Of a DNA stretch of 64,000 nucleotides, positions 1 through 64,000 are shown piece after piece (the stretch's first letter is position 1; each line of letters starts with the position of its first letter). The DNA comes from Parcubacteria group bacterium (lineage in GTDB: Bacteria; Patescibacteriota; Minisyncoccia; Phycocordibacterales; UBA2135), in the NCBI GenBank assembly GCA_016180525.1, contig JACPBB010000001.1, positions 251,840-315,839 of the forward strand, given 5' to 3'. The translations under genes were made by a program, and so were the position numbers. Below the pieces are notes generated by a model that saw only the letters and a list, made by a program, of their open reading frames with translations, had not been told where the DNA came from and did no database searches.

Positions 1-543
1 CCGGAGCATCAGTTGTCTAATGCCTAGCGATTTGGCAAGGCAATACACAACATACTTATATGACATGTGTGGCGGATCATTAAAAAGAATAATGTCCGGC
101 TTAAGCGTCGTAAGCACTCCATACCAGTATTTAAGATAAACATGATAGAGGTGCATTTTTTTGCTGAGTGGTGTTTGGGTCCAATCAGTGCTATCCATCA
201 TAATGAGCGACGAAATTTCACATTCAAAAAAGCTTTTGATAAATGTTGGGTCTAGGGGTTTAAAAAATGAAACATCTATCCCTTCCGCGGGTATCCCCAA
301 AACAGCATCGTTGGAATTATGAAAAATGGTATTCGGGAATAATGCTTTGTTATTAAATACGTCGCTCATAAAATCACGCTTCCCCGCAGTCCAATACGCG
401 ATATCCAAAGGCAGAGACTTTATAACTTCGGTCAGCATTTTTGAATGAAAATCAAAAATCATTGCACGCATCTTTTTAGATGTTGAGCTTTGATGACTCC
501 GATTATTCTGTATTTTGTTCTGATTTTTTGTTTTATAACTCAT
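1..543 (-). CDS. partial CDS (runs off window start); hypothetical, possibly another TagF-like/GT-B glycopolymer protein
   Basis: Minus-strand ORF from ATG at 541-543 (MSYKTKNQN...KPDIILFNDPPHMSYKYVVYCLAKSLGI...) with no stop before position 1. Absent from the supplied track because it is truncated. Weak KPDxxF... resemblance to the 4810-6222 and 20288-21661 paralogs. Confidence 0.35.
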   Translation of the reverse strand, partial: MSYKTKNQNKIQNNRSHQSSTSKKMRAMIFDFHSKMLTEVIKSLPLDIAYWTAGKRDFMSDVFNNKALFPNTIFHNSNDAVLGIPAEGIDVSFFKPLDPTFIKSFFECEISSLIMMDSTDWTQTPLSKKMHLYHVYLKYWYGVLTTLKPDIILFNDPPHMSYKYVVYCLAKSLGIRQLMLR

Positions 544-576
544 AATAACAGATATTAATATAAAAATATTTTGCCG

Positions 577-620
577 TATCTATTGGTATCATTCGTATTC
601 ATAGTATATTGATATCTATA
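577..620. repeat. second copy of the GTATCATTCGTAT-type palindromic promoter-region element
   Basis: TATCTATTGGTATCATTCGTATTCATAGTATATTGATATCTATA lies upstream of the partial gene starting at 543. Related to 29041-29085 in reverse-complement orientation. Confidence 0.5.
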
Positions 621-654
621 TTTATTTTTTAAAATTATACCTCGTAAGAAGTAC

Positions 655-2106
655 TTATCGCAGCTCATAAATTTCAAAACCGTATGCGGGTTCGGCGGGA
701 ATATACTGACCTTCTATAATCTCGGCGCCTTCTTTAAAAAATCGGCTTCCTGGCGGCGCCACAACCACTTCGGGTAAGGACAGAGACAGCAGAGGGTTGG
801 AGCCCAAAACAGATGAGCCAATTGCCTCTATGACGACGCTGCGTTTCGGGTTTTGTAAAAGAGTATATACACTGATGTCGCCTAACACCGCGACGCTCTT
901 TTCAGCATACTCTTCATCCAAGTATTGTGCAGTCTTAATAGCGCTGTCTCCTGAAGAAATATCGGCTCCGGTGAATAAATGAATAAAGTGGACCCCGGAG
1001 AGAAGGGCAACAAAAAGAAGAGCGGCTACTTCAGCAGAGACTTTCGGCAACAGCGCAATGCGATTTTTAAATGCTTCAAACAGTAAAAGGAGCGCGTACG
1101 GGGAGAGCATCAGTATAAAAAGTTCCGCTGGGAAAATATACCGTAAATAGCCCGGGCTCCGAAGATAATACACGAATGCAAACAATGAATATATAAGAAC
1201 GAAGCGATACAAAAACGATATACGGGGCTGCCTCACTAGAAAACTGCCCGCAAGAAGCAAAAGCCACAAGAAAGAAAAATATATAAGTGTTGTTGCTTCA
1301 AAAAAATGGGAAAGATTTGAAGCCATGTTGAGCGCTGGATCTGAACCGAAAAAAGGATTTCTATAAAAATTTAGAACGTCTGTCCACAGCATAGGGTCAA
1401 GTGGGTTTGTCCGGATAAATAAGAAAGAAAAAAAGGCAGGGGGAAACATTCCGATTGCTATTAAACTCAAATCGGTAAAAGAAATGCCGCGTCTCATAAA
1501 AAAGAGAACGATGAGCGTCGGAATGAGCAGTAAAAACACGGACGGCTTCGCAACTGCCGCAAGACCAAACATAGCGCCCGCGGCAATTGAATTTTTCTTC
1601 TCAAGAAACAGATAAAGACCAAGGAGTGTAAGCGCAAACCCGGGAACTTCACCGAGCACGGTTCTCCCGACTCCATACACTGTTGGAAATCCGGTAAGAA
1701 GAAGAACCGCCCCTGCGGCAAGTTTTTCGTTGAAAAATTTCCGGATAAACCAAAAAGACAAAAGCACGGCCGCAAAGAGCCAAATTACCATATACACACG
1801 AGCAACGGTAAAAGAGCTCCCTAGCAGCTTAAATGCCCCCGCAAGGGGCAAGAGTACGGGGTATCCGGTCGCTTGCAAAAGATATGGCCTGCCTCCCCAG
1901 ATATCCGGAGCAAGTTCTATGTCAAGTACGCCATGCCGTGCAAAATTCTGTGCCAATCCAATACTCATCGCTTCGTCCGTCCATATACGAGGCTTAGTCG
2001 TCAAATAAAAAAATGAATATAATATTATAAAAACAAGTGAGCCGACAAGTACGGCCTTCGGGAACCACGTAACTGTTTTTAGATTTTGGAAAAAAGAGAA
2101 ATTCAT
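655..2106 (-). CDS. polytopic membrane glycosyltransferase, GT-C fold (PMT/ArnT-like, GT39/GT83-type)
   Basis: 483 aa with about 10 predicted TM segments at the N-terminus and a soluble C-terminal domain. WTDEA (DE-type) motif in the first loop as in PMT_2/ArnT-type polyprenyl-phosphate-sugar-dependent transferases. AAAGGA Shine-Dalgarno 5 nt upstream of the start. Confidence 0.5.
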   Translation of the reverse strand: MNFSFFQNLKTVTWFPKAVLVGSLVFIILYSFFYLTTKPRIWTDEAMSIGLAQNFARHGVLDIELAPDIWGGRPYLLQATGYPVLLPLAGAFKLLGSSFTVARVYMVIWLFAAVLLSFWFIRKFFNEKLAAGAVLLLTGFPTVYGVGRTVLGEVPGFALTLLGLYLFLEKKNSIAAGAMFGLAAVAKPSVFLLLIPTLIVLFFMRRGISFTDLSLIAIGMFPPAFFSFLFIRTNPLDPMLWTDVLNFYRNPFFGSDPALNMASNLSHFFEATTLIYFSFLWLLLLAGSFLVRQPRISFLYRFVLIYSLFAFVYYLRSPGYLRYIFPAELFILMLSPYALLLLFEAFKNRIALLPKVSAEVAALLFVALLSGVHFIHLFTGADISSGDSAIKTAQYLDEEYAEKSVAVLGDISVYTLLQNPKRSVVIEAIGSSVLGSNPLLSLSLPEVVVAPPGSRFFKEGAEIIEGQYIPAEPAYGFEIYELR

Positions 2107-2115
2107 TTTTCCTTT

Positions 2116-2814
2116 TTACTCCACAAAACGATGTTTAATTAAAACCCAGACCGCCTGCACTCCGTCACGCCACGCAATCTTTTTGCCTTCTTTTTTTGTG
2201 CGCGGGTAATACAATATGGGAACTTCTTCTATTTTTATTTTTCTTCTTCCAATTTTGGCGGTTACTTCCGGGCAAAATTCAAATCTGTTACAGGTGAGGC
2301 TCAGATTTTTTAAAAGATCCGCTTTAAATACTTTGTAACACGTTGGCTCATCAGTGATCTTAAGACCATATAATATATTTGCCAAAAAGCTTAAAAAAAC
2401 ACCGCCTAAATAAAACAAAGGACCAGCACTTTTTTTATTTAACGCGTTGAGATTACGCGAGCCATACACCACATCTACGCGACTGGACACAATGGGTTCT
2501 ATAAGTTTCTTGTAATCATTTGGGTCATATTCCAAGTCAGCGTCTTGAATAAGAATAATGTCTCCTGTTGCAGATTTAATCCCCTGCCGTATTGCGTAAC
2601 CCTTGCCATAATTCCGCTCTAAATTAATTATTCTTAGTTCTCTATATTTATAATTGCTTTTTACAAGTATTTGAGGCGTACGGTCAGTGCTTCCGTCGTT
2701 TATAACAATAACCTCTTTTTCTACATCAGAAAGTGGGGCCGCATAAACCAAAGAAAGAATTTTCTCCATTGTTTTTTCTTCATTATATGCAGGAATAATA
2801 ATAGAAAGTTTCAT
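2116..2814 (-). CDS. GT2 family glycosyltransferase, polyprenyl-phosphate sugar synthase type (DPM1/GtrB/ArnC-like)
   Basis: MKLSIIIPAYNEE...VIVINDGSTDRT...DADLEYDP signature of GT2 dolichyl/undecaprenyl-phosphate glycosyltransferases. Confidence 0.85.
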   Translation of the reverse strand: MKLSIIIPAYNEEKTMEKILSLVYAAPLSDVEKEVIVINDGSTDRTPQILVKSNYKYRELRIINLERNYGKGYAIRQGIKSATGDIILIQDADLEYDPNDYKKLIEPIVSSRVDVVYGSRNLNALNKKSAGPLFYLGGVFLSFLANILYGLKITDEPTCYKVFKADLLKNLSLTCNRFEFCPEVTAKIGRRKIKIEEVPILYYPRTKKEGKKIAWRDGVQAVWVLIKHRFVE

Positions 2815-2916
2815 ATTAATTAAATGAAAAATATAAAATGAAAAGCGAAAAATAAATCAAAACTACTTTTAATTTTGCATCGTTATTTTGCGTTTTGCGC
2901 TGTAAGTTTTGCGTTC
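2815..2916 (-). promoter_or_regulatory. conserved upstream element (AAAATGAAAAGCGAAAA ... TTTTGCGTTTTGC), copy upstream of the GT2 gene
   Basis: About 80 nt highly similar to 20243-20330. In gene orientation: GCAAAACGCAAAA...TTTTCGCTTTTCATTTTATATTTTTC then ATG. Confidence 0.6.
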
Positions 2917-4698
2917 CTATTGCCTAATATTATACATCTTGAAGAAGTAGGAGTCTTTCTTTTGGAGAAGATCGCCCGGCTTCCCAATTTCGGTTATTTT
3001 TCCATTATCTAAAACGAGAAGTGTGTCGCAATTCATAACAGTCCCCAAGCGGTGCGCAATGGCCAAAACCGTTATCTTTCCTTTTAAATTTTCTATGACT
3101 TCCTGCACCCGTTTTTCAGATTCGTTATCCAGTGCACTCGTCGCTTCGTCAAGAATGAGTAGTTGTGGATTTCGTGCCAACACTCTGGCAATAACGATTC
3201 TTTGCCGTTGTCCTGCCGACAAGCGGATGCCGCGCTCTCCTATTACCGAATCCCATTTTTTGGGTAATACTTCTATCGTCTCATAAATATTCGCCTGTTT
3301 CGCGGCGTATCTAATTTGTTCATCAGTGATGGTATCGTCAAAAAAACGAATGTTATTTGCTACTGTATCATTTATTAAATGAATATCTTGAGAAACATAC
3401 CCCACATTTCTACGAAATTCATGCAGATCAATTTCTGAGATTAAGGCTCTGTCTAAGAGAATGTCTCCTTTAGTCGGTTTAAATAAACGAAGCACGAGGT
3501 CAACAATCGTTGTTTTCCCCGCGCCAGAGGGGCCGATAAGCCCCACGAGTGACCCTTTGGGAACAGAAAAGGAAACTCCCGAGAGTATTTTTTTGTCTTC
3601 AGTATATCCAAATGACACATTGATAAATGAGAACTTTTCTTTAAACACAAACGCCTGCCCTCCCCTGTCTTCCTCTTCGTTTTTAAGCGCCCTTTTTTGA
3701 TATGAAAGCACGTGCTCAAGATATGGAATCATTCTAAATATGGTTTGAAGATGGGTCTGGAAACTTTGCACTTGAGAAAAAATTCTTTGAATCAAGTATA
3801 CAATGGCTATAAACGCGGGAAGATTAAAGTCTCCCGTTTTATAAGAAAAGGAAAAAAGCAGAAGAATAAAGATGACCCCGAACGGCTGAAAAAAGGAACC
3901 GAATACAGTGCTGATGAGCGCCCTCTTTATTTGAAGTTTCCGCAACGTTTCAAAATATTTTTCACCGACCTCTTCCACCGAATCGGTAACAGACATTGCT
4001 TTTACCGTTTTCATTCCAAGAACGTTTTCATTAACGAAGTGGGCGACACTTCGTGTTTTTTCGGCAACCTCTTGGCTTATCCTGCGCATTGTATTCACAA
4101 TCGGCTGAAATCCGATCGTAATAATAACACCCACACCCATAGTCAAAAGAGTTATGAAGAAAGAGATATTAACCGCGACAATAATATATACCAAAAGGCT
4201 CGTAAGAATGAGAATAAAAGAACTTAATGTCTCCAGAAGCTTTCTCACGTACGCAATTTCAACCGAAAGAACTTTTTCCAAGTGTCCTATTTTTTGATCC
4301 AGAAGGTGCCCCCATTTGGAACGCAGAGATTTTACAAAAAGCTCATCACGAATATTTTTTTCATAGCCATATGCTATTTTGAATTGAACGTATGACCCGA
4401 TAAACAGGACAGCGGCCTTTATGATAAAGAGAACCGCAATAAAAATAAGAAGATAATGTAAAGTAAAATCGGCTCCCAAAAACCCAAATAAACGTTCAAT
4501 AGCTTGTGAAATAAAATCATCTGCCGGACCAGCGTCTGTAATAAAAGAAAAAAGAGGAATCAGGGCATTAGCGCCCACACCCTCAAGAAGGCCGCTTAAA
4601 AAACCGATGCCGGTTAACGCCAGGATTTGTAATTTATAATCGCCAAACGCATCTTTCAACAAAGATAGGCCGCGAATGATTTTTTTAATAATATTCAT
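2917..4698 (-). CDS. ABC transporter, fused permease/ATP-binding protein (MsbA-like exporter)
   Basis: Six N-terminal TM helices. Walker A GPSGAGKTT, ABC signature LSAGQRQR, Walker B ILDEATSALD. Confidence 0.9.
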   Translation of the reverse strand: MNIIKKIIRGLSLLKDAFGDYKLQILALTGIGFLSGLLEGVGANALIPLFSFITDAGPADDFISQAIERLFGFLGADFTLHYLLIFIAVLFIIKAAVLFIGSYVQFKIAYGYEKNIRDELFVKSLRSKWGHLLDQKIGHLEKVLSVEIAYVRKLLETLSSFILILTSLLVYIIVAVNISFFITLLTMGVGVIITIGFQPIVNTMRRISQEVAEKTRSVAHFVNENVLGMKTVKAMSVTDSVEEVGEKYFETLRKLQIKRALISTVFGSFFQPFGVIFILLLFSFSYKTGDFNLPAFIAIVYLIQRIFSQVQSFQTHLQTIFRMIPYLEHVLSYQKRALKNEEEDRGGQAFVFKEKFSFINVSFGYTEDKKILSGVSFSVPKGSLVGLIGPSGAGKTTIVDLVLRLFKPTKGDILLDRALISEIDLHEFRRNVGYVSQDIHLINDTVANNIRFFDDTITDEQIRYAAKQANIYETIEVLPKKWDSVIGERGIRLSAGQRQRIVIARVLARNPQLLILDEATSALDNESEKRVQEVIENLKGKITVLAIAHRLGTVMNCDTLLVLDNGKITEIGKPGDLLQKKDSYFFKMYNIRQ

Positions 4699-4809
4699 AA
4701 TAATCCAGATAACCCAAATTATTTATCCGAATAACCCGGATATAATACTAGATATAATAATTTTGACATATAATTATCTGGGTTATTCGGATACATTTAT
4801 ATATTCGGA
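4699..4809. repeat. intergenic palindromic element, family 'AATAATCC / CCGAATAACCC', copy 1
   Basis: CCGAATAACCCGGATATAAT (about 4727-4746) versus the reverse complement of ATTATCTGGGTTATTCGG (about 4773-4790). Shares ACCCAAATTATTTATCCGAATAACCCGGATATAAT core with 9283-9417. Fills the whole gap upstream of the ABC transporter gene. Confidence 0.75.
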
Positions 4810-6222
4810 TTATGATGACATTTCTCCATTGGCGGTTTGTATCAGAATTTTCGCGATTCGCTCTGACGATTTTCCGTCAACTTTATAACACAGTTTTTGA
4901 AGTAATTGCTTTCGCTCCTCTCGCTTGTAACTTGGGTCAAGAAGGTAGGTATTAATACTTGCCTTAAGTTCATCTTCCGAGCGAGCCAAGTCAACAGCCC
5001 CTGTTTCAAGCACCCACTCCATATGGTCCTGCGTATAGAGCAAGGAAGAGACATCTTTTTTTGTGTGCGGGTGATGGAGAACGTTAAACGCAACATTTAT
5101 AAGCGGCTTGTCAAAGCACACACAATCAAGATTGAGCGTTGAAGCAACAGCAACCAATACGTCACAGTGATATATAAGGTTTGTAAATTTCTTTATCTCA
5201 TCCACGCCCGGGTCCCAATTATCTCCAAAAAAGTCTGAGAGAGTAAAATTTTTATCAACAACTACGTTAGACTCTCCTTCAAAGGCGGTAAGTCGCTTTG
5301 TTCTTGCGTCAGTATAATGCGGACGTATAAAAAGCTGAGCTGGAAGAGATAAAGCTCCTGGGGTGTTTACTAAGCGGACGAAGAACGAGACGACGCGCGC
5401 ATCGTCGGGTGCCCACGCTCCTTCAGAGCCATAAAAAATAATTTTTTTCTTCGGATCAAGCCCTACGGAGCGGCAATACTCCTCTCTGCTTACTAAAATC
5501 TCCGGCCTTCTGTACCAGTCAAATTGCGGAAAGCCTGTAACCACAATCTGCTCGAGCGGCATGGCCTGCACTCGAACAGCTTCTTTCTTCATGCGTTCGG
5601 CTTGCACAATAAGAACATCAGGAATGACGCGATATAACAATTGAGTTATGTTATCCCACCCCTTCGGCATTGCCACCGTTTTAACGCCACGCTTCTCTGC
5701 CTCTTTCATCATGTCTATGTCAAGATGGGCCTGTATTGAAGTAGAAAAAACAAGTGACGGTTTATATTTTTCAAAATATGAAGCATACGTATTGTGACTA
5801 AACACGCGTTTTTCTATAAAACGCGCGAATTTTTTGAGAAGAGGAATTTTGCTTGCGATTGAAAAAAGAATTAAATCTACATATTTCCAAAAAAATGCGC
5901 GCTCCCTCTTTTTGTCTGGCATGAATTGACTGTACATCCACCGAGACTTACTTGAAATAAGGAGTGGCGTTAACTTCGCAAATCGCGAATGTCCCCGTAA
6001 ATGTATACTCGGTGCGACTTCAAGAACGACCTGCTCGTCTTCAAGTTCTTTTTTTAAATATTCCGGAATTGATAGTAAACGATGGGTATCAAAAAAAATC
6101 ACAACGCGGAAACCAGCGTCTTTAAGATGCTTGAGAGTCCCGCTTCGCAGAATATTTCTTACGATAAAACCGCGGGTAATTATAATAAAAATTGTTTTTA
6201 GTTTTGCATTATTATTTTGCAT
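4810..6222 (-). CDS. GT-B fold, TagF-like (CDP-alcohol glycerophosphotransferase-like) surface glycopolymer protein, paralog A
   Basis: TIFIIITRGFIVRN N-terminus, IRPHY and HCDVLVAVASTLNLD...KPLINV C-terminal motifs resembling the TagF kpHP / ...DYSSV...KPiif motifs. Clear paralog of 20288-21661. The annotated ATG sits inside a conserved upstream promoter-like motif, so the true start is uncertain. Confidence 0.4.
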   Translation of the reverse strand: MQNNNAKLKTIFIIITRGFIVRNILRSGTLKHLKDAGFRVVIFFDTHRLLSIPEYLKKELEDEQVVLEVAPSIHLRGHSRFAKLTPLLISSKSRWMYSQFMPDKKRERAFFWKYVDLILFSIASKIPLLKKFARFIEKRVFSHNTYASYFEKYKPSLVFSTSIQAHLDIDMMKEAEKRGVKTVAMPKGWDNITQLLYRVIPDVLIVQAERMKKEAVRVQAMPLEQIVVTGFPQFDWYRRPEILVSREEYCRSVGLDPKKKIIFYGSEGAWAPDDARVVSFFVRLVNTPGALSLPAQLFIRPHYTDARTKRLTAFEGESNVVVDKNFTLSDFFGDNWDPGVDEIKKFTNLIYHCDVLVAVASTLNLDCVCFDKPLINVAFNVLHHPHTKKDVSSLLYTQDHMEWVLETGAVDLARSEDELKASINTYLLDPSYKREERKQLLQKLCYKVDGKSSERIAKILIQTANGEMSS

Positions 6223-6284
6223 TTTTCGTTTTAAGTTTTACGTTTATCTTACAACCTATAACCTAATACCTAGAACCTTGTTTT

Positions 6285-7568
6285 TTATTTATTTATAAAC
6301 TCTATTGTCTTATCAACTGATTTTAAATTAATGCCCGCATTGTCATATTGCTTTGGAAGTATTCCGCTTTTAAATTGACGTAATGTTTCTATAAATTCAT
6401 TTTCGTTAGCAACAACGTGTTTAATATAAAAATGTTTGGCGTTATCATTCAGTTTCCTAAAATTTGAAAAATTGGTAAATAGTGCCGGTACGCCGCTTGC
6501 GAGTACCATGTAATTCACGCTTGATGTCGGATCGCCAATGTATATATCGGACAAACACAAAAGTTCATCCGTCCTTGATTCATTGTGGTATATTTTAATA
6601 TCAAATTTTTTATATGATTCATATATCGTTTTTGTTTTGACCTCCGACGGATGAATTTTTAAAATAATATCCGCTGTTTCTGTCGGAAACACCGTCTGTA
6701 TCATTTTAAAAAGAGAGCTATGGTGAGTAACGTGCTCTTCTGGGGTCATGGTGTACCCCTCCGGAATAGGGAGAACGTGAAAACGAAACAGATTTACAAA
6801 AATTTTTATTTTATCTTCGGATAATCCGTATTTACTGAGAAGCTCTGTGCGAAAAAGATGATTTGAATCAATTTTCTGTTTTAGCTCATTTGTAATCTGG
6901 AAATCGAGAGGGCCGACAACGTGCACTGTCCTGAAATCATGTCCTTTTTCAACAGAATCTTGCGCTTCTTTTTTTGTAAACACACCGATTTTATTAGGGA
7001 TCGCTGGGGTGAATCCAAACCGTGGCTCTTTATAAAACAAATCCAATATCCAAAATAAAATTCCCAAAAGGCGGTAATATATATTTCGTGCAAATGTTTT
7101 TTCCTTCGCAGCAACACCGAAACTCTGCCTGGTAAGCAGTGCTGACCCCCATTGCAGCGTAATGGTTTCAATTCCCATCCGATTGGCCTCTTTAAAAATT
7201 GTATCATACGGGTACCTTGATTTTACGGCAATAATTTTTGCCGGCTTAATGGTCTTTAAAAAAGTACGGCACTCTATGCTGTGCGCGTACCTGTTCTTAA
7301 CCGGAGTAAAAAAAGGAATATGAAATTTAGAACTGCCCTTGAGACCTTTTTCAAGAATGTAATATGTATAGTGCTTGTGTTTGCAGTACTCAATAAGTTC
7401 TCTTCGACGGGAGTCATCTCCGCTTATAAATAAAAAACCGACATCGTAGGTATTTTTAAGATGCGGAATGAGCCGCTCATAGTGCTTGAGCGGCCCTATG
7501 TATTGCGGTATAAAATAAATTTTTTGTTTCGTATGCATATGCGCATTCATCAAAAACTCCTTACACAA
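6285..7568 (-). CDS. TagF-like CDP-glycerol/ribitol glycerophosphotransferase family protein (putative)
   Basis: LKIHPSE and LSDIYIGDPTSSVNYMVLASGVPALF motifs resembling the TagF/TagB C-terminal catalytic-domain motifs. Confidence 0.4.
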   Translation of the reverse strand: MCKEFLMNAHMHTKQKIYFIPQYIGPLKHYERLIPHLKNTYDVGFLFISGDDSRRRELIEYCKHKHYTYYILEKGLKGSSKFHIPFFTPVKNRYAHSIECRTFLKTIKPAKIIAVKSRYPYDTIFKEANRMGIETITLQWGSALLTRQSFGVAAKEKTFARNIYYRLLGILFWILDLFYKEPRFGFTPAIPNKIGVFTKKEAQDSVEKGHDFRTVHVVGPLDFQITNELKQKIDSNHLFRTELLSKYGLSEDKIKIFVNLFRFHVLPIPEGYTMTPEEHVTHHSSLFKMIQTVFPTETADIILKIHPSEVKTKTIYESYKKFDIKIYHNESRTDELLCLSDIYIGDPTSSVNYMVLASGVPALFTNFSNFRKLNDNAKHFYIKHVVANENEFIETLRQFKSGILPKQYDNAGINLKSVDKTIEFINK

Positions 7569-7605
7569 TCAATACTTTTAACCAATTTGTCCTTATTAAA
7601 GTTGT

Positions 7606-8463
7606 GTGGTTTCCGTCCTCTGTGCAAATCTTGTGCGCGAGAGAGCACGATGTTATATTGTACCAATGACAATGCGAGACAACAAAAAATGGCAAAAAAA
7701 TTGGCAGCAGGATAAGTTGTATGCCGATATTTTTAAAAAACGGGCAACAGGAGAGCTTCCCGAAATGGAATCGAGCAGGGCGGCGGCAAAAAAAATTCTA
7801 AAATATTTTAAATCCGGGTATTCAATGCTTGATGTCGGCTGCGGAGCCGGGCACTATCTTAACTCCTATGACAGACAACTGAAGGGCAAAAAATACACGT
7901 ATGTCGGCATTGACGCCTCAAAACGATATGTTGATATTGCAAAAAAGGTCTACGCAGAGAGGGGCAACGTGTCATTTCGTGTCGGCTCTATTTATAAATT
8001 GCCGTTTAAGAATAAGTCATTTGATATCGTGGTGTGCAACAATGTGCTCCTGCATCTACCCGAAATTAAACAAGCGATAAAAGAACTTAATCGGGTTGCC
8101 AAAAAAGTGGTGATTATAAGAACGCTTGTCGGCTACAAGTCGTATTATATTAAAAACGTCTGCACCAAAAGCGATTTTGAATATATTAATGTCCCCGACA
8201 ATGACCCGTTTTATAAAGACGGTAGCCCAAAGAATTTTTTCTATTTCAACATTTACAGCAAGCCATATATAGAGGCCGTGGTAAAAAAATATTCACCCAA
8301 AGCAAAGGTAAAAATAGAAGAAGACCGTGATTTTGACGTCAAGAATCTTGCCAAAAACAAAAAAGATTTCCGGGGCAGAATAAATGCCACGGAACTTGCC
8401 GGGAGCATGCAGGCATCAGGTTATATATTATTGCCATGGGCTTTCGTTACTATAGAAAAATAG
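7606..8463 (+). CDS. class I SAM-dependent methyltransferase
   Basis: LDVGCGAGHY (motif I), VGID, FDIVVCNNVLLHLPE (post-I/II). True start may be the internal Met at about 7666-7672. Confidence 0.85.
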   Translation: MVSVLCANLVRERARCYIVPMTMRDNKKWQKNWQQDKLYADIFKKRATGELPEMESSRAAAKKILKYFKSGYSMLDVGCGAGHYLNSYDRQLKGKKYTYVGIDASKRYVDIAKKVYAERGNVSFRVGSIYKLPFKNKSFDIVVCNNVLLHLPEIKQAIKELNRVAKKVVIIRTLVGYKSYYIKNVCTKSDFEYINVPDNDPFYKDGSPKNFFYFNIYSKPYIEAVVKKYSPKAKVKIEEDRDFDVKNLAKNKKDFRGRINATELAGSMQASGYILLPWAFVTIEK

Positions 8464-8481
8464 TCGCCAGTGGGAATTGTA

Positions 8482-9282
8482 TTACATCCGCTCTTTCTCA
8501 ACCCTAAGAAAAGTAATGTACATTTTGATGAAATTTGAGACGAGAAATCCAAAATTATAGAGCAAAATAAGTAACAGGTACCCCGCAAGAAATTCCCATT
8601 TTCCAAAAAGAACAAAGATAGAAAACCACAAAATAAGACCCGGTTCTGAAAAAAAATTATCTTTAATAAGCACATGTCGATATAATTTTGCCATGTGAAA
8701 GAAAACGCTCATACTTCTGCCCGCCTCTTTCCTCACGAAAGAAGCCGTTTCCATATCATCTCCTCGGTGATGGCCCATTAAAAAATTAATTCTCTTTATG
8801 TTAATCGTTCTGTAGAGCAGAAAAAAAAGTGACGCGCTGATAGCTGCTATGAAAATAATTTCGGGAGATAGGGGCCCTACGGTGACTCCCTTTGAAAATA
8901 AAAGATAGCCGATTGATGAGGGTATAAATGTGTAGAAAAAATCGGCGCCCAACGCATCAAGCGCACCCCCGTACGTGGTTCTTCCGTGAACGCGCGCGAC
9001 ATCTCCGTCAGTTGAGTCAAGAACGCCAAAAATAAATATTCCAATAATTCCCGCGATGGCATATCCAAGTATAAATAAAATCGCGCTTGTTATAATTGCC
9101 ACTAAACTTAAAAAAGTTACAACATCCGCTGAAATGCCGAGATTTAAGAATATAAATGCAGAGTATGGGGAAAGCGCTTTTGTAATAATGTTTATTGGAA
9201 CAAACCGCTCCGCCAATCTCCGTGCTACAGGACGATTGGGATCGTAGCGAGTATCAAAAATTTGTTTTAGTGAGTATCTCAT
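8482..9282 (-). CDS. CDP-alcohol phosphatidyltransferase family membrane protein
   Basis: DSTDGDVARVHGRTTYGGALDALGAD matches the D-G-x2-A-R...G-x3-D-x3-D signature. Multiple TM helices. Confidence 0.75.
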   Translation of the reverse strand: MRYSLKQIFDTRYDPNRPVARRLAERFVPINIITKALSPYSAFIFLNLGISADVVTFLSLVAIITSAILFILGYAIAGIIGIFIFGVLDSTDGDVARVHGRTTYGGALDALGADFFYTFIPSSIGYLLFSKGVTVGPLSPEIIFIAAISASLFFLLYRTINIKRINFLMGHHRGDDMETASFVRKEAGRSMSVFFHMAKLYRHVLIKDNFFSEPGLILWFSIFVLFGKWEFLAGYLLLILLYNFGFLVSNFIKMYITFLRVEKERM

Positions 9283-9417
9283 AAATAAAATAATAACCCA
9301 AATAATCCGAATTATTTACTCGAAAATCCCGAATAAAATTGTGAATTAATAACTCTTTGGGGAATGTCATATAATACATTCGTGATTTTCGGGTATATTC
9401 GTAGATTCGGGTTATTG
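9283..9417. repeat. intergenic palindromic element, same family, copy 2
   Basis: AATAACCCAAATAATCCGAATTATTTACTCGAAAATCCCGAATAAAAT ... GATTTTCGGGTATATTCG ... ATTCGGGTTATTG. Fills the gap upstream of the CDP-alcohol phosphatidyltransferase gene. Confidence 0.75.
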
Positions 9418-10299
9418 CTAATAATGTTTAAACCAAACATCAAAAAGACTTGCTTCTTTAGGAAAATACGCCTTTTGTGCTTTTATGAGACGCTGATCCC
9501 CAAACATTGCCCCGAGGTCAAACAGCGCAAATAGATTATTTACCCATCGCGGGAGCTTAACCGTATTATACGGCCGATAATCAAAAAATTCCCCCATGCG
9601 ATGTTTTGTAATTTCCAGTGTCGGAAATTGATGAAATAGTTTTTGCACCTCCCGCTTTGTAAATATGGCCGTCTTTGGAGTCCCGCCATGGACTTCCGTC
9701 ACTTCATTATATACTTTCTGCCAATCAAGCCCATATCTAAACCACTTTCCCCGCAAAATACCATGAATGAAACATCGTTTTATGTAGTGCTTCCAGCCGC
9801 GCGCATAGACCGTTACAATCGCCTTTCCGTCTGGTTTTAAAACGCGAAACATTTCATTAACCGCTTTTTGGGTGTCTGGAGTATGGTGAATTACTCCAAG
9901 ACAAACAACAAGGTCAAATGTTCCGTCTTTAAATGGAAGCGCCTCTACGTTTGCTTCTCGAACTTCTTTATACGGCAAGTTTCTTAAATTAAAATTAAGT
10001 TTCGTAAGCATTACTTGGTCCGGCCCTAAATCAGTTGCGGTTACATTCGCGCCATACTTTGCATATTCAACCGAATCGGTCCCGATACCGCATCCTATTT
10101 CAAGTACATCCTCTCCCCGATGATATTCAAACTCCATCTCGTTTTTTATGTATTCGTAATATATTTTATATCGCTTATAGGCAAGTTCATTAAACCACGG
10201 GAGTGTAAACGGCGTTCTTTTTGAATACCACTGCTGGGGAATATTTTTCTTTCCCCAATATTGTTTTACTTCATCAATGGTTATTGCTTTCTTGTCCAT
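9418..10299 (-). CDS. class I SAM-dependent methyltransferase
   Basis: LEIGCGIGTD, ATDLGP, FDLVVCLGVIHHTPD, LKPDGKAIV motifs. Confidence 0.85.
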   Translation of the reverse strand: MDKKAITIDEVKQYWGKKNIPQQWYSKRTPFTLPWFNELAYKRYKIYYEYIKNEMEFEYHRGEDVLEIGCGIGTDSVEYAKYGANVTATDLGPDQVMLTKLNFNLRNLPYKEVREANVEALPFKDGTFDLVVCLGVIHHTPDTQKAVNEMFRVLKPDGKAIVTVYARGWKHYIKRCFIHGILRGKWFRYGLDWQKVYNEVTEVHGGTPKTAIFTKREVQKLFHQFPTLEITKHRMGEFFDYRPYNTVKLPRWVNNLFALFDLGAMFGDQRLIKAQKAYFPKEASLFDVWFKHY

Positions 10300-10347
10300 G
10301 AGTTTGATAGTAAATTAAAACAGGAATAAAGACAAGAATGTTGCCTA

Positions 10348-10381
10348 AAGAAAAAACGGGCATGCGCAATGCGCGTGCCCG
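10348..10381 (-). terminator. rho-independent terminator after gene 10391-10867
   Basis: 11-bp GC-rich stem CGGGCATGCGC/GCGCGTGCCCG (one G:U) with AAT loop at about 10357-10381. On the minus strand it is followed by a TTTTTTCTTT tract (plus-strand A-run about 10351-10356). Confidence 0.7.
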
Positions 10382-10390
10382 TAAAACGTT

Positions 10391-10867
10391 TTATGCGAGG
10401 AGCCGTCTGACTTCCTCACCAATATCTCTCGGTGCCTCTGATTCCGGAATAGGAACGGCATCTCCTTTAACCGACGGAAGCCGAAACGAAAACCATCTCG
10501 TCCCATCCTCAAGGGCAAGCCACGTGTGCCAAACTCCGGGTCCATAAAAAATAACATCCGATTGCCTATCCATGATAACCGTTTGCCTAGGAAGGAAGAC
10601 TGCCAAGCGACCGCTTACCAAAAACGAGAACGTGGAAACTGTTTTGTAATCAACCCATGAGGCATTCGGGTTGCCGTTACCCCATTTTGAAAATCCGCGA
10701 TTTGCTTCAGTATATGCAGTCTCAAAGTCAGTCCGATGTTGCAAGCTGCCATCGGGCATAAAATTGCCGATAAACCAGTTCGGGCCCTTTGCCTTATCCA
10801 TAATTTGTTTCGCGACAATTTCTGCCGCATTGCCGGTAAAGAAAGCAGGCTTCCCACAACAGGACAT
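10391..10867 (-). CDS. hypothetical protein (possible cupin-like fold)
   Basis: 158-aa ORF in a locally GC-richer block with its own terminator. Weak G...P.G..H cupin-like motif (VIFYGPGVWHTW). No confident family assignment. Confidence 0.4.
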   Translation of the reverse strand: MSCCGKPAFFTGNAAEIVAKQIMDKAKGPNWFIGNFMPDGSLQHRTDFETAYTEANRGFSKWGNGNPNASWVDYKTVSTFSFLVSGRLAVFLPRQTVIMDRQSDVIFYGPGVWHTWLALEDGTRWFSFRLPSVKGDAVPIPESEAPRDIGEEVRRLLA

Positions 10868-10985
10868 TTTCGTCCTCCACGGTTGTTCCTGTGAAAAGAC
10901 TACACTATTTATTAAATAATGTCAAGTTTGACAAAATATTTTAATATGATAAAAAACAAAAAGCATTTAAAACAGGGCGATAAGA

Positions 10986-11396
10986 ATGGGTGTAGAAAAC
11001 AAGGTGGAAGTGGTAGTCGGAACTATCGTTGATGGTAAAACAGTAGCCGAAATTGGGAATATATTTTACAAAACAGAAGAAAAAATAGATTGGCGAAAAG
11101 ATGTTCCGGCTAAGTTTACTGATGGAACTTGCGGCGTAGTCATATTTTTCCCCGAGGACGGCCGAATGTCACTGCGTACGTTAAGATCTCCTGAGGGAAG
11201 GAGACTCCTTGAGACGTCTACGGAAGTCCCGACCATATGGCACGTTGACGGTGGACTACACGTCGTGGTCACAGCGCCAAAAACAAAAAAGGGGTTTTCT
11301 AAAACAGTTCGCATTGAATATTCGTGGATGGATGTAGATAGTATGGGTCAGCCATCAGAGGGAATTTGTTATTTTGCCAAAGCCGATAGGTGGTAA
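10986..11396 (+). CDS. hypothetical protein
   Basis: 136-aa ORF. It is one of only three plus-strand genes in the window, divergent from 10391-10867 and followed by a bidirectional terminator. No recognisable domain. Confidence 0.45.
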   Translation: MGVENKVEVVVGTIVDGKTVAEIGNIFYKTEEKIDWRKDVPAKFTDGTCGVVIFFPEDGRMSLRTLRSPEGRRLLETSTEVPTIWHVDGGLHVVVTAPKTKKGFSKTVRIEYSWMDVDSMGQPSEGICYFAKADRW

Positions 11397-11400
11397 TATA

Positions 11401-11434
11401 AAACATCTCGTTTTTTAAAACGAGGTGTTTTTTC
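11401..11434. terminator. bidirectional rho-independent terminator between convergent genes
   Basis: CATCTCGTTTT TT AAAACGAGGTG hairpin flanked by an A-run upstream and TTTTTTC downstream. Lies between the stop of 10986-11396 (+) and the stop of 11444-13486 (-). Confidence 0.65.
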
Positions 11435-11443
11435 TTTCTAATA

Positions 11444-13486
11444 TCAGTTGCGACTCGCTTCAATACTTATTGGAAAAGAAAATTTTCTGCCCGCGCGCTG
11501 TTCAGCAAGAAAGCTTGTTTCATTGAATTCTCCGAGAGAATATAAAACACGCAAAAGAAAGGTCTCTTCCCGTGGCATGTCGTTAAATTGGAGCATCGGG
11601 AGTCCCGCGACTTGTGCCATATCAGTTTTCAGCACAAAGTGTTTTTCTTTATCACCAATCACAAAAATTCCTTCGGTGTTACCGAGCGCGGTACGAGAAG
11701 AAACAAGTGAAGAAACCGGGGTCAGATTAATATTTTTGCTTTGTGAGAGAGAAAAACGCTCAATATCTAGTCCCCCGTTATGACAGCCGTAATAGAGCGT
11801 TTCACGGTCAAATGATTCTGGAATGAATGTAAAAATTCCCGAACGAAACGAAGACGGTGAAACTCCCTTTAAATCAAAAGAAAAAATATAATCAATCTTT
11901 GGCTTTCGTTTATGCACTCGTATTGTTTTATGTATTATTCCCGCGTCAATAGACACGTTGCCGGAAATCTCAATATATAAAGGCTCGTTTTTTACGTGGG
12001 CATTAGAAAGATTCATCAAATCAGTCATTTCTGGCCGCATGGGAATATCAATTGAAGTGTGGCCACTTAAAAAGTCATCTCCGAGAGTTATGTCATCATA
12101 ATAACCATGTGGAACGGTGCCCACAATGGGCTTATGATAAACCTTCGGAAATAGGAGGGACTCAACGGCAAGCCCTCTCTTTGTATTAAAAATTGCGTGC
12201 ACATCTGGCGTTTTAACAATAAGTCGTCCCCGCTCCTCATGCCACGTACCTTCTGTATTGCTCTCAAAGAAGGCGCCGTCTATCTGTGCATTATCCGCTG
12301 GGTGGACAATACTCAATGCAGTTTTTCGTGCATTTTCAAGTTTGTTTAAAAATTTTTTATACCGCTCCTCTTCAATGTGCGTCCTAAAATCGCTGCCCCA
12401 CAAATAGCAGAGCTCTTTCCAGGTGTCGCCGGACACACTATTTCCTCCGCGCGCATTTTCAATGGCATTTAGATGATTAAAAATTTTAAAACATTTTGAA
12501 TTTATTTTTACATTATCACGTCCGGTGAGAGCCCAACGAGTAATGTTATATTTCAACTGTTTTTTAACCGGAATGGGCTGGTCAGAAGATTCAAGCGACA
12601 GAGCATGAAACGCGTGTGGTGATTTTATTTCCAAGATATTTTCGGAAAACACGAGGTGCGTGTTATCCTCTTCCCGTAGATGCTCAAAAAGAGTTCGAAT
12701 GCGCTCCCACTCTCCCGCATCTTCGGAGAGCGCCTCTTCCTTATATCGGCCTGGTCTAAAATCAAAAATTTCAACATCACTGCCATACAGCGGAAATGCG
12801 CGTTCAGCTTCTCCTCTATGAGAGCGAATGTATGCAAGATATTCGTCTAAATCAAGTTCATTGTGCGCATATTGCTGAAACTTTTGAAAGGCAATGGAGT
12901 TATTCCAAATGACCGGAAGCGAATTATTATTATGGTCTATTGCGTGGTGGGAATAATACTGAAACTCTTCCGGCCACTCCGGATGAGAAAGACGAGGATT
13001 ATTCCACTCCATAATAATTGCCGCATATCCCGCTTTCTTATAGTGCGCGATGAGACTGCGCGAATACGCCTGTTCGTTTACATACGCAATAGTCGGCTTA
13101 ATGCCCAATAAGGATTCATATATCTGATTACCGATTTTTAAATTTTCCTCATTCACGCGAGAGGGTACGAGAGGCCCAATAATTTGCGCATAGCCGCTTC
13201 CGACGAATGTAACCACACCACGCTTCAATAAATCACGAAATAAAGAAATCCAGCTGGGATCAAGCTCTTGTATGCGCTCCAAAGTATATCCGCTTGCCTC
13301 AATGGTAATAGCACCCGGGAAATCATTCGCAAGGTTAAGAAGCGGCCAATAGCAACGTTTAATAACAACGCCCCTGAATTTCTCCGGGATTGAGGAATAC
13401 GAAAGATTTAAGTGAAAAACCGAATATATATTAAGTTTTCCCTTTTGTGGTGATCCTGTCGAACTACGTTTTTGATTTATATCCAT
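11444..13486 (-). CDS. glycoside hydrolase family 57 protein (alpha-glucan acting)
   Basis: FHLNLSY (cf. GH57 HxHxPY), AYVNEQAY (cf. nucleophile motif WLPECAY) and YGSDVEIFDF (cf. acid/base motif YDAELFGHW). 680 aa. Confidence 0.6.
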   Translation of the reverse strand: MDINQKRSSTGSPQKGKLNIYSVFHLNLSYSSIPEKFRGVVIKRCYWPLLNLANDFPGAITIEASGYTLERIQELDPSWISLFRDLLKRGVVTFVGSGYAQIIGPLVPSRVNEENLKIGNQIYESLLGIKPTIAYVNEQAYSRSLIAHYKKAGYAAIIMEWNNPRLSHPEWPEEFQYYSHHAIDHNNNSLPVIWNNSIAFQKFQQYAHNELDLDEYLAYIRSHRGEAERAFPLYGSDVEIFDFRPGRYKEEALSEDAGEWERIRTLFEHLREEDNTHLVFSENILEIKSPHAFHALSLESSDQPIPVKKQLKYNITRWALTGRDNVKINSKCFKIFNHLNAIENARGGNSVSGDTWKELCYLWGSDFRTHIEEERYKKFLNKLENARKTALSIVHPADNAQIDGAFFESNTEGTWHEERGRLIVKTPDVHAIFNTKRGLAVESLLFPKVYHKPIVGTVPHGYYDDITLGDDFLSGHTSIDIPMRPEMTDLMNLSNAHVKNEPLYIEISGNVSIDAGIIHKTIRVHKRKPKIDYIFSFDLKGVSPSSFRSGIFTFIPESFDRETLYYGCHNGGLDIERFSLSQSKNINLTPVSSLVSSRTALGNTEGIFVIGDKEKHFVLKTDMAQVAGLPMLQFNDMPREETFLLRVLYSLGEFNETSFLAEQRAGRKFSFPISIEASRN

Positions 13487-13530
13487 GTCGAATATATAAC
13501 CTATATTACATTACTTAGGTTAGTTTCATG

Positions 13531-13568
13531 TAAAGATAAAGGCTGTCCCAAGGACAGCCTTTGTGTTT
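13531..13568. terminator. rho-independent terminator downstream of the SDR gene (minus-strand operon end)
   Basis: Perfect hairpin GGCTGTCC-CAA-GGACAGCC at about 13541-13559 with T-rich runs on both sides (TTTATCTTTA on the minus side, TTTGTGTTT on the plus side). Confidence 0.7.
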
Positions 13569-13573
13569 AATTT

Positions 13574-14257
13574 TTATATCAGTGGATTTCTGTTAATCAT
13601 ATATGCGGGATCAAAATCAATGACACTCCCCGAAACCGCTTTCGCGCCCCCTTCCGCAAGCCATATTACATAGGAAGCCACATCTTCTGGTTCAATGAAA
13701 CGACCAGAGGGAATTTTTTGAGAAACAGCCTTCAGAAATTCCGGATTAGGCGGAGTTGCTTTCATGAATTTGGAAAGATGCCCGAGCCGAATACAATGAG
13801 TTGCAATGCCAAATTGGCCCCACTCAACAGCAAGCTCTCGCGTAAGGCCTTCTAAGCCAGCTTTTGAAGCCACATAGGCAACACGCCTAGGATACGGATG
13901 CGTAACATTGATAGAAGAAATTGTAATAAATGTGGAATGACCCGCCTTTTTCATTCTAGGAAACGCGGCGCGTGCAAATAAAAATGCTCCTGTCAAATTT
14001 ACGGCAAGGACATGATTCCATTCATCAAGAGAAAGTGATTCTGTTTCCTTAACAATGTTAGCCCCTGGACAATATATAGCGACATGAATCGTGTTGGGCA
14101 AGTCTTGATATGATTCTTCTTTGGTTGCGTCTGGATGATCTTCCGTGAGCCATGTCGGATGAACCGAGTACCCTGCATGAGTGAGCGTTTTAGCAATAGC
14201 CCCACCAAGATTCCCTGTCGCACCAACAACAACCGCATTTTTATTTTGTGTGTTCAT
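13574..14257 (-). CDS. SDR family NAD(P)-dependent oxidoreductase
   Basis: VVGATGNLGGAIA Rossmann motif and YVASK catalytic YxxxK. Start moved to the internal ATG (MNTQNKN), which has an AAGGTG Shine-Dalgarno 8 nt upstream. The longer track ORF overlaps the upstream gene. Confidence 0.85.
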   Translation of the reverse strand: MNTQNKNAVVVGATGNLGGAIAKTLTHAGYSVHPTWLTEDHPDATKEESYQDLPNTIHVAIYCPGANIVKETESLSLDEWNHVLAVNLTGAFLFARAAFPRMKKAGHSTFITISSINVTHPYPRRVAYVASKAGLEGLTRELAVEWGQFGIATHCIRLGHLSKFMKATPPNPEFLKAVSQKIPSGRFIEPEDVASYVIWLAEGGAKAVSGSVIDFDPAYMINRNPLI

Positions 14258-14259
14258 TG

Positions 14260-14859
14260 TTATTTCACCTTTTCCCAATGAGCGTGCTTTGCTAAGTATA
14301 CCCAAACATACGAAACGTGCACACCCGGCTCTCCAACCACGGGATGGTACCCCATGGGGATTGTGCTAAACGTGTGGCTCTTCACGGGCCACATCTCATC
14401 AACCGGTTTGCCATCATGCCAAACACCCTTTCCTCTCTGCCAGGCAACAGGCTCTCTGCCACGCACCCCACCCGTTAAAATGTGGAAAAAGACTTCTTCA
14501 AATCCTACTTCAGGATTCAATTCAAAATCATGCGGAAGAGACGACCATGTTCCAAAACCACGATGTTTTGTAATACCAAGACGCATTGTGGGAGCTGGCC
14601 CCCCTGGTTTTAAAAAATGATACACGTCTCTTTCTGCGTTTCCTTCCCCAACAACAATGCGATGCGCTTCCTCGGCTTTAACCAAAATAGGTTTTTGATT
14701 ACCGCTTTCCGTAAAAACTACTTCTTTTATATCACCCCCATCAAGAACTACCCGCGCACGTTCAATATTGGTCTTAAAAATCAAAACGCTCGGATTGCCC
14801 GGAAGATGTGATGCCGTAAGCGAGTCTAATTTTGGTGTATTGCTCCATTGTGCAAGCAT
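14260..14859 (-). CDS. KduI/IolB-family cupin sugar isomerase (5-keto-4-deoxyuronate / 5-deoxyglucuronate isomerase-like)
   Basis: EEVFFHILTGG...IPMGYHPVVGEPGVHVSYVWVYLA resembles IolB EEIYYHE...VPKGYHPVGVPDGYDSYYLNVMAG. Start placed at the internal Met (MLAQW), which has an AAGGAAAA Shine-Dalgarno upstream. The track ORF (to 14979) overlaps the neighbouring gene. Confidence 0.45.
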   Translation of the reverse strand: MLAQWSNTPKLDSLTASHLPGNPSVLIFKTNIERARVVLDGGDIKEVVFTESGNQKPILVKAEEAHRIVVGEGNAERDVYHFLKPGGPAPTMRLGITKHRGFGTWSSLPHDFELNPEVGFEEVFFHILTGGVRGREPVAWQRGKGVWHDGKPVDEMWPVKSHTFSTIPMGYHPVVGEPGVHVSYVWVYLAKHAHWEKVK

Positions 14860-14938
14860 ATTATTTTCCTTATGCATTATTCTTTTGTATCTAACATTAA
14901 TAGTGCACAATAAGTTGTTGCCACCTAAGAAAAATTTC

Positions 14939-16258
14939 TCATGATGTCCATGCTTTTCCTTGCGGAAATTCAAATTCATTTAAACTTTTTTGATACATTT
15001 CCGAACTATATCCAGCTTTTTCAGGAACAAGATAGCGGCCATTTTTTATGGTAACAGGATCAAGAAAGTGTTCGTGGAGATGTCCGACATATTCAAGTAT
15101 TCTATTTTCAAGTGAGCCACTTACACAAATATAATCAAAAAGTGAAATGTGAAGCGCTGATTCAGAAAGGCCAACACCTCCACCGTGCGGACATACGGGA
15201 ATTTTAAATTTTGCTGCCATAAGTATTACTGCAAGAACTTCGTTTACCCCTCCAAGACGAAACGTGTCCAGTTGGCAAAATTTCATAGCATCCGTTTGAA
15301 AAAATTGCTTAAACATCACTCTGTTGTGGCAGTGCTCACCGGTTGCAACTCCTATTGGAGTAATTGCTTTTGAAATCGCTGCGTGCCCCAAAATATCATC
15401 GGGGTTTGTCGGTTCTTCAATCCAATACGGGTTATATTCAGCAAGTATGTGCATATTTTTTATCGCGTCGGTAACCCCCCACACCTGGTTGGCATCAACC
15501 ATAAGTTTTCGATTTGGTCCAATTTCTTCGCGAATAATTTTTGCCCGACGTATGTCGTCTTTAATATCCGCGCCAACCTTTAATTTAAAATCATTCCAGC
15601 CGTGTGCCATCGCCTCTCGGCACAATGTTCGAATTTTTTCATCAGAATAGCCAAGCCACCCAGCCGCGGTTGTGTAGGCAGGAAACCCAACTTTTTTAAT
15701 TTCTGTCTCACGCATATTCCGAGTTCCCTGTAATTTTTTAAGCATTTTTAGCGTCTCCTCCTGTGTAAGGGCATCTTCAATGTAACGAAAAGGAACGCAC
15801 GCGACGAGCTCTTCGGGTGTCATGTCTACAAGTAATTTCCACAGTGGTTTATGTTCCGCTTTTGCATACAAATCCCACAGAGCATTCACCACGGCCGCCG
15901 TGGAGAGATGCATAACTCCTTTTTCAGGCCCAAGCCACCGTAGCTGACTATCACCCACAAGCTCATACCACAATCCACCCATATCAGAAGCAATTGAATC
16001 AAACGTCCTGCCAACAACCTTTTGCGCAATTTCCTTTATCGCCGCAACGCATAAATCATTGCCTCTACCTATTGTGAATGTAAGTCCATGGCCCTCTAAT
16101 CCACTTGAACTATCGGTATAAAAAATAACATATGCCGCCGAGTAATCGGGGGCTGTATTCATTGCATCTGATCCATCAAGATTGCGCGATGTTGGAAAAC
16201 GAATATCCTTTACGGTAAAACCCGTTATAACAAAATTGTGACTATTGCCTGTGGTCAT
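14939..16258 (-). CDS. fucD: L-fuconate dehydratase-family acid-sugar dehydratase (enolase superfamily, FucD subgroup)
   Basis: Near-full-length motif-by-motif match to FucD: DIRFPTSR, DGSDAMN, DYSAAYV, GRGND, DSQLRWLGPEKGVMH, GWLGYSDEK, KLKVGA, DDIRR, DANQ.WGV, EEPTNPDD, GEH..NRV.FKQ, GGVNE, AAKF, PHGGGVGL, HLHEHFLDPV. Confidence 0.8.
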   Translation of the reverse strand: MTTGNSHNFVITGFTVKDIRFPTSRNLDGSDAMNTAPDYSAAYVIFYTDSSSGLEGHGLTFTIGRGNDLCVAAIKEIAQKVVGRTFDSIASDMGGLWYELVGDSQLRWLGPEKGVMHLSTAAVVNALWDLYAKAEHKPLWKLLVDMTPEELVACVPFRYIEDALTQEETLKMLKKLQGTRNMRETEIKKVGFPAYTTAAGWLGYSDEKIRTLCREAMAHGWNDFKLKVGADIKDDIRRAKIIREEIGPNRKLMVDANQVWGVTDAIKNMHILAEYNPYWIEEPTNPDDILGHAAISKAITPIGVATGEHCHNRVMFKQFFQTDAMKFCQLDTFRLGGVNEVLAVILMAAKFKIPVCPHGGGVGLSESALHISLFDYICVSGSLENRILEYVGHLHEHFLDPVTIKNGRYLVPEKAGYSSEMYQKSLNEFEFPQGKAWTS

Positions 16259-17601
16259 GGTGATACGTAAAACAATATTATATCTCCGACATTTGTTCCC
16301 GTTGGCCCTCCAGTATCTATGTTTGAATTTATTGGCCGAAGTAAACTGCCAGTTTTATGCACTTCCAAAAAAGAAGCAATGGAATTTGTAAGCTCTTTTT
16401 CCTCTATTACACGAAGAGTGTCCGCGTCAATAATTGCTCCAGCGGACTCGGCTATAAAATCTACCCCATCGGTTGCAATAGATGCAATACACCAATTGCC
16501 CGGCAATGGCCTTAATGAAGCAAGATGAAGACAGGTAGCTATAAATTCCTGATTTCTGCCGCCTTTTTTATGAGGATAATCAAGCGTCACAGTTGTTTCG
16601 CCGCCATAGAGAAATAGAGTTGGTTTTGTAATAAGACGCGCTCTAGTATCTTCATATATGCGACGCGCGACTTCTTTTGCTTCCCCTTGTATGCGCGGCT
16701 CCACAACGGTCGCAATACTAAGCCTTTCTGCTTCTTTTTTTACTGCGCTTAAGAGAGTTTCGTTATGAGCAACAATATACTGATGAACTGCTGGCGGTTT
16801 ATCTGGCAAAGAAATTTTTTGTTCAGATTTTTTCAGAAAAGAAGTGATGGCAGAAGGAACGTCTTTGAGTAATTTTAAATTTTCAAATATACGCAATACA
16901 TCTTCACGCGTTGTTTGATTTCTTGAAAACGGTCCCGACGCTGTCATTCCGTGTCCAGCCCCTCCATTATCATCAGAAATAATGAAAGAAAGGATTGACG
17001 CTGGAGCAAAGTGTTCGGCCAATTTTCCCCCCTTTACGCGCGAAAGGTGTGACTTAATAGTGGTATTTTCATACCCGCTTGCGCTACGAGAGATGAGCAG
17101 CTCCGTCATCTTTTGCTTATCGGCAAGCGTTATTTCCGGGACAGGACAAACAAGCATTGAAGACCCTCCCCCTGAAATAAGCCCTATTATCAAATCATTT
17201 TCAGCAATATTATATTCTTCCTTAAGGGCAAGTATTCGCTTTGTGGCGCTTACGTTTTTTTCTGAAGGAACTGGGTGATCTGCCAATAAAAGCTTAATTT
17301 TTTTTGTTTTCGCGTTTTTATCATTTGACAGCACAATCCCAGCCGTAATTCTATTTGCCCCAATCATATCTTCAAGTGTTTCTGCCATTGCCGCAGATGC
17401 TTTTCCGGCGCCAATGACAAAAATTCTCTTGCCAAGAATATTATATTGTCCATTCGGAGTAAAAAGTGTGTCTCCTGTGAGGTTCAGCGCTTGTTTTAAT
17501 GCCTGACGGGGTAAAACGCTTTTAATTCCCGCTTCTGCAAGAGACAGCACGATTTTTCGCTCTGAAGTCGTCGCGAGTAAATTAAAATTTTTAATAATCA
17601 T
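16255..17601 (-). CDS. glycerate 2-kinase, MOFRL family (GckA/TtuD-like)
   Basis: 448 aa with the FVIGAGKASAAMA N-terminal domain and a C-terminal domain typical of the DUF4147+MOFRL architecture. Confidence 0.55.
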   Translation of the reverse strand: MIIKNFNLLATTSERKIVLSLAEAGIKSVLPRQALKQALNLTGDTLFTPNGQYNILGKRIFVIGAGKASAAMAETLEDMIGANRITAGIVLSNDKNAKTKKIKLLLADHPVPSEKNVSATKRILALKEEYNIAENDLIIGLISGGGSSMLVCPVPEITLADKQKMTELLISRSASGYENTTIKSHLSRVKGGKLAEHFAPASILSFIISDDNGGAGHGMTASGPFSRNQTTREDVLRIFENLKLLKDVPSAITSFLKKSEQKISLPDKPPAVHQYIVAHNETLLSAVKKEAERLSIATVVEPRIQGEAKEVARRIYEDTRARLITKPTLFLYGGETTVTLDYPHKKGGRNQEFIATCLHLASLRPLPGNWCIASIATDGVDFIAESAGAIIDADTLRVIEEKELTNSIASFLEVHKTGSLLRPINSNIDTGGPTGTNVGDIILFYVSP

Positions 17602-18314
17602 AATAGTTTGTCGCCGAAAATACTCTGCGCGTTTCTATAATCTTTCTCAATATTAATATTCACCCAGCGAGGATCATCTGAAAAAAACGGCTCTATTTTA
17701 ATTTCTTCAGATATTTTTGGGAGTGGCATAAAAAAACCTCCTCTCTGCGGAGCATCTCTAAACATTTCTTCGGCGATAGAAAAATAACGCTCACTTGCTG
17801 ATTGTGAAAGTTTGTAAATTCCAAACGCGCTACCGTGCGATAATTGTTCTATATCGTGTCCAATCTCTACAATGCTCTTATCAGAAACATGAACCAAAAC
17901 GGGGTGGGCTTCCGTATTAACAGGGTCTACCACAACTGCGTTATCTAATCCCGAGGCAAGAAAATTTTTTAGGATATCTGAATGAAAGATGGTGTCTCCA
18001 TTCAAAAAAAGCATTCCGTTAGTAACGTGTTCGCGCGCAAGAAACATTGAGTAAAGATTGTCGGTATTTTCAAAATCCTCATTAATAACAAACGAAAGAG
18101 AGCAGCCGTGAGAATTTTTTTTAAGAAAATCCATAACAGTTTCTGCTTCATAGCCAAGAACAACCGTAACTTTTTTTATTCCATTTTCAAAAAGACTCAA
18201 AAGTATGTGCTCAATGACTCGCTTGTCGCCCAGGGGCAAAAGCGCCTTCGGGTATTTCTCCGTCAGGTTTGCAATTCTTTTTCCGCGTCCCGCTGCGCAA
18301 ATTATTGCTCTCAT
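17598..18314 (-). CDS. LicC-like nucleotidyltransferase (CTP:phospho-alcohol/sugar-phosphate cytidylyltransferase family)
   Basis: MRAIICAAGRGKRIANLTEKYPKALLPLGDKRVIEHILLSLFENGIKKVTVVLGY...NTDNLYSMFL aligns closely with S. pneumoniae LicC (MKAIILAAGLGTRL..TENTPKALV...PLIEYQIEFLKEKGI...VGY...NNFYSLYL). Confidence 0.8.
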   Translation of the reverse strand: MRAIICAAGRGKRIANLTEKYPKALLPLGDKRVIEHILLSLFENGIKKVTVVLGYEAETVMDFLKKNSHGCSLSFVINEDFENTDNLYSMFLAREHVTNGMLFLNGDTIFHSDILKNFLASGLDNAVVVDPVNTEAHPVLVHVSDKSIVEIGHDIEQLSHGSAFGIYKLSQSASERYFSIAEEMFRDAPQRGGFFMPLPKISEEIKIEPFFSDDPRWVNINIEKDYRNAQSIFGDKLL

Positions 18315-18334
18315 TATCTATATAAAACACACTT

Positions 18335-20242
18335 TTAAAGAGAAATGTTGTATTCTCTCATCCACAACTCAAGGGTTGTGAGCATCCACACATTAAGCCC
18401 TTGTCGGCTATTCGGACCTTTGGGCACGCGCTCTAAAAATTGCGCAAGGTATTTTTCATTAAACAAGGACTTTGATTTTGAATTATTTCCGAGAAGGAGC
18501 TCTTTTGCCGAGGAATTAAACTCTCCGGCAAACCAATCGTTGAGGGGCGCTGGAGGACCGAGTTTCTTTCGATCAACAATTTCGCTAGGCAAATACTCGC
18601 GAGCTATCTCCTTTAGGAGATATTTAGAAATATCGTGTGTCTCGCTTATCTGGTCGCTATTTAAAATTTCTGCTTTCCTTTTGTCTTTTTCAGACTTCCA
18701 TCTCATTTTATACGAAAGCGGAAGTGAAGAAACATATTCAATTAAACGATGATCAACATACGGCTCACGCGCTTCCACAGAAAATGCCATTGAGTCCGTA
18801 TCGAGTCGGTGTAAAAGACCCAAAAGATGAGAGCGTTCAAAAACATGCATAATTTGTTCCTCATATGAAAGTCCTGACACTTCTTTAAACACTGCCTCAA
18901 AAAAAATTTTGTTAAGAAAATCACTACTATATTTTTCTACAACGCCCTGCTTAATAAGTTCTTTTTTTTCATTTTCTGGAAAATAAGAATAAAGCGATAG
19001 AAAATGGTCAACAATGGTTTTTTTATTCAAATCGCTATATTTCTTCAAGAGGTTTTTCTCAAGAGTTCCTGCCACCCCTTTGTGTATTCTTTCAAGATCA
19101 TATCCGCTTCTAAAAATTCTCCCATACCCGCCGAAAAGCTCATCGGCACCTTCTCCTGCAAGTACAACAGTAATGTGTTTTTTTAACTCTTTTGAGAGCA
19201 ACGTTCCAGAAACTTCAAATGGCACTGCGAGTGGAGCGTCTTTAAAGCGTATTGTCTCTCTCGCCGCATCAAGATATGTTTTGCCGTCAAGCAAAAGTTC
19301 ATGGTGTTCCGTATTAAAAAGTTTTGCCACCTTCCTGGCATATTTAAATTCATTAAAAGATTCTCCTTTAAAACCAACAGAAAATGTTTTAACTGGCTTT
19401 GGAGAAAGCAACGCCATGAGTACCGTTATTAAGCTTGAATCAAGACCCCCGCTTAAATAAGTACCAACGGGAACATCGCTTATCATTCTATATTTAATTG
19501 ACGAAAGAAGCAGTTCTTTTGTTTTTTCTTTTGCTTCTTTTTCTCCAGGATCTTTTTTATTGACAATCGCTGGCAATTTCCAGTAAGAAATCGGCTCGTT
19601 AACGGCTTTTGAAGTTACCGCAAGATAATGTCCCGGTAAAAGAGACAAAACCCCCTCAAACATTGTCTTTGCTCCTAATGGATACCGGTAGCTTAAAAAG
19701 TCCAAAAAACTCTCATAATTGAGTTTTTTTTGCAGGTCAGACATAGACAATATACCCTTTATCTCTGAAGAAAAATAAAATGTTCCTCTGTAAAAGGAGT
19801 AATAAAATGGTTTGACGCCCAATCGATCTCGGGCGCAAAAAAGTTCTTTTTTTTGTCTATCCCATATTGCGAAGGCAAACATACCGTTTAATTTTTGAAG
19901 AGACCGTGGCCCCCAGATTATGTAGGCGGCAAGGAGCACTTCAGTATCAGTTTGAGTTTTAAACGGGTATTTGTCCTTGAGCTCGCTTTTCAGTTCGCGA
20001 TAATTGTAAATTTCACCGTTGAAAACAATAGCGTATCTGCCGTCATGAGAGTAAAACGGTTGGCGGCCATCAGTAGAAAGATCAATAATTGAAAGTCTCC
20101 GATGTCCCAGCGCGATTCCCTCTTCCGGAGCATAGTAAATACCCGCATCGTCTGGCCCGCGATGAATCATCGTATCTCTCGCTTTTTTGAATTGTTCTTG
20201 GCTCGGCAAATGTTTGCCTAAAACGCCGATGATTGCGCACAT
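18335..20242 (-). CDS. asnB: asparagine synthase (glutamine-hydrolysing)
   Basis: N-terminal MCAIIG Ntn-glutaminase start, HRGPDD, and SGGLDSS PP-loop. 635 aa. Confidence 0.92.
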   Translation of the reverse strand: MCAIIGVLGKHLPSQEQFKKARDTMIHRGPDDAGIYYAPEEGIALGHRRLSIIDLSTDGRQPFYSHDGRYAIVFNGEIYNYRELKSELKDKYPFKTQTDTEVLLAAYIIWGPRSLQKLNGMFAFAIWDRQKKELFCARDRLGVKPFYYSFYRGTFYFSSEIKGILSMSDLQKKLNYESFLDFLSYRYPLGAKTMFEGVLSLLPGHYLAVTSKAVNEPISYWKLPAIVNKKDPGEKEAKEKTKELLLSSIKYRMISDVPVGTYLSGGLDSSLITVLMALLSPKPVKTFSVGFKGESFNEFKYARKVAKLFNTEHHELLLDGKTYLDAARETIRFKDAPLAVPFEVSGTLLSKELKKHITVVLAGEGADELFGGYGRIFRSGYDLERIHKGVAGTLEKNLLKKYSDLNKKTIVDHFLSLYSYFPENEKKELIKQGVVEKYSSDFLNKIFFEAVFKEVSGLSYEEQIMHVFERSHLLGLLHRLDTDSMAFSVEAREPYVDHRLIEYVSSLPLSYKMRWKSEKDKRKAEILNSDQISETHDISKYLLKEIAREYLPSEIVDRKKLGPPAPLNDWFAGEFNSSAKELLLGNNSKSKSLFNEKYLAQFLERVPKGPNSRQGLNVWMLTTLELWMREYNISL

Positions 20243-20330
20243 AAAAATTTAAAATGAAAAGCGAAAACGTAAAATAATTTTGAATTGTTATTTTAAGTTT
20301 TGCGTTTTGCTTTTTGCATTTAGAATTCCT
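20243..20330 (-). promoter_or_regulatory. conserved upstream element, copy upstream of asnB
   Basis: In gene orientation: GCAAAACGCAAAACTTAAAATAAC...TTTTCGCTTTTCATTTTAAATTTTT then ATG. A third, more divergent copy lies at about 6211-6260 upstream of (and overlapping the annotated start of) gene 4810-6222. Confidence 0.6.
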
Positions 20331-21661
20331 GTCAGGAATTCGTTGATTCTTTCGGCTGACTTCCCATCAAGTTTATATATAAATTGACTAATCATATTTT
20401 GCACATCCCTTTGTTGATTTTCTTCCAAAATATTCTTCAAAAATTTTAAAAATTCCTCCTCGCTTCTCGCAAGCCATGTTCCGCGAGATTCCATTAAATG
20501 CCTTACGTAATCGCTTATGAATAGTCGTTTTACCGACGCGCTCTCCGGAGTAGCAGTGACATCAAAGTTAAAGTTTACAACGGGAGTTCCGCACGCAATG
20601 GCGTCAAGCGAAAGCGTGGAGGCAACGTTCACGCACACATCCGCGTGATAGAGAGAGTTGAAAAGATTATACACGTGTTCTATTGAAGTATCATAATGAT
20701 CTCGAAGAGCGTGATTTTGTTTATCGCTCGTGTCAACAGCCATTCCTTTTTGCCCGCGTAAGGATAAAAACCGCTCCGCATCTCCCTTATAACCCAAGTG
20801 CGGGCGTATGAGTATGTTTGCCTCCGCAAGTTTTCCTTCATCCATAAATTTCCTGATTAAAAGAACGTGCTTTGATTCATCAAATAGTTTCGCCCCAGCT
20901 GAACCATAAAGAATTATTTTCTTTTTTGGATCAAAGTTGTGCTTTTTACAAAAATCTTCCCGTGAGAGTAATCCCTCTTTCCGCGCATAGAAATCAAACT
21001 GCGGAATGCCCGTAACGATGATTTCAGTATCAGAATATCCTTGGAGTGTAATCGCCTTCTCGCGCATAAAATTATTCCACACAATAAGAAAATCCGCCTT
21101 GGAGGAAAAAAGCGCCTGAGATACATTGTCCCATGTTTTGGGCATATCAACCGTTATTACACCAAAACGCCGTGCGCTTTCAATTACGCCACAATCACCG
21201 CCCGCTGCTGTATTAAAAACTAAATCAGGTTTATATTTTTCAAAAAGATAATCGTGGGCCAGAAGCGGATTTATAAATGAATGTACGGCGCGAATGATCC
21301 ATTTTGCGAAAGGCACATACCGCAGTGGCGCAAAAAAAATCATCCGAAGCGGAAAAAGAACGGTGCTCGGATTTTGTGGAGTTCCGATACTATACCGATA
21401 TCGGGCATATACACTACTGTTAAAAACAGCCCCCTTATAAAGCTCTTTAAAAAATCTTCTAAATTTTTCTTTTTGGTCCCAATGCAGGGGTTCTAATATT
21501 AAATTTTTATGAGCAAAACTGGAAAACAGTTCTGGCATTTTATAATATGGGGTCAAAACCACAACATGAAAACCGCTCTCAAGGAGACGGGAAACCACTC
21601 CAGTGTGAAACATATTGCGAATGATTCCTCCACGAGAAACAGTGATGAAAATTGTTTTCAT
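20288..21661 (-). CDS. GT-B fold, TagF-like surface glycopolymer protein, paralog B
   Basis: MKTIFITVSRGGIIRN, KYKPDLVF, IRPHL and HADVCVNVASTLSLDAIACGTPVVNF motifs. Paralog of 4810-6222. Confidence 0.4.
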   Translation of the reverse strand: MKTIFITVSRGGIIRNMFHTGVVSRLLESGFHVVVLTPYYKMPELFSSFAHKNLILEPLHWDQKEKFRRFFKELYKGAVFNSSVYARYRYSIGTPQNPSTVLFPLRMIFFAPLRYVPFAKWIIRAVHSFINPLLAHDYLFEKYKPDLVFNTAAGGDCGVIESARRFGVITVDMPKTWDNVSQALFSSKADFLIVWNNFMREKAITLQGYSDTEIIVTGIPQFDFYARKEGLLSREDFCKKHNFDPKKKIILYGSAGAKLFDESKHVLLIRKFMDEGKLAEANILIRPHLGYKGDAERFLSLRGQKGMAVDTSDKQNHALRDHYDTSIEHVYNLFNSLYHADVCVNVASTLSLDAIACGTPVVNFNFDVTATPESASVKRLFISDYVRHLMESRGTWLARSEEEFLKFLKNILEENQQRDVQNMISQFIYKLDGKSAERINEFLTGILNAKSKTQNLK

Positions 21662-21772
21662 AAGTAAGTAATAACCAGAATAATCCAGATTTTTTACCCT
21701 AATAACTAACTCAAACGTATGCTGTATCCGGCTTATTCGAGCAATCTATATGTCCGGATTATTATTATAACC
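21662..21772. repeat. intergenic palindromic element, same family, copy 3
   Basis: AATAACCAGAATAATCCAGAT (about 21670-21690) versus the reverse complement of GTCCGGATTATTATTATAACC (about 21752-21772); also CCGGCTTATTCGAG. Fills the gap upstream of gene 20288-21661. Confidence 0.7.
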
Positions 21773-22939
21773 TTATTGTTTTTCTTTAAGTTCTGACAGA
21801 GCAATCTTTAAAAACGAACCGGGACGCAAAAGTTCAAACGCTTCTCGAGCCATTTTTTGCCTCTCTTGGAATTCTTTATTATCTAAAGCATTATAAAAAT
21901 CAAGGATTGCCTGTTCAGTATCTTTAATACGAGTGTAGTCAACTGTAACGACAAATTTATCATAATCAATAAAATCTTTGAGTGGCAGTTCGCAATCCGT
22001 ATTAATGAGTACCGGAAATCTGCCGAGGGACAATGTTTCAAAAAAACGAACAGAGGCATTTCCGTTTCCTTTTGGGGCAAGCACAAAATCAGTGTGTAGT
22101 ATGCTTTCAACATATTCTTTTTCACCCTTTTCGTATCCAATTTGTTTTTTCCCATCAAACCCGCTTTGCGCGTTGAAAGACCTTCGTAATATAAAATTCG
22201 TATTTAAACGAGTTGACCCGCTAAGAACCTGTACGGCCTTTCTTCTAAAAAAAATGCCTCGCTTATGAAGTTCTGCATATTTGTCTTGAAAAACATATTT
22301 CTTTACATCAGAAAGCAGCGCTCTGCCCGCATATGTAATTCTTCGATAGAAACTCGGAAAGTTCGCCCATCCACAAAAACTGACTGTCGGTTTTTCATTT
22401 TTTTCACGCAAAAAAATGCTTTTCCATATTTTTTTTCTATATTCAGAAAGTTCCGGTGGCCTAAAGTGAAGCGGGTACGGCGGTGTTATTATTTCATTTT
22501 CTTTTTGTTTATATTTATATTGAGAATATCTGAAAATAATAGAATGCGGAATTGAAATATCTTCGTCGGAATCCGTCATCGAGAATACAAGTATCTTCTT
22601 TTTATATTTTTCAGCAAGTGAAATAAAATGCGCAAGAAGAGCCTCCGACTTTCGTAACGCACTCATTTTGTCTTCTTGGTTTTTTTTATTATATGGATAA
22701 CGCAATACCGCGTAGTTGTGTGGTAATAGTAAAAAATCGGCATCCTCTGGATTGCTAACAATTCGTAAAAAATCAAAAGACGCTTCACTGGAAGATCCTT
22801 GAAACATGTTCCACAAATTCGGCTCTATCTCTTTGTTTTTATGCAAAACTTTTTCAAGAAAAAAAACGAGTGGAGCATTTTTAAGAGGTGCCCCTATATA
22901 TACAGATATAACATTATTATTCATATTGTTTTTTAACAA
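21773..22939 (-). CDS. GT47 (exostosin-like) family glycosyltransferase, paralog 1
   Basis: C-terminal FVLAPKGNGNASVRFFETLSLGRFPVLINTDCELP...DYDKFVV matches the exostosin/GT47 motif F.L.PRG.G..S.R..EA...GCIPV.ISD...P....I.W..F.V. Confidence 0.55.
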   Translation of the reverse strand: MLKNNMNNNVISVYIGAPLKNAPLVFFLEKVLHKNKEIEPNLWNMFQGSSSEASFDFLRIVSNPEDADFLLLPHNYAVLRYPYNKKNQEDKMSALRKSEALLAHFISLAEKYKKKILVFSMTDSDEDISIPHSIIFRYSQYKYKQKENEIITPPYPLHFRPPELSEYRKKIWKSIFLREKNEKPTVSFCGWANFPSFYRRITYAGRALLSDVKKYVFQDKYAELHKRGIFFRRKAVQVLSGSTRLNTNFILRRSFNAQSGFDGKKQIGYEKGEKEYVESILHTDFVLAPKGNGNASVRFFETLSLGRFPVLINTDCELPLKDFIDYDKFVVTVDYTRIKDTEQAILDFYNALDNKEFQERQKMAREAFELLRPGSFLKIALSELKEKQ

Positions 22940-23627
22940 AAATTAAAGACATGCCAACAAAAGCATACAGGGTGTATGACCTCTCTGAAAGAAACGCGTA
23001 TATCTCATTTTCGCGCGGAACATCAGGATTAAATCTTGTGCTTTCAACGACGACAACGCGTGGAGCATATTTCCCCCAGTCGTTTGACTCCAAAACCTCT
23101 AAGTCCATTCCCTCCGCGTCTACATTTAACAAATCTATAGCCGTTCCTAGTGGAACATAATGCTTTAAAATTTCTCTAAGCGAGACACACGATATTTTTT
23201 GTTCACCGATAAAATTGACTCCAGATTTTTGTCTCCACATTTCTGCTTTTTCTTTTGAAAATGTATTCCAATTTGAGTGAGAAAATGTATAGTATGTTAA
23301 ATTTTTTCTTTCATTTGAAATGCCGGTTTGTATATTTGTGTCGTTGCGCCGGCAGAGATCAAAAAGTTTGATTGTTTCCGGATTTGGGTCTATATTTATC
23401 CCCCCCCACCCCTTTTTGTGTAAAAGATATGTGTTTGAATAGTGTTTCGGGTGATATGCCCCAACATCAACATAAAAACCGTTTTTTTTCTTGAGAAGCT
23501 TCTGGAGAATAACGTCTTCACCAAATTGTGAATAAGATTTTTGAGGATTGCTAAAAAAAGTATTTTTAAAAAAAGATATGCGTGGAAAATATGAACGAGG
23601 GATGAGTCGTTTTAATTGTTTTATCAT
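22917..23627 (-). CDS. FkbM-family methyltransferase
   Basis: YSQFGEDVILQKLL...GFYVDVGAYHPKHYSNT and NVDAEGMDLEVL are typical of the Methyltransf_21/FkbM domain. Confidence 0.75.
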   Translation of the reverse strand: MIKQLKRLIPRSYFPRISFFKNTFFSNPQKSYSQFGEDVILQKLLKKKNGFYVDVGAYHPKHYSNTYLLHKKGWGGINIDPNPETIKLFDLCRRNDTNIQTGISNERKNLTYYTFSHSNWNTFSKEKAEMWRQKSGVNFIGEQKISCVSLREILKHYVPLGTAIDLLNVDAEGMDLEVLESNDWGKYAPRVVVVESTRFNPDVPRENEIYAFLSERSYTLYAFVGMSLIFVKKQYE

Positions 23628-23688
23628 GTATCTTGTAATTTCAATTAAATAAATAGGGACGTGCTCAATAAAATTTAATTTACATTGA

Positions 23689-24615
23689 TCACTTATTTTC
23701 TATAACTATTTTTATAATGTAGGGGGTGCTTCCTTTGTTTTCATAATAAATACGAAGAATTATTTCAGCGAGAAAGCCCATCATGATGAGAAGTACCCCC
23801 ACAACGACAAAAAGCGCCGCAAGCGTCGGTAGAGGAGTTTGAGATAAATGAAAAAGTCCCAGCAATTTAAGAACAACGGACGAGGCGGCAGAGACAATTC
23901 CGAGAAAAATAGAAACAAGTCCCCATCCACCAAAAAATAAAAAGGGGCGCGCCAAGTAGTCAGACATAAACTTTATGACCAAGAGATCCGCGAAGCTTTT
24001 CATAAGCTTTGTGAGGTGGTATTTTGATACTCCTGACTTTCTGTATGCATGGCTAACAGGAACTTCGGCAACTCGCGCTCCACGAGCATATAAAATAGCA
24101 GGCAAAAAAGAGTGCATTTCCCCATATAAATGTAATCCCGCAAGGACTTCTTTGCGAATTGCTTTAAGAGGCGCCGCGGAATCGTGGAGCGGTAATCCGG
24201 TAATAGCGCTAGTAAGATTATTCGCCATGCGAGAAATCATCTTTCGCGTGAAACCATCGTGACGATTGGCGCGCCAACCTGAGACAACATCATATCCCTC
24301 GCGCAACTTTTGAATAAGGAGTGGAATATCTTCTGGGTTATTTTGTAAATCTGCGTCAATCGTCACAATAACATCGCCCCCGGCTTTCTTTATTCCGGCA
24401 TCAAGAGCCGCCGACTGTCCTTTATTTTTAGCTAAAGAAATTATTGTTAGTGGATAAAGTTTTTTAAGCGCCGCGAGAGTTTCGTCTGTTGACCCGTCAT
24501 CAACCGCAATAATTTCAAAATCCTCTGAAAGCCCCTCAAGCGATTGCCGTATGCGAAGGTGAAGTTCTTCAATATTCTTTTCTTCGTTATATGCGGGGAA
24601 AATAACCGAGATCAT
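23689..24615 (-). CDS. GT2 polyprenyl-phosphate glycosyltransferase with C-terminal TM helices (GtrB/ArnC-like)
   Basis: MISVIFPAYNEE, IIAVDDGSTDET, DADLQNNPEDIP and two C-terminal TM helices. Confidence 0.85.
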   Translation of the reverse strand: MISVIFPAYNEEKNIEELHLRIRQSLEGLSEDFEIIAVDDGSTDETLAALKKLYPLTIISLAKNKGQSAALDAGIKKAGGDVIVTIDADLQNNPEDIPLLIQKLREGYDVVSGWRANRHDGFTRKMISRMANNLTSAITGLPLHDSAAPLKAIRKEVLAGLHLYGEMHSFLPAILYARGARVAEVPVSHAYRKSGVSKYHLTKLMKSFADLLVIKFMSDYLARPFLFFGGWGLVSIFLGIVSAASSVVLKLLGLFHLSQTPLPTLAALFVVVGVLLIMMGFLAEIILRIYYENKGSTPYIIKIVIENK

Positions 24616-24687
24616 AAAAGCTAAATTAAAAATGAAAAATAATCTTAATATGACTATAACATCAAAAATAACAAAAAAGTAATTGTT

Positions 24688-25431
24688 TTATAATGATTTT
24701 TGCGCGACAACCAAAATAGAACTTCCCCAGGGAATAGGTATTATTTTCATCAAAATCCGCTCCATGGTAAGCCAGAATATTAAAAGTGAGTTCAAAAATG
24801 TGGGAAGTATAATGTCATCAGTTTTCGGCTGATTATTTTTTCTAGAAAAACGGAATGCCTTTCCCGCAAAAAATTTTAGTGCTCTAAACGGAATTGATAA
24901 AAAAACAAAGTGACTTGATTCTTTAATTATAAAGCCGGCCATCATTATTTTTTCAAGCAATTCTTTCTTTGCATATCGTCGCTTATGATGGAGCGCGATA
25001 TCGTGCTCCGACCACATCCATTTATACGCTGGAACGGTCAACAAAAAAAATCCACCGGGCTTTAAAATTCTAAATATTTCATGAAGTGCCCTCACGTCAT
25101 CATCAATGTGCTCAATAACATCAAGCGCGGATGCCCCATCAAAACAATTGTTCGGGAATGGAAGTTCTGTTGCAGAGCCTCGAACTATTTTTTTATATCC
25201 TTCTGCCTCTGCATATCGAAGCGCCTCATCATTTGAATCAACCCCCACCACTTCTCCAAATTCTCTGAGAAAAAGAATGTTTCCTCCGGGGCCGCATCCC
25301 ACATCAAGAATATTTCCCGTCTTTAAACGTGCGTGGCGCCTAAGCGCGTCTTTCAAGATGCGTCGCCTACCAACATTCCACCAAAAAAACCGCTCTCGGT
25401 CCTTTAAAAGTTTATATTCTTTATGTTCCAT
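24688..25431 (-). CDS. class I SAM-dependent methyltransferase
   Basis: LDVGCGPGGN, VGVDSN, FDGASALDVIEHIDDD, LKPGGFFLLTVP motifs. Confidence 0.85.
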   Translation of the reverse strand: MEHKEYKLLKDRERFFWWNVGRRRILKDALRRHARLKTGNILDVGCGPGGNILFLREFGEVVGVDSNDEALRYAEAEGYKKIVRGSATELPFPNNCFDGASALDVIEHIDDDVRALHEIFRILKPGGFFLLTVPAYKWMWSEHDIALHHKRRYAKKELLEKIMMAGFIIKESSHFVFLSIPFRALKFFAGKAFRFSRKNNQPKTDDIILPTFLNSLLIFWLTMERILMKIIPIPWGSSILVVAQKSL

Positions 25432-26053
25432 TGCGTTTATGCAGATAGACTTTGTTCAAAACATGAAATAATTTTGTGATAAAAGAGTTTTCAAAAAGAT
25501 TGTCGCTGTGAATAAGGATGCTTCGGCGCATTCCAGAGGCAATAGGGAGATTTCCGTGATATGTTGTTGACCCGTCGAAAACCATAACATCGCCTGCCTT
25601 AAGGGAAACTCGTGTAAAAAATTTGTCTCGTATCGATTTCCTGGGAAGAATAAGCCATGAAATAGGGTTTGTCCAAAATAATTTCGTAAGAGTATATATG
25701 AGTGAGGATTTGGTATGGCGGCGAAGATTCGGACGTATCAGTATGTCTCCATTCTCTTCTCCCAGAACAGAGCGAAGAACAATGAGTATTGTTTTTCTCT
25801 GATTATCAAAATGCCAACATTGTGATGCCCTGTTTCCTTTTTCTGTTACAGATCGTATTACGGTATATGCATTTTCCCCAAACTTGATGTTATCGCACTC
25901 TGCAAAAAGCTTATCTTTAAAGTCAGCTAATATTGTTTCACTGTGGGGAGGAGGTATAATTTCAAAACTCTCCCCACTGCTTGCGGCATCAATTTTTTTA
26001 TTTATCGCATCCAAAACCTCATTACTTATTGCTTGTTTTAAAATTGTATGCAT
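25421..26053 (-). CDS. hypothetical protein, possible 2OG-Fe(II) oxygenase/PhyH-like fold
   Basis: WHFD (HxD) followed about 75 aa later by TYHG is compatible with the HxD...H facial triad. Weak. Confidence 0.3.
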   Translation of the reverse strand: MHTILKQAISNEVLDAINKKIDAASSGESFEIIPPPHSETILADFKDKLFAECDNIKFGENAYTVIRSVTEKGNRASQCWHFDNQRKTILIVLRSVLGEENGDILIRPNLRRHTKSSLIYTLTKLFWTNPISWLILPRKSIRDKFFTRVSLKAGDVMVFDGSTTYHGNLPIASGMRRSILIHSDNLFENSFITKLFHVLNKVYLHKRNGT

Positions 26054-26086
26054 AAAAGCAACGTGTCATAGATATTATATAGAAAG

Positions 26087-27907
26087 TTATCTTGTTTGGT
26101 ATCTATAAATAATAACCACGCCCGTATCATATAATTTTTCATACCTTTCTAAAAATGTTCTGTTCATGGCAATTTTTTCCTCACGCGGACCTACAAAAAT
26201 ATAATCAAGGTGATACGGAATTTCTTGTGGCACTATGAATGTTTCATACTCGTGAATATACAACGTGGATACATCAGGCGGAAGTTTGTATACAGGATAC
26301 TTATATGGCCGTAATGCTGAATCAAGTGCTCTGCTATTATATTCCGCGGTAAAAAAATTAAAAACACCGCGTTCTGACTCAATAGTTTCGGCAAACACAG
26401 CAGGAGAAATACCTAAAAACTTATATGTAATAAAAAAACGGTCAAGAACCTCTACTTTTGAAAGAAGGTTGTTTTGAGATCGCGCCTGAAAGATTCTGTT
26501 GTGCGTATATGCCGCGAGCTCAATGTTTGTCTCAATCGATGGGGTCATGACAACACTGTCTTTGGGCGTATTTTTATTAAGCCATTCATATGCCTCCATA
26601 AGAGCCGGGGCAACGGTATAATTGGCGGCATATTTTATATTTTCCTTAATTGTGCTTTCTAGAACGTGCGTCGTCAAAAACAAAATGGAAATGAGCGCAA
26701 GGACTGAAAATATTTTTCTCAAATACAAAGATCGCGACTTGAGCAATGGATTCACAAGAACCCATCCATAATATGCAAGCGTCGGCAATATCATTCCGTT
26801 AACAATTAAAAAAACCTTATTCCCCCAATGGTCAGACTGAAGTGAAAAACCGGTAATGACATTTATGTTATACACGATAATCCCCGTCACAGACAACGCG
26901 GCAAGAAAAAAACCAAGGGTTTTTTTAGAAAGTTTTTGTCCGATGTAAAGAGCCGCTCCCGCCATAAACGTGTGCAGGATATAAGTCTTCCATAAAAACC
27001 ATCGTACGCCATACTCCTCTTCAATACCCATACGAGCCATAATATCATCGTAGGAAGGAAGTTGAGAAAGATTATATTGATTTATCCAGAACGGAACGGA
27101 GACAATGACTCCGATAATGCCAGATAAAAAAACGGTTTTAGCGAAGGAGTAATTTTTTGTTAATACAAAAAACAAAAAAAGAACGCCGAGAAAAATTGTT
27201 GCAAACACCCAGAAATAAAAATAGAGATAAAAGAGCAGCCCATAAAAGATTCCTCCTAAAACAATGAAGGTTTTTTGTCTTGATTCTTCAGTAAGCGCTC
27301 TATACACAAAATAAAACATCAATACAAAAAATGGACCGCTCGGAATGTATGAATCTCTCGCTAAGAAATTAAGTTCAGAAGTTGTGACTCCTGAAAACGG
27401 AATAAATTGAAATATAAGCGCCTTCAGCTCGGTTAAAGACGAGGGAGGCAGGAGGGTCGACAATTGTGGAAAAAGCATAACCGCGTATGCGGAAACAAGA
27501 GAGAAGAATCTATGCTGTGTAAATCTATAGAGAACTAAAAAGAGTGATATGAAAATAAGTATTGGAAAAATAAATTCTGTTATTATGATTCCGGGAAAGA
27601 TTGACTCAAATGGCAAGAAAAATGGAAAAAGAATTGTAGCTGATAAAATTGGCCATAAAATAGGGCCGCCTTTGTGCTCATATGTGTCCATTTCGCCAGG
27701 AATAAACGCCCCGTCGACAATGTCTCGATAACGAGCGGCGTGAATGTTAATGTGGTCAAATGTTGAAGTAATGGTAAGCGGAATATAACGTTCTCCACGA
27801 TCTGTGAGTGTTTCATAACGGACAAAATGCGGCAAAACAGAATAAACGATGCCGATCATAAGAACAGCAAAGAAAAAAAGGATCTTAAACGAAAACAATT
27901 TTTGCAT
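26087..27907 (-). CDS. large polytopic membrane protein (putative GT-C-type glycosyltransferase or polymerase)
   Basis: 606 aa with at least 12 hydrophobic segments plus a soluble C-terminal domain. Sits in glycan-locus context. No precise family match. Confidence 0.4.
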   Translation of the reverse strand: MQKLFSFKILFFFAVLMIGIVYSVLPHFVRYETLTDRGERYIPLTITSTFDHINIHAARYRDIVDGAFIPGEMDTYEHKGGPILWPILSATILFPFFLPFESIFPGIIITEFIFPILIFISLFLVLYRFTQHRFFSLVSAYAVMLFPQLSTLLPPSSLTELKALIFQFIPFSGVTTSELNFLARDSYIPSGPFFVLMFYFVYRALTEESRQKTFIVLGGIFYGLLFYLYFYFWVFATIFLGVLFLFFVLTKNYSFAKTVFLSGIIGVIVSVPFWINQYNLSQLPSYDDIMARMGIEEEYGVRWFLWKTYILHTFMAGAALYIGQKLSKKTLGFFLAALSVTGIIVYNINVITGFSLQSDHWGNKVFLIVNGMILPTLAYYGWVLVNPLLKSRSLYLRKIFSVLALISILFLTTHVLESTIKENIKYAANYTVAPALMEAYEWLNKNTPKDSVVMTPSIETNIELAAYTHNRIFQARSQNNLLSKVEVLDRFFITYKFLGISPAVFAETIESERGVFNFFTAEYNSRALDSALRPYKYPVYKLPPDVSTLYIHEYETFIVPQEIPYHLDYIFVGPREEKIAMNRTFLERYEKLYDTGVVIIYRYQTR

Positions 27908-27918
27908 AAAAAATTCTG

Positions 27919-29037
27919 TTAGGTTAATTTCTGAACTACATTAAGTAGTTCGCGACCTGCTTTATTCCACGAAAACTTTTTTGCGTGTTCGCGCCCTTTT
28001 TTGATTAAATTTTCACGCAAACCCTTTTCGCTTACTACTCTCTCCATCGCATTTGCAATTTCATTTATCTGAAGCGGGTTAATAAGAAGTGCCGCATCTT
28101 TTACTGTCTCTTCAAGTGATTCATACGGCCCTTGCCCAGATGTAATAACCGGAAGCCCGCAATCCATTGCCTCAAAGACAGGAAGAGCAAAGCCGCCTTC
28201 AAAAATACTTGGAAATACGAGCGCAAATGCCCGCTTATACATATATGATAATTGATTGTCTGTAATAAAGCCCGTAAATTTGACTGCCTGTTCGATACCG
28301 TGGTCTCTTATATATTTACGCATTTCTTCATAATACGGACCTCCTCCTTTCCCAGCGACAACCAACATGTATCCAGGATTATTTTTATAAAATTGAGTAA
28401 AGGCCTTTATGGCGACGAGGGGATTTTTGCGCGGCTTTAATACCCCTACAAAAAGAAAAAACTTTTCCGGAAGTCCCGCCTTCGCTCCACTGCGGCGAGG
28501 TAAGTCTATTTTTTCTTCAGGCAACTGACAAATAGAATCAAAGCCCATGTATACGACAGAAATTTTATCCGGCGAAATGCCGTATAGTTTTATAATTTCA
28601 TCCTTCGTCGTTTGTGATATAGAAACGATATGCCTTGCTCTTTTGAGCGATACTCCGTGATAAAAGCCGAGTATTTTATTGTGTATCGCTGTGCGCAGAT
28701 TCTCCGTTGGTAAATACTGATACGCAAAATCAAGTGCTATAACAATAGATTTTGGCGGCTGCCAAAAAAACGGCATGACGGGGGTGTGAAAAATATAGAT
28801 GTCGGCAGAAGGAGCGTGCCGCATCCTATCAAGCCAAAATGTCCCCTCTCCTAAAACGTGAAGCTTCCAATTTTTTCCGGGGAGCTGCGGGTTTTCCCGT
28901 GGTCTTTTTTTAACAAAAATAATATATTCGTTTTCTGAATCAGCCTCAAGCATTCCTGTCACAAATCCTAAAATCGTGCGGCCGAGCCCAGCCGGTTTGT
29001 CTTCGTCGTAAGGATGTAAGAGGATACCAATGCGCAT
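27919..29037 (-). CDS. GT4 (group 1) glycosyltransferase
   Basis: MRIGILLHPYD N-terminus and the GT-B C-terminal motif FPSIFEGGFALPVFEAMDCGLPVITS. The track ORF extends 45 codons further (to 29172), but that extension is encoded by a palindromic hairpin in the intergenic region, so the start is placed at the internal ATG. Confidence 0.85.
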   Translation of the reverse strand: MRIGILLHPYDEDKPAGLGRTILGFVTGMLEADSENEYIIFVKKRPRENPQLPGKNWKLHVLGEGTFWLDRMRHAPSADIYIFHTPVMPFFWQPPKSIVIALDFAYQYLPTENLRTAIHNKILGFYHGVSLKRARHIVSISQTTKDEIIKLYGISPDKISVVYMGFDSICQLPEEKIDLPRRSGAKAGLPEKFFLFVGVLKPRKNPLVAIKAFTQFYKNNPGYMLVVAGKGGGPYYEEMRKYIRDHGIEQAVKFTGFITDNQLSYMYKRAFALVFPSIFEGGFALPVFEAMDCGLPVITSGQGPYESLEETVKDAALLINPLQINEIANAMERVVSEKGLRENLIKKGREHAKKFSWNKAGRELLNVVQKLT

Positions 29038-29040
29038 AAT

Positions 29041-29140
29041 ATAGATACCAATATACCAATGATTACGAATGATGCTAATAAATACTAATGTAGCGTATTC
29101 GTATCCATTTGTATCATTAGTACAATTCGTATATTGACAA
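29041..29140. repeat. imperfect palindromic promoter-region element built from GTATCATTCGTAT / ATACGAATGATAC modules
   Basis: ATAGATACCAATATACCAATGATTACGAATGAT ... GTATCATTAGTACAATTCGTATATTGAC. About 38 of 45 positions match the reverse complement of 577-620. Confidence 0.5.
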
Positions 29141-29148
29141 GCGAGGAG

Positions 29149-29176
29149 CGAAATGAAAATTGCGATTTTCATTTCG
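29149..29176. other. perfect 12-bp-stem hairpin/palindrome (CGAAATGAAAAT-TGCG-ATTTTCATTTCG)
   Basis: Seen directly in the sequence. Flanked by an outer imperfect inverted repeat TTGACAAGCG...CGCTGTCAA. It explains the spurious MKIAIFIS N-terminal extension of ORF 27919-29172. Confidence 0.7.
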
Positions 29177-29228
29177 TCCGAGCGCTGTCAATATATAAGA
29201 CACAGTGCTTTTATATTAGTACCTGTTA

Positions 29229-29828
29229 TCATTTCTTGATTTCTAACTCCCACACGAGTATTTTAACTGGAATAAGCAGTGACAGATATTGGTCATAAAA
29301 CTTCGAATATTGATGTATAAACGCCTTAAACAGGCGCGTGAGGGGGTTCTGCGACAATTGTGGCCATCCATACCAAAAACCTATTTTTTTAAATTTGTGT
29401 TTTGTATATTGATACCCCGAAAAATGACTGTCTGTATCTAAAAAATAATCCATTGAAGATGAAGTAAAAAAGTGCTTCATCGTGGGATCTGAAAATGCGT
29501 CAATGGAACGAAAATATGGTGTAGATATTATAATGCGGGAACCATTCTTTCCCACGCGAGAAACCTCATTAAAAAAATCAACAAGAGAAGAAAGATGTCC
29601 GATAACACTGTGCGCAAAAAAAACATCAACACTGTTCGCCTCAAGTGGCCACGGCGTTAAATCAAGATTGTGCACGACGTCAACAGACGGAAATGTAAGC
29701 ATATCAATGCCTACTGCTCCCGCTAATTTTGAATTACCGCAACCAAGGTGAAGAACCTTTTTATCAGGAAAAAGATGTTCCTTTGAAACACCTCGATGAG
29801 TGTAAATTTGTAGAGCAATGCTTTGCAT
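29229..29828 (-). CDS. class I SAM-dependent methyltransferase (small)
   Basis: VLHLGCGNSKLAGAVGID, VDVFFAHSVIGHL, GKNGSRIIISTP motifs. Confidence 0.8.
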   Translation of the reverse strand: MQSIALQIYTHRGVSKEHLFPDKKVLHLGCGNSKLAGAVGIDMLTFPSVDVVHNLDLTPWPLEANSVDVFFAHSVIGHLSSLVDFFNEVSRVGKNGSRIIISTPYFRSIDAFSDPTMKHFFTSSSMDYFLDTDSHFSGYQYTKHKFKKIGFWYGWPQLSQNPLTRLFKAFIHQYSKFYDQYLSLLIPVKILVWELEIKK

Positions 29829-29838
29829 AAATATATAT

Positions 29839-29926
29839 GATGCGAAAATAGCGAAATCTATGCGAAATGTGCGAAATTATGAATTTTCTTTTCGTGGCTT
29901 TCGCATACTTTTTGTGGATTTCGTAT
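29839..29926. repeat. about 90-bp repeat element, copy A (GCGAAAT x4 followed by inverted TTTCG(C/T) x3)
   Basis: GATGCGAAAATAGCGAAATCTATGCGAAATGTGCGAAATTATGAATTTTCTTTTCGTGGCTTTCGCATACTTTTTGTGGATTTCGTATC. Copy B at 31625-31713 differs at about 5 positions. It lies immediately upstream of the methyltransferase ATG (29828) and overlaps the last ~17 codons of the aminotransferase ORF. Confidence 0.85.
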
Positions 29927-31040
29927 CGTGTTGTTTACTAAAAAATTCTTTTACCGCCGCAATAACTTTGTCTTTATCTTTTTTGCTCAAATGAGATGAG
30001 GATGGGAGATAGAGACCATTCCACCCCAAATATTCTGAAACTGGAAACAATCCATTTTGTCTATGAGACGGCTGAAGGTGCATCGGTATAAAAAATGCTC
30101 GCGATTCTATCCCTTTTTTTGCGAGAAAATCGATAAGCTTGTCTCTCTCCCCCGGTTTTTTGAGCAGAATCCCGTACATCCAAAAGACCGAGCGAATTCG
30201 AGACTTTTCCGCAGGAAATATCAGGCGGTCTTTAAGAACTGAAAGATTTTTTGTGTAATATTTAGCATTTGCTCGTCTTTTATTTACTAATTCCTCTAGT
30301 CGTTCAAGCTGGGCAAGTCCGAGCGCCGCAAGAAGCGAACTTAACTTCATATTCCACGCAACTTTTTTATGATAATAACGATTTTTACCCTTTCCGGACC
30401 AATAGTGGTCTCTGAATTTTGACACCTCCTCTGCCAATTTTTTATCATTCGTCGCGACCATCCCTCCCTCGCCGGTCGTCACTAATTTATTCGCGTAAAA
30501 ACTAAAACATGCCGCGTCTCCCAATGCTCCCACCTTTTTCCCTTTGTATAAAGCGCCTTGCGCCTCCGCCGCGTCTTCTAAAATAAATAATTTATGTTTT
30601 CGCGCGATTTTTTTTATTTCATCCATATCGCACGGGTGTCCGTAAATATGAACAGGCATAATTGCTTTTGTCCGTTTCGTAATCTTTTTTTCTATTTGGG
30701 TAACGTCAATATTTCCATTTGGCTCACAGTCTACAAAAACAGATTTTGCGCCGCATTGTGCAACCGCGTTTGCGCACGCCGCCATGGTAAATGTAGGAAC
30801 GATGACCTCGTCCCCTTTACGAATACCGAGCGCCCAAAGCGCGAGAAATAAGGCAGAGGCACCGGAGTTTACGGTAATCGCGTATTTCACGCCTGTCTTT
30901 TTTGCAAACGCTTTTTCAAATAACCCAACATATTTAGCCATACCGGAAATGTGCCCTGTTTTAATGGCGTCCATGACATAGCGTATCTCCCGTTGTGTTA
31001 TGTCCGGCTCGCAGACACGAATAATATTCTTAGGTTTCAT
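29877..31040 (-). CDS. DegT/DnrJ/EryC1/StrS-family PLP-dependent sugar aminotransferase
   Basis: GDEVIVPTFTMAACANAV, SFYANKLVTTGEGGMV, AIMPVHIYGHPCDMD. The last ~17 codons are encoded by repeat element A. Confidence 0.9.
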   Translation of the reverse strand: MKPKNIIRVCEPDITQREIRYVMDAIKTGHISGMAKYVGLFEKAFAKKTGVKYAITVNSGASALFLALWALGIRKGDEVIVPTFTMAACANAVAQCGAKSVFVDCEPNGNIDVTQIEKKITKRTKAIMPVHIYGHPCDMDEIKKIARKHKLFILEDAAEAQGALYKGKKVGALGDAACFSFYANKLVTTGEGGMVATNDKKLAEEVSKFRDHYWSGKGKNRYYHKKVAWNMKLSSLLAALGLAQLERLEELVNKRRANAKYYTKNLSVLKDRLIFPAEKSRIRSVFWMYGILLKKPGERDKLIDFLAKKGIESRAFFIPMHLQPSHRQNGLFPVSEYLGWNGLYLPSSSHLSKKDKDKVIAAVKEFFSKQHDTKSTKSMRKPRKENS

Positions 31041-31227
31041 TTTTAAAATTTCTAATTAATCTAATTACTCTAATTATTCTAATCAAATCCCAATTAATTA
31101 AATCCTAAATTAGAAATCCTAAATCCTAAACAAATACAAAATTCAAATGAAAAAATTATTAAGTGTTTTTATTTTTTGAATTTTTGATTTCGATATTGTT
31201 TAGAGTTTAGATATTAGGATTTAGAAT
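31041..31227. repeat. structured 187-bp intercistronic spacer: degenerate about 9-bp tandem repeat (TCTAATTAN x4) plus long imperfect inverted repeat
   Basis: TCTAATTAATCTAATTACTCTAATTATTCTAATCAAA..., AAATCCTAAATTAGAAATCCTAAATCCTAAAC versus the reverse complement of GTTTAGAGTTTAGATATTAGGATTTAGAATTT, and a nested inverted repeat CAAAATTCAAA / TTTGAATTTTG. Confidence 0.6.
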
Positions 31228-31611
31228 TTAAAGAATCTTTACTCTCACCGTATCATCTTCATATCCCTTCACGCCCCTAGCGAGTGTCGTCATGTCAAGC
31301 ATTGCCGCTGGAGAAAGCGCTTTATACGCGTGCACAATATTTGACGGAATACGACTGAACATTCCTTCTTTCAAAATAAATTTTTTCTTATTTTTTCCAT
31401 TTTTGTCTGAGACAACAAAAATGATTTTTCCTTTTAAAATATATGTATATTGTATAGATTTTTTGTGGTAGTGATTACCGCGCACCGCGCCTTTTTTAAA
31501 CGTAATGAGTCCCACATGAGAAAGCGGCTCTTCCACAATATCAAAAATATGCCCACGCGCATCCGTAAACGCGGGCTTAATCATATAATTTTCAACAACA
31601 GATTTTTTCAT
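31228..31611 (-). CDS. cupin-fold sugar nucleotide 3,4-ketoisomerase-like protein (FdtA/WxcM C-terminal-domain-like)
   Basis: 127 aa. GAVRGNHYHKK...NIVHAY His-containing cupin motifs similar to FdtA/QdtA. Context: next to a DegT aminotransferase and a C-methyltransferase. Confidence 0.5.
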   Translation of the reverse strand: MKKSVVENYMIKPAFTDARGHIFDIVEEPLSHVGLITFKKGAVRGNHYHKKSIQYTYILKGKIIFVVSDKNGKNKKKFILKEGMFSRIPSNIVHAYKALSPAAMLDMTTLARGVKGYEDDTVRVKIL

Positions 31612-31624
31612 AAAATAAATACAC

Positions 31625-31713
31625 GATGCGAAAACAGCGAAATCTATGCGAAATGTGCGAAATTATGAATTTTCTTTTCGCGGTTTTCGCATGCTTTTTG
31701 TGGATTTCGCATC
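31625..31713. repeat. about 90-bp repeat element, copy B
   Basis: GATGCGAAAACAGCGAAATCTATGCGAAATGTGCGAAATTATGAATTTTCTTTTCGCGGTTTTCGCATGCTTTTTGTGGATTTCGCATC. Immediately upstream of the ATG of the cupin gene (31611) and just past the stop of the C-methyltransferase gene. Confidence 0.85.
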
Positions 31714-32968
31714 ATACTATTTTTGGTTTGGGTATCGGAATAATAAACTTTCCACCCCGTTTTTTAAATTCCTCCAGATTTTTCATAATCTCTGTCGCGA
31801 AATTCCATGCAAGCAAGAGCGCGTAATCAGGTTGTTCCTTGAGAAGCGTCGCGTCATCATAAATCGGAATAAATGTTCCCGGAGTAAAACGACCAACCTT
31901 CAGTGGATTTTTTTCTGTAATAAAATCAAGAAACGTCTTGTCAATACTGCAGTAATTAAGCAAGGTGTTTCCTTTAGCGGGAGCAGAAATACCCGCGATT
32001 TTTTTACCCTCCCGCTTTAATTGTAGCAGAAGTGAGAGCATATCTCTTTTGTGCCGCTCCACATCCTCTGCAAATTTTTTAAGCCGTGATAAAGAATAGA
32101 TTCCAAATGTTTTTTCTTCTTCAATATAACGAGCAATATCCGGAGATACTTCGTGTTTTCCTTTATGCCCCACATAGTATCGCATACTTCCTCCGAAGTA
32201 ATCGCTTTTTTTAAGGCCAAATAATTCCAATCCGAGACGTTCAAAATATGCCGCCATCGGCTTTACCGATAAGTATCCGACATGTGAATGATAAATAGTG
32301 TCGTATTGAAATTCTTTAATTAAATCAATTACATACGGAGCCTCAACCGCGATAACGCCGTCATCCGCAAGAAGCGTTTTCATTCCTAAAACCGCGTCAT
32401 CAATATCATGCAGATGTGCAAAAACATTCGTCCCGGTAATAACGTGCGCCTTCCCATGCTCTTTTACAATGTCTACGGCAACATTTGTGCTGAAGAAATC
32501 AAGAATGGTCGGGATTCCGTTTTCAATCGCTTTTTTTGCGACATCCGCCGGGTCAACGCCGAGCACCCGCAACCCCTCTTCTTTAAATGAGTGGAGTAGC
32601 GCTCCGACATTGCTGCCGATATCTACCGCGAGGGCGTTTTTGGGAATATTGTGAACAGAACATATATCGTGAGCCATTTCCTTAAAATGTCCGCCGCCTG
32701 TTTTTGTTGTTGCCGCTGATTGATACAGATAATCTGTTTGATACAGAATTTTTGGATTCACCAGATAATCAATTTGAAGGAGCCCACAATCAAGACATGC
32801 AACAAGCCGAAGCGGATATCGTTCTTCGTGCTCGTTTAATTGCTCCTTTGTTGGAAAATGGTCCGAATGGGGCTGATGACTAAGGTCAAGAACTTGCGTT
32901 AAAGAATTACCCTTGCACATGTGACACCGCTCTACCATTTTCCCTCTTTGTGCTTCGCTCATAGCCAT
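31712..32968 (-). CDS. NDP-hexose C-methyltransferase-like (TylCIII/Methyltransf_13+12+14 architecture), paralog 1
   Basis: N-terminal Zn-ribbon CHMCKGNS...CLDCGL, a class I methyltransferase core (VDIGSNVGAL) and a C-terminal C-methyltransferase domain. Paralog of 54519-55757. Confidence 0.7.
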   Translation of the reverse strand: MAMSEAQRGKMVERCHMCKGNSLTQVLDLSHQPHSDHFPTKEQLNEHEERYPLRLVACLDCGLLQIDYLVNPKILYQTDYLYQSAATTKTGGGHFKEMAHDICSVHNIPKNALAVDIGSNVGALLHSFKEEGLRVLGVDPADVAKKAIENGIPTILDFFSTNVAVDIVKEHGKAHVITGTNVFAHLHDIDDAVLGMKTLLADDGVIAVEAPYVIDLIKEFQYDTIYHSHVGYLSVKPMAAYFERLGLELFGLKKSDYFGGSMRYYVGHKGKHEVSPDIARYIEEEKTFGIYSLSRLKKFAEDVERHKRDMLSLLLQLKREGKKIAGISAPAKGNTLLNYCSIDKTFLDFITEKNPLKVGRFTPGTFIPIYDDATLLKEQPDYALLLAWNFATEIMKNLEEFKKRGGKFIIPIPKPKIV

Positions 32969-33084
32969 AGTTGAGATTTATATAGTATTTAACACATTAT
33001 ACAGAAAAAAGTTAATATAGGAGTTCTATAACTAACTATTGACAAAATTTTTATTTACATTAGTGTAAAAATCAGTTTACGGGG

Positions 33085-33465
33085 ATGGAGGCTGTTTTGA
33101 AGGCTCTTTGGCACATTGCTTTGATTTCATTTAGGCCCGATGCGCCTGAGGAGATTCGTAAAGAAATTTTTGATCAATATCAGACCCTGGCAGAAGATTG
33201 CGGGGGCAGAGATACCGGTATTCTTTTTTGGAAAGTAGCCCACAATTTAGATCTACGAAAAAACGTGCATTTGGTGGAAATTGCCGTATTTAAAGACGAT
33301 GCCGCTCTGCAGGCGTTCAGAGGACACCCCAAACACAAAGAATTGACTGATGTGCTTTCAAAAGTTGCCGACTGGTGGGTCGGCGATGTATACCAGACTC
33401 TTCCTAATGATTTAATTACCGAAACCCCTTCGCATGAGGCGGCACTTTTAGATGGAGTTGATTAA
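33085..33465 (+). CDS. Dabb-type (stress-responsive dimeric alpha+beta barrel) domain protein
   Basis: 126 aa. VHLVEIAVFKDDAALQAFRGHPKH is typical of Dabb/EthD-like proteins. Confidence 0.45.
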   Translation: MEAVLKALWHIALISFRPDAPEEIRKEIFDQYQTLAEDCGGRDTGILFWKVAHNLDLRKNVHLVEIAVFKDDAALQAFRGHPKHKELTDVLSKVADWWVGDVYQTLPNDLITETPSHEAALLDGVD

Positions 33466-34190
33466 TGAAAAAACTAGAAATGAGAATTTGGGAGCGATTT
33501 CCAGAGCTCGTTCAGGCAGTAAAACTTGACCACGACAAAGCAGATCTCTTTCGAGTACACGACATTTTCCACGCACTACGCGTTGGAGAATGGGCATACA
33601 GAATTGCATATTCTGAATGGGGAGATGTGCGACTTGCAGAGCTCGCTGGAATAGCGGGAATCTGCCACAATGCTGACCACATGCTCTTTAAAAAAGACGG
33701 ACCGGATGAGCGTAGTGTAAAACACGATCGCATACGAACAGTGATTAAAAGGTGGCTTATATACACTGACACAAAATCAAACGAGCAAGAGTTAATTATA
33801 CAGGCAGTTATAAACCATACGAACAAAAACAGCGATTTTGATCCGAAGATACTGATAGCGCTTATGGACGCAGATCGTGTTGTAAATGCTGAAGCTGACG
33901 TCATTATGAGATCAGCACAATTTCGCAATTTGCCACCAATTGATTACAAACACTTCTTGAAAGATCCTAGTGCGACATACTGGAATCCAAAGACTGTAAT
34001 CTATGACCTGTCTGGGTGCCTTGACTGGTTTGAGGAAGGATGTCCGGTTTGTGTAAGAACACAGCTGGCAAAGCAAGAAGGAGGGTTTCTTGCGGCATAT
34101 CTTAAAAGATACCTAGATACAGTAGAACAACAGCTTAAAGATATAGGGCTTCTACCATGTCCGTTTGATGAAACATGGAAGGTGTCATAA
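33465..34190 (+). CDS. HD-domain-like phosphohydrolase (putative)
   Basis: RVHDIFHALRV (H...HD) then CHNADH and KHD motifs. Start overlaps the upstream stop (TAATG). Confidence 0.4.
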   Translation: MKKLEMRIWERFPELVQAVKLDHDKADLFRVHDIFHALRVGEWAYRIAYSEWGDVRLAELAGIAGICHNADHMLFKKDGPDERSVKHDRIRTVIKRWLIYTDTKSNEQELIIQAVINHTNKNSDFDPKILIALMDADRVVNAEADVIMRSAQFRNLPPIDYKHFLKDPSATYWNPKTVIYDLSGCLDWFEEGCPVCVRTQLAKQEGGFLAAYLKRYLDTVEQQLKDIGLLPCPFDETWKVS

Positions 34191-34200
34191 GTTTGCCTTT

Positions 34201-34228
34201 GCGGATGATTTTAATCATCCGCTTTTTT
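34201..34228 (+). terminator. rho-independent terminator of the plus-strand two-gene unit (also abuts the convergent GT4 gene end)
   Basis: GCGGATGATT-TT-AATCATCCGC perfect hairpin followed by TTTTTTATT. Confidence 0.7.
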
Positions 34229-35368
34229 ATTAATGAACGCAATAATTTTTTCCGCCCGCTTGTCCCATGTATATTCTTTCGCGTCTTCTAACGCTTGTCT
34301 TGAAATCTGCTCCGCTGTTTTTTTATCATTTAAAATTTTTTCAATTCCTCTCTTTAAATCTTCGGGGCTATCTGATTTTACAAGTACCGCATTTTTTTCA
34401 TTTAAAATTTCTCGGACAGATGGCATGTCAGAAGCCACTATGGGCACACCACTTGCCATATACTCAAACATCTTAATCGGCGACGTATCATGACGGGCAA
34501 ACACGGAAAAACGAGGGTCTTTGAGCGCCGCTTCGGAGTGCGACAAGACAAGCGCATCGGCCGCTTTTAAGTAGAGTGGTATTTCTTTATATGGTTTTTG
34601 CCCCAAAACAAGCACATTAGAAAGCCCTCCAGCATCTCTTTTAAATTTCTCCACATCCCATGGAGTGCCGCCAACAAAAACAAATAAAGATATTTGGAAA
34701 TTGCGCGCCACTTCAAGCAACACGTTCACGCCTTTCCAGTCATAGAGATGTCCTGTGTAGAGAACGATGGGCTTGTCGCTCGGCAGATTTATTTTTTTTC
34801 TCAATTCTTCCTTGCCATTCTGAATATCAAAAAGGTCCGGATCAAATCCGTTCCTTGCTACAATTATTTTTTCTTTAGATATGCCGAGACTTTTGTTGCA
34901 TTGCTCAACTTTCCAATAATTCGTCGCGATAATTCCTGAAAGCGGCCGCAGGAGCATTTTCCAGAGCCATACAAGCCGCTCCGGAAATCCATGTATATCA
35001 TAATATACCTGAACACCGGCAAGCCGTAGTAAAAATCCAGACACTTCATCGCGTGTGAGGAGGATAAAATTTCGTTTTTTCAAGAAAAATAATAAAAAAA
35101 CAGCAACGCCAAATGAAATTTGATTGATAACAAACCCGTAACGCCACCCCCATTTTACAGCATCAAAAGTGGGAACGTACCGAACAGAAAAATTTTTCTG
35201 AATGTTATAATATGAAAAAACATCGTCTCCAAACGGATTTGCAATTTTAGGCGCAAGAAGAAGCACTTGTGCGCCATTTTTCGCAAGCGCTTCACACGTT
35301 TTTACGATACTTACTCCGTACGCTTTGTCCGTCGGAATACGGGAATTGCAAATGTAAATGATTTTCAT
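34211..35368 (-). CDS. GT4 (group 1) glycosyltransferase
   Basis: MKIIYICNSRIPTDKAYGVSIV N-terminal domain. C-terminal GT-B motif FEYMASGVPIVASD. Confidence 0.85.
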   Translation of the reverse strand: MKIIYICNSRIPTDKAYGVSIVKTCEALAKNGAQVLLLAPKIANPFGDDVFSYYNIQKNFSVRYVPTFDAVKWGWRYGFVINQISFGVAVFLLFFLKKRNFILLTRDEVSGFLLRLAGVQVYYDIHGFPERLVWLWKMLLRPLSGIIATNYWKVEQCNKSLGISKEKIIVARNGFDPDLFDIQNGKEELRKKINLPSDKPIVLYTGHLYDWKGVNVLLEVARNFQISLFVFVGGTPWDVEKFKRDAGGLSNVLVLGQKPYKEIPLYLKAADALVLSHSEAALKDPRFSVFARHDTSPIKMFEYMASGVPIVASDMPSVREILNEKNAVLVKSDSPEDLKRGIEKILNDKKTAEQISRQALEDAKEYTWDKRAEKIIAFINKKADD

Positions 35369-36366
35369 TATGCGGGGTCAGGATGTGCCATATACCAATC
35401 ATGTGTAATCCTTAACCCTTCATCTAAAGAGACTTCCGGTGTCCACTCAACAAAAGCCCGAAGTTTTGAAGTGTCTGCAAGCCTGCGCTTTACGCTTCCT
35501 ATCGGTCCATTTTGTATATCAAGTTTTTTAGGGCGCCAGTCAACTACATCAAACATTCTTTCAGCCAATTCCTTCATGGTAATTTCCAGAGCGTCCCCAA
35601 TGTGTACCGTTTCAATTGGTTGGCTATCCGTTTTCTTCGAATCCATAAGCATAGACATCGCCCTCACAGCGTCACCAATATAACAAAATGTTCTTGTGTC
35701 ATCTGCCCCATAAATAGGAAATGGATCAGCGCGTGCCATGATTCTCTCCGAAAAGTCTGGTATAACATGGCCCTTATATCCAGCACGAGGACCATAAAAA
35801 TTGTGCGGCCGGACAATAAGCGCCTTAAAATTATGCATTTTCGCGTAATTGATGACAAAAAGCTCCCCCACAAGCTTTGTAGCAGCGTATGACCAGCGGG
35901 GATTATGCGTGTCGTGAATTACAAGCGGAACCTTCTCGGGAGTAGGAATAGGAAGCTGATTAAACGCATTAAGTCCTCCGGCATACGCTTCATTTGAGGA
36001 AGTAAAACAAAACTTACCCTCCTTGTTTTTCTCACGAAACCACTCGAGCATATAGATAAGCGAGAGTGTGTTAACACGCAGTACTTCATGCGGCATTTCA
36101 TAAAATAATTTTGTTCCGTTTACGGCCGCGAGATGATATACGTGGTTATAGCCACTACCTAATTTTTCATAAGAATCTGGCTTGGTGAGATCAAGGGCTA
36201 AAAATTTCACGCGCGGATTATCCAAAACATTTTGAAAATCCGCGTCTATCCTGCCACGCCTCAAATTATCAACTAAAACTAGTTCCACATCGGAATTTTG
36301 CAATAAATGTTGTGCTAGGTGATATCCAATAAATCCCGCACCGCCAGTTATAAGTATTTTTCTCAT
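35368..36366 (-). CDS. NAD-dependent nucleotide-sugar epimerase/dehydratase (extended SDR)
   Basis: ILITGGAGFIGYHL Rossmann motif and catalytic YAATK (YxxxK). Confidence 0.85.
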   Translation of the reverse strand: MRKILITGGAGFIGYHLAQHLLQNSDVELVLVDNLRRGRIDADFQNVLDNPRVKFLALDLTKPDSYEKLGSGYNHVYHLAAVNGTKLFYEMPHEVLRVNTLSLIYMLEWFREKNKEGKFCFTSSNEAYAGGLNAFNQLPIPTPEKVPLVIHDTHNPRWSYAATKLVGELFVINYAKMHNFKALIVRPHNFYGPRAGYKGHVIPDFSERIMARADPFPIYGADDTRTFCYIGDAVRAMSMLMDSKKTDSQPIETVHIGDALEITMKELAERMFDVVDWRPKKLDIQNGPIGSVKRRLADTSKLRAFVEWTPEVSLDEGLRITHDWYMAHPDPA

Positions 36367-36479
36367 AATAAAAAATTAAAGCTTAAAACAAAAAGTGCAA
36401 AATAGCAATGTAATAAAGCAGAATATTTTGAACTTTGAGTTGTTATTTTAACTTCTGTGTTTTTACATTTTAATTTTAT

Positions 36480-37832
36480 TTATATCGTATCGTATCCAAG
36501 ATTGCTATAATGCAATCCTTTTATATTAACAATCTCTTCTTTGGGCAACATAGACCATGTATCAAAAATAAGAGCTGGTTTTGCCATCTCACGGACATGC
36601 TCAATTTCTAAATTTTTATATTCTGGATGGTTAGTCATGATCACTATGGCATGCTTGTCCTTGAAGATGGCTTTTCCATCCGCAATCGGTTTTGCACCAT
36701 GTTTTGCAATTACATCGTCCGCAACAACAAAGTCGTGGCCGTGTATATGTATATTTGGATTACCTTTCAAGAACTTTAAAACATCAAGTGTCGGAGAAAA
36801 TCGCATATCCGACGTCGGCGGCTTGCCTTTAAACGCAAACCCTAAAATTGCCACGTGTTTTACGGCTGTTTCTTTGTGGTGCGTATTTAAAAATTTCATA
36901 ATTTGCCCGTAGACATACTCAGGCATTGCTTCATTCACACTTCTCCCCACTGCAGGAAGCTTCATCTCATATCCACGCTGCCGCGCGCTGTATTGCAATA
37001 TGTATGGATCCTTTGAAAGACAATATCCACCGACGCCTGGACTGGGAACGGGAATTTTGTCTCGAGTATATGCCTCGTTTGCAGCGTGTACTATTTTGTT
37101 TGTATCAAGATTAAACACGTCACATGCTCTCGCAAATTCATTTGCAAATGCAAAATTAAAATCACGAAACGTATTATTGAGAAGTTTTACCATTTCCGCC
37201 TCTTCAAGAAAATCAAGCATGATAGATTGGGGAGCAAAATGCTCAAAAAGTGCCTGTGTCAATGTCGCGCTTCTTTTATCAATACCCGCAATCACTTGCG
37301 GCAAGGTTCGTAATTCCTGAAGCGCGTCTCCTTCCACTGTCCGCTCGGGTGCAAATGCGACAGAAAAATCGGGTCCTGCTGTAAGGCCGGAACATTTTTC
37401 TAAAATTGGAATAACAAAATCACGGGTTGTGCCAACTGGCACTGTTGAGCGCAAAATTACCAAGTCTCCTCTTTTGAGCACTGCTCCAATATGCCTCGCG
37501 GAGTTTTCAAGATCTCTGAAAACGGGAGTATAGTTTAGAACTGGTGTCCCCACCGCGATAATATAGGTCGTTATGAGGTCATCGCGAGGAATAGTATCAA
37601 AACATTCAAATCCTTCGCGCTGCTGTTTTTCCAAAAGAGGCCTGAGACCTTTTTCATAAAAATGTGGCTGTAGATTGTTTATGCCATCAACAACCGTTCG
37701 GTTTATGTCAACCCCGTATACGCGCTTGCCACATTCATAAAGCGTTACTGCGAGAGTCAGGCCAACATACCCGAGCCCAAGAACACAAACGCTATTATTG
37801 GGAGCTGATTTTTTTGTTCTAAATGAATTCAT
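36480..37832 (-). CDS. nucleotide-sugar 6-dehydrogenase (UDP-glucose/GDP-mannose dehydrogenase family)
   Basis: VCVLGLGYVGLTLAV NAD-binding N-terminus and catalytic Cys motif GGYCLSKDP. 450 aa. Confidence 0.85.
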   Translation of the reverse strand: MNSFRTKKSAPNNSVCVLGLGYVGLTLAVTLYECGKRVYGVDINRTVVDGINNLQPHFYEKGLRPLLEKQQREGFECFDTIPRDDLITTYIIAVGTPVLNYTPVFRDLENSARHIGAVLKRGDLVILRSTVPVGTTRDFVIPILEKCSGLTAGPDFSVAFAPERTVEGDALQELRTLPQVIAGIDKRSATLTQALFEHFAPQSIMLDFLEEAEMVKLLNNTFRDFNFAFANEFARACDVFNLDTNKIVHAANEAYTRDKIPVPSPGVGGYCLSKDPYILQYSARQRGYEMKLPAVGRSVNEAMPEYVYGQIMKFLNTHHKETAVKHVAILGFAFKGKPPTSDMRFSPTLDVLKFLKGNPNIHIHGHDFVVADDVIAKHGAKPIADGKAIFKDKHAIVIMTNHPEYKNLEIEHVREMAKPALIFDTWSMLPKEEIVNIKGLHYSNLGYDTI

Positions 37833-37983
37833 CTATGCCTTGTATTATATAATTACTCAAACATAAAATCCCTTGCGACATAAGAACTAATGATGACACA
37901 TAGTGTAACAATGCATTCTATCTGCTTTAGTAATAACTAAAATGAACGAAAGAGAGTCACGGCTAAAAAGTATGAGAAAATTT

Positions 37984-39795
37984 TTAAAGATGCGACATTT
38001 TTTTTACAAGATAATCCTCCAATACCAAGTAGTCCATTTTTGTTTTCAAGAAACAGTTAAGAGCATCTTCAGGTGTCTCAACAATTGGATCCCCGCCCAA
38101 ATTAAAGGAGGTATTCAAAACAAGAGGAACCCCCGTTATTTTTAAAAATTCATCGAGTAGCTGCGCGTAGCGCTTGTTTGATTCTGGGGTCACCGATTGA
38201 ATGCGCGATGTATTATCAACATGCAACACAGCTGGTATGCGTTCTGCTTTATCCTTTCGCACACTAGCAGCAAGAAGCATAAAGGGACTTGGAACGTCAA
38301 TGTCAAACCACTCTCCAAGGTGCTCTTCCAGAATTGACGTCGCAAAAGGTCTCCATGGCTCACGGTGTTTTACCTTAATGTTTAAGATATCTTTCATTTT
38401 TTGGTCTCTCGCGTCACAGAGAATGGAACGGTTTCCCAGCGAGCGCGGGCCGTATTCAGAGCCGCCATGAAACCATCCAATTATATTCCCGTTCGCTATA
38501 AGCTCCGCTGTTTCTTTGCAAATATTCTTTGATTTAGAAACAACAATAAGATCCTTCTTTTTTCCAAGAGCATTTTGTATTTCATTATCGGTATAGGAAC
38601 GTCCAAGAGAAGCGCTCTTCATTCTCCACCAACGTGGCTCACCCGCTATAACATGCACACCATAGAGCGCGCATCCAAGCGGAACGCCCGTATCGGAAGC
38701 GCCCGGCTGAACAAATAATTGTTTAAATCCAACTTTGTCCAAATAGTTTCTGTTCGCATCTATATTGAGACCGACACCGCCAGCAACGCAAAGATTTTCT
38801 GAGCGAGCAATCTCTTTAAGCCTATTACCCCATCGAATTGAAATTTCTTCAAGAAGCTTCTGCCCCGCGTATGCGACTGAAGCATAATATGGATCTGGAA
38901 GCGGCTCATTTGTCCGTGCTACCTTATCAAATATAATATCCTGAAACAAAGTCGGCTCACTGAAAAAACGATATTTCCCTTGTGAAGCAAGGGTAAGAAT
39001 GTGTACCCCAAATGCTAAAATAGCTTCTCTGATTATCTTGCGTACCTTCTCTCTAAAAGAGATTTGCGGAGCGGAATTGTTCACCACATGCCCGCGCTTT
39101 GGTTTTGGGAATCGAATGCGTGGGTTACAAAAAAAATGGCCGTGGATTTCTTTAAACCATTGTTCCATCGGGTATTGTTTAATGATCCGGTCGTCACCAT
39201 ACGTGGCGAGCCCCATCATTTTTCCTTCGTTGTATTTTCCCAGCCCAAGATACTCACGGCATAAATATGTATAAAGATTCCCAACGCCTATGGTATAAAT
39301 AAATCCGATGCCGTTACGAAGATGGGTTGTTTTTTGAATCTCAACAAGACGATTTTTTTCTCCAAAATAAAGAGTTTCCGTTTCCCGAATGGGAATGCCG
39401 TAGTGACTGAAGAATTTCTCACCGTGTCCGTCATACACAAGCACCGCGGCTTCATCAAATGGGGAGCAAAAAAACGCAGAGGCGGCATGGGCATCATGAT
39501 GATTAATAATTTCAAGCCGTGCAGCCGCAAAAGCATGTTTACTGTCCCACTCACGGAAAATTTTTGCTGTTGGATATTCAACTTCTGAATTAAATTGGTC
39601 TATAACAATAAGATCAATGTCTTTTGGCTGTAACCCAAATGCGTCAAGACAATATTGTATGGAAAGTTCCGGAAACATGTATTGCGAATGCTTCACGCGG
39701 TTTAAGCGCTCTTCGGCTATTGCTATGATACGTTTCCCTGAAATAAGGGCCGCACCGGTATCATGCCCCGTCGCTTTTAATCCAAGAATATTCAT
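37984..39795 (-). CDS. carbamoyltransferase (NodU/CmcH/TobZ family)
   Basis: N-terminus MNILGLKATGHDTGAALI...ERLNRVKH (Carbam_trans_N) and a full-length 603-aa architecture with the C-terminal domain. Confidence 0.85.
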   Translation of the reverse strand: MNILGLKATGHDTGAALISGKRIIAIAEERLNRVKHSQYMFPELSIQYCLDAFGLQPKDIDLIVIDQFNSEVEYPTAKIFREWDSKHAFAAARLEIINHHDAHAASAFFCSPFDEAAVLVYDGHGEKFFSHYGIPIRETETLYFGEKNRLVEIQKTTHLRNGIGFIYTIGVGNLYTYLCREYLGLGKYNEGKMMGLATYGDDRIIKQYPMEQWFKEIHGHFFCNPRIRFPKPKRGHVVNNSAPQISFREKVRKIIREAILAFGVHILTLASQGKYRFFSEPTLFQDIIFDKVARTNEPLPDPYYASVAYAGQKLLEEISIRWGNRLKEIARSENLCVAGGVGLNIDANRNYLDKVGFKQLFVQPGASDTGVPLGCALYGVHVIAGEPRWWRMKSASLGRSYTDNEIQNALGKKKDLIVVSKSKNICKETAELIANGNIIGWFHGGSEYGPRSLGNRSILCDARDQKMKDILNIKVKHREPWRPFATSILEEHLGEWFDIDVPSPFMLLAASVRKDKAERIPAVLHVDNTSRIQSVTPESNKRYAQLLDEFLKITGVPLVLNTSFNLGGDPIVETPEDALNCFLKTKMDYLVLEDYLVKKMSHL

Positions 39796-39804
39796 AAAAA
39801 ACTA

Positions 39805-40959
39805 CTATTGAAAACTGTGGTACATAGTAATGTGTCTTTCTGTTGATTTACGCCAATTAAATTTTTCACGCACAAAGAGTTTCGCGCGCTCGCCCATTTT
39901 TTTTCGCACAATAGGATTATTGTAAAGAAAAACTATTTTCTCCGCAAGCGCACGAGAATCTCTTTCTTGTACTAAAAAACCAGATTTTCCATCTTCAACT
40001 GCCTCCGGTATACCACCACTGTGTGTTCCTAAGACTGGAACGCCATACTGTTGTGCTTCGAGATACGCGATGCCAAGACCTTCAATGTCCCCCTCTTCTG
40101 TATAGAAAAAAGACGGCATTGAGAAAAGATTTGAAATATTGTAAAAAACGGACACATCGGGAACCTTTCCCGCAAAAATAACCAGATCTGTAGCTCCGAG
40201 CGAGCGCGCCAATGTTTCAAAGTTTTTCCTCTCTGGACCATCTCCCACAAACATAAGTTTTATATGAAAATTTTTAATATTAGCGATTGCTTGAATTAAA
40301 TATTCTCCCCCTTTCCGCTTCACTAAGTGCCCGACATAAAGAACAAGAAAGTCAGCAGGTGTAATTTTGTATTTTTCTCTTATTGTCCGGGCGTCATCTT
40401 GAGAAACCTCCGGTGGAGTATCTCTAAGTGGATAATATATAACCGAGAGCTGTGACGCCAAAATACCATAGCGCTTTATTATTTCGTTTCGTGTTGAATT
40501 GCTAACCGCTATCGCGCGCGTCGCATGCCTTAATGTCCACTCTTTGGCAAAACGAGTCTTTCCGCTTCCTCGTCTCTCTAGTATGTCTGTTCCGTGAAAA
40601 GTAACAAAAACAGGCTTACGAAAAATATATCTTCCAATAAGTACTGCGAGGAATCCCATTGGAAAAACGTGTGTCGCGTGAAAAACATCATACTTCCTAT
40701 ACTTAAACGCGTAATAGCAGATGCTAAAAAAAATAGCGGCAAAAGACTTTTTATCGTCTCGAATAATTAATAATTTTTCATTTTCATATTCTTCACCCTT
40801 TTCCTGATTTTTAAGCGCAACAACGCTGACATAAGTGACGCTCGGTGATTGTGCCATGTAAAAGGAGAGACTGTGCGTAAATTCCGATATGCCTCCAACT
40901 GTCGGAGGAAAATCGGTTGTAAAAAAAACAATTTTTAGTTTTTTATTTTTTTGCTGCAT
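39805..40959 (-). CDS. GT4 (group 1) glycosyltransferase
   Basis: KLKIVFFTTDFPPTVGGISEF and EGLGIAYLEAQQYGVPVLGTHSGG. The track ORF begins at a GTG 10 codons upstream, so the start is placed at the ATG (MQQKNKKLKIVFF). Confidence 0.85.
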   Translation of the reverse strand: MQQKNKKLKIVFFTTDFPPTVGGISEFTHSLSFYMAQSPSVTYVSVVALKNQEKGEEYENEKLLIIRDDKKSFAAIFFSICYYAFKYRKYDVFHATHVFPMGFLAVLIGRYIFRKPVFVTFHGTDILERRGSGKTRFAKEWTLRHATRAIAVSNSTRNEIIKRYGILASQLSVIYYPLRDTPPEVSQDDARTIREKYKITPADFLVLYVGHLVKRKGGEYLIQAIANIKNFHIKLMFVGDGPERKNFETLARSLGATDLVIFAGKVPDVSVFYNISNLFSMPSFFYTEEGDIEGLGIAYLEAQQYGVPVLGTHSGGIPEAVEDGKSGFLVQERDSRALAEKIVFLYNNPIVRKKMGERAKLFVREKFNWRKSTERHITMYHSFQ

Positions 40960-41828
40960 AGTATCATTCCAAAATCTTTTTCCTTCCACGGTGTTATAAG
41001 AATATCAAGAACATATAATTTCACATACGCCCCGAAGGCAAAAAACATGAAAAAGAAATTCTTAAGCGTTTTTTGCCGTTTCCATTTTCCCCATAAGTGA
41101 AGTGAGCCAAGTTCATATAATAATGTCGGTGGACGACGAAACCACGCAGTCATGGGCGTAAATCCATTTTGTGTTAAAAATTGTTTCAAATTATCTTCAG
41201 AAAATTGAAATAAGTGGTGAGGCGGGGTCAGCACAGACCATGAAATATTAAACCGTTTGTAGAGTTTAAATGTTGTTTTAGCCCAAAAAGAATCGAGATT
41301 TGGTGTTGAAATAACAAGCACTCCAGTACTCTTTAGGACTCTGTGAGATTCAACAAGCAGTTCTTTGGGATTTTTCACGTGCTCAATAATGTCACCCAAG
41401 AAAACAGTGTCAAAAAAATTATCTGCATAGTGAGCATCTTTGAGTGTCCCCTGTTTTACATTGAGTTCGCGTGACCGCGCGATCTCCGCGGTCAATTCAT
41501 TTATTTCCACTCCATACGTCTCAAATCCTCTTTGTTTCGCGAAAAATAAAAAGTCGCCATTTGAGCAGCCGACATCGAGTAGTTTTCCATTTGAAACTGT
41601 CTTCTGTAAATAATTAAGTATTTTTTTAATATGCCGACTTTCTTTTACCGCAAGTTTTTTTCTATGCTTTTGATACCCGGCTTTTTTTGAATAAACCTCC
41701 TCTTGTAAATGCCGCTCATCGGGTTGCGGATTTACAAAAACAAGCCCGCATGCGGGACATTTTTGGTAGCCATACCTGTCTTTTTCAACGAAAAAGGCTG
41801 TTTTATTATTGCATATGAGACAGTTCAT
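40935..41828 (-). CDS. class I SAM-dependent methyltransferase with N-terminal Zn-ribbon
   Basis: CLICNN...CPACG zinc ribbon. LLDVGCSNGDF, VEINE, FDTVFLGDIIEHVKNP, LKSTGVLVIS motifs. Confidence 0.85.
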   Translation of the reverse strand: MNCLICNNKTAFFVEKDRYGYQKCPACGLVFVNPQPDERHLQEEVYSKKAGYQKHRKKLAVKESRHIKKILNYLQKTVSNGKLLDVGCSNGDFLFFAKQRGFETYGVEINELTAEIARSRELNVKQGTLKDAHYADNFFDTVFLGDIIEHVKNPKELLVESHRVLKSTGVLVISTPNLDSFWAKTTFKLYKRFNISWSVLTPPHHLFQFSEDNLKQFLTQNGFTPMTAWFRRPPTLLYELGSLHLWGKWKRQKTLKNFFFMFFAFGAYVKLYVLDILITPWKEKDFGMILCSKKIKN

Positions 41829-42847
41829 GAAAGAAGGCCTATTTTTTGTGCTTCGTTAATAATAGTAAGCACGCGCGCCTTTGTGGAGTGCCGTTTTAAA
41901 ATTTCTTGATATTCTTCTTCTAAATCTTTTTGATTATACCCATTTCGTAAAAACTCTCCCGCTTTTTTGAGTTGATATTCAAAATCATACAAATTATTGT
42001 ATTGAAAAATTCTTTTGTAATTCATCGCGTCGCTGTCAAGCTCAAACAAATCAAAGCGCTCCGCGATAATGAGACAGTTATTTCCTAAGATTTCCCAGAA
42101 GCGGCGCGAGTCATACCCTGCAGCGCCCGTTGAAACGCCGACTTTCGTGCGTGCCCAGATTTCATATGATTTATCGGGTGAATACGGACCCTTATGTATA
42201 AGCGGCAATTTGTATGTTTTCTTTGTGTGACACGTAAATCCATTCTCTGTGCAAAATTTTTGAGTTAACTCCGGAGCATAGCGCCGCGTTAGAGGGTAAA
42301 GCTCTTGCCCAAAAAAACAACTAAAATCAATGTCTTTCTCCTTGTTGGAGTCGTAATATTTCATAAACCGAGATTCAATGCCAAGCGGAAAAGGAATCAT
42401 GCCGTTTGTATATGGCTTTTCGCGCCTGAAATACAGCCGACATTTTTTTTGCATGTCTTTATTTGGGGCACCGAGCCCTTCGTATGCGCCTTTGATTATT
42501 TCGTACTGGATTTTTAGATCGCGCCATCTGTCTTTCCCAATTTCAGAACCGTCAACATAGACTGTCTTTCCCCACCCGTTTAGTTCGTCAATAAACGCTG
42601 TATCGGTGCCATATTTTCCGTACGAGAAAATAATCAGGTCAGCGCCCTTAGCAAACTCCGCCAGTTGTTTTTTGGAAACTCCAAACTGTTTTGTAAAAGC
42701 TTCTCCAAACGGGTGCGGATAATAATCGGGGTAAAAAAATTCAAGTTCTGGATTTTCTTTTTTTAATAAAAACAACCCGTCCAGGACAGTGTCGCAATAA
42801 AAATCATCTCTTTCTGTCGGCGTTACGACCGCAATTTTATACCGCAT
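41825..42847 (-). CDS. hypothetical protein, possible GT-B-like glycosyltransferase (CgeB/DUF-type)
   Basis: 340 aa with a two-domain alpha/beta-looking composition in a tightly overlapping GT operon. No confident motif. Confidence 0.3.
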   Translation of the reverse strand: MRYKIAVVTPTERDDFYCDTVLDGLFLLKKENPELEFFYPDYYPHPFGEAFTKQFGVSKKQLAEFAKGADLIIFSYGKYGTDTAFIDELNGWGKTVYVDGSEIGKDRWRDLKIQYEIIKGAYEGLGAPNKDMQKKCRLYFRREKPYTNGMIPFPLGIESRFMKYYDSNKEKDIDFSCFFGQELYPLTRRYAPELTQKFCTENGFTCHTKKTYKLPLIHKGPYSPDKSYEIWARTKVGVSTGAAGYDSRRFWEILGNNCLIIAERFDLFELDSDAMNYKRIFQYNNLYDFEYQLKKAGEFLRNGYNQKDLEEEYQEILKRHSTKARVLTIINEAQKIGLLS

Positions 42848-43895
42848 GTAATAATTGTGTTATGCGTTTAATAAGATTTTTTAAATCAAAATTTTGTTTT
42901 ACTTGATTATATAAATATTCCTGGATATTCAAAACCTCTTCTTCGCCCTTTATGCAGAGCGAATTTATTTTTTGAGCAAGATCGTTCGCGTCACGCTCCT
43001 TATAGAGCAAAGATTTGCCGTGTATACCAAAAACTTCAGAGAATGCTTTATTTGCCGAAAGCGCCATGGTCCCGCACGCGATACTCTCAAGCACCGCCTT
43101 ATCCATACCACCCGTTGGGGTCAAATTAACCGATATATCTGCTTCTTTATAATAGTCGAGCATGTCGGTATATGAAATTGCACCCTTAAAAAAAACTGAT
43201 TCTGATATGTTTTTTTCTTTAACTAGGGTTTTAAGTTTTTTAAAATACTCAACATCTGTTTTGTACACCGGAGCGCCGATGCACGTAATCATCGCATGAA
43301 TATTGTATTTCCTTTCTAGTGCGTGTGCTGCCTCAAACAAAATCTCTAAATTTTTAATAGGGGTAATTCTGCCGACATGAAGAATCCGAAGCGGCGTATG
43401 AAGTGGCTCATCTTTTTTACGCGTGAAGTGCGCAAAATCAATGCCGTGCCCCAAAAAGTTGACTTTTTTACTTTTAAGACGAAACGCCTCCGGGGTCGTG
43501 CTAAAAACAACGTGCGCTAACTTTTCTGCAATTCGCAATTTCATATTAACCTGTCGGTGCACGTACCACAGTCCAATTTTTTTATTCCACAGTCGCCACA
43601 AGAGTCCGCCGAGAATAATATATTCTGGATTCATATGAACAAAAACAGCATCGTAGCGATTTTTCAAATTCCAAATATATTTATAAAAATTAAAAATGTA
43701 TGAGATTCTTGATGTGCCCCGCTCTTTTCCTAAAGAAAAAATCCCTACGTTGTTGGGTAGAGTATGCACTCCTTTTTCAAGACAAATAACCGTCACGCCT
43801 TCACAGTATTGCGCAAACCGATGGATCCACGGATGAAAAAAGCCGAGGACATCATCTGCCGCATCAACTTTTTGAGTGAGTATTAGAATTCGCAT
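42837..43895 (-). CDS. GT4-like (group 1) glycosyltransferase
   Basis: MRILILTQKVDAADDVLGFFHPW N-terminal domain and C-terminal ...DKAVLESIACGTMALSA GT-B motif. Confidence 0.7.
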   Translation of the reverse strand: MRILILTQKVDAADDVLGFFHPWIHRFAQYCEGVTVICLEKGVHTLPNNVGIFSLGKERGTSRISYIFNFYKYIWNLKNRYDAVFVHMNPEYIILGGLLWRLWNKKIGLWYVHRQVNMKLRIAEKLAHVVFSTTPEAFRLKSKKVNFLGHGIDFAHFTRKKDEPLHTPLRILHVGRITPIKNLEILFEAAHALERKYNIHAMITCIGAPVYKTDVEYFKKLKTLVKEKNISESVFFKGAISYTDMLDYYKEADISVNLTPTGGMDKAVLESIACGTMALSANKAFSEVFGIHGKSLLYKERDANDLAQKINSLCIKGEEEVLNIQEYLYNQVKQNFDLKNLIKRITQLLHAV

Positions 43896-44839
43896 TATGA
43901 AACATCATCGTTCGCACTATTTAAAATCGTGTCTCCATACACCCCGCGCAATAAATCAAGGTCCTTGTTGCTTGAAACGAGCAAGTCAATATTTTTATTC
44001 TTCAGCGCGTCTAAAACCATATGCCCAAACGGGTCATCAATTTCTTTTTTATATATTTCGCTAAAAGCGGCAAAATCTTTTATGAAACAGTGTCCTCCCG
44101 CCCCGCGCCCGCTTTTGTGAACCGGCTCCATATGAAGTTCATACAAAGGAAGCGTTCGTTCCGCCTCGCCGCCTAGAGTTCCGCTTTTGTGGACCGGGTT
44201 CATATGAGATGTCCCGATTCTTGGGTCAGCAATCATTGCATCCCGAATTACCTCCCAGTCGCAGCCAATTTTGTTGGCTAAATCATAAAGCAAATTTATA
44301 TAAATTACTTTAAAATAAAACCAGTTGTTCCCGCCGTATTTAATAAGTTCAGCTTCTTTTGCTTTGCAGACTAAATCAAACTGTGCCTTTGGCAACACAG
44401 ACAAAACCTCTTTTGCTTTTTGTCTGTACTCATCACTCTCTTCTGAAATTCCAATAATATTGCGAAATGGTTGAGACGCGTCTTGCCTCGCGGTGGATTC
44501 GGTTAAAAATTCCGGAGAATGGAAAACAAAGATACCCGGATTCTCTTTTTGTATTGATTCGGTGGTTCCAGGGATAACGGTTGATTTAATAACCGCAATC
44601 TTTCCTTTTCCCACGAGCTTTACCACTTCACGTACGATGCTGTCGTCAAATTTTTGATTGCGAGTAGGAGTCGGAACGGCAATAAACACAATGTCGCAAT
44701 CTCGCACCTTCTCTCTATTTCCGGCATATTCCCTTTCCTGCGCGTAGCGAGTTACCCCATACCCCCTTCGTTCAAAATCATCGGCATAATTTTTGCCTAT
44801 CCAACCCTGTCCTATAAAGCCTATGTGTTGCTTCTGCAT
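43895..44839 (-). CDS. short UDP-glucose/GDP-mannose dehydrogenase-family protein carrying an internal duplication
   Basis: IGFIGQGWIGKNYA NAD-binding start, SPEFLTEST, and catalytic-Cys motif GGHCFIKD. Only 314 aa. Contains a 24-aa internal repeat HMNPVHKSGTLGG / HMEPVHKSGRGAGG. Confidence 0.55.
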   Translation of the reverse strand: MQKQHIGFIGQGWIGKNYADDFERRGYGVTRYAQEREYAGNREKVRDCDIVFIAVPTPTRNQKFDDSIVREVVKLVGKGKIAVIKSTVIPGTTESIQKENPGIFVFHSPEFLTESTARQDASQPFRNIIGISEESDEYRQKAKEVLSVLPKAQFDLVCKAKEAELIKYGGNNWFYFKVIYINLLYDLANKIGCDWEVIRDAMIADPRIGTSHMNPVHKSGTLGGEAERTLPLYELHMEPVHKSGRGAGGHCFIKDFAAFSEIYKKEIDDPFGHMVLDALKNKNIDLLVSSNKDLDLLRGVYGDTILNSANDDVS

Positions 44840-44914
44840 ATGAGTAGTAATTCTTCAGATTATATACTGTATATAAACAAAATACACGCTATTGAGTTGC
44901 ATAGTGGATGTATT

Positions 44915-45433
44915 TTAAAACGATGCCAGGAGTTGTGCAAATTCGTTTAAATTTGAAACTTCCGGAAACTCTGTTTGCTTGATATCGCTGCCGTATTTCA
45001 TTTCTTTCCGTCGCATACGAATCCCGACAATGTGTGGACATTGTTTTTTCATGTTTTGCAGTTGCGCAAAATCGTCATCAAGAAAAATTATTTTTTCTTC
45101 TGCGTGCTTAAATATGCGCTTGATTATATCCCCCTTCATTTCAGTACCGGTAAATATAGATTCTGAAAATAAGTTGAGGATTCCACTTTGTTGAACTTTA
45201 GCTTTTTGATATTTTTTATCGCCAAATGTCACCAAAATGAGACGGTGCTGTGAATGGTTTTTTAAAAAATCCACCGTGTCGGGAAACAAGAACATACCCG
45301 CTTTCCCGTGCTCTTTAAGAATTTTAAGACAGCGGTTGCTGTGTTCAACGCATGAGATATTCTCTAGCCCCATTTCTTTTTTATACTGCTCCGTATTAAA
45401 AAGTGTCCAATCAAAATCCAATAAAATGCGCAT
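44915..45433 (-). CDS. HAD-superfamily hydrolase
   Basis: Motif I DFDWTL (DxDxT) and motif IV FLDDD. Confidence 0.6.
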   Translation of the reverse strand: MRILLDFDWTLFNTEQYKKEMGLENISCVEHSNRCLKILKEHGKAGMFLFPDTVDFLKNHSQHRLILVTFGDKKYQKAKVQQSGILNLFSESIFTGTEMKGDIIKRIFKHAEEKIIFLDDDFAQLQNMKKQCPHIVGIRMRRKEMKYGSDIKQTEFPEVSNLNEFAQLLASF

Positions 45434-45440
45434 ATCAATT

Positions 45441-46448
45441 TTACATTATCTCAATAATAGCCCGCGCGAGCTTGTCCGGGTCATGCCTGATTAAACTCCT
45501 TCGGAGTGTGTCTCCTGATTTTTTCTTCACCTCTTCCGAAGCAAGGAAATCATTTCTAATAATAGCAGCGCTCCCCTCCTCTAAATCATCCGCGATGGGA
45601 AATTCTTTCTGCGCGTAGTATGCCTCAAGAATATCCTCCGGCAGATTATTATTATTTACAAGGACATAGTCTGGGTTTCGACCTGTATACTGTATCAGTT
45701 CAGTGAGGTGGTCATTTGCAGTAAAATTATGCGTTTGTCCGTACTTGCTCATAAGGTTCAAAACAAAAAGTAATTTTCCTTTTGAGCTCACGAGCGCTTC
45801 TTTTGTCCCTGGCACCACAACGCTCGCAAGAATGCTCGTATAAAGGTCCCCAGGACCCATAATGATAAGGTCTGCGCTTGCTATTGCCTCGCGTGCCCTT
45901 TCCGATATGCGCGCTTCCGGCTCTATCCAGAGGCGTTTAATTTTTTGCGTTCCGTCATGGCTCTCGGGCGGCTCATCAATGTAGGTCTCCCCTTTTACCG
46001 TATGGCCGCTTTCATACTCCGCGGCCAAAGTAATTTTTTCACTGGTAACCGGAAGCACTCTGCCACGCACGCGAAGCATTTGGGAGGCATATTCAATCGC
46101 GCGCTCTTCTGAGCCGAAAATATCGGTGAGAGCAACTAAAAATAAATTGCCGAAATTGTGTCCCTTGAGCCCCTCCCCTTTATCAAAACGGTGGAGAAAA
46201 AGCGAGCGTAGGGCATTTCCCACCTCGCTGTCGTCAGCAAGCGCGACAAGCGCCATGCGAAAATCGCCAACGGGCAAGTACCCGAATTCATCCCGCAGTC
46301 GCCCCGTAGAGCCTCCACTGTCAGCAACGGTTACAATCGCCGTTAAATCAAAAAGGTCTGGAGGGTATTTTTTTAATCCGGACAAAACAGTGTATGTCCC
46401 CGTCCCCCCTCCAATAACCACTATATTTTTTTGTCTTTTCGTAAACAT
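45441..46448 (-). CDS. YvcK/gluconeogenesis-factor family protein (UPF0052, CofD-like, UDP-sugar binding)
   Basis: IVVIGGGTGTYTVLSGLK...TAIVTVADSGGSTGRLRDEFGYLPVGD is typical of YvcK. Confidence 0.85.
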   Translation of the reverse strand: MFTKRQKNIVVIGGGTGTYTVLSGLKKYPPDLFDLTAIVTVADSGGSTGRLRDEFGYLPVGDFRMALVALADDSEVGNALRSLFLHRFDKGEGLKGHNFGNLFLVALTDIFGSEERAIEYASQMLRVRGRVLPVTSEKITLAAEYESGHTVKGETYIDEPPESHDGTQKIKRLWIEPEARISERAREAIASADLIIMGPGDLYTSILASVVVPGTKEALVSSKGKLLFVLNLMSKYGQTHNFTANDHLTELIQYTGRNPDYVLVNNNNLPEDILEAYYAQKEFPIADDLEEGSAAIIRNDFLASEEVKKKSGDTLRRSLIRHDPDKLARAIIEIM

Positions 46449-46500
46449 ATCTTGTATTCATCATAACTCTTTATGCTTACAAAAAGTACCTGACACAATT

Positions 46501-47337
46501 TTATATTTGCTTTCCTATTATCGATTCTAATTTTGAAGTGTAGCCTTGTTTTTCGATCGAAATAATTCCATCCGAATAAACTGGGTCGGAGCACTTAAGA
46601 GGAAGCCATATATAACTTTTAGTATCCAATCTATAGCATTTAAAATCTGAAGATTTTTCTAATGGAGGTAACGGTCTTTTAATATCATCAATCATTAAAG
46701 TGAAATCATTATAAAAATCTGGGAAGACGTAGATGGCTTGAGCATTAATATAGTCAACGACAGAGCAATATTTATTGCTACCGCCAACAGAGCATTGAGA
46801 ACTAAATTCGTTACTAGTAGCTAAATACATTAACAAAATTTCATCCCCTTCTCCTAGTTGTGTAAGGTTAAGTGTGCATTTACGGTTGACACAATTATTA
46901 AATTCTGCGCTTTTCAATATTTTTTCTTCGGCTTTTAATTCAATTGGGCCCTCTTGAATCAATCCATTCATAAATTCTAATTTGATGTTTTTTGCTTTTC
47001 TCGGGCTAGAGTTTGTTATGTATATAGAATATGCTGAGCAACTACCTTCACATAATATAAAATCAGGGTTGATTATCCCTTTTCCAGACTTATTTTTGTC
47101 CACATTTTGTATTGCCGTCAAAGTGCCATAACCATATTGAGTGGTGAATAGATAATTTACATCGTTGATCGTTGAATTCTCTACTAATTTTGTTTCGGTA
47201 ACAGATATTTCAATCGCAGGGTCTGCAAAAAATTTTCCTAGAAAATTTTTTGTCTTTGAGTTTATCGGATCTTCAAATACTGCATAGAGTGCTATTGTAA
47301 CGATAACCCCGATAATAAAATATAGCGCATTTCTCAT
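46501..47337 (-). CDS. hypothetical membrane-anchored/secreted Cys-rich protein
   Basis: N-terminal TM anchor (ALYFIIGVIVTIALYAV), then a Cys/Asn/Ser-rich domain. The gene is visibly AT-richer than its flanks. Confidence 0.5.
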   Translation of the reverse strand: MRNALYFIIGVIVTIALYAVFEDPINSKTKNFLGKFFADPAIEISVTETKLVENSTINDVNYLFTTQYGYGTLTAIQNVDKNKSGKGIINPDFILCEGSCSAYSIYITNSSPRKAKNIKLEFMNGLIQEGPIELKAEEKILKSAEFNNCVNRKCTLNLTQLGEGDEILLMYLATSNEFSSQCSVGGSNKYCSVVDYINAQAIYVFPDFYNDFTLMIDDIKRPLPPLEKSSDFKCYRLDTKSYIWLPLKCSDPVYSDGIISIEKQGYTSKLESIIGKQI

Positions 47338-47377
47338 ATTATTTTAAAAAATTGGTGCCAGGTACCTTTTTCATTTT

Positions 47378-48445
47378 CTATTTTCTGTGGTTTAACAGGC
47401 ATTGTTCAAAAGATTGTTTATACAAACGCAAATATTCTTCTTTATCTTTATAAGGATACTTGTATTCTAAAGGTTTGGGAAGTTCTTTTTTATAAAGCCG
47501 CAGGAGTATCTCTCCCAGTGACTGCGGGGTGTGTTCCGCGATATACGCCCCGACTTCATGGGCAACGCCTACATCAGTAGCAACAACTGGAATACCGGCA
47601 ACTCGCGCCTCAACCATCTGCAATCCATACCCTTCATACCACGAGGTTACAAGAAGCGCATCCGCGCCTTTATAATATCCCGCGACATCATTTTGCCAAC
47701 CGAGAAAAAGAACGTTATTTTGTAACTTGTAACGTGTAACTTGTAACTCAGGGTCGTTACGCTCCGAGCCGTCGCCGATGATGACAAGGCAAGAATTTGG
47801 AACATGCCTTTGGAATATATTAAACGCTTCTAGCGCAAGCATCGGATTTTTTTCTTTTTCAAGCCGCCCCACCCAGAGAATCGTGAAATCGTACCGTTTT
47901 GGTAAAGATGTTGGTTGCGCATTTTTAATTTTTTCTGCGTCTATCCAAATAGGCAGGACCGCGCAGCTTGTAGCTTGTAGCTTGTAGCTTGTAGCAAGAG
48001 AATTTTTTATTTTTTCACTAACCACGCGAATGCAATCCGCCCTCAAAAGAGTGCGCCGCAAAAACATTTTTCGGATGAAATTTTTTATGCTCGCCCTGGC
48101 AAAATACGGAGAGAAAACATCCGTATGAACTTGCAGTTGTAATTTTGCGTTTAAAGCTGACGCAAGGCGTGAGGCAATGAACCCTGTTTCAAACGGGTCT
48201 TGCGCTGTCACAATATCAATATCGCCCCGCACTCGTTTAACAATATTACCAATACCCCACAAAGAACTAAGCGGCTCATGAAAAACAAAAACGTTTGGAG
48301 AGATGCGTTCTTCTTTATATTTTCCAATCGAAATTACACAAATATAAAGATTTTCAAATAATTTCCCATATTCAACCATCCGCGCACGCACAGCGCTTCC
48401 TTTGTCAAAAATCTTCGCATCCCGTGAGAGCATTAAAACTTTCAT
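47378..48445 (-). CDS. GT4 (group 1) glycosyltransferase containing two heptanucleotide repeat tracts
   Basis: GRLEKEKNPMLALEAF...GDGSERNDPE...YEGYGLQMVEARVAGIPVVATDVG. Carries (TTGTAAC)x4 at about 47720-47747 and (CTTGTAG)x4 at about 47967-47994. Confidence 0.85.
   Translation of the reverse strand: MKVLMLSRDAKIFDKGSAVRARMVEYGKLFENLYICVISIGKYKEERISPNVFVFHEPLSSLWGIGNIVKRVRGDIDIVTAQDPFETGFIASRLASALNAKLQLQVHTDVFSPYFARASIKNFIRKMFLRRTLLRADCIRVVSEKIKNSLATSYKLQATSCAVLPIWIDAEKIKNAQPTSLPKRYDFTILWVGRLEKEKNPMLALEAFNIFQRHVPNSCLVIIGDGSERNDPELQVTRYKLQNNVLFLGWQNDVAGYYKGADALLVTSWYEGYGLQMVEARVAGIPVVATDVGVAHEVGAYIAEHTPQSLGEILLRLYKKELPKPLEYKYPYKDKEEYLRLYKQSFEQCLLNHRK
47720..47747. repeat. heptanucleotide tandem repeat TTGTAAC x4 (third unit GTGTAAC) inside a GT4 coding sequence
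   Basis: ttgtaacttgtaacgtgtaacttgtaac encodes LQVTRYKLQ. Confidence 0.9.
47967..47994. repeat. heptanucleotide tandem repeat CTTGTAG x4 inside the same GT4 coding sequence
   Basis: cttgtagcttgtagcttgtagcttgtag encodes ATSYKLQATS. Confidence 0.9.
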
Positions 48446-49494
48446 TATTTTAGTTTATTCTCAAATACATATTTCAGAAATGAATCAAATTTGAGATATT
48501 TCATGAACGTATCGCGAGCTAATGTTTGCTTCTTTTTAAATTCTTCGTCTGACATACCGTCCCAGAATTTCCTTATATATTTGTCCGTGTTTTTAATATC
48601 GGTATACGGCACAAACACAACAAATTTTTTATAATCTATTTCGCCTTCGCTGGGCAGCATCCATTCGGTATCAATTAAAACGGGAATTCTTCCTAATGCC
48701 AGTGTCTCATAAAACCGAACCGCCATATTCGCATCTCCGCGAACTATGAGTACAAAGTCAGAATTCCTGATGTTCCCAATATATTCTTTCCGTAATACCA
48801 TTGGGTCGCCTTGTACCGTATTTTTATTTGCTGAATAAAAGTTTCTTATCAAAAAAGAGGTTTTGATAAGCCGTGAATTTTGTAAGGCGGCAATTGCCCT
48901 TTTCCTCCAATAAATTCCTTGCTTGTGAACTTCGGCGTATCGGCTGCGAAAAATATATTTTTTCACATCAAGAGGAATTGTTTTTGAAAGATATTTTAAT
49001 CTCTGCCGCAGAGAATTGAGCTCAGCCCAGCCACAAAAACTCACTACAGGTATTTCTTTTTTATTACGAAGATAAAATAAATCATTTGCGAGGATATCGC
49101 TCGCGTAGATTTGTGTCGGGGTGATAATTTCATTTTCCGCTGCCCCCCGATATCTATATCCGGCATATCGGAAAAAAAGCGTATGCGGTAAATAAAATTG
49201 CTCGTCAGAATCAACGAGGGCAAACGCAAGAATCTTTTTATTGTGTCTCTGCGCAAGCTCAACAAAATGGCTGATATATGTCTTATTGTTTCTGAGCGTG
49301 GGATATGTATAGGGAATGAGGATAAAATCAGCACCTTCCGGTTTGCTTACAACTGTTATAAAACTGAAATCCATCTCATCAAAAATCGCCCTATACGGCT
49401 TCTTGCCTTCATACGGAGGAATTTTAAGCTCGCGGTTCAAGAACCGCAACGGCTTGCCGCCGGGAAATAGTTCACCAATATAGACCTTGGCCAT
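48445..49494 (-). CDS. GT47 (exostosin-like) family glycosyltransferase, paralog 2
   Basis: FVLIVRGDANMAVRFYETLALGRIPVLIDTEWMLPSEGEIDYKKFVVFVPY matches the exostosin motif. Collinear similarity to 21773-22939 throughout (ADFILIPY / ILAFALVDSDE / FFRYAGYRY...ENEIITP). Confidence 0.55.
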   Translation of the reverse strand: MAKVYIGELFPGGKPLRFLNRELKIPPYEGKKPYRAIFDEMDFSFITVVSKPEGADFILIPYTYPTLRNNKTYISHFVELAQRHNKKILAFALVDSDEQFYLPHTLFFRYAGYRYRGAAENEIITPTQIYASDILANDLFYLRNKKEIPVVSFCGWAELNSLRQRLKYLSKTIPLDVKKYIFRSRYAEVHKQGIYWRKRAIAALQNSRLIKTSFLIRNFYSANKNTVQGDPMVLRKEYIGNIRNSDFVLIVRGDANMAVRFYETLALGRIPVLIDTEWMLPSEGEIDYKKFVVFVPYTDIKNTDKYIRKFWDGMSDEEFKKKQTLARDTFMKYLKFDSFLKYVFENKLK

Positions 49495-49538
49495 ATAAAG
49501 AATTTCTAATTCACCTAATAAAATGTTTAACGCAAAAA

Positions 49539-51071
49539 TTAGAGCAATGTAACCAGTGATTCTATCGCTTTTTCTTTTGAAAACGATTTTGCCTTTTCTA
49601 TCCCGTTTTTTATCAGGTCGTTTCGCATGGCCCCATTCTTAAGAAGAGTTTTGACAGCGTTTTTGATTTCACTCTTGTCATTATATGAAACAAGCAGGCC
49701 CTCTTTTTGGTTCTCTATAAGCTCCGAGTTTCCTCCGATATTAGTCGTAATAATAGGGGTTCCGAGCGCCATTACTTCAAGCAATTGATGAGAAAACCCC
49801 TCATAGCCGGTATTGAGCACAAAGATATCGGCGGCTCGTATATATTCCGTAAGCATGCCAGATGACAATCTGCCGACTAAAAAAACTACATCTTGTAACT
49901 TGTAACTTGTAACTTGTAACTTGAGTGTTTCCCGCTCCGGTCCGTCTCCGGCTATATATAATTTAATATCGGGAATTTCTTTTTTTAGTTCAGCGATAAC
50001 GTCAATGAGCGCGGAAAATCCTTTCCACGGCACAAGCCGCCCCGCAGAAAAAATTACTGTTCCGTGCATTCCCAATTTTTCCCTTACGTTTTCTTTGGGC
50101 GCTAACGAAGCCGAAAACTCAAACGAATTATAAATGACTTTGATTTTCAGGCCTTCAATTCCCCACTGTTGTACGATTTTTTTGAGATATTCACTCGGCA
50201 CAACAATATGGCCTGCGTTTCGCGCGACAAGATGCTCAATTTTTCTCCGAGCTTCCGTCACGAAATCAAATTTTCTTTCTTGAAACTCCTCTGGCGTAAT
50301 AAATTTTCCATCGGTGTTTTTCATTTTTCGCTTTTCATTTTGCACTTGATACTGTTCCCACGCGTAGTCTCCCGCGATGCGTAACAAAAATTTTTTTCTA
50401 AGCAGTTTGGACACAATAAGCGCGGGAAATCCAACGCTTACCGGGTCAAGTGCGTATATAATTTCAGCTTCTGTGGCCCTAAAGCAAATAATTAAAAAAT
50501 AAACGAGGTGTCGAATAATTTTAGGCAGCTTGCGAACACTGCTAAAAGATACAATCGTAATGTGAATATTGCGACTTGGAAGCTCTGTTTCAAGAAGTTT
50601 TGCGTACGTAGCCGGGCCACCGATATCAGGAGGATAGAGCGGAGTGGCTAGGAGGACTCTCCCTTTCTGAGTGTGATTAAAAATAATATTTCCATATATA
50701 AAAAATGTTACGACCGCGATGGCGCCTGAAGAAAATACCTGCGCAAGCATGTACCAGAGGCCTGCAACAGAAACAAGTACGTACATAAAAAGGGCGTTCG
50801 CGGCAAGCCCCGTGAGCGCGGTTATAAGATATAGGGCGACTTGCCGTGAAATATCGTGCGTATGAGTATTTTTAAATGTCCATAATTTCTGCAACAGAAA
50901 GCTCGCAAAAAACGCGAAAACAAACGCAATCGTTGAGGAGAGAAGATACCACAGACCAACGATGTCAGTAAGCACATATAAAAAACTAAGCGATACAAAG
51001 GCCGCTATTCCTCCCGCAATTAGATATCGCGCGATTTTATTTTGAATAAATTTTAAAAACATAATTTTCAT
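49539..51071 (-). CDS. GtrA-like membrane domain fused to a GT4 glycosyltransferase; contains a heptanucleotide repeat tract
   Basis: N-terminal 4-TM GtrA-like segment (IARYLIAGGIAAFVSLSFLYVL...) followed by a GT4 domain (...GDGPERETL...GFSHQLLEVMALGTPIITTNIGG). (CTTGTAA)x4 at about 49892-49919 encodes KLQVTSYKLQ. Confidence 0.75.
   Translation of the reverse strand: MKIMFLKFIQNKIARYLIAGGIAAFVSLSFLYVLTDIVGLWYLLSSTIAFVFAFFASFLLQKLWTFKNTHTHDISRQVALYLITALTGLAANALFMYVLVSVAGLWYMLAQVFSSGAIAVVTFFIYGNIIFNHTQKGRVLLATPLYPPDIGGPATYAKLLETELPSRNIHITIVSFSSVRKLPKIIRHLVYFLIICFRATEAEIIYALDPVSVGFPALIVSKLLRKKFLLRIAGDYAWEQYQVQNEKRKMKNTDGKFITPEEFQERKFDFVTEARRKIEHLVARNAGHIVVPSEYLKKIVQQWGIEGLKIKVIYNSFEFSASLAPKENVREKLGMHGTVIFSAGRLVPWKGFSALIDVIAELKKEIPDIKLYIAGDGPERETLKLQVTSYKLQDVVFLVGRLSSGMLTEYIRAADIFVLNTGYEGFSHQLLEVMALGTPIITTNIGGNSELIENQKEGLLVSYNDKSEIKNAVKTLLKNGAMRNDLIKNGIEKAKSFSKEKAIESLVTLL
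49892..49919. repeat. heptanucleotide tandem repeat CTTGTAA x4 inside a GT4 coding sequence
   Basis: cttgtaacttgtaacttgtaacttgtaa. Same unit as in gene 47378-48445. Confidence 0.9.
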
Positions 51072-52258
51072 GATGCTGTTTCAAAAATATGTTTCATTGT
51101 GTTAGCAATTTTATTCCAATCGTGTTTTTCTGTAGCAACTTCACGAGCATTTTTAACAATAGTACTTATCGCTTCTTTGTGCTTCGGATTGATAATAAAA
51201 TCTACTTGATCTGCAACGCTTTTGGGGTCTTTTACTCCGCATATAAACCCGGTTTCTCTGTCTTTTAGAAAGTCTACTATGCCGCCAACGGCTGTTCCGA
51301 TAACCGGAATTCCCGCGGCCATCGCCTCAATAAAAGAATTGCCCATACCCTCCGAAAGAGAGGGACGAACAAAAATATCCGAAGATTTAAGATATGGTGG
51401 AACTTTTTTCCCGTCAATAAATCCCAAAAAATGAACTCTGCGCGAAACACCCACATCTTCCGCGAGTTTTTTGAGCATCCGCTCATCAGGCCCAACCCCG
51501 AGTACAATAAAATGAACGGTTTCTGGTAAATATCTAAGCGCCTTTATAACATCATCAACGGCGTTCTTCTTCACCAGCCGTGATGTCGTAATTAAAGCCT
51601 TATCTTTTTCCTGTATTTTTAAACTTTTTCGTAGCTCCTCTGTTTTATGTTTTTCGATTTGCGTTTTGAATTTTTCTACATCTACCCCATTCGGCACAAC
51701 GGAGCTCTTCCCTTTAAACCCCATTTTCCTTCCCCATTTTTCAAGAAACGAAGATTCGCCGACGAGATGGTCGGCAAGCGCAAATCCCCTTACAAACAAA
51801 GGCCATGCAGGCAACATTGTGCGTTCTATGTATTCGGGAGGATCTCCCTCTTGAAGCGTTAGAACATAAAAAACGTCTCTATAAAATGTTTTAAAAAGAC
51901 CGGCAGGAATTCCTGCAGAGTGTGCCATCATAGCCCACATGCCGTCAAAGTGGTGTGTGCGATGAAGCGCGGCCCCTTTTAAAAAAGCGAGAATCTGAAA
52001 AATATATTTGTTGAGGTGCAAAGGAAATAGGCGGAAATCGGCAGAGTTTGGACTCATTTTTGCAAAACCGATGCGATGCACAAAAACATTTCCAACCTTT
52101 TCTGATTTTGGCAGTGCCTTGTCAAACCGCGCAGTCACCATGTGAAACTCAAATTCATCAGGAGAAATTCTGTCCGTGATTTCTTTTATGGCGACTTCCG
52201 CACCCCCCACAAACGGATAATACGCAAGAGAAAATATAAGAACTTTCTTTGGTGTCAT
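51068..52258 (-). CDS. GT4 (group 1) glycosyltransferase
   Basis: VLIFSLAYYPFVGGAEVAI N-terminus and C-terminal EGMGNSFIEAMAAGIPVIGTAVGG. Confidence 0.85.
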   Translation of the reverse strand: MTPKKVLIFSLAYYPFVGGAEVAIKEITDRISPDEFEFHMVTARFDKALPKSEKVGNVFVHRIGFAKMSPNSADFRLFPLHLNKYIFQILAFLKGAALHRTHHFDGMWAMMAHSAGIPAGLFKTFYRDVFYVLTLQEGDPPEYIERTMLPAWPLFVRGFALADHLVGESSFLEKWGRKMGFKGKSSVVPNGVDVEKFKTQIEKHKTEELRKSLKIQEKDKALITTSRLVKKNAVDDVIKALRYLPETVHFIVLGVGPDERMLKKLAEDVGVSRRVHFLGFIDGKKVPPYLKSSDIFVRPSLSEGMGNSFIEAMAAGIPVIGTAVGGIVDFLKDRETGFICGVKDPKSVADQVDFIINPKHKEAISTIVKNAREVATEKHDWNKIANTMKHIFETAS

Positions 52259-52357
52259 TGATTAATGATAACACGACTGTATTCTATAACGTTTTCTGTT
52301 GCTGCTCATTGTTATCAATACTATTTTTAAAGAATGACCCACTTTGAGTAAGTAATT

Positions 52358-53317
52358 TTAACGAATCCACTGTAACTTTTTTATAAAAATAGAGCGGCTA
52401 TTTGCGCTGATGGATCGTTCTATGGCCTCAAGGACCCTTACTGTTGCAATCCCGTTTTTTATATCCGTTTTTGGTTTTTTGTTTGTTTTTATCATTGTGA
52501 GAAACGCTTTGAGTTCAGCTGTAAGCGGAAGGATTTTATTGTATGACGGGTGCGTAATGATTTCTTTTCCTTGTTTTGTGACATTATTTCTTTTTTTTAG
52601 CCCAACGTTTTTGTATACAGTTATTTTTTTCTTCGCCATTTCATCAAAAACAATCGTGCTTTTTTCTCCAACAATCGTCATTCGTTTTCTTTTTTCAGGA
52701 AACATCCAAGAGTTAAACATAAACGCTATTGTGCCGTTTTTAAAATATAGTTTGGCATATGTCGTATCATACAACGTACTTTTTGAACGCATATGCGACA
52801 CCTCCCAACCTAGAACGCGTATCGGGCTTTCCAGAAGTAAATCCAAAAGCATGTAAACATCGTGCGAGCCCCAATCCCACAAAACTGATACATCCTCGCG
52901 AACGGGTCCGCTGCTACAACCCTCGCTAAAAATATATCTTATTTTACCAATATGTTTTGCAAGCTGTTTTGTTTTAAGGTATGCCGGGTTGTAGAGATGT
53001 AGATGCCCTACAAATACACGCGCGCCGCTTTTACGCGCGGCGCGCGCAAGCACTAGTGCCTCCGCAACGTTTGTCACCATCGGTTTTTCAATAAAAACCG
53101 AAAGACCTTTTTTAATAAACGGGAGCGCGACTTTTGCGTGAGTAGCGGCAGGAGTTGCCACAATAACCGCATCAATGTCTTCCTTGTTTAAAAGAGTACT
53201 ATAATCGTATTCTGCTATATATGAAACAGTAACACTCTCTAATATTTTGAGGGTGCCAATGATCTTTTTTCCCCAGCGTCCCGCTCCAATAACCGCGACC
53301 CTTGTTCGTTTTATCAT
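52358..53317 (-). CDS. Gfo/Idh/MocA-family NAD(P)-dependent oxidoreductase (sugar-nucleotide dehydrogenase-like)
   Basis: RVAVIGAGRWGKK Rossmann N-terminus, ...DAVIVATPAATH..., EKPM motif. Confidence 0.85.
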   Translation of the reverse strand: MIKRTRVAVIGAGRWGKKIIGTLKILESVTVSYIAEYDYSTLLNKEDIDAVIVATPAATHAKVALPFIKKGLSVFIEKPMVTNVAEALVLARAARKSGARVFVGHLHLYNPAYLKTKQLAKHIGKIRYIFSEGCSSGPVREDVSVLWDWGSHDVYMLLDLLLESPIRVLGWEVSHMRSKSTLYDTTYAKLYFKNGTIAFMFNSWMFPEKRKRMTIVGEKSTIVFDEMAKKKITVYKNVGLKKRNNVTKQGKEIITHPSYNKILPLTAELKAFLTMIKTNKKPKTDIKNGIATVRVLEAIERSISANSRSIFIKKLQWIR

Positions 53318-53361
53318 TGAGGATTATTATCCCAATTCTTGCCTCTTATACAAAGCGTGTG

Positions 53362-54441
53362 TTAATTACCCTGAGTATAACTTGGATCATTTTTGCACCA
53401 CTCTATAAACTGCTCAAGTCCTTCCTTAAGAGAAACGTGTGGGGTAAAGCCAAGGTCATTCCGCGCTTTAGAAACATCCGGGCAGCGTCTCTGGGGTTCC
53501 CCCGCGGGGTAAGTTTCCGGATATGCTATAAGGTCATAAGAAATTTTGTTATCAAAAAGAGAAGTGAACAGCTCGGCGAGGTCTTTCATGCTTATTTCAT
53601 TTTCATCATTACCAATATTATATGGATGTCCCGGTTTGCCCTTAAGAAGTACGAGCAAAAATCCGGTAATCGCGTCCGTAATATAACAAAAAGTGCGCGT
53701 CTGATGTCCGTCTCCGTGTACCGGTAGGGGCTCGTTATTAAGGGCTCGGAACGCGAACATCGGAAGCACTCGGTGATCGTTATGAGACATGCCTGGGCCA
53801 AAGACGTTAAATGGCCGAACGATTGTTGTGGGAATACCGTATTGCTGCTCATAAATTGTGGCAATGGTCTCGCCGAGACGCTTTGATTCATCGTAGCAGG
53901 CCCGCGGACCAACTGACGAAACATACCCATGATATGTCTCCTGTGTCGGAACAGCTTTCGGGTCCGGGTCTCCGTATATTTCACTTGAACTGAAAAAAAG
54001 AAATCCCTCAAGGTGGTCTTTATTTTTTCGCGCAAGCTCAAGCAGATTCTTTACTCCGAAAACAGTGCCTTCAATCGTTTCAAGCGGATATTTTTTGTAA
54101 TACACGGGAGAAGCAAGGCCGGCCCCGTTTATTATAAAGTGAACATCCTCCCTCACCGGAAGCGGGTAGGTGACATCTGCCCATACCTCAAGAACGTCAG
54201 GTCGACCCTGATAATTAAAATGCGGATGGCGAGCCCCCGTAATATAGTTATCAACAGAAATAACGCGACACGGTTTAGAAAAAACGTTGTCATTCAAATA
54301 GGCAAGTGTGCCAACGATGTACTTTCCGAGAAAACCGCCACCGCCACTCATGAGAATTGTTTTCCCTTCAAACTTTTTTGCTTCTTCTCCAAGATTTTTC
54401 GCAATAGTCGCTATATCTTTTTTTACGATTTCTTGAGACAT
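53362..54441 (-). CDS. UDP-glucuronate decarboxylase / UXS-like extended SDR (ArnA-dehydrogenase-like)
   Basis: ILMSGGGGFLG; ETIEGTVFGVKNLLELARK, SSEIYGDP, GPRACYDESKRLGE and RPFNVFGPGM closely parallel UXS motifs (KTIKTNVIGT..., STSEVYGDP, GPRACYDEGKRVAE, RIFNTYGPRM). Start placed at ATG (MSQEIV); the track start is a GTG. Confidence 0.8.
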   Translation of the reverse strand: MSQEIVKKDIATIAKNLGEEAKKFEGKTILMSGGGGFLGKYIVGTLAYLNDNVFSKPCRVISVDNYITGARHPHFNYQGRPDVLEVWADVTYPLPVREDVHFIINGAGLASPVYYKKYPLETIEGTVFGVKNLLELARKNKDHLEGFLFFSSSEIYGDPDPKAVPTQETYHGYVSSVGPRACYDESKRLGETIATIYEQQYGIPTTIVRPFNVFGPGMSHNDHRVLPMFAFRALNNEPLPVHGDGHQTRTFCYITDAITGFLLVLLKGKPGHPYNIGNDENEISMKDLAELFTSLFDNKISYDLIAYPETYPAGEPQRRCPDVSKARNDLGFTPHVSLKEGLEQFIEWCKNDPSYTQGN

Positions 54442-54518
54442 ATGTTTAGAAAAAATTAAATGGAATAATATACAATACTGTAACTGGAAAATGCCCACAA
54501 AAGCAACTTTGCCGCGCG

Positions 54519-55706
54519 CTAAGAAACCTCTCGTGGTGGTATGGGTATTAGGTAGGTGTATTTTCCATTACGTGTTTTTTCCTTGATATCAGTAAAATAT
54601 TCATACGCAAACACGACAAGCACATCTATCTTATGCGTGTCTAAATGCGTTCTGGGAAAAATCGGTATATGAGTGCCAGGGCTAAACTTGTTCTGCTTTA
54701 ACGGACTGTCATCAATAATGAATTCAATAAGCTCGGGGCCAATATTACCGAAATTACAAATAGTGGCAACCCGCGCAGGAGAACCATATCCGGCAACTCT
54801 ACGGCCGGCATTTTTGTATTCTACGAGCTTATCTTTAAATGCGCCAATATATGCGTCAACTTTTTGACCAAACTCTTTCAGCGATTCCACGTGCAAATTT
54901 TCTTCTTCCTCTCTCAAAAAATTTTTTACACGCTCGCTTACGGGGGCAGCGTGTTTTGTATTCTGCGCATAAATCCTGATAGACCCTCCGTGTGGCTGAA
55001 TGTTTTCAACATCAGTAACAATCATGCCATGAGAAGCAAATAAATCTCTTAGTGAAGTAAGTGAGTAATAAAATATCCTATCAAGATAGAATCGTTCAAA
55101 TTGAACATCCCGTATGATATTTCCGATATATTCAACCTCAACAATAAAAACCCCTTGTGGCGCCATCACTTTTTTCACGTCGTCAATAAACTGATGCGGG
55201 TCATCCAGGTGGGTAAATATACTGCTTGCAACAATGACATCAGGAGCTCCGTATTTTTCCTTAACTTCACGTGCGGATTTTTCATTAAAAAAGGATGTTA
55301 CCGTAGTAAGCCCCTCATCGTTTGCGATTTTTGAAACATTAATAGACGGGTCAATGCCGACGGCCTTAACTCCTAATTTTTTAAGGGGGCGGAGCAATAT
55401 GCCGTCATTTGAGCCAACATCAAGAACAAACTGCGCCGATGTCAATTTACCCGCTAATTCTTCAAAATGTCTCACAAGGCCTGGGTTTACGGAAGAAAGA
55501 TAATAATAATCTTCAAACATTCTTTCACGAGATACAAATGTTCCAAGCTGAACATTTTTACACCCACCTTCACAGAAAAAAACCGAGAGTGGAAAAAAAT
55601 CTTCGCCCGAAAACTGATTCCTGGTCGGGTATTTGTTCGCAAGCGGCTGCTTGCCAAGATTGAGAAATTCTATTGAATTGTTTTTAAAACATAAACTACA
55701 TTTCAT
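54519..55706 (-). CDS. NDP-hexose C-methyltransferase-like (TylCIII-type), paralog 2
   Basis: Zn-ribbon CSLCF...CEGGCKN, methyltransferase core LDVGSNDGIL and a C-terminal C-methyltransferase domain. Paralog of 31712-32968. Start placed at the internal ATG (MKCSLCF); the track start is a TTG. Confidence 0.7.
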   Translation of the reverse strand: MKCSLCFKNNSIEFLNLGKQPLANKYPTRNQFSGEDFFPLSVFFCEGGCKNVQLGTFVSRERMFEDYYYLSSVNPGLVRHFEELAGKLTSAQFVLDVGSNDGILLRPLKKLGVKAVGIDPSINVSKIANDEGLTTVTSFFNEKSAREVKEKYGAPDVIVASSIFTHLDDPHQFIDDVKKVMAPQGVFIVEVEYIGNIIRDVQFERFYLDRIFYYSLTSLRDLFASHGMIVTDVENIQPHGGSIRIYAQNTKHAAPVSERVKNFLREEEENLHVESLKEFGQKVDAYIGAFKDKLVEYKNAGRRVAGYGSPARVATICNFGNIGPELIEFIIDDSPLKQNKFSPGTHIPIFPRTHLDTHKIDVLVVFAYEYFTDIKEKTRNGKYTYLIPIPPREVS

Positions 55707-55757
55707 ATAAATACAACAATACCATTCAAGCAGATGTCCGCCAAGACACCCACGCAA

Positions 55758-57170
55758 TTATTCCTTTTCTTCAAGAATTGTAAAGTCCTCTGCCGTAACA
55801 GTCTCGCCTGACTCTTCTAGCAAAGGAGCGCGAAAAACGAAAAAGAAGCCGAGAAACCCCATAAGCATGAGCCCCGCGAATCCGAAAAGCCATTTCATTA
55901 TGGAATTGTTTTGGCTATGTGCTCCTACGGCTGCCGCAACTTGTGTCTTTTCCGAAGCTGATTCTTCATTATTTAAAACAGGCTTTTCTTTTAATGCTTT
56001 GGTATCTGCATCTTTAGAGACGGTTACAACTATTGGAAGTGGAGATGCAATTGGGGGCACAGGAATATAAGCAGAAGCAATGTTTCCATTTGGATAAAGA
56101 AGGGCAACATCGCCACTAAAAGCAAGTCCGGTTACTTGCGGAGCAAATCGCAATGTTTTTCCTGAAGCGATAAGCGTATTTGCTGGAACCATAAAATGCC
56201 CACCTTCCGAGCGCAATACCCACCCTTCAAGATTGACTTCGTATTTTGTGTTGTTTGTAACTGCTATAAAAAAATCCTGAGGTGTGCCGATACCACTTAC
56301 CGCAATGTCAGAGGGAACAGTCATCACATTTATTTTTGCTGACGCGGCGTATCCGCCGGAACTCCCCTCAAGAACAACTATATATTCCCCGGGATAGCGA
56401 TATGTGTGAGAAACTGCCGAGCCCTCTCCCCTTTCACCGTCTCCGAAACTCCACAGAAAGCGGACGTTCTCTATGGGCTCACTCTTAAGGCCAAGAGCAG
56501 AGCCGCGAAAGGCAATTGGAGCGCCCACAAGCGCGACACGCCTTACCTGCCCCGCGCTCACAGTAATTGTTTGCTTTGGTTCTGGCGCATAAATACTTTC
56601 CGAGTTTCCTACAACTGGCCCTTCAAGTGTCTCACCCGCTGTCTCTTGGTTATTTCCTCCACCTTCATCATTTGTCACCCCAGGAGTTGGTAGTGCGGCA
56701 ATCCATTGTCCCTGTATTAATTGAATTGATAAGCCGTTTTTTTGTGCGCCAGCATTTTCCCCATATGAAACTGAGCCAACGGTCACACCACTTTCATTAG
56801 CCAGAGATAAAATATCGCCAATATCAGTGAGAGAAAAAGAGCCGTCAATCACAGTGCCAGAAAATCCTTGGTGCGTATTTAAAAATGTATCGGCCTCTTT
56901 GGCGATAATAGCATATGCGTTGGGAGACACGGTAAGAGTTCCTTGTCCCCCGTTCTTAGGCGGCTTTTCAAAAACGTGATTTGTTCCATCATTAAATCGC
57001 CATTCTGTGAGATCAACTGATTCACTTCCCTCATTTAAAATCTCAAACCATTCGTAGGCAACACCCTCTTCCGGAGCATACATTATTTCGGTAATTACTA
57101 CTTGCGCATGCGAAAAGACCGGAAAAAGAAAGAGAAATAAAGCTAATAATAAAGCAGCATGTCGTTTCAT
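55758..57170 (-). CDS. secreted/membrane-anchored surface protein with lamin-tail domains (LTD)
   Basis: Signal peptide MKRHAALLLALFLFLFPVFSHA. VVITEIMYAPEEGVAYEWFEILNEGSESVDLTEWRF is a classic LTD. A second LTD-like segment follows, then a C-terminal TM anchor. The track start is a TTG. Confidence 0.7.
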   Translation of the reverse strand: MKRHAALLLALFLFLFPVFSHAQVVITEIMYAPEEGVAYEWFEILNEGSESVDLTEWRFNDGTNHVFEKPPKNGGQGTLTVSPNAYAIIAKEADTFLNTHQGFSGTVIDGSFSLTDIGDILSLANESGVTVGSVSYGENAGAQKNGLSIQLIQGQWIAALPTPGVTNDEGGGNNQETAGETLEGPVVGNSESIYAPEPKQTITVSAGQVRRVALVGAPIAFRGSALGLKSEPIENVRFLWSFGDGERGEGSAVSHTYRYPGEYIVVLEGSSGGYAASAKINVMTVPSDIAVSGIGTPQDFFIAVTNNTKYEVNLEGWVLRSEGGHFMVPANTLIASGKTLRFAPQVTGLAFSGDVALLYPNGNIASAYIPVPPIASPLPIVVTVSKDADTKALKEKPVLNNEESASEKTQVAAAVGAHSQNNSIMKWLFGFAGLMLMGFLGFFFVFRAPLLEESGETVTAEDFTILEEKE

Positions 57171-57204
57171 TGAACTAGATTCTAGCAAACTATGTATTAT
57201 TTTC

Positions 57205-57238
57205 AAGAAAAAACGTCTGAAGAAATTACTTCAGACGT
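57205..57238 (-). terminator. rho-independent terminator after the NYN-domain gene
   Basis: ACGTCTGAAG-AAATTA-CTTCAGACGT 10-bp stem. On the minus strand it is followed by TTTTTTCTTG. Confidence 0.7.
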
Positions 57239-57255
57239 TTATGAAAAACTTTAAA

Positions 57256-58833
57256 TTATTGTGTGCGTGTCATTCTTCCGAATCGTGCTCCGTATCCGTG
57301 AACTCTTTGGTGATTCTTTTGAAACACCGTGAGATGTTTTGGTTCAACAAACAAAACAGAATCTGCCATGTTGTGTGATTTCTGATTTAAATGACCATGC
57401 TGTGCGATAAAGGCAATAGTTAATTTCGTATTCGTCTCTCTGGCCGCATGCCGCAAATGATGGAGCGTATGGTTGTAATCGCCGTCTCCCGTAACAAGAA
57501 TAACGTGAACGGTTGTATATTTTTCCATCGCGTCCCGCACAAAGAATCCTATGTCGCCAGACATGACTACGTCAGTATCCTTTTTCGGATGCCGAATAAT
57601 CGTAAATCCTTCCTGCTTTGCATTAAATTCAACATCACTCGCCAAAACTCCCGTCCACACATACGCGTATAAGCCCTGTATTCTTTCACGCGCGGATGGT
57701 TCTTGCATAATTGCAAGACGTAGAGCGTGCCAGTTGAGATTTTGAATGGAAAGTATTCTTCTCCCACATTCCTTTCCGTCTCCATCTACACCCTCTCGCG
57801 CTCCTGTAAGATTGCCGACATCAACGAAGATGAATGTTATCGGCTCCGTGCTTCTTTCGTCCTTCTTTTCGGCACGTTTTTTCAGGTCTTTAAGCGTTTC
57901 TGTCCTTACTAATTGAAATCCATCAGGCACTTGAAGCAATCCGACGGGCTTTTGTTCCGGCTTTTTAGGAAAAGAAACATATTTTTTGGGAATATCATTC
58001 CTTAAAATCTTTACCCGTTGAATACTCTGCCTACCACGGCCTTCTAAATCGTACACAAGCTGTATACATCCACGGTCATTGAGGTCTATTAAATAGGCCC
58101 GATATGCAACCTTGTACCGCCCGAGTTGTTTTTCTTCCACAACACCGAGAATTGCGATGCGACAGAGTTCTTCAAGTAGTGCAGAGAGATTTTTCCTCCT
58201 CGCCTCTTCGCCAGAGCCCCGGTGGGATGCAATGGGCCGCAAATTTGATAATACAGCACGATTTCTATCACTCTCATGAAGAGCGATAAAATCCATTTGA
58301 ACTTCTGTCACCGCGAAGTGCGCCGGTGTGTCCGACTGAAAAAGATTTGGCTTAAAAGGTTTTGTGGATGCCACCACTTCTTTATTGAATCCAGCACTCC
58401 CCGATAACTTCTTTTTTTGAATGGCCTGTATATCCTCCTCTGTACACTCAAGAAGCGTAAGCATTTGAGTCCAGCTCAGTGATAACGCAGTGCAAGCAAC
58501 CTTAAGTGCCGCGACAATATTTCCTTGAATTAATTCAACGTATTCTATTTTACCTCCATGCCGACGATCAATTACATCAGTTTCATACCTTACCTTAAGA
58601 CATGAACCATTGAACGGAATTTTTGACTTTTCTTTTGCGTCAAGAGCAAATAGGAATTCGTATCGCGCAGGATTTTCAAAAAACGGAGAAAGCTGAGCGC
58701 GCGGAACCCTATTCCCTAAAGAAATTGAATGCAGGTACACAAGAACGCCCGGGAGCTTCATTTCCCGCCCAAGACCCTTCTTTTTCATAGACAACACATG
58801 TTCCAGATATGCGACACTGCCTAGAGTGTGCAT
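57256..58833 (-). CDS. NYN/LabA-like (PIN-fold) domain protein with a large uncharacterised N-terminal domain
   Basis: C-terminal ITFIFVDVGNL...VHVILVTGDGDYNHTLHHLR matches the NYN/LabA catalytic signature. About 330-aa N-terminal region of unknown function. Strong GGAAGGAG Shine-Dalgarno upstream. Confidence 0.55.
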   Translation of the reverse strand: MHTLGSVAYLEHVLSMKKKGLGREMKLPGVLVYLHSISLGNRVPRAQLSPFFENPARYEFLFALDAKEKSKIPFNGSCLKVRYETDVIDRRHGGKIEYVELIQGNIVAALKVACTALSLSWTQMLTLLECTEEDIQAIQKKKLSGSAGFNKEVVASTKPFKPNLFQSDTPAHFAVTEVQMDFIALHESDRNRAVLSNLRPIASHRGSGEEARRKNLSALLEELCRIAILGVVEEKQLGRYKVAYRAYLIDLNDRGCIQLVYDLEGRGRQSIQRVKILRNDIPKKYVSFPKKPEQKPVGLLQVPDGFQLVRTETLKDLKKRAEKKDERSTEPITFIFVDVGNLTGAREGVDGDGKECGRRILSIQNLNWHALRLAIMQEPSARERIQGLYAYVWTGVLASDVEFNAKQEGFTIIRHPKKDTDVVMSGDIGFFVRDAMEKYTTVHVILVTGDGDYNHTLHHLRHAARETNTKLTIAFIAQHGHLNQKSHNMADSVLFVEPKHLTVFQKNHQRVHGYGARFGRMTRTQ

Positions 58834-58887
58834 GTTTCAACCGCTCCTTCCGTGGTTGCATTCCGGTGGAAATACTACCATATTTCA

Positions 58888-58913
58888 ATAAAAAAGCAAG
58901 TTTTAAAACTTGC
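58888..58913 (-). terminator. rho-independent terminator after gene 58970-60169 (perfect palindrome GCAAGTTTTAAAACTTGC + T-tract)
   Basis: 18-bp perfect palindrome at about 58896-58913, followed on the minus strand by TTTTTTAT. Confidence 0.6.
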
Positions 58914-58930
58914 ACATGTTTTTAGTGTAG

Positions 58931-58956
58931 AACTATTCCAGTATACTGGAATAGTT
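58931..58956. promoter_or_regulatory. perfect 26-bp palindrome AACTATTCCAGTA|TACTGGAATAGTT (candidate operator)
   Basis: Seen directly. Lies between the stop of 58970-60169 and the terminator, about 100 bp upstream of the NYN gene start. Confidence 0.5.
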
Positions 58957-58969
58957 TATGTTGGATTTT

Positions 58970-60169
58970 TTATTTTTGTAAAGAAGACAGCACTGTGTTT
59001 ACTAACTTATTTTTTTCTTCTTCGCTTAGAAATTGCTCCGGACCGCCAGACGGCTTTCCTGCAAGAAGCCATTGCTTAAAACAATCTTTGTATGTAGTAA
59101 GCGGTACCGAGACAAGCACAATATCGTCAACTTTTCTTTTGACATATTTGTTAAATCTTTCTTCATCTATTTTCCCCCGCGCTTCTTTTATCTGGTGCTT
59201 CTTCTTTATCAAGTTTGCACCTATGCTAGAAATCGTAAATTGAATGCCCACTATTCGCTTGTTTTTTACAAACTCATCTCTTGACATATCCGTACCCTCT
59301 ACAGCAACACCGAGAACTTTTTGGAGTATATAGACCTTAAAATCGTATTTTAATTCTGTATCTTCAATTGCGTTTGCCGACTCTACCTTAAATAGTATTT
59401 CCGGATTATTATATGACATTCTTATTAAAATATTTTTTGCCATTTTCTCTCCAATAGCACCAACTATAATCGTTCCTTGGAAGTGTTTTTCTATAAATTC
59501 TTCGTCTATATTTGTTCCCCCATGTGTTATTCCTTCAACAACAACAATTTCATCATTAAAAATTGCACCAATCTTCTGTCGCGCTTCTGATAAATCAGAT
59601 AATTTTCTTATTTTGCGCCAAACATCACGAGGGCACGATTCATCAGGCCTATATAAAATCCCCCAGTCCATGTCTGCTACGACATCACCGAATGTAATTT
59701 GTTTTTTCTTTCCATTTACATTTACAAAAATGCCCTTGTTCTCTTCGTTAAAAAAGACGACGCGCCTCCTTACTCTTTCCTCTTCAGGATAATCAATATG
59801 AGAATCAATGTCTTTAAGCCGTTTCTTTAATACATTCATTTCAATTCTTTTATCCGCGACAAAACCAGCCCGCTGAATATTTGAAGCTTCTTTTTGTTGT
59901 TTTTGTTTTTCCTTAATGCTTCTTTTGACTCTTATGCCATATTGAGGCGCGAATACACCTCTTTTTGTTTTCTTTGCTTTTTGAGAAGTTTTTTTTTCTT
60001 GTATTTCTTGAGTTGTTTTTATTTGTGACTGCTCTTTACTAAAATCATTTTTTGGAACTTCAACAGCCCTTGTCGCGTCTAACATCTCCTCTAGCTGCTC
60101 CGCGGCGATTGCTTCAGCCGCAAGTTTTTCCATCGGTGGTTTTAAATTTTCTGGTAAAAAATGCTCCAT
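58970..60169 (-). CDS. hypothetical protein with Lys/Glu-rich N-terminal low-complexity region
   Basis: 399 aa with no recognisable domain. Sits immediately downstream of the T4CP-like ATPase, separated from it by a 5-nt gap. Confidence 0.5.
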   Translation of the reverse strand: MEHFLPENLKPPMEKLAAEAIAAEQLEEMLDATRAVEVPKNDFSKEQSQIKTTQEIQEKKTSQKAKKTKRGVFAPQYGIRVKRSIKEKQKQQKEASNIQRAGFVADKRIEMNVLKKRLKDIDSHIDYPEEERVRRRVVFFNEENKGIFVNVNGKKKQITFGDVVADMDWGILYRPDESCPRDVWRKIRKLSDLSEARQKIGAIFNDEIVVVEGITHGGTNIDEEFIEKHFQGTIIVGAIGEKMAKNILIRMSYNNPEILFKVESANAIEDTELKYDFKVYILQKVLGVAVEGTDMSRDEFVKNKRIVGIQFTISSIGANLIKKKHQIKEARGKIDEERFNKYVKRKVDDIVLVSVPLTTYKDCFKQWLLAGKPSGGPEQFLSEEEKNKLVNTVLSSLQK

Positions 60170-60174
60170 AAATA

Positions 60175-62229
60175 TTATTTGGGATTTCTTTCATCGCCCG
60201 AGCTCATATCTAACATTTTTTTAAGCTCATCTTCAGGAATTTCCGGAATATTTTTTGGTTCTTCTTTTTTGGCCTCTTGAACATTTGGTTTTTGCTGCAC
60301 ATCGTTTGTTATTGGCTCCTTGTCATTTGCCGTCTCTTGTCTGTTGTTTCTTGCTCCGCGCGCTTCACTTCCCGAGGTTGGGATTTCTTGTTCCTTCGCC
60401 TGAAGAGCTTCTTTGAGCGTTTTCCGCAACTCATCCGCGTTTTGAGAGACCGATTCTTTTTGAGGAGAATTGGGACGAAGCGAACTTAATGAGACGGGCT
60501 GCTCTACGCGCTCTCTCGGCCATCGGTTTGACGAAGTTAGATCTTGAGAAGACGTAATCGGCTCCTGCCTTTTTTCATATATCCTCTGTGACGTTGGCCT
60601 TTCTCCCCTCAAGGTTCTTTCTGTTCTCGGAGGTCTGCCGTCGTTCCTCCTGTCAACATAAGTAGCATTAAATGCTTTTTTAAATGGCTGATGAACTGGC
60701 TGTTCATCCACCCGTCCGCCCCTTTGAGAGCGCTCGCCTACCCATGCGTTGCGCGCAGGTGGGCGAAGAGGCGCGGCAACAGCGGGCTCCCGCATAGGCG
60801 CCCTTTTTTGTTCATCTACTTGAGGAGAGCGAAATTCTCTTTCTCTTTCAGGTGGCCTTTGAAAATCTTTGCGTGGAGTGTCAAGCCGACTTTCTCTATA
60901 AGGCTTTTCCTTCTTTGACTGCTTTTCCGGAGGAGGTGCGGAGAGGTGCCGCTCTAAAATTTTAGATTCTACCTCCGCACGCGGGCGTGCGTATGTCTCC
61001 CGTGAATGGACGAGCACTTCTTCTTTCCATGACCGCGCCGGTTTTTCAATCGGAGGAAGAGTCACTGAAGAGAATGGTTTTGAGGCAAGTCCATCAATCA
61101 TTAACTTTAAATAAATTTGGTAGTATCCGAGGTTTACCAAATCCTCCGCCATAAAAGTCGGAGAAAATTCTTTCTCTAAAACCTCTGCGTCTTCAGCGCC
61201 GACCCGAAACACAATCGTGGTGCCCACGTTTCCAAAGACCGCCTCACGCACTTCATCAGGCATCTGACCTATATATTGGTGTGCAATAGTAAGAGATAAT
61301 TTATATTTACGCGATTCAGACAAAATATCGGCAAATGTTTCGTTCGCAAATGACTGGAATTCATCAACAAAAAAATAAAACGGGGGGAGTTTATTAAGTT
61401 CTGCGGCGGTTGTGTCAGCCCGAGACATTGCCGCAAGATAGATTTTAATAATGAGCATGCTCCCAATCAGTTTCGCGTTCGTGTCTCCAATTCTTCCTTT
61501 TGATAAGTTGATAATAAGAATCTTCTTCCCGTCCATCGCCTCTCTGAAATCAAATGAGGATTTTGGTTGACCTATAATATTTCTAATAAGCGGGTTTGAG
61601 ACGAATTGCCCGATTTTATTTTGAATTGCGGGAGTCGCTTCTTGTGTATATCTATCGGTATATTTTGCAAATTCATCAACCCAAAATGATTTGATAACTG
61701 GATCAGTAATATGGTCAACGACATCCTTGCGAAATTCTTTATTTACGAGCATGCGATTCACGTCAAGAAGCGTTGAATCCGGATATTCCAAAAGCGCAAA
61801 GAGCGTATTGCTTAAAATGTATTCCATTCTCGCCGACCATACATCGGGCCAGATTTTTTTAAACGTACTGATGAGACCGCTCACGACGAGGTGGCGTTTG
61901 TCATATCCCACATCTTCCATCACATTAAATGAAATAGGGAAATTTGCGTCAAAAGGTGCGAAGTGAATAACATCGTTTACGCGCTCTTCGGGAACATAAT
62001 CAAGAAGCGCGGCAGTTACTTCTCCGTGTGGGTCAATAAAGGCCATGCCATTCCCGTTTTGAATATCTTGCACTGCCATATTTTGTAAAAGTACCGTTTT
62101 CCCCATCCCCGTTTTTCCAATAACGTAGATGTGTTTACTGCGATCAAGCGCCTTAATGCCGAACACTTGTTCTTTCCCCCGATAATCCGCTTTTGCAAAA
62201 TATGTTTTTCTGCTTGTATCTTCTTTCAT
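60175..62229 (-). CDS. P-loop NTPase of the TraD/TrwB/VirD4 (type IV coupling protein) / HerA-FtsK superfamily, no TM segments, about 270-aa disordered C-terminal tail
   Basis: DRSKHIYVIGKTGMGKTVLL (Walker A), AFIDPHGE (cf. DPKGE of T4CPs), FYFFVDEFQSF (Walker B). The C-terminal about 270 aa are low complexity, rich in R/E/P/K/Q. Confidence 0.6.
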   Translation of the reverse strand: MKEDTSRKTYFAKADYRGKEQVFGIKALDRSKHIYVIGKTGMGKTVLLQNMAVQDIQNGNGMAFIDPHGEVTAALLDYVPEERVNDVIHFAPFDANFPISFNVMEDVGYDKRHLVVSGLISTFKKIWPDVWSARMEYILSNTLFALLEYPDSTLLDVNRMLVNKEFRKDVVDHITDPVIKSFWVDEFAKYTDRYTQEATPAIQNKIGQFVSNPLIRNIIGQPKSSFDFREAMDGKKILIINLSKGRIGDTNAKLIGSMLIIKIYLAAMSRADTTAAELNKLPPFYFFVDEFQSFANETFADILSESRKYKLSLTIAHQYIGQMPDEVREAVFGNVGTTIVFRVGAEDAEVLEKEFSPTFMAEDLVNLGYYQIYLKLMIDGLASKPFSSVTLPPIEKPARSWKEEVLVHSRETYARPRAEVESKILERHLSAPPPEKQSKKEKPYRESRLDTPRKDFQRPPEREREFRSPQVDEQKRAPMREPAVAAPLRPPARNAWVGERSQRGGRVDEQPVHQPFKKAFNATYVDRRNDGRPPRTERTLRGERPTSQRIYEKRQEPITSSQDLTSSNRWPRERVEQPVSLSSLRPNSPQKESVSQNADELRKTLKEALQAKEQEIPTSGSEARGARNNRQETANDKEPITNDVQQKPNVQEAKKEEPKNIPEIPEDELKKMLDMSSGDERNPK

Positions 62230-62253
62230 AGATTGAATTTTAACACAAATTTA

Positions 62254-63456
62254 CTATTCAGTCAAATCACCTAAAAGAGCCTCACGAGTATATTGATTTG
62301 AAGGATCCCACAACATCCAGCTATCCAGGCCGGCATCATAAACAGCCTGCATTTGTGTTTTAACCATATCTACTGTATAGGGTACTGGGTAATCAAAGTC
62401 CTGAAGCCATGGACGGAGTTTCTCTGGCGTTGAGCTTGCCGCGGTCAATCGCGCTGCCGCTCTATCCATTGAAAACTTGACGATTTCATACGGATACGCA
62501 TTTACGTTCTGGTATCCATTAAATCCCTTTGGATAATGAGACGGGTATACCATTGGTGCAATATAATCAAAATACGGCTCTGCAAACTCAAGTACCTGTC
62601 CGATGTTTAAATCGTCTGTGTTTGTGGAGGCCATTCCAAACAAATCAGCCGAAAGAATCACTCCGCTCTTTTTCAGCCCTTCGTAGAGATGGGCGAAAAA
62701 TTCTTTAAGCGTATGCGCTTTGCCAAATGCGGGGTCGGCAATAATACGCGCCTCACTCCATGGATAATAAATATCACGCATATTTCCGTCTGACGGGAAG
62801 CGAATGTAATCGTAGTTCAGTTCGTCAAAACCGATTTGGTAAGATTCCAAAGAAAGGTCAATTATATAACTCCAATATTCTTGCGCGCCAGCGTCTATAA
62901 AACTGATACCTTTATAATCTTTCCAAATTGTTTTGTCGGATTCTTTCTGCACAGCAAGGTCAGGTCGTTTTTTCGCAAAAAAGGGGTCTTGAAACACCGT
63001 AATCCGCCCAATGACATAAATATTTTTTTCGTGAAGCGTACGTATAAACTCTTTCATGTCCTGTACGCGACAGGTAATGCCGAGTGCTTCATTTAAATGA
63101 GAATTTTTAGTTTCAAACGCTATATTACCGCTGTAATCCTTGATGTCTATAATAATTGAGTTTAATTTTGTCTCCTCAATCAATTTTACCAGCCGACTGC
63201 GGATACTTGGGGTTCCCGCGACACAACTTGTCATGTAGATGCCATATACGGATTTCGGCGTTTTTATGTGAGTAACGGGTGGCTCCTTTATTTCTTCCGC
63301 AGCCTCTTCAAGCGCCGCAAGATAACTATCTCCATTGCCCGGCTCATAGACCGTTCTCACAAAAAAAGGTACGGTAAAAAATGCTACGGCGGCAAATAAA
63401 AAAAAGCCGACGCCCATAAGTATGTATCTTCTACTTATTGTTTTCATGTGGGACAT
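62254..63456 (-). CDS. putative glycoside hydrolase-like TIM-barrel protein (GHL/DUF4015-like) with N-terminal TM anchor
   Basis: TM anchor YILMGVGFFLFAAVAFF, then VYGIYMTSCVAG...IIIDIKDYSG...DELNYDYIRFP is typical of uncharacterised GH-like families. Confidence 0.35.
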   Translation of the reverse strand: MSHMKTISRRYILMGVGFFLFAAVAFFTVPFFVRTVYEPGNGDSYLAALEEAAEEIKEPPVTHIKTPKSVYGIYMTSCVAGTPSIRSRLVKLIEETKLNSIIIDIKDYSGNIAFETKNSHLNEALGITCRVQDMKEFIRTLHEKNIYVIGRITVFQDPFFAKKRPDLAVQKESDKTIWKDYKGISFIDAGAQEYWSYIIDLSLESYQIGFDELNYDYIRFPSDGNMRDIYYPWSEARIIADPAFGKAHTLKEFFAHLYEGLKKSGVILSADLFGMASTNTDDLNIGQVLEFAEPYFDYIAPMVYPSHYPKGFNGYQNVNAYPYEIVKFSMDRAAARLTAASSTPEKLRPWLQDFDYPVPYTVDMVKTQMQAVYDAGLDSWMLWDPSNQYTREALLGDLTE

Positions 63457-63640
63457 GCGCTTGGTGCGTAATATATGACTGATTTTCTTTTCTCTTTCTT
63501 AAGATCTGTAAAAAAGCAAACGATGCAACATATATTCCTGCGATAAACAAAAATACGGTTTTCCACGAGGGCGGAAAACCTAAAAACGGCAGAAAAAAAA
63601 TAAGCACCCCAAATACAAATAATGTCCAATATTGTCTCAT
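63431..63640 (-). CDS. small hydrophobic membrane protein (hypothetical)
   Basis: Two predicted TM helices (LFVFGVLIFFLPFLGF / VFLFIAGIYVASFAFLQIL). Start uncertain. Confidence 0.3.
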   Translation of the reverse strand: MRQYWTLFVFGVLIFFLPFLGFPPSWKTVFLFIAGIYVASFAFLQILRKRKENQSYITHQAHVPHENNK

Positions 63641-63668
63641 TAAAATAATTATAGCATACAAAACACTA

Positions 63669-64000
63669 TCACAGAGGCTCCACAAGTACCACAAATTCGC
63701 CCCTTATTTTTTCTTTGTTTTTTTCAAAATACGCGATAAGTTCATCTGCCGTGCCCAAAACCCCCTCCTCATATATTTTAGTAAGCTCGCGCGCAACAAA
63801 TATTTTCCTCCCCGAAGTAAGAAATTTTTTTAATGAGATAAGCGCTTTCATAATGCGATGCGGAGATTCATAAAAAACGACAGTTCGTTTTAATGCAGCA
63901 ATTTCTTTAAAAAGCGTTTCTCTTCCTTTTTTGTGCGGCAAAAATCCTAAAAATAAAAAATCGGATGAAGGAAGCCCACTTATTGAAAGTGCCGCAATCG
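63669..64000 (-). CDS. rsmI: 16S rRNA (cytidine1402-2'-O)-methyltransferase RsmI, partial (N-terminus beyond window end)
   Basis: ...SDFLFLGFLPHKKGRETLFKEI...VFYESPHR...RELTKIYEE matches the RsmI C-terminal half (GFLP.K...R, RELTK.FEE). The reading frame stays open to position 64000. Confidence 0.75.
   Translation of the reverse strand, partial: IAALSISGLPSSDFLFLGFLPHKKGRETLFKEIAALKRTVVFYESPHRIMKALISLKKFLTSGRKIFVARELTKIYEEGVLGTADELIAYFEKNKEKIRGEFVVLVEPL

What the first reader, a model, noticed from the sequence alone, without database searches (positions are those of the whole stretch)
29839..29926. About 90-bp near-identical repeat element (copy A) with an iteron-like array: GCGAAAT x4 then inverted TTTCGC x3, abutting a start codon
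Two copies about 94% identical, at 29839-29926 and 31625-31713. Each ends 10-13 nt before the ATG of a minus-strand gene: the small methyltransferase 29229-29828 and the FdtA-like cupin 31228-31611. Internally there are four direct GCGAAA(T) half-sites spaced about 9-11 bp apart, roughly one helical turn, followed by three inverted TTTCG(C/T) sites. That layout fits either an operator array for a multimeric DNA-binding protein or a long RNA hairpin (GCGAAA pairs with UUUCGC). No regulator gene is present in the window. Copy A also supplies the last ~17 codons of the aminotransferase ORF.
Basis: seen in the sequence. Interest (0 to 1): 0.65.

Follow-up and report, generated by a model that had tools for sequence, protein, structure and literature searches.

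The report
Mobile hairpin repeat between operon genes
The two 89-base repeats are copies of a small hairpin-forming insertion element sitting exactly between neighbouring genes of a sugar-modification operon in a Parcubacteria genome; in related genomes the same two arms enclose a small nuclease gene, so this looks like little-known selfish DNA rather than a gene switch.

Summary
There are two copies (29839-29927 and 31625-31713), 94.4% identical, and each is an imperfect palindrome of four ~10-nt units per arm. The operator/iteron reading is not supported. Both copies lie inside an operon whose promoter is upstream of the C-methyltransferase. In related Parcubacteria the same two gene junctions are empty (overlapping ATGA stop/start) or hold unrelated hairpins. 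The element has one clear homologue, at the same aminotransferase-to-methyltransferase junction in relative L196. At three independent loci in other Parcubacteria, arms with the same four-unit layout enclose a 133-149 aa GxxExxY (PDDEXK_3) nuclease gene. An ORF-less copy is nested in one of these loci. An analogous hairpin in L191 encloses a four-helix-bundle "23S rRNA intervening-sequence" protein gene. I conclude the window's repeats are ORF-less, MITE-like derivatives of a palindrome-bounded selfish element that settles at stop/start junctions. Copy B is a recent copy of copy A. Mobilisation by the nuclease, and tolerance because the transcribed hairpin folds out of the mRNA, are inferences. 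Genome-wide copy number could not be measured.

The parts
29839..29927 (-). Copy A of the palindromic element (89-nt core). Orientation is given in mRNA sense, because all flanking genes are on the minus strand.
   Evidence: covariance model R1 gives 81.3 bits on the minus strand
31625..31713 (-). Copy B of the palindromic element (89-nt core).
   Evidence: R1 gives 82.9 bits on the minus strand
29890..29927 (-). Copy A, 5' arm in mRNA sense: GATACGAAAT-CCACAAAAAG-TATGCGAAAG-CCACGAAAAG, four alternating long and short units. It also encodes part of the aminotransferase tail.
29877..29889 (-). Copy A loop (13 nt). It contains the aminotransferase stop codon TAA at 29877-29879.
29839..29876 (-). 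Copy A, 3' arm in mRNA sense (four TTTCGC-type units).
31676..31713 (-). Copy B, 5' arm in mRNA sense: GATGCGAAAT-CCACAAAAAG-CATGCGAAAA-CCGCGAAAAG.
31663..31675 (-). Copy B loop (13 nt).
31625..31662 (-). Copy B, 3' arm in mRNA sense.
29877..29927 (-). Element-encoded C-terminal tail of the DegT-family aminotransferase (DTKSTKSMRKPRKENS plus stop).
31712..31716 (-). Left TATGA. It contains the TGA stop of the C-methyltransferase (31712-31714) and is the outermost part of copy B's 5' inverted repeat.
31608..31612 (-). Right TATGA, containing the cupin start codon (31609-31611). With the left TATGA it brackets a 104-nt insertion relative to the empty site CAAAAATAGTATGAAAAAAG in L192.
29829..29838 (-). 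A+T-rich spacer between copy A's 3' arm and the methyltransferase ATG (29826-29828). It has no Shine-Dalgarno sequence.
31612..31624 (-). A+T-rich spacer between copy B's 3' arm and the cupin ATG. It has no Shine-Dalgarno sequence.

Best explanation
The two repeats are ORF-less (MITE-like) copies of a palindrome-bounded insertion element found in Parcubacteria. They sit precisely at stop/start junctions inside an otherwise conserved dTDP-sugar modification operon: C-methyltransferase, cupin/FdtA-like isomerase, DegT aminotransferase, small methyltransferase, glycosyltransferase.

Shown:
- Each copy is an inverted repeat of four alternating long and short units, AT(G/C)CGAAA and (A/G)CGAAA.
- Both junctions are empty or differently occupied in related genomes, so the copies are insertions.
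- The element is homologous to one at the same aminotransferase-to-methyltransferase junction in relative L196.
- Arms with the same four-unit layout enclose a GxxExxY (PD-(D/E)XK) nuclease gene at three independent loci in other Parcubacteria.
- ORF-less and ORF-bearing forms coexist in the same genomes.

Inferred:
- Copy A is the older resident. Copy B was copied from it 1.8 kb upstream into the ATGA stop/start overlap of the C-methyltransferase and cupin genes, leaving TATGA at both ends.
- Mobility depends on a protein that recognises the repeated units or the extruded hairpin. The enclosed nuclease, acting in trans, is the best candidate.
- The insertion is tolerated because in the polycistronic mRNA the arms pair. 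That would bring the upstream stop and the downstream start back together, and may offer an RNase III site, as in 23S rRNA intervening sequences.
- It is not a transcriptional operator.
For: Repeat and palindrome:
-. RNA fold: copy A -39.5 on the + strand and -20.3 on the minus strand; copy B -37.7 and -31.4 kcal/mol. z-scores range from -3.9 to -7.4.

Operon context:
- Pfam scans.
- A conserved promoter-like motif upstream of the C-methyltransferase in the window, L191, L192 and L196.

Empty sites:
- In L192 the C-methyltransferase stop and cupin start overlap (CAAAAATAGTATGAAAAAAG). The window reads CAAAAATAG-TATGA-[99 nt]-TATGA-AAAAAA.
- L194/L195 and L199 have the aminotransferase and methyltransferase overlapping.
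- Gene order is the same in all six relatives, so no cassette moved with the repeats.

Homology:
- Smith-Waterman against the L196 junction element gives z = 7.2 (copy B) and 10.6 (copy A) relative to dinucleotide shuffles. Other hairpin types give z of 2 or less.
- blastn of L196 against the window runs into both arms of copy A.
- GxxExxY-flanking arms against copies A and B give z = 2.1-8.3, and 6 of 10 comparisons give z > 4.7.

ORF-bearing forms:
- L196 6085-6606, L200/L201 and L210-L215.
- Long-range arm pairing is kept in the whole-element MFE folds.

ORF-less relatives:
- L196 junction A holds nested copies. L200 4407-4502 scores 65 bits with model R1 and was not in the training set.

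Arm covariation:
- 94.3% of cells pair, and 4 pairs show compensatory changes. Controls with partners slid by 1-3 columns pair at 17-54%.

Nuclease:

Analogue:
- In L191 a four-helix-bundle (PF05635/TIGR02436) gene is enclosed by TAGCTT-unit inverted arms; the joined arms fold at -36.8 kcal/mol.
- The Coxiella 23S intervening sequence has the same build: an inverted-repeat stem, direct heptamer repeats and an S23p ORF in the loop, excised by RNase III (PMC4990558).

Age:
- The copies are 94% identical, against 70-76% DNA identity between the genomes.
Against: - Only two copies are known in this genome. The other 280 kb of the contig and the rest of the MAG could not be read, so 'dispersed repeat' is not shown for this genome.
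- No GxxExxY gene, transposase or other candidate mobilising gene lies in the 64-kb window.
- There is no consistent target-site duplication. TATGA flanks copy B, but copy A has CACGA and TATGC. The L196 GxxExxY element compared with the empty site in L199 shows no duplication.
- The TATGA of copy B could equally be microhomology between the element's end and the target.
- The nuclease has never been shown to move anything. An unrelated four-helix-bundle gene sits in the same kind of hairpin, which suggests the ORFs may be cargo rather than the engine.
- On the mRNA strand the second unit pair is mismatched (A.C), and copy A folds only to -20 kcal/mol. Antisense folding is better, which weakens any mRNA-level role.
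- Exact-pattern scans of the public collections found no further homologue.
Confidence: 0.65

Rival explanations
1. A host-beneficial intercistronic RNA hairpin. The element exists because the transcribed stem-loop processes or stabilises the polycistronic mRNA (RNase III or 3'-exonuclease barrier), or tunes translational coupling of the downstream gene, which lacks a Shine-Dalgarno sequence. Its repetition would reflect selection, not mobility.
For: - It lies within an operon, starting at or inside the upstream stop and ending 10-13 nt before the next ATG.
- Predicted folding is strong.
- Many other junctions in this gene cluster and in relatives also carry long hairpins.
- Precedents exist in Correia/NEMIS elements cleaved by RNase III (PMC2649163) and in rRNA intervening sequences (PMC4990558).
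Against: - The orthologous junctions work without it: ATGA overlaps in L192, L194 and L199.
- The mRNA strand folds worse than the antisense strand. Mismatches on the mRNA strand are A.C rather than G.U.
- There is no Rfam match.
- The same arms enclose a nuclease gene elsewhere, which a pure RNA-regulatory origin does not explain.
Confidence: 0.15
2. Hairpins grown in place. This lineage expands short tandem repeats by slippage and makes inverted copies by template switching. The two near-identical copies would result from gene conversion between neighbouring junction hairpins, with no dedicated mobility.
For: - The genome is full of short-period repeats, even in frame inside glycosyltransferase genes.
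- Each junction has its own unit type: GCAAAA, CCGAAT, CTAAAT, CTAATTA.
- There is no consistent target duplication.
- All 11 differences between the copies are transitions.
Against: - No relative has any CGAAA-type hairpin at the C-methyltransferase/cupin junction that could have been converted.
- The same four-unit arm layout recurs at unrelated junctions in different genomes and around the same ORF family.
- Nested insertions occur.
- A CCGAAT-type arm is 87% identical between L194 and the window, while flanking genes are 65-74% identical.
Confidence: 0.1
3. Operator or iteron array. The GCGAAAT units at one-helical-turn spacing would bind a multimeric transcription regulator or replication initiator that controls the two downstream genes.
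For: - Unit spacing is 9-11 bp, with direct units followed by inverted ones.
- Superficially similar GCGAAAT arrays exist in rumen Clostridia and Poribacteria.
Against: - The position is intra-operonic, not at the conserved promoter.
- The element is absent from the orthologous sites in most relatives.
- The motif is not enriched elsewhere in the window.
- No regulator gene lies in the window.
- There is no promoter-like hit in the element.
- The Clostridia and Poribacteria arrays share only the searched motif, not the element.
Confidence: 0.04
4. Integron-like attC recombination sites that bound a mobile [cupin + aminotransferase] cassette.
For: - Two similar imperfect palindromes of attC-like size (89 nt) flank a two-gene block in a co-oriented gene array.
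- The strand that folds best is antisense to the genes, as with attC bottom strands.
Against: - There are no RYYYAAC ... GTTRRRY core sites at the ends (read directly from the sequence).
- No integrase lies in the window.
- The four genes keep the same order in all six relatives whether or not hairpins are present, so the block is not a cassette.
Confidence: 0.02

Closest known systems
23S rRNA intervening sequences (IVS), e.g. Coxiella burnetii, Leptospira, Salmonella
   Same: Both are insertions bounded by inverted repeats that form a long stem. In the Coxiella IVS the 5' region upstream of the S23p ORF carries short direct repeats (heptamers). An optional small ORF sits in the loop: the S23p/four-helix-bundle protein in Coxiella, and the same family in the L191 hairpin. 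ORF-less forms of about 100 nt exist (the ~100-nt figure for Salmonella and Campylobacter IVS is from my own knowledge). Distribution among relatives is sporadic, and no transposase is known (PMC4990558).
   Different: These elements sit in protein-coding operons at stop/start junctions, not in 23S rRNA helices. The ORF associated with this particular arm family is a PD-(D/E)XK GxxExxY nuclease. RNase III excision is untested here.
Correia repeat-enclosed elements (CREE/NEMIS) of Neisseria
   Same: Both are inverted-repeat-bounded, non-coding elements of about 100-150 bp inserted next to genes and co-transcribed with them. In Neisseria the hairpin is bound or cleaved by RNase III and changes expression of neighbouring genes (PMC2649163; review PMC2229807).
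   Different: There is no sequence similarity, no TA duplication and no IHF site. The arms here are built of four ~10-nt units. Copy number is unknown here, against hundreds in Neisseria. The elements here insert exactly at ORF ends.
MITEs in general (non-autonomous derivatives of IS elements)
   Same: The element is small and non-coding, has terminal inverted repeats, coexists with longer ORF-bearing relatives that share the same ends, and shows nested insertions (review PMC10969869).
   Different: The ORF-bearing relative encodes a 133-149 aa PD-(D/E)XK nuclease, not a DDE or HUH transposase. There is no consistent target-site duplication.
REP/BIME elements with RAYT transposases
   Same: Both are extragenic palindromes found between genes of operons and likely to form hairpins in mRNA. 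Both are proposed to be mobilised in trans by a dedicated protein.
   Different: REPs are 20-40 nt with a conserved GTAG-type 5' tetranucleotide. No such motif and no Y1/RAYT gene were seen here.
Rickettsia palindromic elements (RPE)
   Same: Both are palindromic insertions that can end up translated as part of host proteins. Here that means basic C-terminal tails on the aminotransferase (window and L196) and on a GxxExxY protein (L200).
   Different: RPEs insert in frame inside genes. These elements insert at the 3' end or gene junction. The comparison rests on my own knowledge of the RPE literature and was not tested here.

Membership tests
MITE | Terminal inverted repeats | tested here: met
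   Arms of about 38 nt pair along their length. Across 7 family members 94.3% of cells pair.
MITE | Target-site duplication of fixed length | tested here: inconclusive
   TATGA flanks copy B when compared with the empty site in L192. Copy A has CACGA and TATGC. The L196 GxxExxY element compared with the L199 empty site shows no duplication.
MITE | Many dispersed copies in one genome | not testable with these tools
   Two copies in 64 kb. The rest of the 344-kb contig and the MAG were not retrievable. Logan contigs from 6 samples break inside the element, as expected of a repeat.
MITE | An autonomous partner with the same ends that encodes a transposase | tested here: inconclusive
   Partners with the same arm layout exist (L196, L200, L210), but they encode a GxxExxY PD-(D/E)XK nuclease of unknown activity, not a known transposase.
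23S rRNA intervening sequence | Located in a 23S (or 16S) rRNA helix | tested here: not met
   Located between protein-coding genes. No rRNA hit in the Rfam scan of 28500-33500.
23S rRNA intervening sequence | Inverted-repeat stem enclosing a loop that may carry an S23p/four-helix-bundle ORF | tested here: met
   The stem is met in the window. The ORF-in-loop form is seen in relatives: a four-helix-bundle gene in L191 and GxxExxY genes in L196, L200 and L210.
23S rRNA intervening sequence | Excised from the transcript by RNase III | not testable with these tools
   Needs transcript-end mapping or an in-vitro assay.
REP/BIME | 20-40 nt palindrome with a conserved GTAG-type 5' tetranucleotide | tested here: not met
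   The palindrome is 89 nt with no GTAG at the ends.
REP/BIME | RAYT (Y1 transposase) in the genome | tested here: inconclusive
   None in the window by Pfam. The rest of the genome was not seen.
Integron attC | R''/R' core sites RYYYAAC ... GTTRRRY at the ends | tested here: not met
   The ends read GATGCGAAA ... TTTCGCATC. The flanks contain no GTTRRRY.
Integron attC | Bounds gene cassettes that vary as units; integrase nearby | tested here: not met
   Gene order is identical in six relatives with or without hairpins. No integrase in the window.
Operator / iteron array | Repeated units at about one helical turn | tested here: met
   Spacing of 9, 11 and 9 nt.
Operator / iteron array | Sits at a promoter or origin and is conserved at orthologous sites, with a cognate binding-protein gene nearby | tested here: not met
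   Position is intra-operonic. The element is absent at orthologous junctions in most relatives. No regulator lies in the window.
Intrinsic terminator | Short G+C-rich stem followed directly by a U tract | tested here: not met
   The scan reports no terminator-like site in either copy. Ordinary terminators elsewhere in the window look different, for example in 10300-10390 and 57207-57255.
Known RNA families (Rfam 15) | Match to a curated covariance model | tested here: not met
   The only hit is 17.8 bits at E = 9, far below the gathering score.

The most novel reading that the evidence does not exclude
The repeats may be miniature members of an undescribed class of selfish elements in candidate-phyla-radiation bacteria. 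In this reading, a hairpin-bounded cassette carries either a GxxExxY PD-(D/E)XK nuclease or a four-helix-bundle ('23S IVS protein') gene. It inserts precisely at stop/start junctions of operons and is rendered harmless because its arms pair in the transcript. That would be the same design as rRNA intervening sequences, which would then be one habitat of a general 'fold-out' mobile element rather than an rRNA peculiarity. The nuclease, acting on the unit arrays or on the extruded or transcribed hairpin, would be the mobilising (homing or excision) enzyme. It would also mobilise the ORF-less copies, such as the two in this window, in trans.
Probability: 0.3. Interest if true: 0.8.

Novelty: new variant of a known kind. 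Interest (0 to 1): 0.55.

Why it matters
If this is right, it gives a genomic context and a testable role to two widespread protein families of unknown function: GxxExxY/PDDEXK_3 and the four-helix-bundle S23p/IVS proteins. It also offers a lead on an old open question, namely what rRNA intervening sequences are and how they spread. It would show that the tiny, regulator-poor genomes of Parcubacteria tolerate frequent insertion between translationally coupled genes. There is a practical side as well. These hairpins break short-read assemblies, add spurious basic tails to annotated proteins, and can be mistaken for regulatory sites.

Tried and rejected
- **Genome-collection scan.** I scanned for GCGAAAT-N(3-5)-GCGAAAT-N(1-3)-GCGAAAT. 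blastn showed that none shares more than the searched motif. The scan was therefore uninformative and may have missed the source genome.
- **Metagenome scan.** A scan with the exact 18-mer ATGCGAAATGTGCGAAAT gave 53 hits. Nearly all extend only 18-27 nt beyond chance; five loci carrying another GCGAAAT array reach 38 nt at 84% identity.
- **Viral contigs.** 10 unrelated hits.
- **Phage and plasmid blastn.** No match.
- **Rfam.** Nothing.
- **Translated-element search.** I searched 5.8 billion proteins with all six translated frames of the element, to catch copies inside miscalled ORFs. There were no hits.
- **Literature.** I found no description of such elements in CPR bacteria, or of GxxExxY genes enclosed by inverted repeats, in the held library.
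- **Cassette (attC) reading.** Rejected because gene order is conserved.
- **Promoter and terminator readings.** Rejected.
- **Similarity beyond the 89-nt core.** On the C-methyltransferase side it is host sequence that is also present in the empty site of L192, so I do not count it as part of the element.
- **Weak covariance-model hits.** Hits of 25-37 bits to the GCAAAA-type and CCGAAT-type hairpins are matched by equally strong hits in control loci. I treat these as class resemblance, not homology.
- **Source genome.** The NCBI contig could not be fetched: the exact protein P0001 is not on record for look-up.
Full report
**1. The observation**

The window (64 kb, 40% G+C) carries two copies of an 89-nt sequence at 29839-29927 and 31625-31713. 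They differ at 5 positions (94.4% identity). With the flanks included there are 11 differences in 104 nt, and all are transitions. There is no third copy in the window, even at relaxed blastn settings.

Each copy has four GCGAAA units spaced 9, 11 and 9 nt apart. These are followed by three TTTCG(C/T) units and one degenerate unit (TTTTTGT). Only 0.09 such hexamers would be expected in 89 nt. So is the aminotransferase tail: 16 codons plus the stop, which NCBI's own annotation also includes.

**2. Anatomy**

The element is an imperfect palindrome. As RNA the + strand folds to -39.5 kcal/mol (copy A) and -37.7 (copy B). The minus strand, which is the mRNA strand of all flanking genes, folds to -20.3 (A) and -31.4 (B). 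All four values are well beyond dinucleotide shuffles, with z from -3.9 to -7.4. As DNA the two strands are about equal, at -15 to -22 kcal/mol.

In mRNA sense the 5' arm reads GATGCGAAAT-CCACAAAAAG-CATGCGAAAA-CCGCGAAAAG, which is four alternating long and short units. The 3' arm has four TTTCGC-type units. The second unit pair is mismatched (A.C) on the mRNA strand and forms G.U on the antisense strand. That difference explains the asymmetry between the strands.

**3. Context**

Pfam places the copies inside a co-directional sugar-modification operon:
- C-methyltransferase, 31712-32968
- [copy B]
- cupin/FdtA-like protein, 31228-31611
- a 187-nt low-complexity hairpin
- DegT aminotransferase, 29877-31040
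- [copy A]
- small methyltransferase, 29229-29828
- another hairpin
- GT4 glycosyltransferase

The whole window encodes glycan biosynthesis genes plus a few others. I found no transposase, integrase or DNA-binding regulator, and no GxxExxY or four-helix-bundle gene. A promoter-like motif, TTTTTTCTGTATAATGTGTTAAATACTATAT at 32980-33010, lies upstream of the C-methyltransferase. It is conserved in the relatives. Neither copy contains a consensus promoter or terminator, and Rfam has no match.

The source is an NCBI MAG labelled 'Parcubacteria group bacterium', on a contig of 344,533 bp. Logan assemblies from six runs carry identical genes, and their contigs end inside the element, as assemblers do at repeats.

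**4. Both copies are insertions**

I retrieved six syntenic relatives through aminotransferase homologues of 75-88% amino-acid identity. Their DNA is 70-76% identical to the window. Gene order is the same in all of them.

State of junction B (C-methyltransferase to cupin):

| Genome | State |
|---|---|
| L192 | ATGA overlap (CAAAAATAGTATGAAAAAAG) |
| L194 | 1-nt spacer |
| L199 | the two genes fused |
| L196 | 25-nt spacer |
| L191 | unrelated 154-nt hairpin of CTAATTA units |
| window | CAAAAATAG-TATGA-[99 nt]-TATGA-AAAAAA |

State of junction A (aminotransferase to methyltransferase):

| Genome | State |
|---|---|
| L194/L195 | ATGA overlap |
| L199 | 8-nt overlap |
| L191 | 15-nt spacer after a tail built of ATCAGCG repeats |
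| L193 | 97-nt hairpin of GCAAAA units |
| L192 | hairpin of CTAATTA units |
| L196/L197 | an element built of NCGAAAY units |

Because gene order is constant, the two repeats do not bound a mobile cassette. This rules out the attC reading, and the ends also lack the RYYYAAC/GTTRRRY core sites.

**5. Relatives of the element**

Among the junction hairpins, only the L196 element is significantly similar to the window's copies. Smith-Waterman gives z = 7.2 (copy B) and 10.6 (copy A) against dinucleotide shuffles. The other hairpin types give z of 2 or less. The blastn alignment of L196 to the window runs from the flanking genes into both arms of copy A. Copy A therefore appears to be the older, possibly inherited, resident. 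Copy B is 94% identical to A, while the genomes differ by about 28%, so B is a recent intragenomic copy.

At the next junction in L196, arms with the same layout enclose a 133-aa gene. The 5' arm is AATCCGAAAT-TGCGAAAAA-TTATCCGAAAC-TACGAAAT, with its inverse on the other side. The gene matches GxxExxY (TIGR04256) and PDDEXK_3 (PF13366). Close homologues of that protein at two further, different junctions are enclosed by the same arms. These are L200/L201, and L210-L215; the latter come mainly from the same run series as the window's organism, though from a different genome.

In all three loci the minimum-energy fold of the whole 500-600-nt element keeps the long-range pairing between the arms.

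ORF-less copies coexist with the ORF-bearing ones:
- L196 junction A holds two nested copies.
- L200 4407-4502 is a complete four-plus-four-unit hairpin inserted at the 3' end of the nuclease ORF. It gives that protein a 14-aa basic tail, just as copy A does to the aminotransferase.

A covariance model built from the arms scores that untrained L200 copy at 65 bits and the window copies at 81-83 bits. For that model I aligned the arms of seven members. In five rows I replaced the loop or ORF with a common placeholder, so only the arm columns are informative. In that alignment 94.3% of cells pair, and four pairs change on both sides (for example C-G to G-C in both long units). With partners slid by 1-3 columns, pairing falls to 17-54%. 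With seven sequences this is modest but consistent evidence that the arms are kept complementary.

**6. The enclosed genes**

In L191, the junction that holds the nuclease element in L196 instead holds a four-helix-bundle gene (PF05635 '23S_rRNA_IVP', TIGR02436). It is enclosed by inverted arms made of four TAGCTT units, and the joined arms fold to -36.8 kcal/mol. This is the protein family found in the loop of 23S rRNA intervening sequences. The Coxiella IVS has a 28-bp inverted-repeat stem, direct heptamer repeats and the S23p ORF in the loop, and RNase III excises it (PMC4990558).

**7. Interpretation**

What is shown:
- The element is a hairpin-forming insertion.
- It is absent from orthologous sites in most relatives.
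- It is homologous to arms that enclose a nuclease gene elsewhere.
- ORF-less and ORF-bearing forms coexist.

What is inferred:
- Mobilisation in trans by that nuclease, or by another protein that reads the unit array or the hairpin.
- Preference for stop/start overlaps as targets.
- Tolerance because the transcribed arms pair and restore the proximity of the upstream stop and the downstream start, possibly with RNase III cleavage.

I did not find a consistent target duplication. TATGA brackets copy B. It could be a duplication, or it could be microhomology with the element's own end: TATGATGCGAAA corresponds to AATAATCCGAAA in the other members. Where the upstream ORF ends at the element boundary, its stop codon (TAA or TGA) lies in the outermost triplets of the arm; in L196 and copy B it directly precedes the first unit. 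Copy A, and the L196 nuclease element compared with the empty site in L199, show no duplication. Two unrelated ORF families occupy the same kind of hairpin, so the ORFs may be cargo rather than the engine.

**8. What it is not**

- It is not an operator or iteron at a promoter. The reasons are its position, its absence at orthologous sites, the lack of motif enrichment elsewhere, and the absence of a regulator gene.
- It is not a member of any Rfam family.
- It is not REP/BIME, because of its length and the lack of GTAG.
- It is not an attC site.
- It is not an intrinsic terminator.

It works most like Correia/NEMIS elements and rRNA intervening sequences, but it is a member of neither (PMC2649163, PMC4990558).

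**9. Limits**

- Genome-wide copy number is unknown.
- The genome-collection scan was saturated by unrelated GCGAAAT arrays. The metagenome scan with an exact 18-mer returned essentially only chance-length matches, plus five loci carrying another GCGAAAT array. Both scans would miss diverged copies.
- A search of 5.8 billion predicted proteins with all six translated frames of the element found nothing.
- Searches of phages and plasmids found nothing.
- Weak covariance-model hits (25-37 bits) to other junction hairpins are no better than hits in control loci. I do not claim that all junction hairpins of this lineage are one family.

**10. Verdict**

The hairpin reading is right and the operator reading is wrong. 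The best explanation, at confidence about 0.65, is an ORF-less derivative of a palindrome-bounded element associated with a GxxExxY nuclease. I rate it a new variant of a known kind (MITE-like or IVS-like palindromic insertions). Interest is moderate. It would be higher if the link between the nuclease, the four-helix-bundle 'IVS protein' and junction hairpins proves general.

Noticed in passing
window 2815-2916, 4699-4809, 6223-6284, 9283-9417, 20243-20287, 21662-21772, 29129-29200, 31041-31227, 36367-36479: Many other gene junctions of this glycan cluster are filled by long imperfect palindromes. Their arms are short direct repeats with a different unit at each site (GCAAAA, CCGAAT/GGGTTATT, CTAAAT, CTAATTA). 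They end right at the next ATG with no Shine-Dalgarno sequence. Several fold with z of -4 to -7. Ordinary terminators elsewhere in the window look quite different.
   Followed up: partly
window 4691-4750 vs L194 5748-5808: A CCGAAT-type hairpin arm is 87% identical between two genomes at non-orthologous junctions, while the flanking genes are only 65-74% identical. This suggests recent spread or strong constraint on a second hairpin family. Copies are at window 4699-4809, 9283-9417 and 21662-21772, and at L194 5607-5800.
   Followed up: partly
window 47700-47748 and 49873-49921 (minus-strand genes 47378-48445 and 49539-51071): Tandem GTTACAA heptamers lie in frame inside two GT4 glycosyltransferase genes. 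They encode LQVT(S/R)YKLQ at the same linker position in both proteins.
   Followed up: no
window 50302-50347 and 51628-51673: GCAAAA/GCGAAAA-type unit arrays, the same kind as in the junction hairpins, occur in frame inside glycosyltransferase ORFs. One example encodes ...QVQNEKRKMKNTDGK....
   Followed up: no
window 32980-33010 (minus strand); also L191 ~790-830, L192 ~2590-2620, L196 ~2280-2312, L193 ~55-85: A conserved promoter-like block (AACYTTTTTCTRTATAATRTGTTAAATAYTATAT) lies upstream of the first gene of the operon in every relative. It gives a picture of what a real promoter looks like in this lineage.
   Followed up: partly
L191 4570-5030: A four-helix-bundle gene (PF05635 23S_rRNA_IVP, TIGR02436) sits between the small methyltransferase and GT4 genes. 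It is enclosed by four TAGCTT units upstream and four AAGCTA units at and after its 3' end. The same junction holds a GxxExxY element in L196, a CCGAAT-type hairpin in L194, a different hairpin in the window, and is an ATGA overlap in L199.
   Followed up: partly
L153 12520-12585 (MWVZ01000039.1): This locus was fetched for an unrelated chance 18-mer match. It turned out to carry a perfect junction hairpin of GATTCA(A/G) units between two co-directional genes. That shows the hairpin-of-short-units design occurs beyond the close relatives.
   Followed up: no
L036 5728-5790, L060 5010-5090 (rumen Clostridia MAGs); L007 5280-5330 (Poribacteria): Unrelated arrays of 5-6 direct (AT)GCGAAAT units at 10-11-bp spacing. 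In the Clostridia they are followed by one or two inverted TTTCG units and lie about 190 nt upstream of an AAA/DUF4143 ATPase gene in what looks like a mobile region. In Poribacteria the motif recurs at many loci.
   Followed up: partly
window 27919-29172: The listed 417-aa GT4 ORF is over-extended at its 5' end through the 29129-29200 hairpin. Alignment with relatives puts the true start near 29043 (MRIGILLHPY...).
   Followed up: partly
window 60175-62229: A TrwB/TraG-like type IV coupling protein gene lies at the edge of the window, next to the glycan cluster.
   Followed up: no

What the first reader, a model, noticed from the sequence alone, without database searches (positions are those of the whole stretch)
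29877..32968. C-methylated amino-deoxy-sugar sub-pathway: DegT aminotransferase + FdtA-like 3,4-ketoisomerase + TylCIII-like C-methyltransferase
This gene trio is characteristic of antibiotic-type and S-layer-glycan-type branched or aminated deoxysugars (e.g. 3-amino or C-methyl 6-deoxyhexoses). A second TylCIII-like paralog at 54519-55706 sits beside a UXS-like decarboxylase and a Gfo/Idh/MocA oxidoreductase. Together with at least 7 class-I SAM methyltransferases, an FkbM methyltransferase and a NodU-type carbamoyltransferase elsewhere in the window, the locus predicts an unusually heavily methylated and carbamoylated glycan carrying a C-branched amino sugar.
Basis: partly seen in the sequence, partly recalled or inferred. 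Interest (0 to 1): 0.55.

Follow-up and report, generated by a model that had tools for sequence, protein, structure and literature searches.

The report
Branched amino-sugar cassette with methyltransferase-linked cupin
The three genes are real and form the core of a widespread but uncharacterised gene cassette, here in a candidate-phyla-radiation bacterium, that most likely builds a methyl-branched amino sugar from a GDP-linked sugar; its small cupin protein is a dedicated partner of the sugar C-methyltransferase, not a classical FdtA enzyme.

Summary
Three co-directional ORFs encode a DegT aminotransferase (29877-31040), a 127-aa cupin (31228-31611) and a TylCIII/TcaB9-type C-methyltransferase (31712-32968). 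The window comes from a Parcubacteria (CPR) MAG.

The window's C-MT nests among relatives that sit directly behind a GDP-mannose 4,6-dehydratase, and one relative is a GMD~C-MT fusion. The aminotransferase is closest to GDP-perosamine synthase. I therefore infer a GDP-4-keto-6-deoxymannose substrate. No dehydratase lies in the window.

The trio extends to a recurrent cassette: C-MT, cupin, aminotransferase, methyltransferase, GT4.

Two points stay unresolved: whether the cupin is an epimerase or a ketoisomerase, and which carbon is methylated. The second 'TylCIII-like' paralog lacks the catalytic histidine.

Verdict: a new variant of a known pathway type, of moderate interest.

The parts
31712..32968 (-). 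Sugar C-methyltransferase (C-MT1), TylCIII/TcaB9/MtmC type
   Evidence: Pfam Methyltransf_13, Methyltransf_23 and Methyltransf_14. Best PDB matches: MtmC 4RV9 289 bits, KijD1 232, TcaB9 225. Cys4 ribbon at C15/C18/C58/C61, SAM motif DIGSN at 116, and YHSH at 226, where the histidine base is kept and the usual Glu is Ser. In the NJ tree it nests among C-MTs that lie next to a GMD.
31228..31611 (-). Small cupin (127 aa); dedicated partner of the C-methyltransferase; keto-sugar epimerase or isomerase (inferred)
29877..31040 (-). PLP-dependent keto-sugar aminotransferase (DegT family), perosamine-synthase-like
   Evidence: Pfam DegT 381 bits. Best PDB match: GDP-perosamine synthase 3BN1 306 bits, ahead of QdtB 201 and ArnB about 150. 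No NCBIfam equivalog passes its cut-off (LegC 310 against 420). 80% identical to the DegT in the same position of L006, and 40-50% identical to the DegTs in the cassette of other phyla.
29229..29828 (-). Class-I SAM methyltransferase (199 aa), fourth gene of the cassette; target atom unknown
   Evidence: Weak Methyltransf_11 hit, 28 bits. No PDB or NCBIfam match. Orthologues in the same position in L006 (72%) and L012 (76%), and in L013 (44%), a locus with a ketoreductase and no aminotransferase.
27919..29172 (-). GT4 glycosyltransferase, fifth gene of the cassette (the true start is probably an internal Met)
   Evidence: Glycos_transf_1 117 bits. A GT4 follows the aminotransferase and methyltransferase genes in the cassette in many phyla.
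33465..34190 (+). HD-like 241-aa protein, transcribed divergently with a Dabb protein (33085-33465); recurrent neighbour in CPR relatives
   Evidence: Weak HD hit, E 0.017. Homologues lie near the C-MT-cupin pair in L008 (38%) and L013 (34%). A terminator-like hairpin at 34201-34222 follows the gene.
34211..35368 (-). GT4 glycosyltransferase upstream of the cassette, syntenic in L006 and L012
   Evidence: Glycos_transf_1 96 bits. 66% identical to the GT in the same position of L006; L012 has the same neighbour.
35368..37832 (-). NDP-sugar 6-dehydrogenase (36480-37832) plus extended SDR (35368-36366); probably a separate uronic-acid module, not the source of the 4-keto sugar
   Evidence: NDP-sugDHase 353 bits; the nearest equivalogs are UDP-ManNAc dehydrogenases. 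The SDR has SSNEAY in place of the TDE or TSE motif, and its best PDB match is only 101 bits. At the same position L006 has a non-orthologous, GalE-like SDR with SSSSMVY.
52358..55757 (-). Second module: C-MT-like paralog (54519-55757), UXS-like SDR (53362-54498), GFO/IDH/MocA oxidoreductase (52358-53317)
   Evidence: Pfam. UXS1 192 bits, motif SSSEIYG. The paralog is 29% identical to C-MT1 and has YLDR in place of YH[ESQ]H and CxxxC in place of the second CxxC. The gene order resembles the clade-2 cassette cupin-C-MT-UXS-GFO, but without a cupin.

Best explanation
The trio is the core of a five-gene cassette, in the order C-methyltransferase, small cupin, aminotransferase, class-I methyltransferase, GT4 glycosyltransferase (32968 down to 27919, minus strand). 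The cassette makes a methyl-branched amino 6-deoxyhexose as a nucleotide sugar and adds it to a surface glycan of a Parcubacteria (CPR) bacterium.

Proposed steps:
1. [quoted passage not shown] 2. The C-methyltransferase uses its conserved histidine to enolise the sugar next to the 4-keto group and transfers a methyl group from SAM to that carbon. C-3 is most likely by analogy with MtmC, TcaB9 and KijD1. C-5 is not excluded.
3. The cupin is an obligate partner of this methyltransferase class. It enolises the keto-sugar again and resets the configuration of a carbon next to the carbonyl. This epimerase role parallels EvaC/EvaD, NovW/NovU and the CapF cupin domain. It is the least secure step.
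4. The perosamine-synthase-like aminotransferase replaces the remaining keto group (C-4 in this reading) with an amino group.
5. The 199-aa methyltransferase adds a further methyl group at an unknown position, and the GT4 transfers the sugar.

Shown: gene identities, domain architectures, the conserved catalytic motifs, the C-MT-cupin linkage and fusions, and the GMD linkage in the nearest relatives. Inferred: the nucleotide, the order of steps, the position of methylation and the cupin's reaction.
For: - Domains and catalytic motifs are intact.
- C-MT and cupin are linked. The cupin follows the C-MT directly in three independent metagenome contexts. A C-MT lies within two genes in 57 of 67 genome loci, from CPR, DPANN, Thaumarchaeota, Elusimicrobia, Omnitrophota and Proteobacteria. 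C-MT~cupin and cupin~C-MT fusions exist, including the closest genome relative, L012 (550 aa).
- A GDP substrate is supported. C-MT1 and L006 nest among L013-L016 and L008, all of which have a GMD directly upstream. L025 is a GMD~C-MT fusion with GDP_Man_Dehyd at 468 bits. In clade 1 a GMD is present in 11 of 31 loci, against UXS-like 2, RmlB-like 0 and UGD 3. The aminotransferase's best solved relative is GDP-perosamine synthase.
- An epimerase followed by consumption of the keto group is supported. The enzyme after the pair is either an aminotransferase (18 loci) or an adh_short ketoreductase (21 loci). A cupin~adh_short fusion, P0239, exists. CapF combines a Zn-dependent cupin epimerase with an SDR reductase (PMC5393024).
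- The cassette recurs in many phyla with a TylM1/DesVI-like N,N-dimethyltransferase in fourth position.
Against: - No GMD, ManC or other canonical 4,6-dehydratase lies in the 64-kb window or in the 7 kb beyond its low end. The rest of the 344-kb contig could not be read.
- The cupin's nearest structural neighbours and its HxH motif are those of 3,4-ketoisomerases. CapF and FdtA both act at C-3. This does not fit a C-5 epimerase acting after C-3 methylation.
- Perosamine-type and mycosamine-type GDP-sugar aminotransferases cannot be told apart by sequence (PMC8944477), so C-4 amination is not established.
- C-MT1 has Ser where TcaB9 has Glu224 (YHSH).
- In clade 2 the pair sits beside UXS-like enzymes. 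A 4-keto-pentose has no C-5 stereocentre, so a pure 5-epimerase role cannot hold for the whole family.
- Fusions do not prove consecutive steps: FdtD fuses the first and third steps of its pathway.
Confidence: 0.45

Rival explanations
1. The cupin is a true FdtA-like 3,4-ketoisomerase. It shifts the carbonyl from C-4 to C-3. The C-methyltransferase methylates a carbon next to the carbonyl, either before the shift or on the 3-keto sugar. The aminotransferase then makes a 3-amino-3,6-dideoxy C-methyl sugar. If the substrate is GDP-linked, this would be the first GDP-hexose 3,4-ketoisomerase.
For: - Pfam FdtA scores 25.0, above its cut-off of 23.
- The motifs DxRG, RGxHxHKKxxQ and the third histidine match what I recall of FdtA (His49, His51). 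That recollection is a lead, not a test.
- The protein is 127 aa long, like FdtA and QdtA.
- In clade 2 the pair often sits with GFO/IDH/MocA enzymes, which typically act at C-3.
- Perosamine-like aminotransferases can act at C-3, as the mycosamine synthases do (PMC8944477).
Against: - The family is linked to C-methyltransferases (57 of 67 loci) and not to aminotransferases (18 of 67). It often precedes a ketoreductase, for which no ketoisomerase precedent exists.
- The profile scores CapF and RmlC-like proteins as high as, or higher than, QdtA and FdtA.
- Locus L010 carries a separate classical cupin-DegT-LbH module next to its C-MT-cupin-KR module. The two cupins are only about 29% identical over 55 residues.
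- If methylation is at C-3, as in all solved homologues, C-3 becomes quaternary and cannot undergo a ketoisomerase reaction.
- No natural sugar with the predicted substitution pattern is known to me.
Confidence: 0.3
2. The cassette follows a madurosamine-like pentose route. The neighbouring dehydrogenase (36480-37832) makes UDP-glucuronate. An SDR decarboxylates it to a UDP-4-keto-pentose; the candidates are 35368-36366 or the UXS-like 53362-54498. C-MT1 methylates C-3 and the aminotransferase gives a 4-amino-4-deoxy-3-C-methyl-pentose.
For: - The order dehydrogenase, SDR, GT, C-MT, cupin, DegT is shared by the window and L006/L007.
- Maduropeptin biosynthesis is a precedent: TDP-GlcA decarboxylase MdpA3, then C-MT MdpA4, then aminotransferase MdpA5 (PMC10951976).
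- L006 also has formyltransferase-like and deacetylase-like genes upstream, reminiscent of the Arn pathway.
- Clade-2 C-MT-cupin pairs sit beside UXS-like SDRs and are fused to them.
Against: - C-MT1 belongs to clade 1, where UXS-like enzymes occur in 2 of 31 loci and UGD in 3 of 31, against GMD in 11 of 31.
- The SDR next to the dehydrogenase is not conserved between the window and L006 (26% identity). It is GalE-like in L006 and has SSNEAY here, so neither is UXS-like.
- The dehydrogenase is nearer to UDP-ManNAc dehydrogenases.
- Two divergently transcribed genes and a terminator-like hairpin separate this module from the cassette.
- The aminotransferase is much closer to perosamine synthase than to ArnB (306 against about 150 bits).
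Confidence: 0.1
3. The cupin has a different chemistry from both an epimerase and a ketoisomerase. One option is a metal-dependent alpha-ketol rearrangement of the tertiary alcohol made by C-3 methylation, moving the methyl group or the carbonyl. Another is a non-catalytic, substrate-holding role for the methyltransferase.
For: - The invariant residues H47, H49 and H94, with Gln or His at position 54, resemble the metal site of cupin metalloenzymes. Oxalate decarboxylase cupins are the best sequence hits.
- The coupling to methyltransferases is very tight, including fusions to class-I and FkbM methyltransferases.
- Neither simple role fits both clades.
Against: - There is no precedent among sugar cupins.
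- The same histidines are catalytic and metal-free in FdtA-type enzymes.
- Nothing in the data specifically requires this reading.
Confidence: 0.08

Closest known systems
TylCIII / EryBIII / EvaC / TcaB9 / KijD1 / MtmC NDP-hexose C-3-methyltransferases
   Same: C-MT1 has the same three-part architecture: Zn ribbon, class-I SAM domain and Methyltransf_14. It scores 225-289 bits to the solved members, and the Cys4 ribbon and the histidine base are conserved.
   Different: The known enzymes use dTDP-sugars in actinomycete antibiotic pathways and have no dedicated small cupin. Here the inferred substrate is GDP-linked, the Glu of YHEH is Ser, and the gene is coupled to, and in relatives fused with, a cupin.
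FdtA / QdtA / Tyl1a / WlaRA-RB / HCAN_0198 3,4-ketoisomerases
   Different: Identity is only about 22%. Profile scores are 21-27 bits, no better than to CapF or RmlC-like proteins. The genomic partner is a C-methyltransferase, not a C-3 aminotransferase plus N-acyltransferase.
CapF C-terminal cupin domain (Zn-dependent epimerase of a UDP-4-keto sugar) and the WbuC cupin family
   Different: The window protein scores just below the PF14667 and WbuC cut-offs. It is stand-alone, metal binding is untested, and its partner is a methyltransferase.
Trios of C-methyltransferase, cupin epimerase and ketoreductase or aminotransferase in antibiotic sugars: EvaC/EvaD/EvaE, TylC3/TylK/TylC2, NovW/NovU/NovS, and the C-1027 aminosugar genes SgcA2-A6 (from my own knowledge)
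   Same: The logical enzyme set is the same: C-MT, cupin, 4-keto-consuming enzyme, N-methyltransferase, glycosyltransferase. In the widespread form of the cassette the fourth gene is TylM1/DesVI-like.
   Different: Those cupins are RmlC-type proteins of about 200 aa, and the sugars are dTDP-linked. Here the cupin is small, FdtA/CapF-like, and the route is probably GDP-linked.
GDP-perosamine synthase (Per) and the proposed GDP route to virenose in Coxiella burnetii
   Same: The aminotransferase scores 306 bits to Caulobacter Per. The virenose proposal also places a TylCIII-like C-MT on GDP-4-keto-6-deoxymannose (PMC3539893).
   Different: Per acts on the unmethylated sugar. The virenose route is in silico only, ends in reduction by a GMER-type enzyme and has no small cupin.
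Madurosamine pathway (MdpA1-A6)
   Same: A C-MT and an aminotransferase act on a 4-keto sugar made by an SDR. This is relevant to the window's second module and to clade 2 (PMC10951976).
   Different: That sugar is a pentose from TDP-glucuronate, and the pathway has no cupin. C-MT1 is not in the clade associated with UXS-like enzymes.

Membership tests
TylCIII/TcaB9-type sugar C-methyltransferase (C-MT1, 31712-32968) | Architecture of Methyltransf_13 Zn ribbon, class-I SAM domain and Methyltransf_14 C-terminal domain | tested here: met
   Pfam scores 67, 48 and 192 bits, each above its cut-off. Full-length alignment to MtmC, 289 bits.
TylCIII/TcaB9-type sugar C-methyltransferase (C-MT1, 31712-32968) | Four zinc-binding cysteines and the histidine base of the YHEH motif | tested here: met
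   C15, C18, C58 and C61 are present. The motif is YHSH at 226: the histidine is kept and the Glu is Ser. Clade-1 relatives have HEH (20), HQH (9) or other variants.
TylCIII/TcaB9-type sugar C-methyltransferase (C-MT1, 31712-32968) | SAM-dependent C-methylation of an NDP-4-keto sugar | not testable with these tools
   Needs an enzyme assay.
TylCIII/TcaB9-type sugar C-methyltransferase (paralog, 54519-55757) | Domain architecture | tested here: met
   Methyltransf_13 54 bits, Methyltransf_23 69 bits, Methyltransf_14 116 bits.
TylCIII/TcaB9-type sugar C-methyltransferase (paralog, 54519-55757) | Histidine base and complete Cys4 ribbon | tested here: not met
   YLDR aligns with YHSH/YHEH, so Arg replaces the base. 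The second cysteine pair is CEGGC instead of CxxC.
FdtA/QdtA 3,4-ketoisomerase (PF05523) | Small single-domain cupin fold that superposes on solved ketoisomerases | tested here: met
FdtA/QdtA 3,4-ketoisomerase (PF05523) | Sequence membership: Pfam gathering score and clear preference over sister cupin families | tested here: inconclusive
   PF05523 scores 25.0 against a cut-off of 23, but PF14667 scores 27.9 with a better E-value. The profile scores CapF 29.9, RmlC-like 28.7, QdtA 27.3 and FdtA 21.7.
FdtA/QdtA 3,4-ketoisomerase (PF05523) | Catalytic HxH pair | tested here: met
   H47 and H49 are invariant in 48 family members within RGNHYHK. The equivalence to FdtA His49 and His51 rests on my memory of the FdtA sequence and on the profile alignment range.
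FdtA/QdtA 3,4-ketoisomerase (PF05523) | Genomic coupling to a C-3 aminotransferase, usually with an N-acyltransferase | tested here: not met
   A DegT lies within two genes in 18 of 67 loci, a C-MT in 57 of 67 and an adh_short ketoreductase in 21 of 67. There is no LbH acyltransferase next to the window's trio.
CapF-type / WbuC cupin (PF14667, TIGR04366) | Score above the curated cut-off | tested here: not met
   PF14667 scores 27.9 against 28.7, and WbuC 30.3 against 42. Other members of the same family do pass PF14667, for example P0220 at 38.2.
CapF-type / WbuC cupin (PF14667, TIGR04366) | Metal (Zn) site essential for epimerisation | tested here: inconclusive
   H47, H49 and H94 are invariant, and position 54 is Gln or His, which is compatible with a metal site. 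Metal binding itself cannot be tested here.
RmlC-type 3,5-epimerase (PF00908) | Cupin of about 180-200 aa matching PF00908 | tested here: not met
DegT/DnrJ/EryC1 keto-sugar aminotransferase | Pfam membership and a PLP lysine (a lysine rather than the histidine of the dehydratases) | tested here: met
   381 bits. The Lys of YANK aligns with the Lys of Per.
GDP-perosamine synthase | Orthology and C-4 regiochemistry on GDP-4-keto-6-deoxymannose | tested here: inconclusive
   It is the best PDB hit (306 bits), but there is no curated equivalog model, and C-3 and C-4 GDP-sugar aminotransferases are not separable by sequence.
GDP-mannose-derived deoxysugar pathway | GDP-mannose 4,6-dehydratase in the locus | tested here: not met
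   tblastn with three GMDs finds only a 23%-identity hit to the SDR at 35368-36366. None lies in the flank either. A GMD is present directly upstream in the nearest relatives.

The most novel reading that the evidence does not exclude
The small cupin represents a new functional class: an obligate partner of sugar C-methyltransferases, spread over roughly 1,000 sequence clusters in CPR bacteria, DPANN archaea, Omnitrophota, Elusimicrobia and Proteobacteria. Its reaction is not yet described for GDP-sugars. It could be the long-missing enzymatic GDP-4-keto-6-deoxymannose 3,4-ketoisomerase, or a rearrangement specific to the methyl-branched intermediate. In either case the surface glycans of many uncultivated lineages would carry a branched amino or hydroxy sugar of a type not yet seen.
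Probability: 0.3. Interest if true: 0.7.

Novelty: new variant of a known kind. Interest (0 to 1): 0.45.

Why it matters
- Branched-chain amino sugars are known almost only from actinomycete antibiotics and a few LPS or LOS structures. The enzymology is worked out for dTDP-sugars only.
- This analysis shows that a TylCIII-like C-methyltransferase with a private small cupin forms a conserved, often fused, two-enzyme unit. It occurs across very distant bacteria and archaea, and in one clade it is wired to GDP-mannose dehydratase.
- That defines a concrete, testable enzyme pair with four or five proteins to express. It includes a candidate for a GDP-hexose keto-isomerase or epimerase, an activity the literature says has not been identified (PMC8944477).
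- It predicts that cell-surface glycans of CPR bacteria, which have tiny genomes yet here devote more than 70 kb to glycan genes, contain unusual methyl-branched sugars.
- It also warns annotators on two points. The label 'FdtA-like' does not fit this cupin family's genomic context. Methyltransf_13/14 proteins without the histidine base should not be called C-methyltransferases.

Tried and rejected
- **The neighbouring dehydrogenase and SDR (35368-37832) as the source of the 4-keto sugar.** Rejected as the main reading. The SDR is not conserved with L006, lacks the TDE and TSE motifs, and is separated from the cassette by divergent genes. C-MT1's clade is not associated with UXS or UGD.
- **Search for a GMD or other 4,6-dehydratase.** None was found in the window by tblastn, by NCBIfam on all extended SDRs, or in the flank beyond the window's low end. 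The high-end look-up returned only a 2.5-kb contig.
- **Assigning the 199-aa methyltransferase as an N-methyltransferase.** It has no PDB or NCBIfam match, and its orthologue also occurs in a ketoreductase-type locus without an aminotransferase. The assignment was therefore dropped. Only the non-homologous fourth gene of other phyla is TylM1-like.
- **Deciding C-3 against C-4 amination from the aminotransferase sequence.** Not possible.
- **Plasmid collection search with the Rhizobium cupin, to find annotated cultured examples.** No match.
- **Literature searches for a characterised C-MT plus small-cupin pair, for kansosamine or sibirosamine genes, and for NovU or SgcA3.** Nothing directly relevant is in the held library.
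- **My first ORF-picking script.** It missed cupins that are fused to the C-MT. I corrected this by checking the match coordinates.

Full report
**1. What is in the sequence**

The window has about 40% G+C and nearly all its genes are on the minus strand. The cupin of the finding is 100% identical to a protein from 'MAG: Parcubacteria group bacterium' on a 344,533-bp contig. The window is therefore from a candidate-phyla-radiation (CPR) bacterium.

The three ORFs of the finding are at the stated coordinates.
- 29877-31040 (387 aa) is a DegT/DnrJ/EryC1 aminotransferase: 381 bits, E 7.5e-114.
- 31228-31611 (127 aa) is a cupin: Cupin_2 43.6 bits, PF14667 27.9 bits (cut-off 28.7), FdtA PF05523 25.0 bits (cut-off 23).
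- 31712-32968 (418 aa) has the Methyltransf_13, class-I and Methyltransf_14 architecture of sugar C-methyltransferases.

The other claims were checked as follows.
- The second C-MT-like gene (54519-55757), the UXS-like SDR (53362-54498, 192 bits to human UXS1), the GFO/IDH/MocA gene (52358-53317), the carbamoyltransferase (37984-39795) and the FkbM methyltransferase (22917-23627) are all confirmed.
- I count five stand-alone class-I methyltransferases, not seven.

**2. The three proteins one by one**

*C-methyltransferase (C-MT1).* It aligns end to end with MtmC (4RV9, 289 bits), KijD1 (232) and TcaB9 (225). The four zinc cysteines (C15, C18, C58, C61) and the SAM motif are present. The TcaB9 motif YHEH reads YHSH, so the histidine base is kept and the glutamate is not. 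Relatives show HEH, HQH and other variants at this place.

*Aminotransferase.* It keeps the PLP lysine. Its best solved relative is Caulobacter GDP-perosamine synthase (306 bits). QdtB scores 201 and ArnB about 150. No NCBIfam equivalog passes its cut-off.

*Cupin.* By plain sequence it matches mainly the generic metal-cupin core of oxalate decarboxylases. A profile of 48 family members also reaches the N-terminal part of sugar cupins: CapF 29.9 bits, an archaeal RmlC-like protein 28.7, QdtA 27.3 and FdtA 21.7. These scores are essentially equidistant. The family has these invariant residues: R19, G20, R44, H47, H49, K50, H94, R112, Y117 and D120. They fall in the motifs DxRG, RGNHYHK, a third histidine and a C-terminal GYExD.

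- CapF: 13.6
- RmlC-type epimerases: StrM 12.8, WbcA 12.7, a GDP-heptose 3-epimerase 12.0

The protein is therefore a nucleotide-keto-sugar cupin. 'FdtA-like' is fair at the level of fold and motif. It is not a clear member of the FdtA family.

**3. What the neighbours in other genomes say**

Three metagenome contexts of cupin homologues (73%, 57% and 48% identity) all have a Methyltransf_13/14 gene ending 1-22 bp before the cupin. The next enzyme is a DegT, a GT plus SDR, or an adh_short reductase.

A scan of one genome per species found 380 relatives, and I analysed 80 loci.
- Of 67 loci with a separate cupin ORF, 57 have a C-MT within two genes and 40 have it directly adjacent.
- A DegT lies within two genes in 18 loci, and an adh_short reductase in 21.
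- In three of the loci without a separate cupin ORF, the cupin is fused to the C-MT (L012, L028, L036). L012 is the closest genome relative, at 72% identity. It reads GT, C-MT~cupin (550 aa), DegT, then the orthologue of the window's 199-aa methyltransferase.

An exhaustive profile search of 1.84 billion representative proteins gave 3,347 hits, 1,059 of them at E ≤ 1e-10. The fusions among them are C-MT~cupin, cupin~C-MT, cupin~class-I methyltransferase, FkbM~cupin and cupin~adh_short.

The constant partner of this cupin family is thus the C-methyltransferase. This is unlike FdtA and QdtA, whose constant partner is a C-3 aminotransferase. One locus (L010) carries both a classical cupin-DegT-LbH module and a C-MT-cupin-reductase module. 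Its two cupins are only distantly related, about 29% identical over 55 residues.

**4. Which nucleotide sugar**

The C-MTs fall into two groups.

*Clade 1.* These are 45-59% identical to C-MT1 and have the order C-MT then cupin.
- The SDR directly upstream, where there is one, is a GDP-mannose 4,6-dehydratase carrying the GITGQDGSY motif (L008, L013-L016, L084).
- L025 is a 767-aa GMD~C-MT fusion with GDP_Man_Dehyd at 468 bits.
- Within ±10 kb, a GMD is present in 11 of 31 clade-1 loci. UXS-like SDRs occur in 2, RmlB-like in 0 and UGD in 3.

*Clade 2.* These are 34-42% identical to C-MT1. The pair sits beside UXS-like SDRs in 25 of 31 loci, and C-MT~UXS fusions exist (L065, L068).

In a neighbour-joining tree, C-MT1 and L006 nest among L013-L016 and L008, all of which are next to a GMD. 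Together with the perosamine-synthase-like aminotransferase, this makes GDP-4-keto-6-deoxy-D-mannose the most likely substrate.

The weak point is that the window has no GMD or ManC. The 7 kb beyond its low end has none either. That flank instead carries an HpcH/HpaI aldolase, two CMP-sugar-synthetase-like genes and an IlvD/Edd dehydratase. Many cassette loci in other phyla also lack a nearby dehydratase, so a gene elsewhere in the genome is plausible but not shown.

*The adjacent dehydrogenase and SDR (35368-37832).* These looked at first like a madurosamine- or Arn-like source of a 4-keto-pentose (PMC10951976). I now consider them a separate module, for four reasons.
- The SDR has SSNEAY instead of TDE or TSE and has only weak, mixed PDB matches.
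- The SDR at the same place in L006 is non-orthologous and GalE-like.
- The dehydrogenase is nearest to UDP-ManNAc dehydrogenases.
- A divergent Dabb and HD-like gene pair with its own terminator-like hairpin separates the two units.

**5. The cassette**

In the window the order is:
- C-MT
- cupin
- DegT
- 199-aa class-I methyltransferase
- GT4

L006, L007 and L012 repeat this order with 72-80% identical proteins.

In Proteobacteria (including cultured Rhizobium redzepovicii and R. phaseoli), Planctomycetes, Ignavibacteriales, SAR86 and others, the same order recurs. There the fourth gene is a 250-290-aa methyltransferase. Its best solved relatives are the sugar N,N-dimethyltransferases TylM1 and DesVI, and CalS10.

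The window's 199-aa methyltransferase is not detectably related to these. Its orthologue also occurs in L013, which has a reductase and no aminotransferase. I therefore leave its target open.

**6. How it most likely works**

*Shown:* the identities, the motifs, the C-MT-cupin linkage and the GMD linkage in the nearest relatives.

*Inferred:*
1. A GMD encoded elsewhere supplies GDP-4-keto-6-deoxymannose.
2. C-MT1 methylates a carbon next to the carbonyl. C-3 is likely by analogy with all solved homologues. C-5, as for NovU, is not excluded.
3. The cupin enolises the keto-sugar and resets a neighbouring stereocentre.
4. The aminotransferase converts the keto group to an amine.
5. The methyltransferase and the GT4 finish the sugar and transfer it.

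I favour an epimerase role for the cupin, for three reasons.
- The enzyme after the pair is interchangeably a reductase or an aminotransferase.
- A cupin~reductase fusion mirrors CapF, which combines a cupin epimerase with an SDR reductase (PMC5393024).
- C-MT plus cupin epimerase plus ketoreductase or aminotransferase is the established logic of the Eva, TylC and Nov pathways (from my own knowledge).

The ketoisomerase reading is a serious rival, for three reasons.
- The best structural neighbours and the HxH motif are those of ketoisomerases.
- Both FdtA and CapF work at C-3, which becomes quaternary after C-3 methylation.
- Clade-2 pairs sit with GFO/IDH/MocA enzymes, which usually act at C-3.

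The regiochemistry of the aminotransferase cannot be read from its sequence. No GDP-hexose 3,4-ketoisomerase has ever been identified (PMC8944477). Neither simple role explains both clades, so a third chemistry cannot be excluded.

**7. The second module**

The paralog at 54519-55757 is only 29% identical to C-MT1. It has YLDR where the histidine base should be and a degenerate second cysteine pair. With the UXS-like SDR and the GFO enzyme it resembles the clade-2 arrangement cupin-C-MT-UXS-GFO, but without a cupin. Calling it a C-methyltransferase is not safe.

**8. Comparison and novelty**

The pathway type, a branched-chain amino deoxysugar made by a C-MT and an aminotransferase on a 4-keto nucleotide sugar, is known. 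Three things are new:
- the dedicated small cupin partner, which is often fused to the C-MT;
- the probable GDP-linkage, for which the only precedent I found is an in-silico proposal for Coxiella virenose (PMC3539893);
- the wide distribution in uncultivated bacteria and archaea.

I rate it a new variant of a known kind, with interest 0.45. The most novel reading not excluded is a new enzymatic activity for this cupin class (probability about 0.3).

Noticed in passing
window 54519-55757 (-): The second 'TylCIII-like' protein has Arg in place of the catalytic histidine (YLDR against YHEH/YHSH) and CEGGC in place of the second CxxC of the zinc ribbon. It may not be a C-methyltransferase.
   Followed up: partly
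window 13574-21661 (-): A run of genes: FabG-like SDR, KduI/IolB-like cupin, enolase-superfamily sugar-acid dehydratase (nearest talarate/galactarate dehydratase), glycerate 2-kinase-like protein (DUF4147/MOFRL), NTP-transferase (238 aa), glutamine-dependent asparagine-synthase-like amidotransferase and a Glyphos_transf-like transferase. It looks like a pathway for an activated or amidated sugar acid or glycerate substituent of the glycan.
   Followed up: partly
L093 11564-18504 (the same organism, just beyond the window's low-coordinate end): The glycan region continues outside the window: a 532-aa unknown protein, an HpcH/HpaI aldolase, two CTP_transf_3 (CMP-ulosonic-acid-synthetase-like) genes, an ADH_N protein and an IlvD/Edd dehydratase. 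This suggests a 3-deoxy-ulosonic-acid-type sugar as well.
   Followed up: no
window 21773-22939 (-) and 48445-49494 (-): Two exostosin-like GT47 glycosyltransferases, a mainly eukaryotic family, in a CPR genome.
   Followed up: no
window 43895-44839 (-): An NDP-sugar dehydrogenase-like protein of only 314 aa that lacks the C-terminal UDP-binding domain.
   Followed up: no
window 33085-34190 (+): A Dabb protein and an HD-like 241-aa protein are the only plus-strand genes in this stretch, inserted between the GT and the C-MT. Homologues of the HD-like protein recur near the C-MT-cupin pair in two other CPR loci (L008, L013), so it may belong to the system.
   Followed up: partly
L044, L051, L052, L060, L061, L072, L074, L081, L085, L089 and others (Omnitrophota); L064-L066, L068 (DPANN archaea): A second conserved cassette type. 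One form has the order UXS-like SDR, cupin, adh_short reductase, C-MT; another has cupin, C-MT, UXS-like SDR, GFO. There are 762-765-aa C-MT~UXS-like fusions. This suggests C-methylated sugars derived from a decarboxylase-type 4-keto intermediate.
   Followed up: partly
L010 2405-4359 and 6714-9156: One locus holds both a classical cupin-DegT-LbH acetyltransferase module (Fdt/Qdt-like) and a C-MT-cupin-reductase module. This shows the two cupin types are functionally separate.
   Followed up: partly
window 31228-31611 and family members P0140, P0177, P0220: Pfam PF14667 ('Polysaccharide biosynthesis C-terminal domain') consistently matches these soluble cupins and passes its cut-off on several of them. 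In this Pfam release that model evidently describes this cupin type.
   Followed up: partly
window 55758-62229 (-): Next to the glycan genes lie a secreted-looking Lamin-tail-domain plus PKD protein, an NYN-domain protein and a VirD4/TraG-like coupling ATPase.
   Followed up: no
window 49539-51071 (-): A GtrA-like membrane domain is fused to a GT4 glycosyltransferase (510 aa).
   Followed up: no
L006/L007 510-2286: The closest syntenic locus has a Polysacc_deac_1-like gene and a Formyl_trans_N-like gene upstream of the dehydrogenase, reminiscent of ArnD and the ArnA N-terminal domain. These genes are absent from the window.
   Followed up: no
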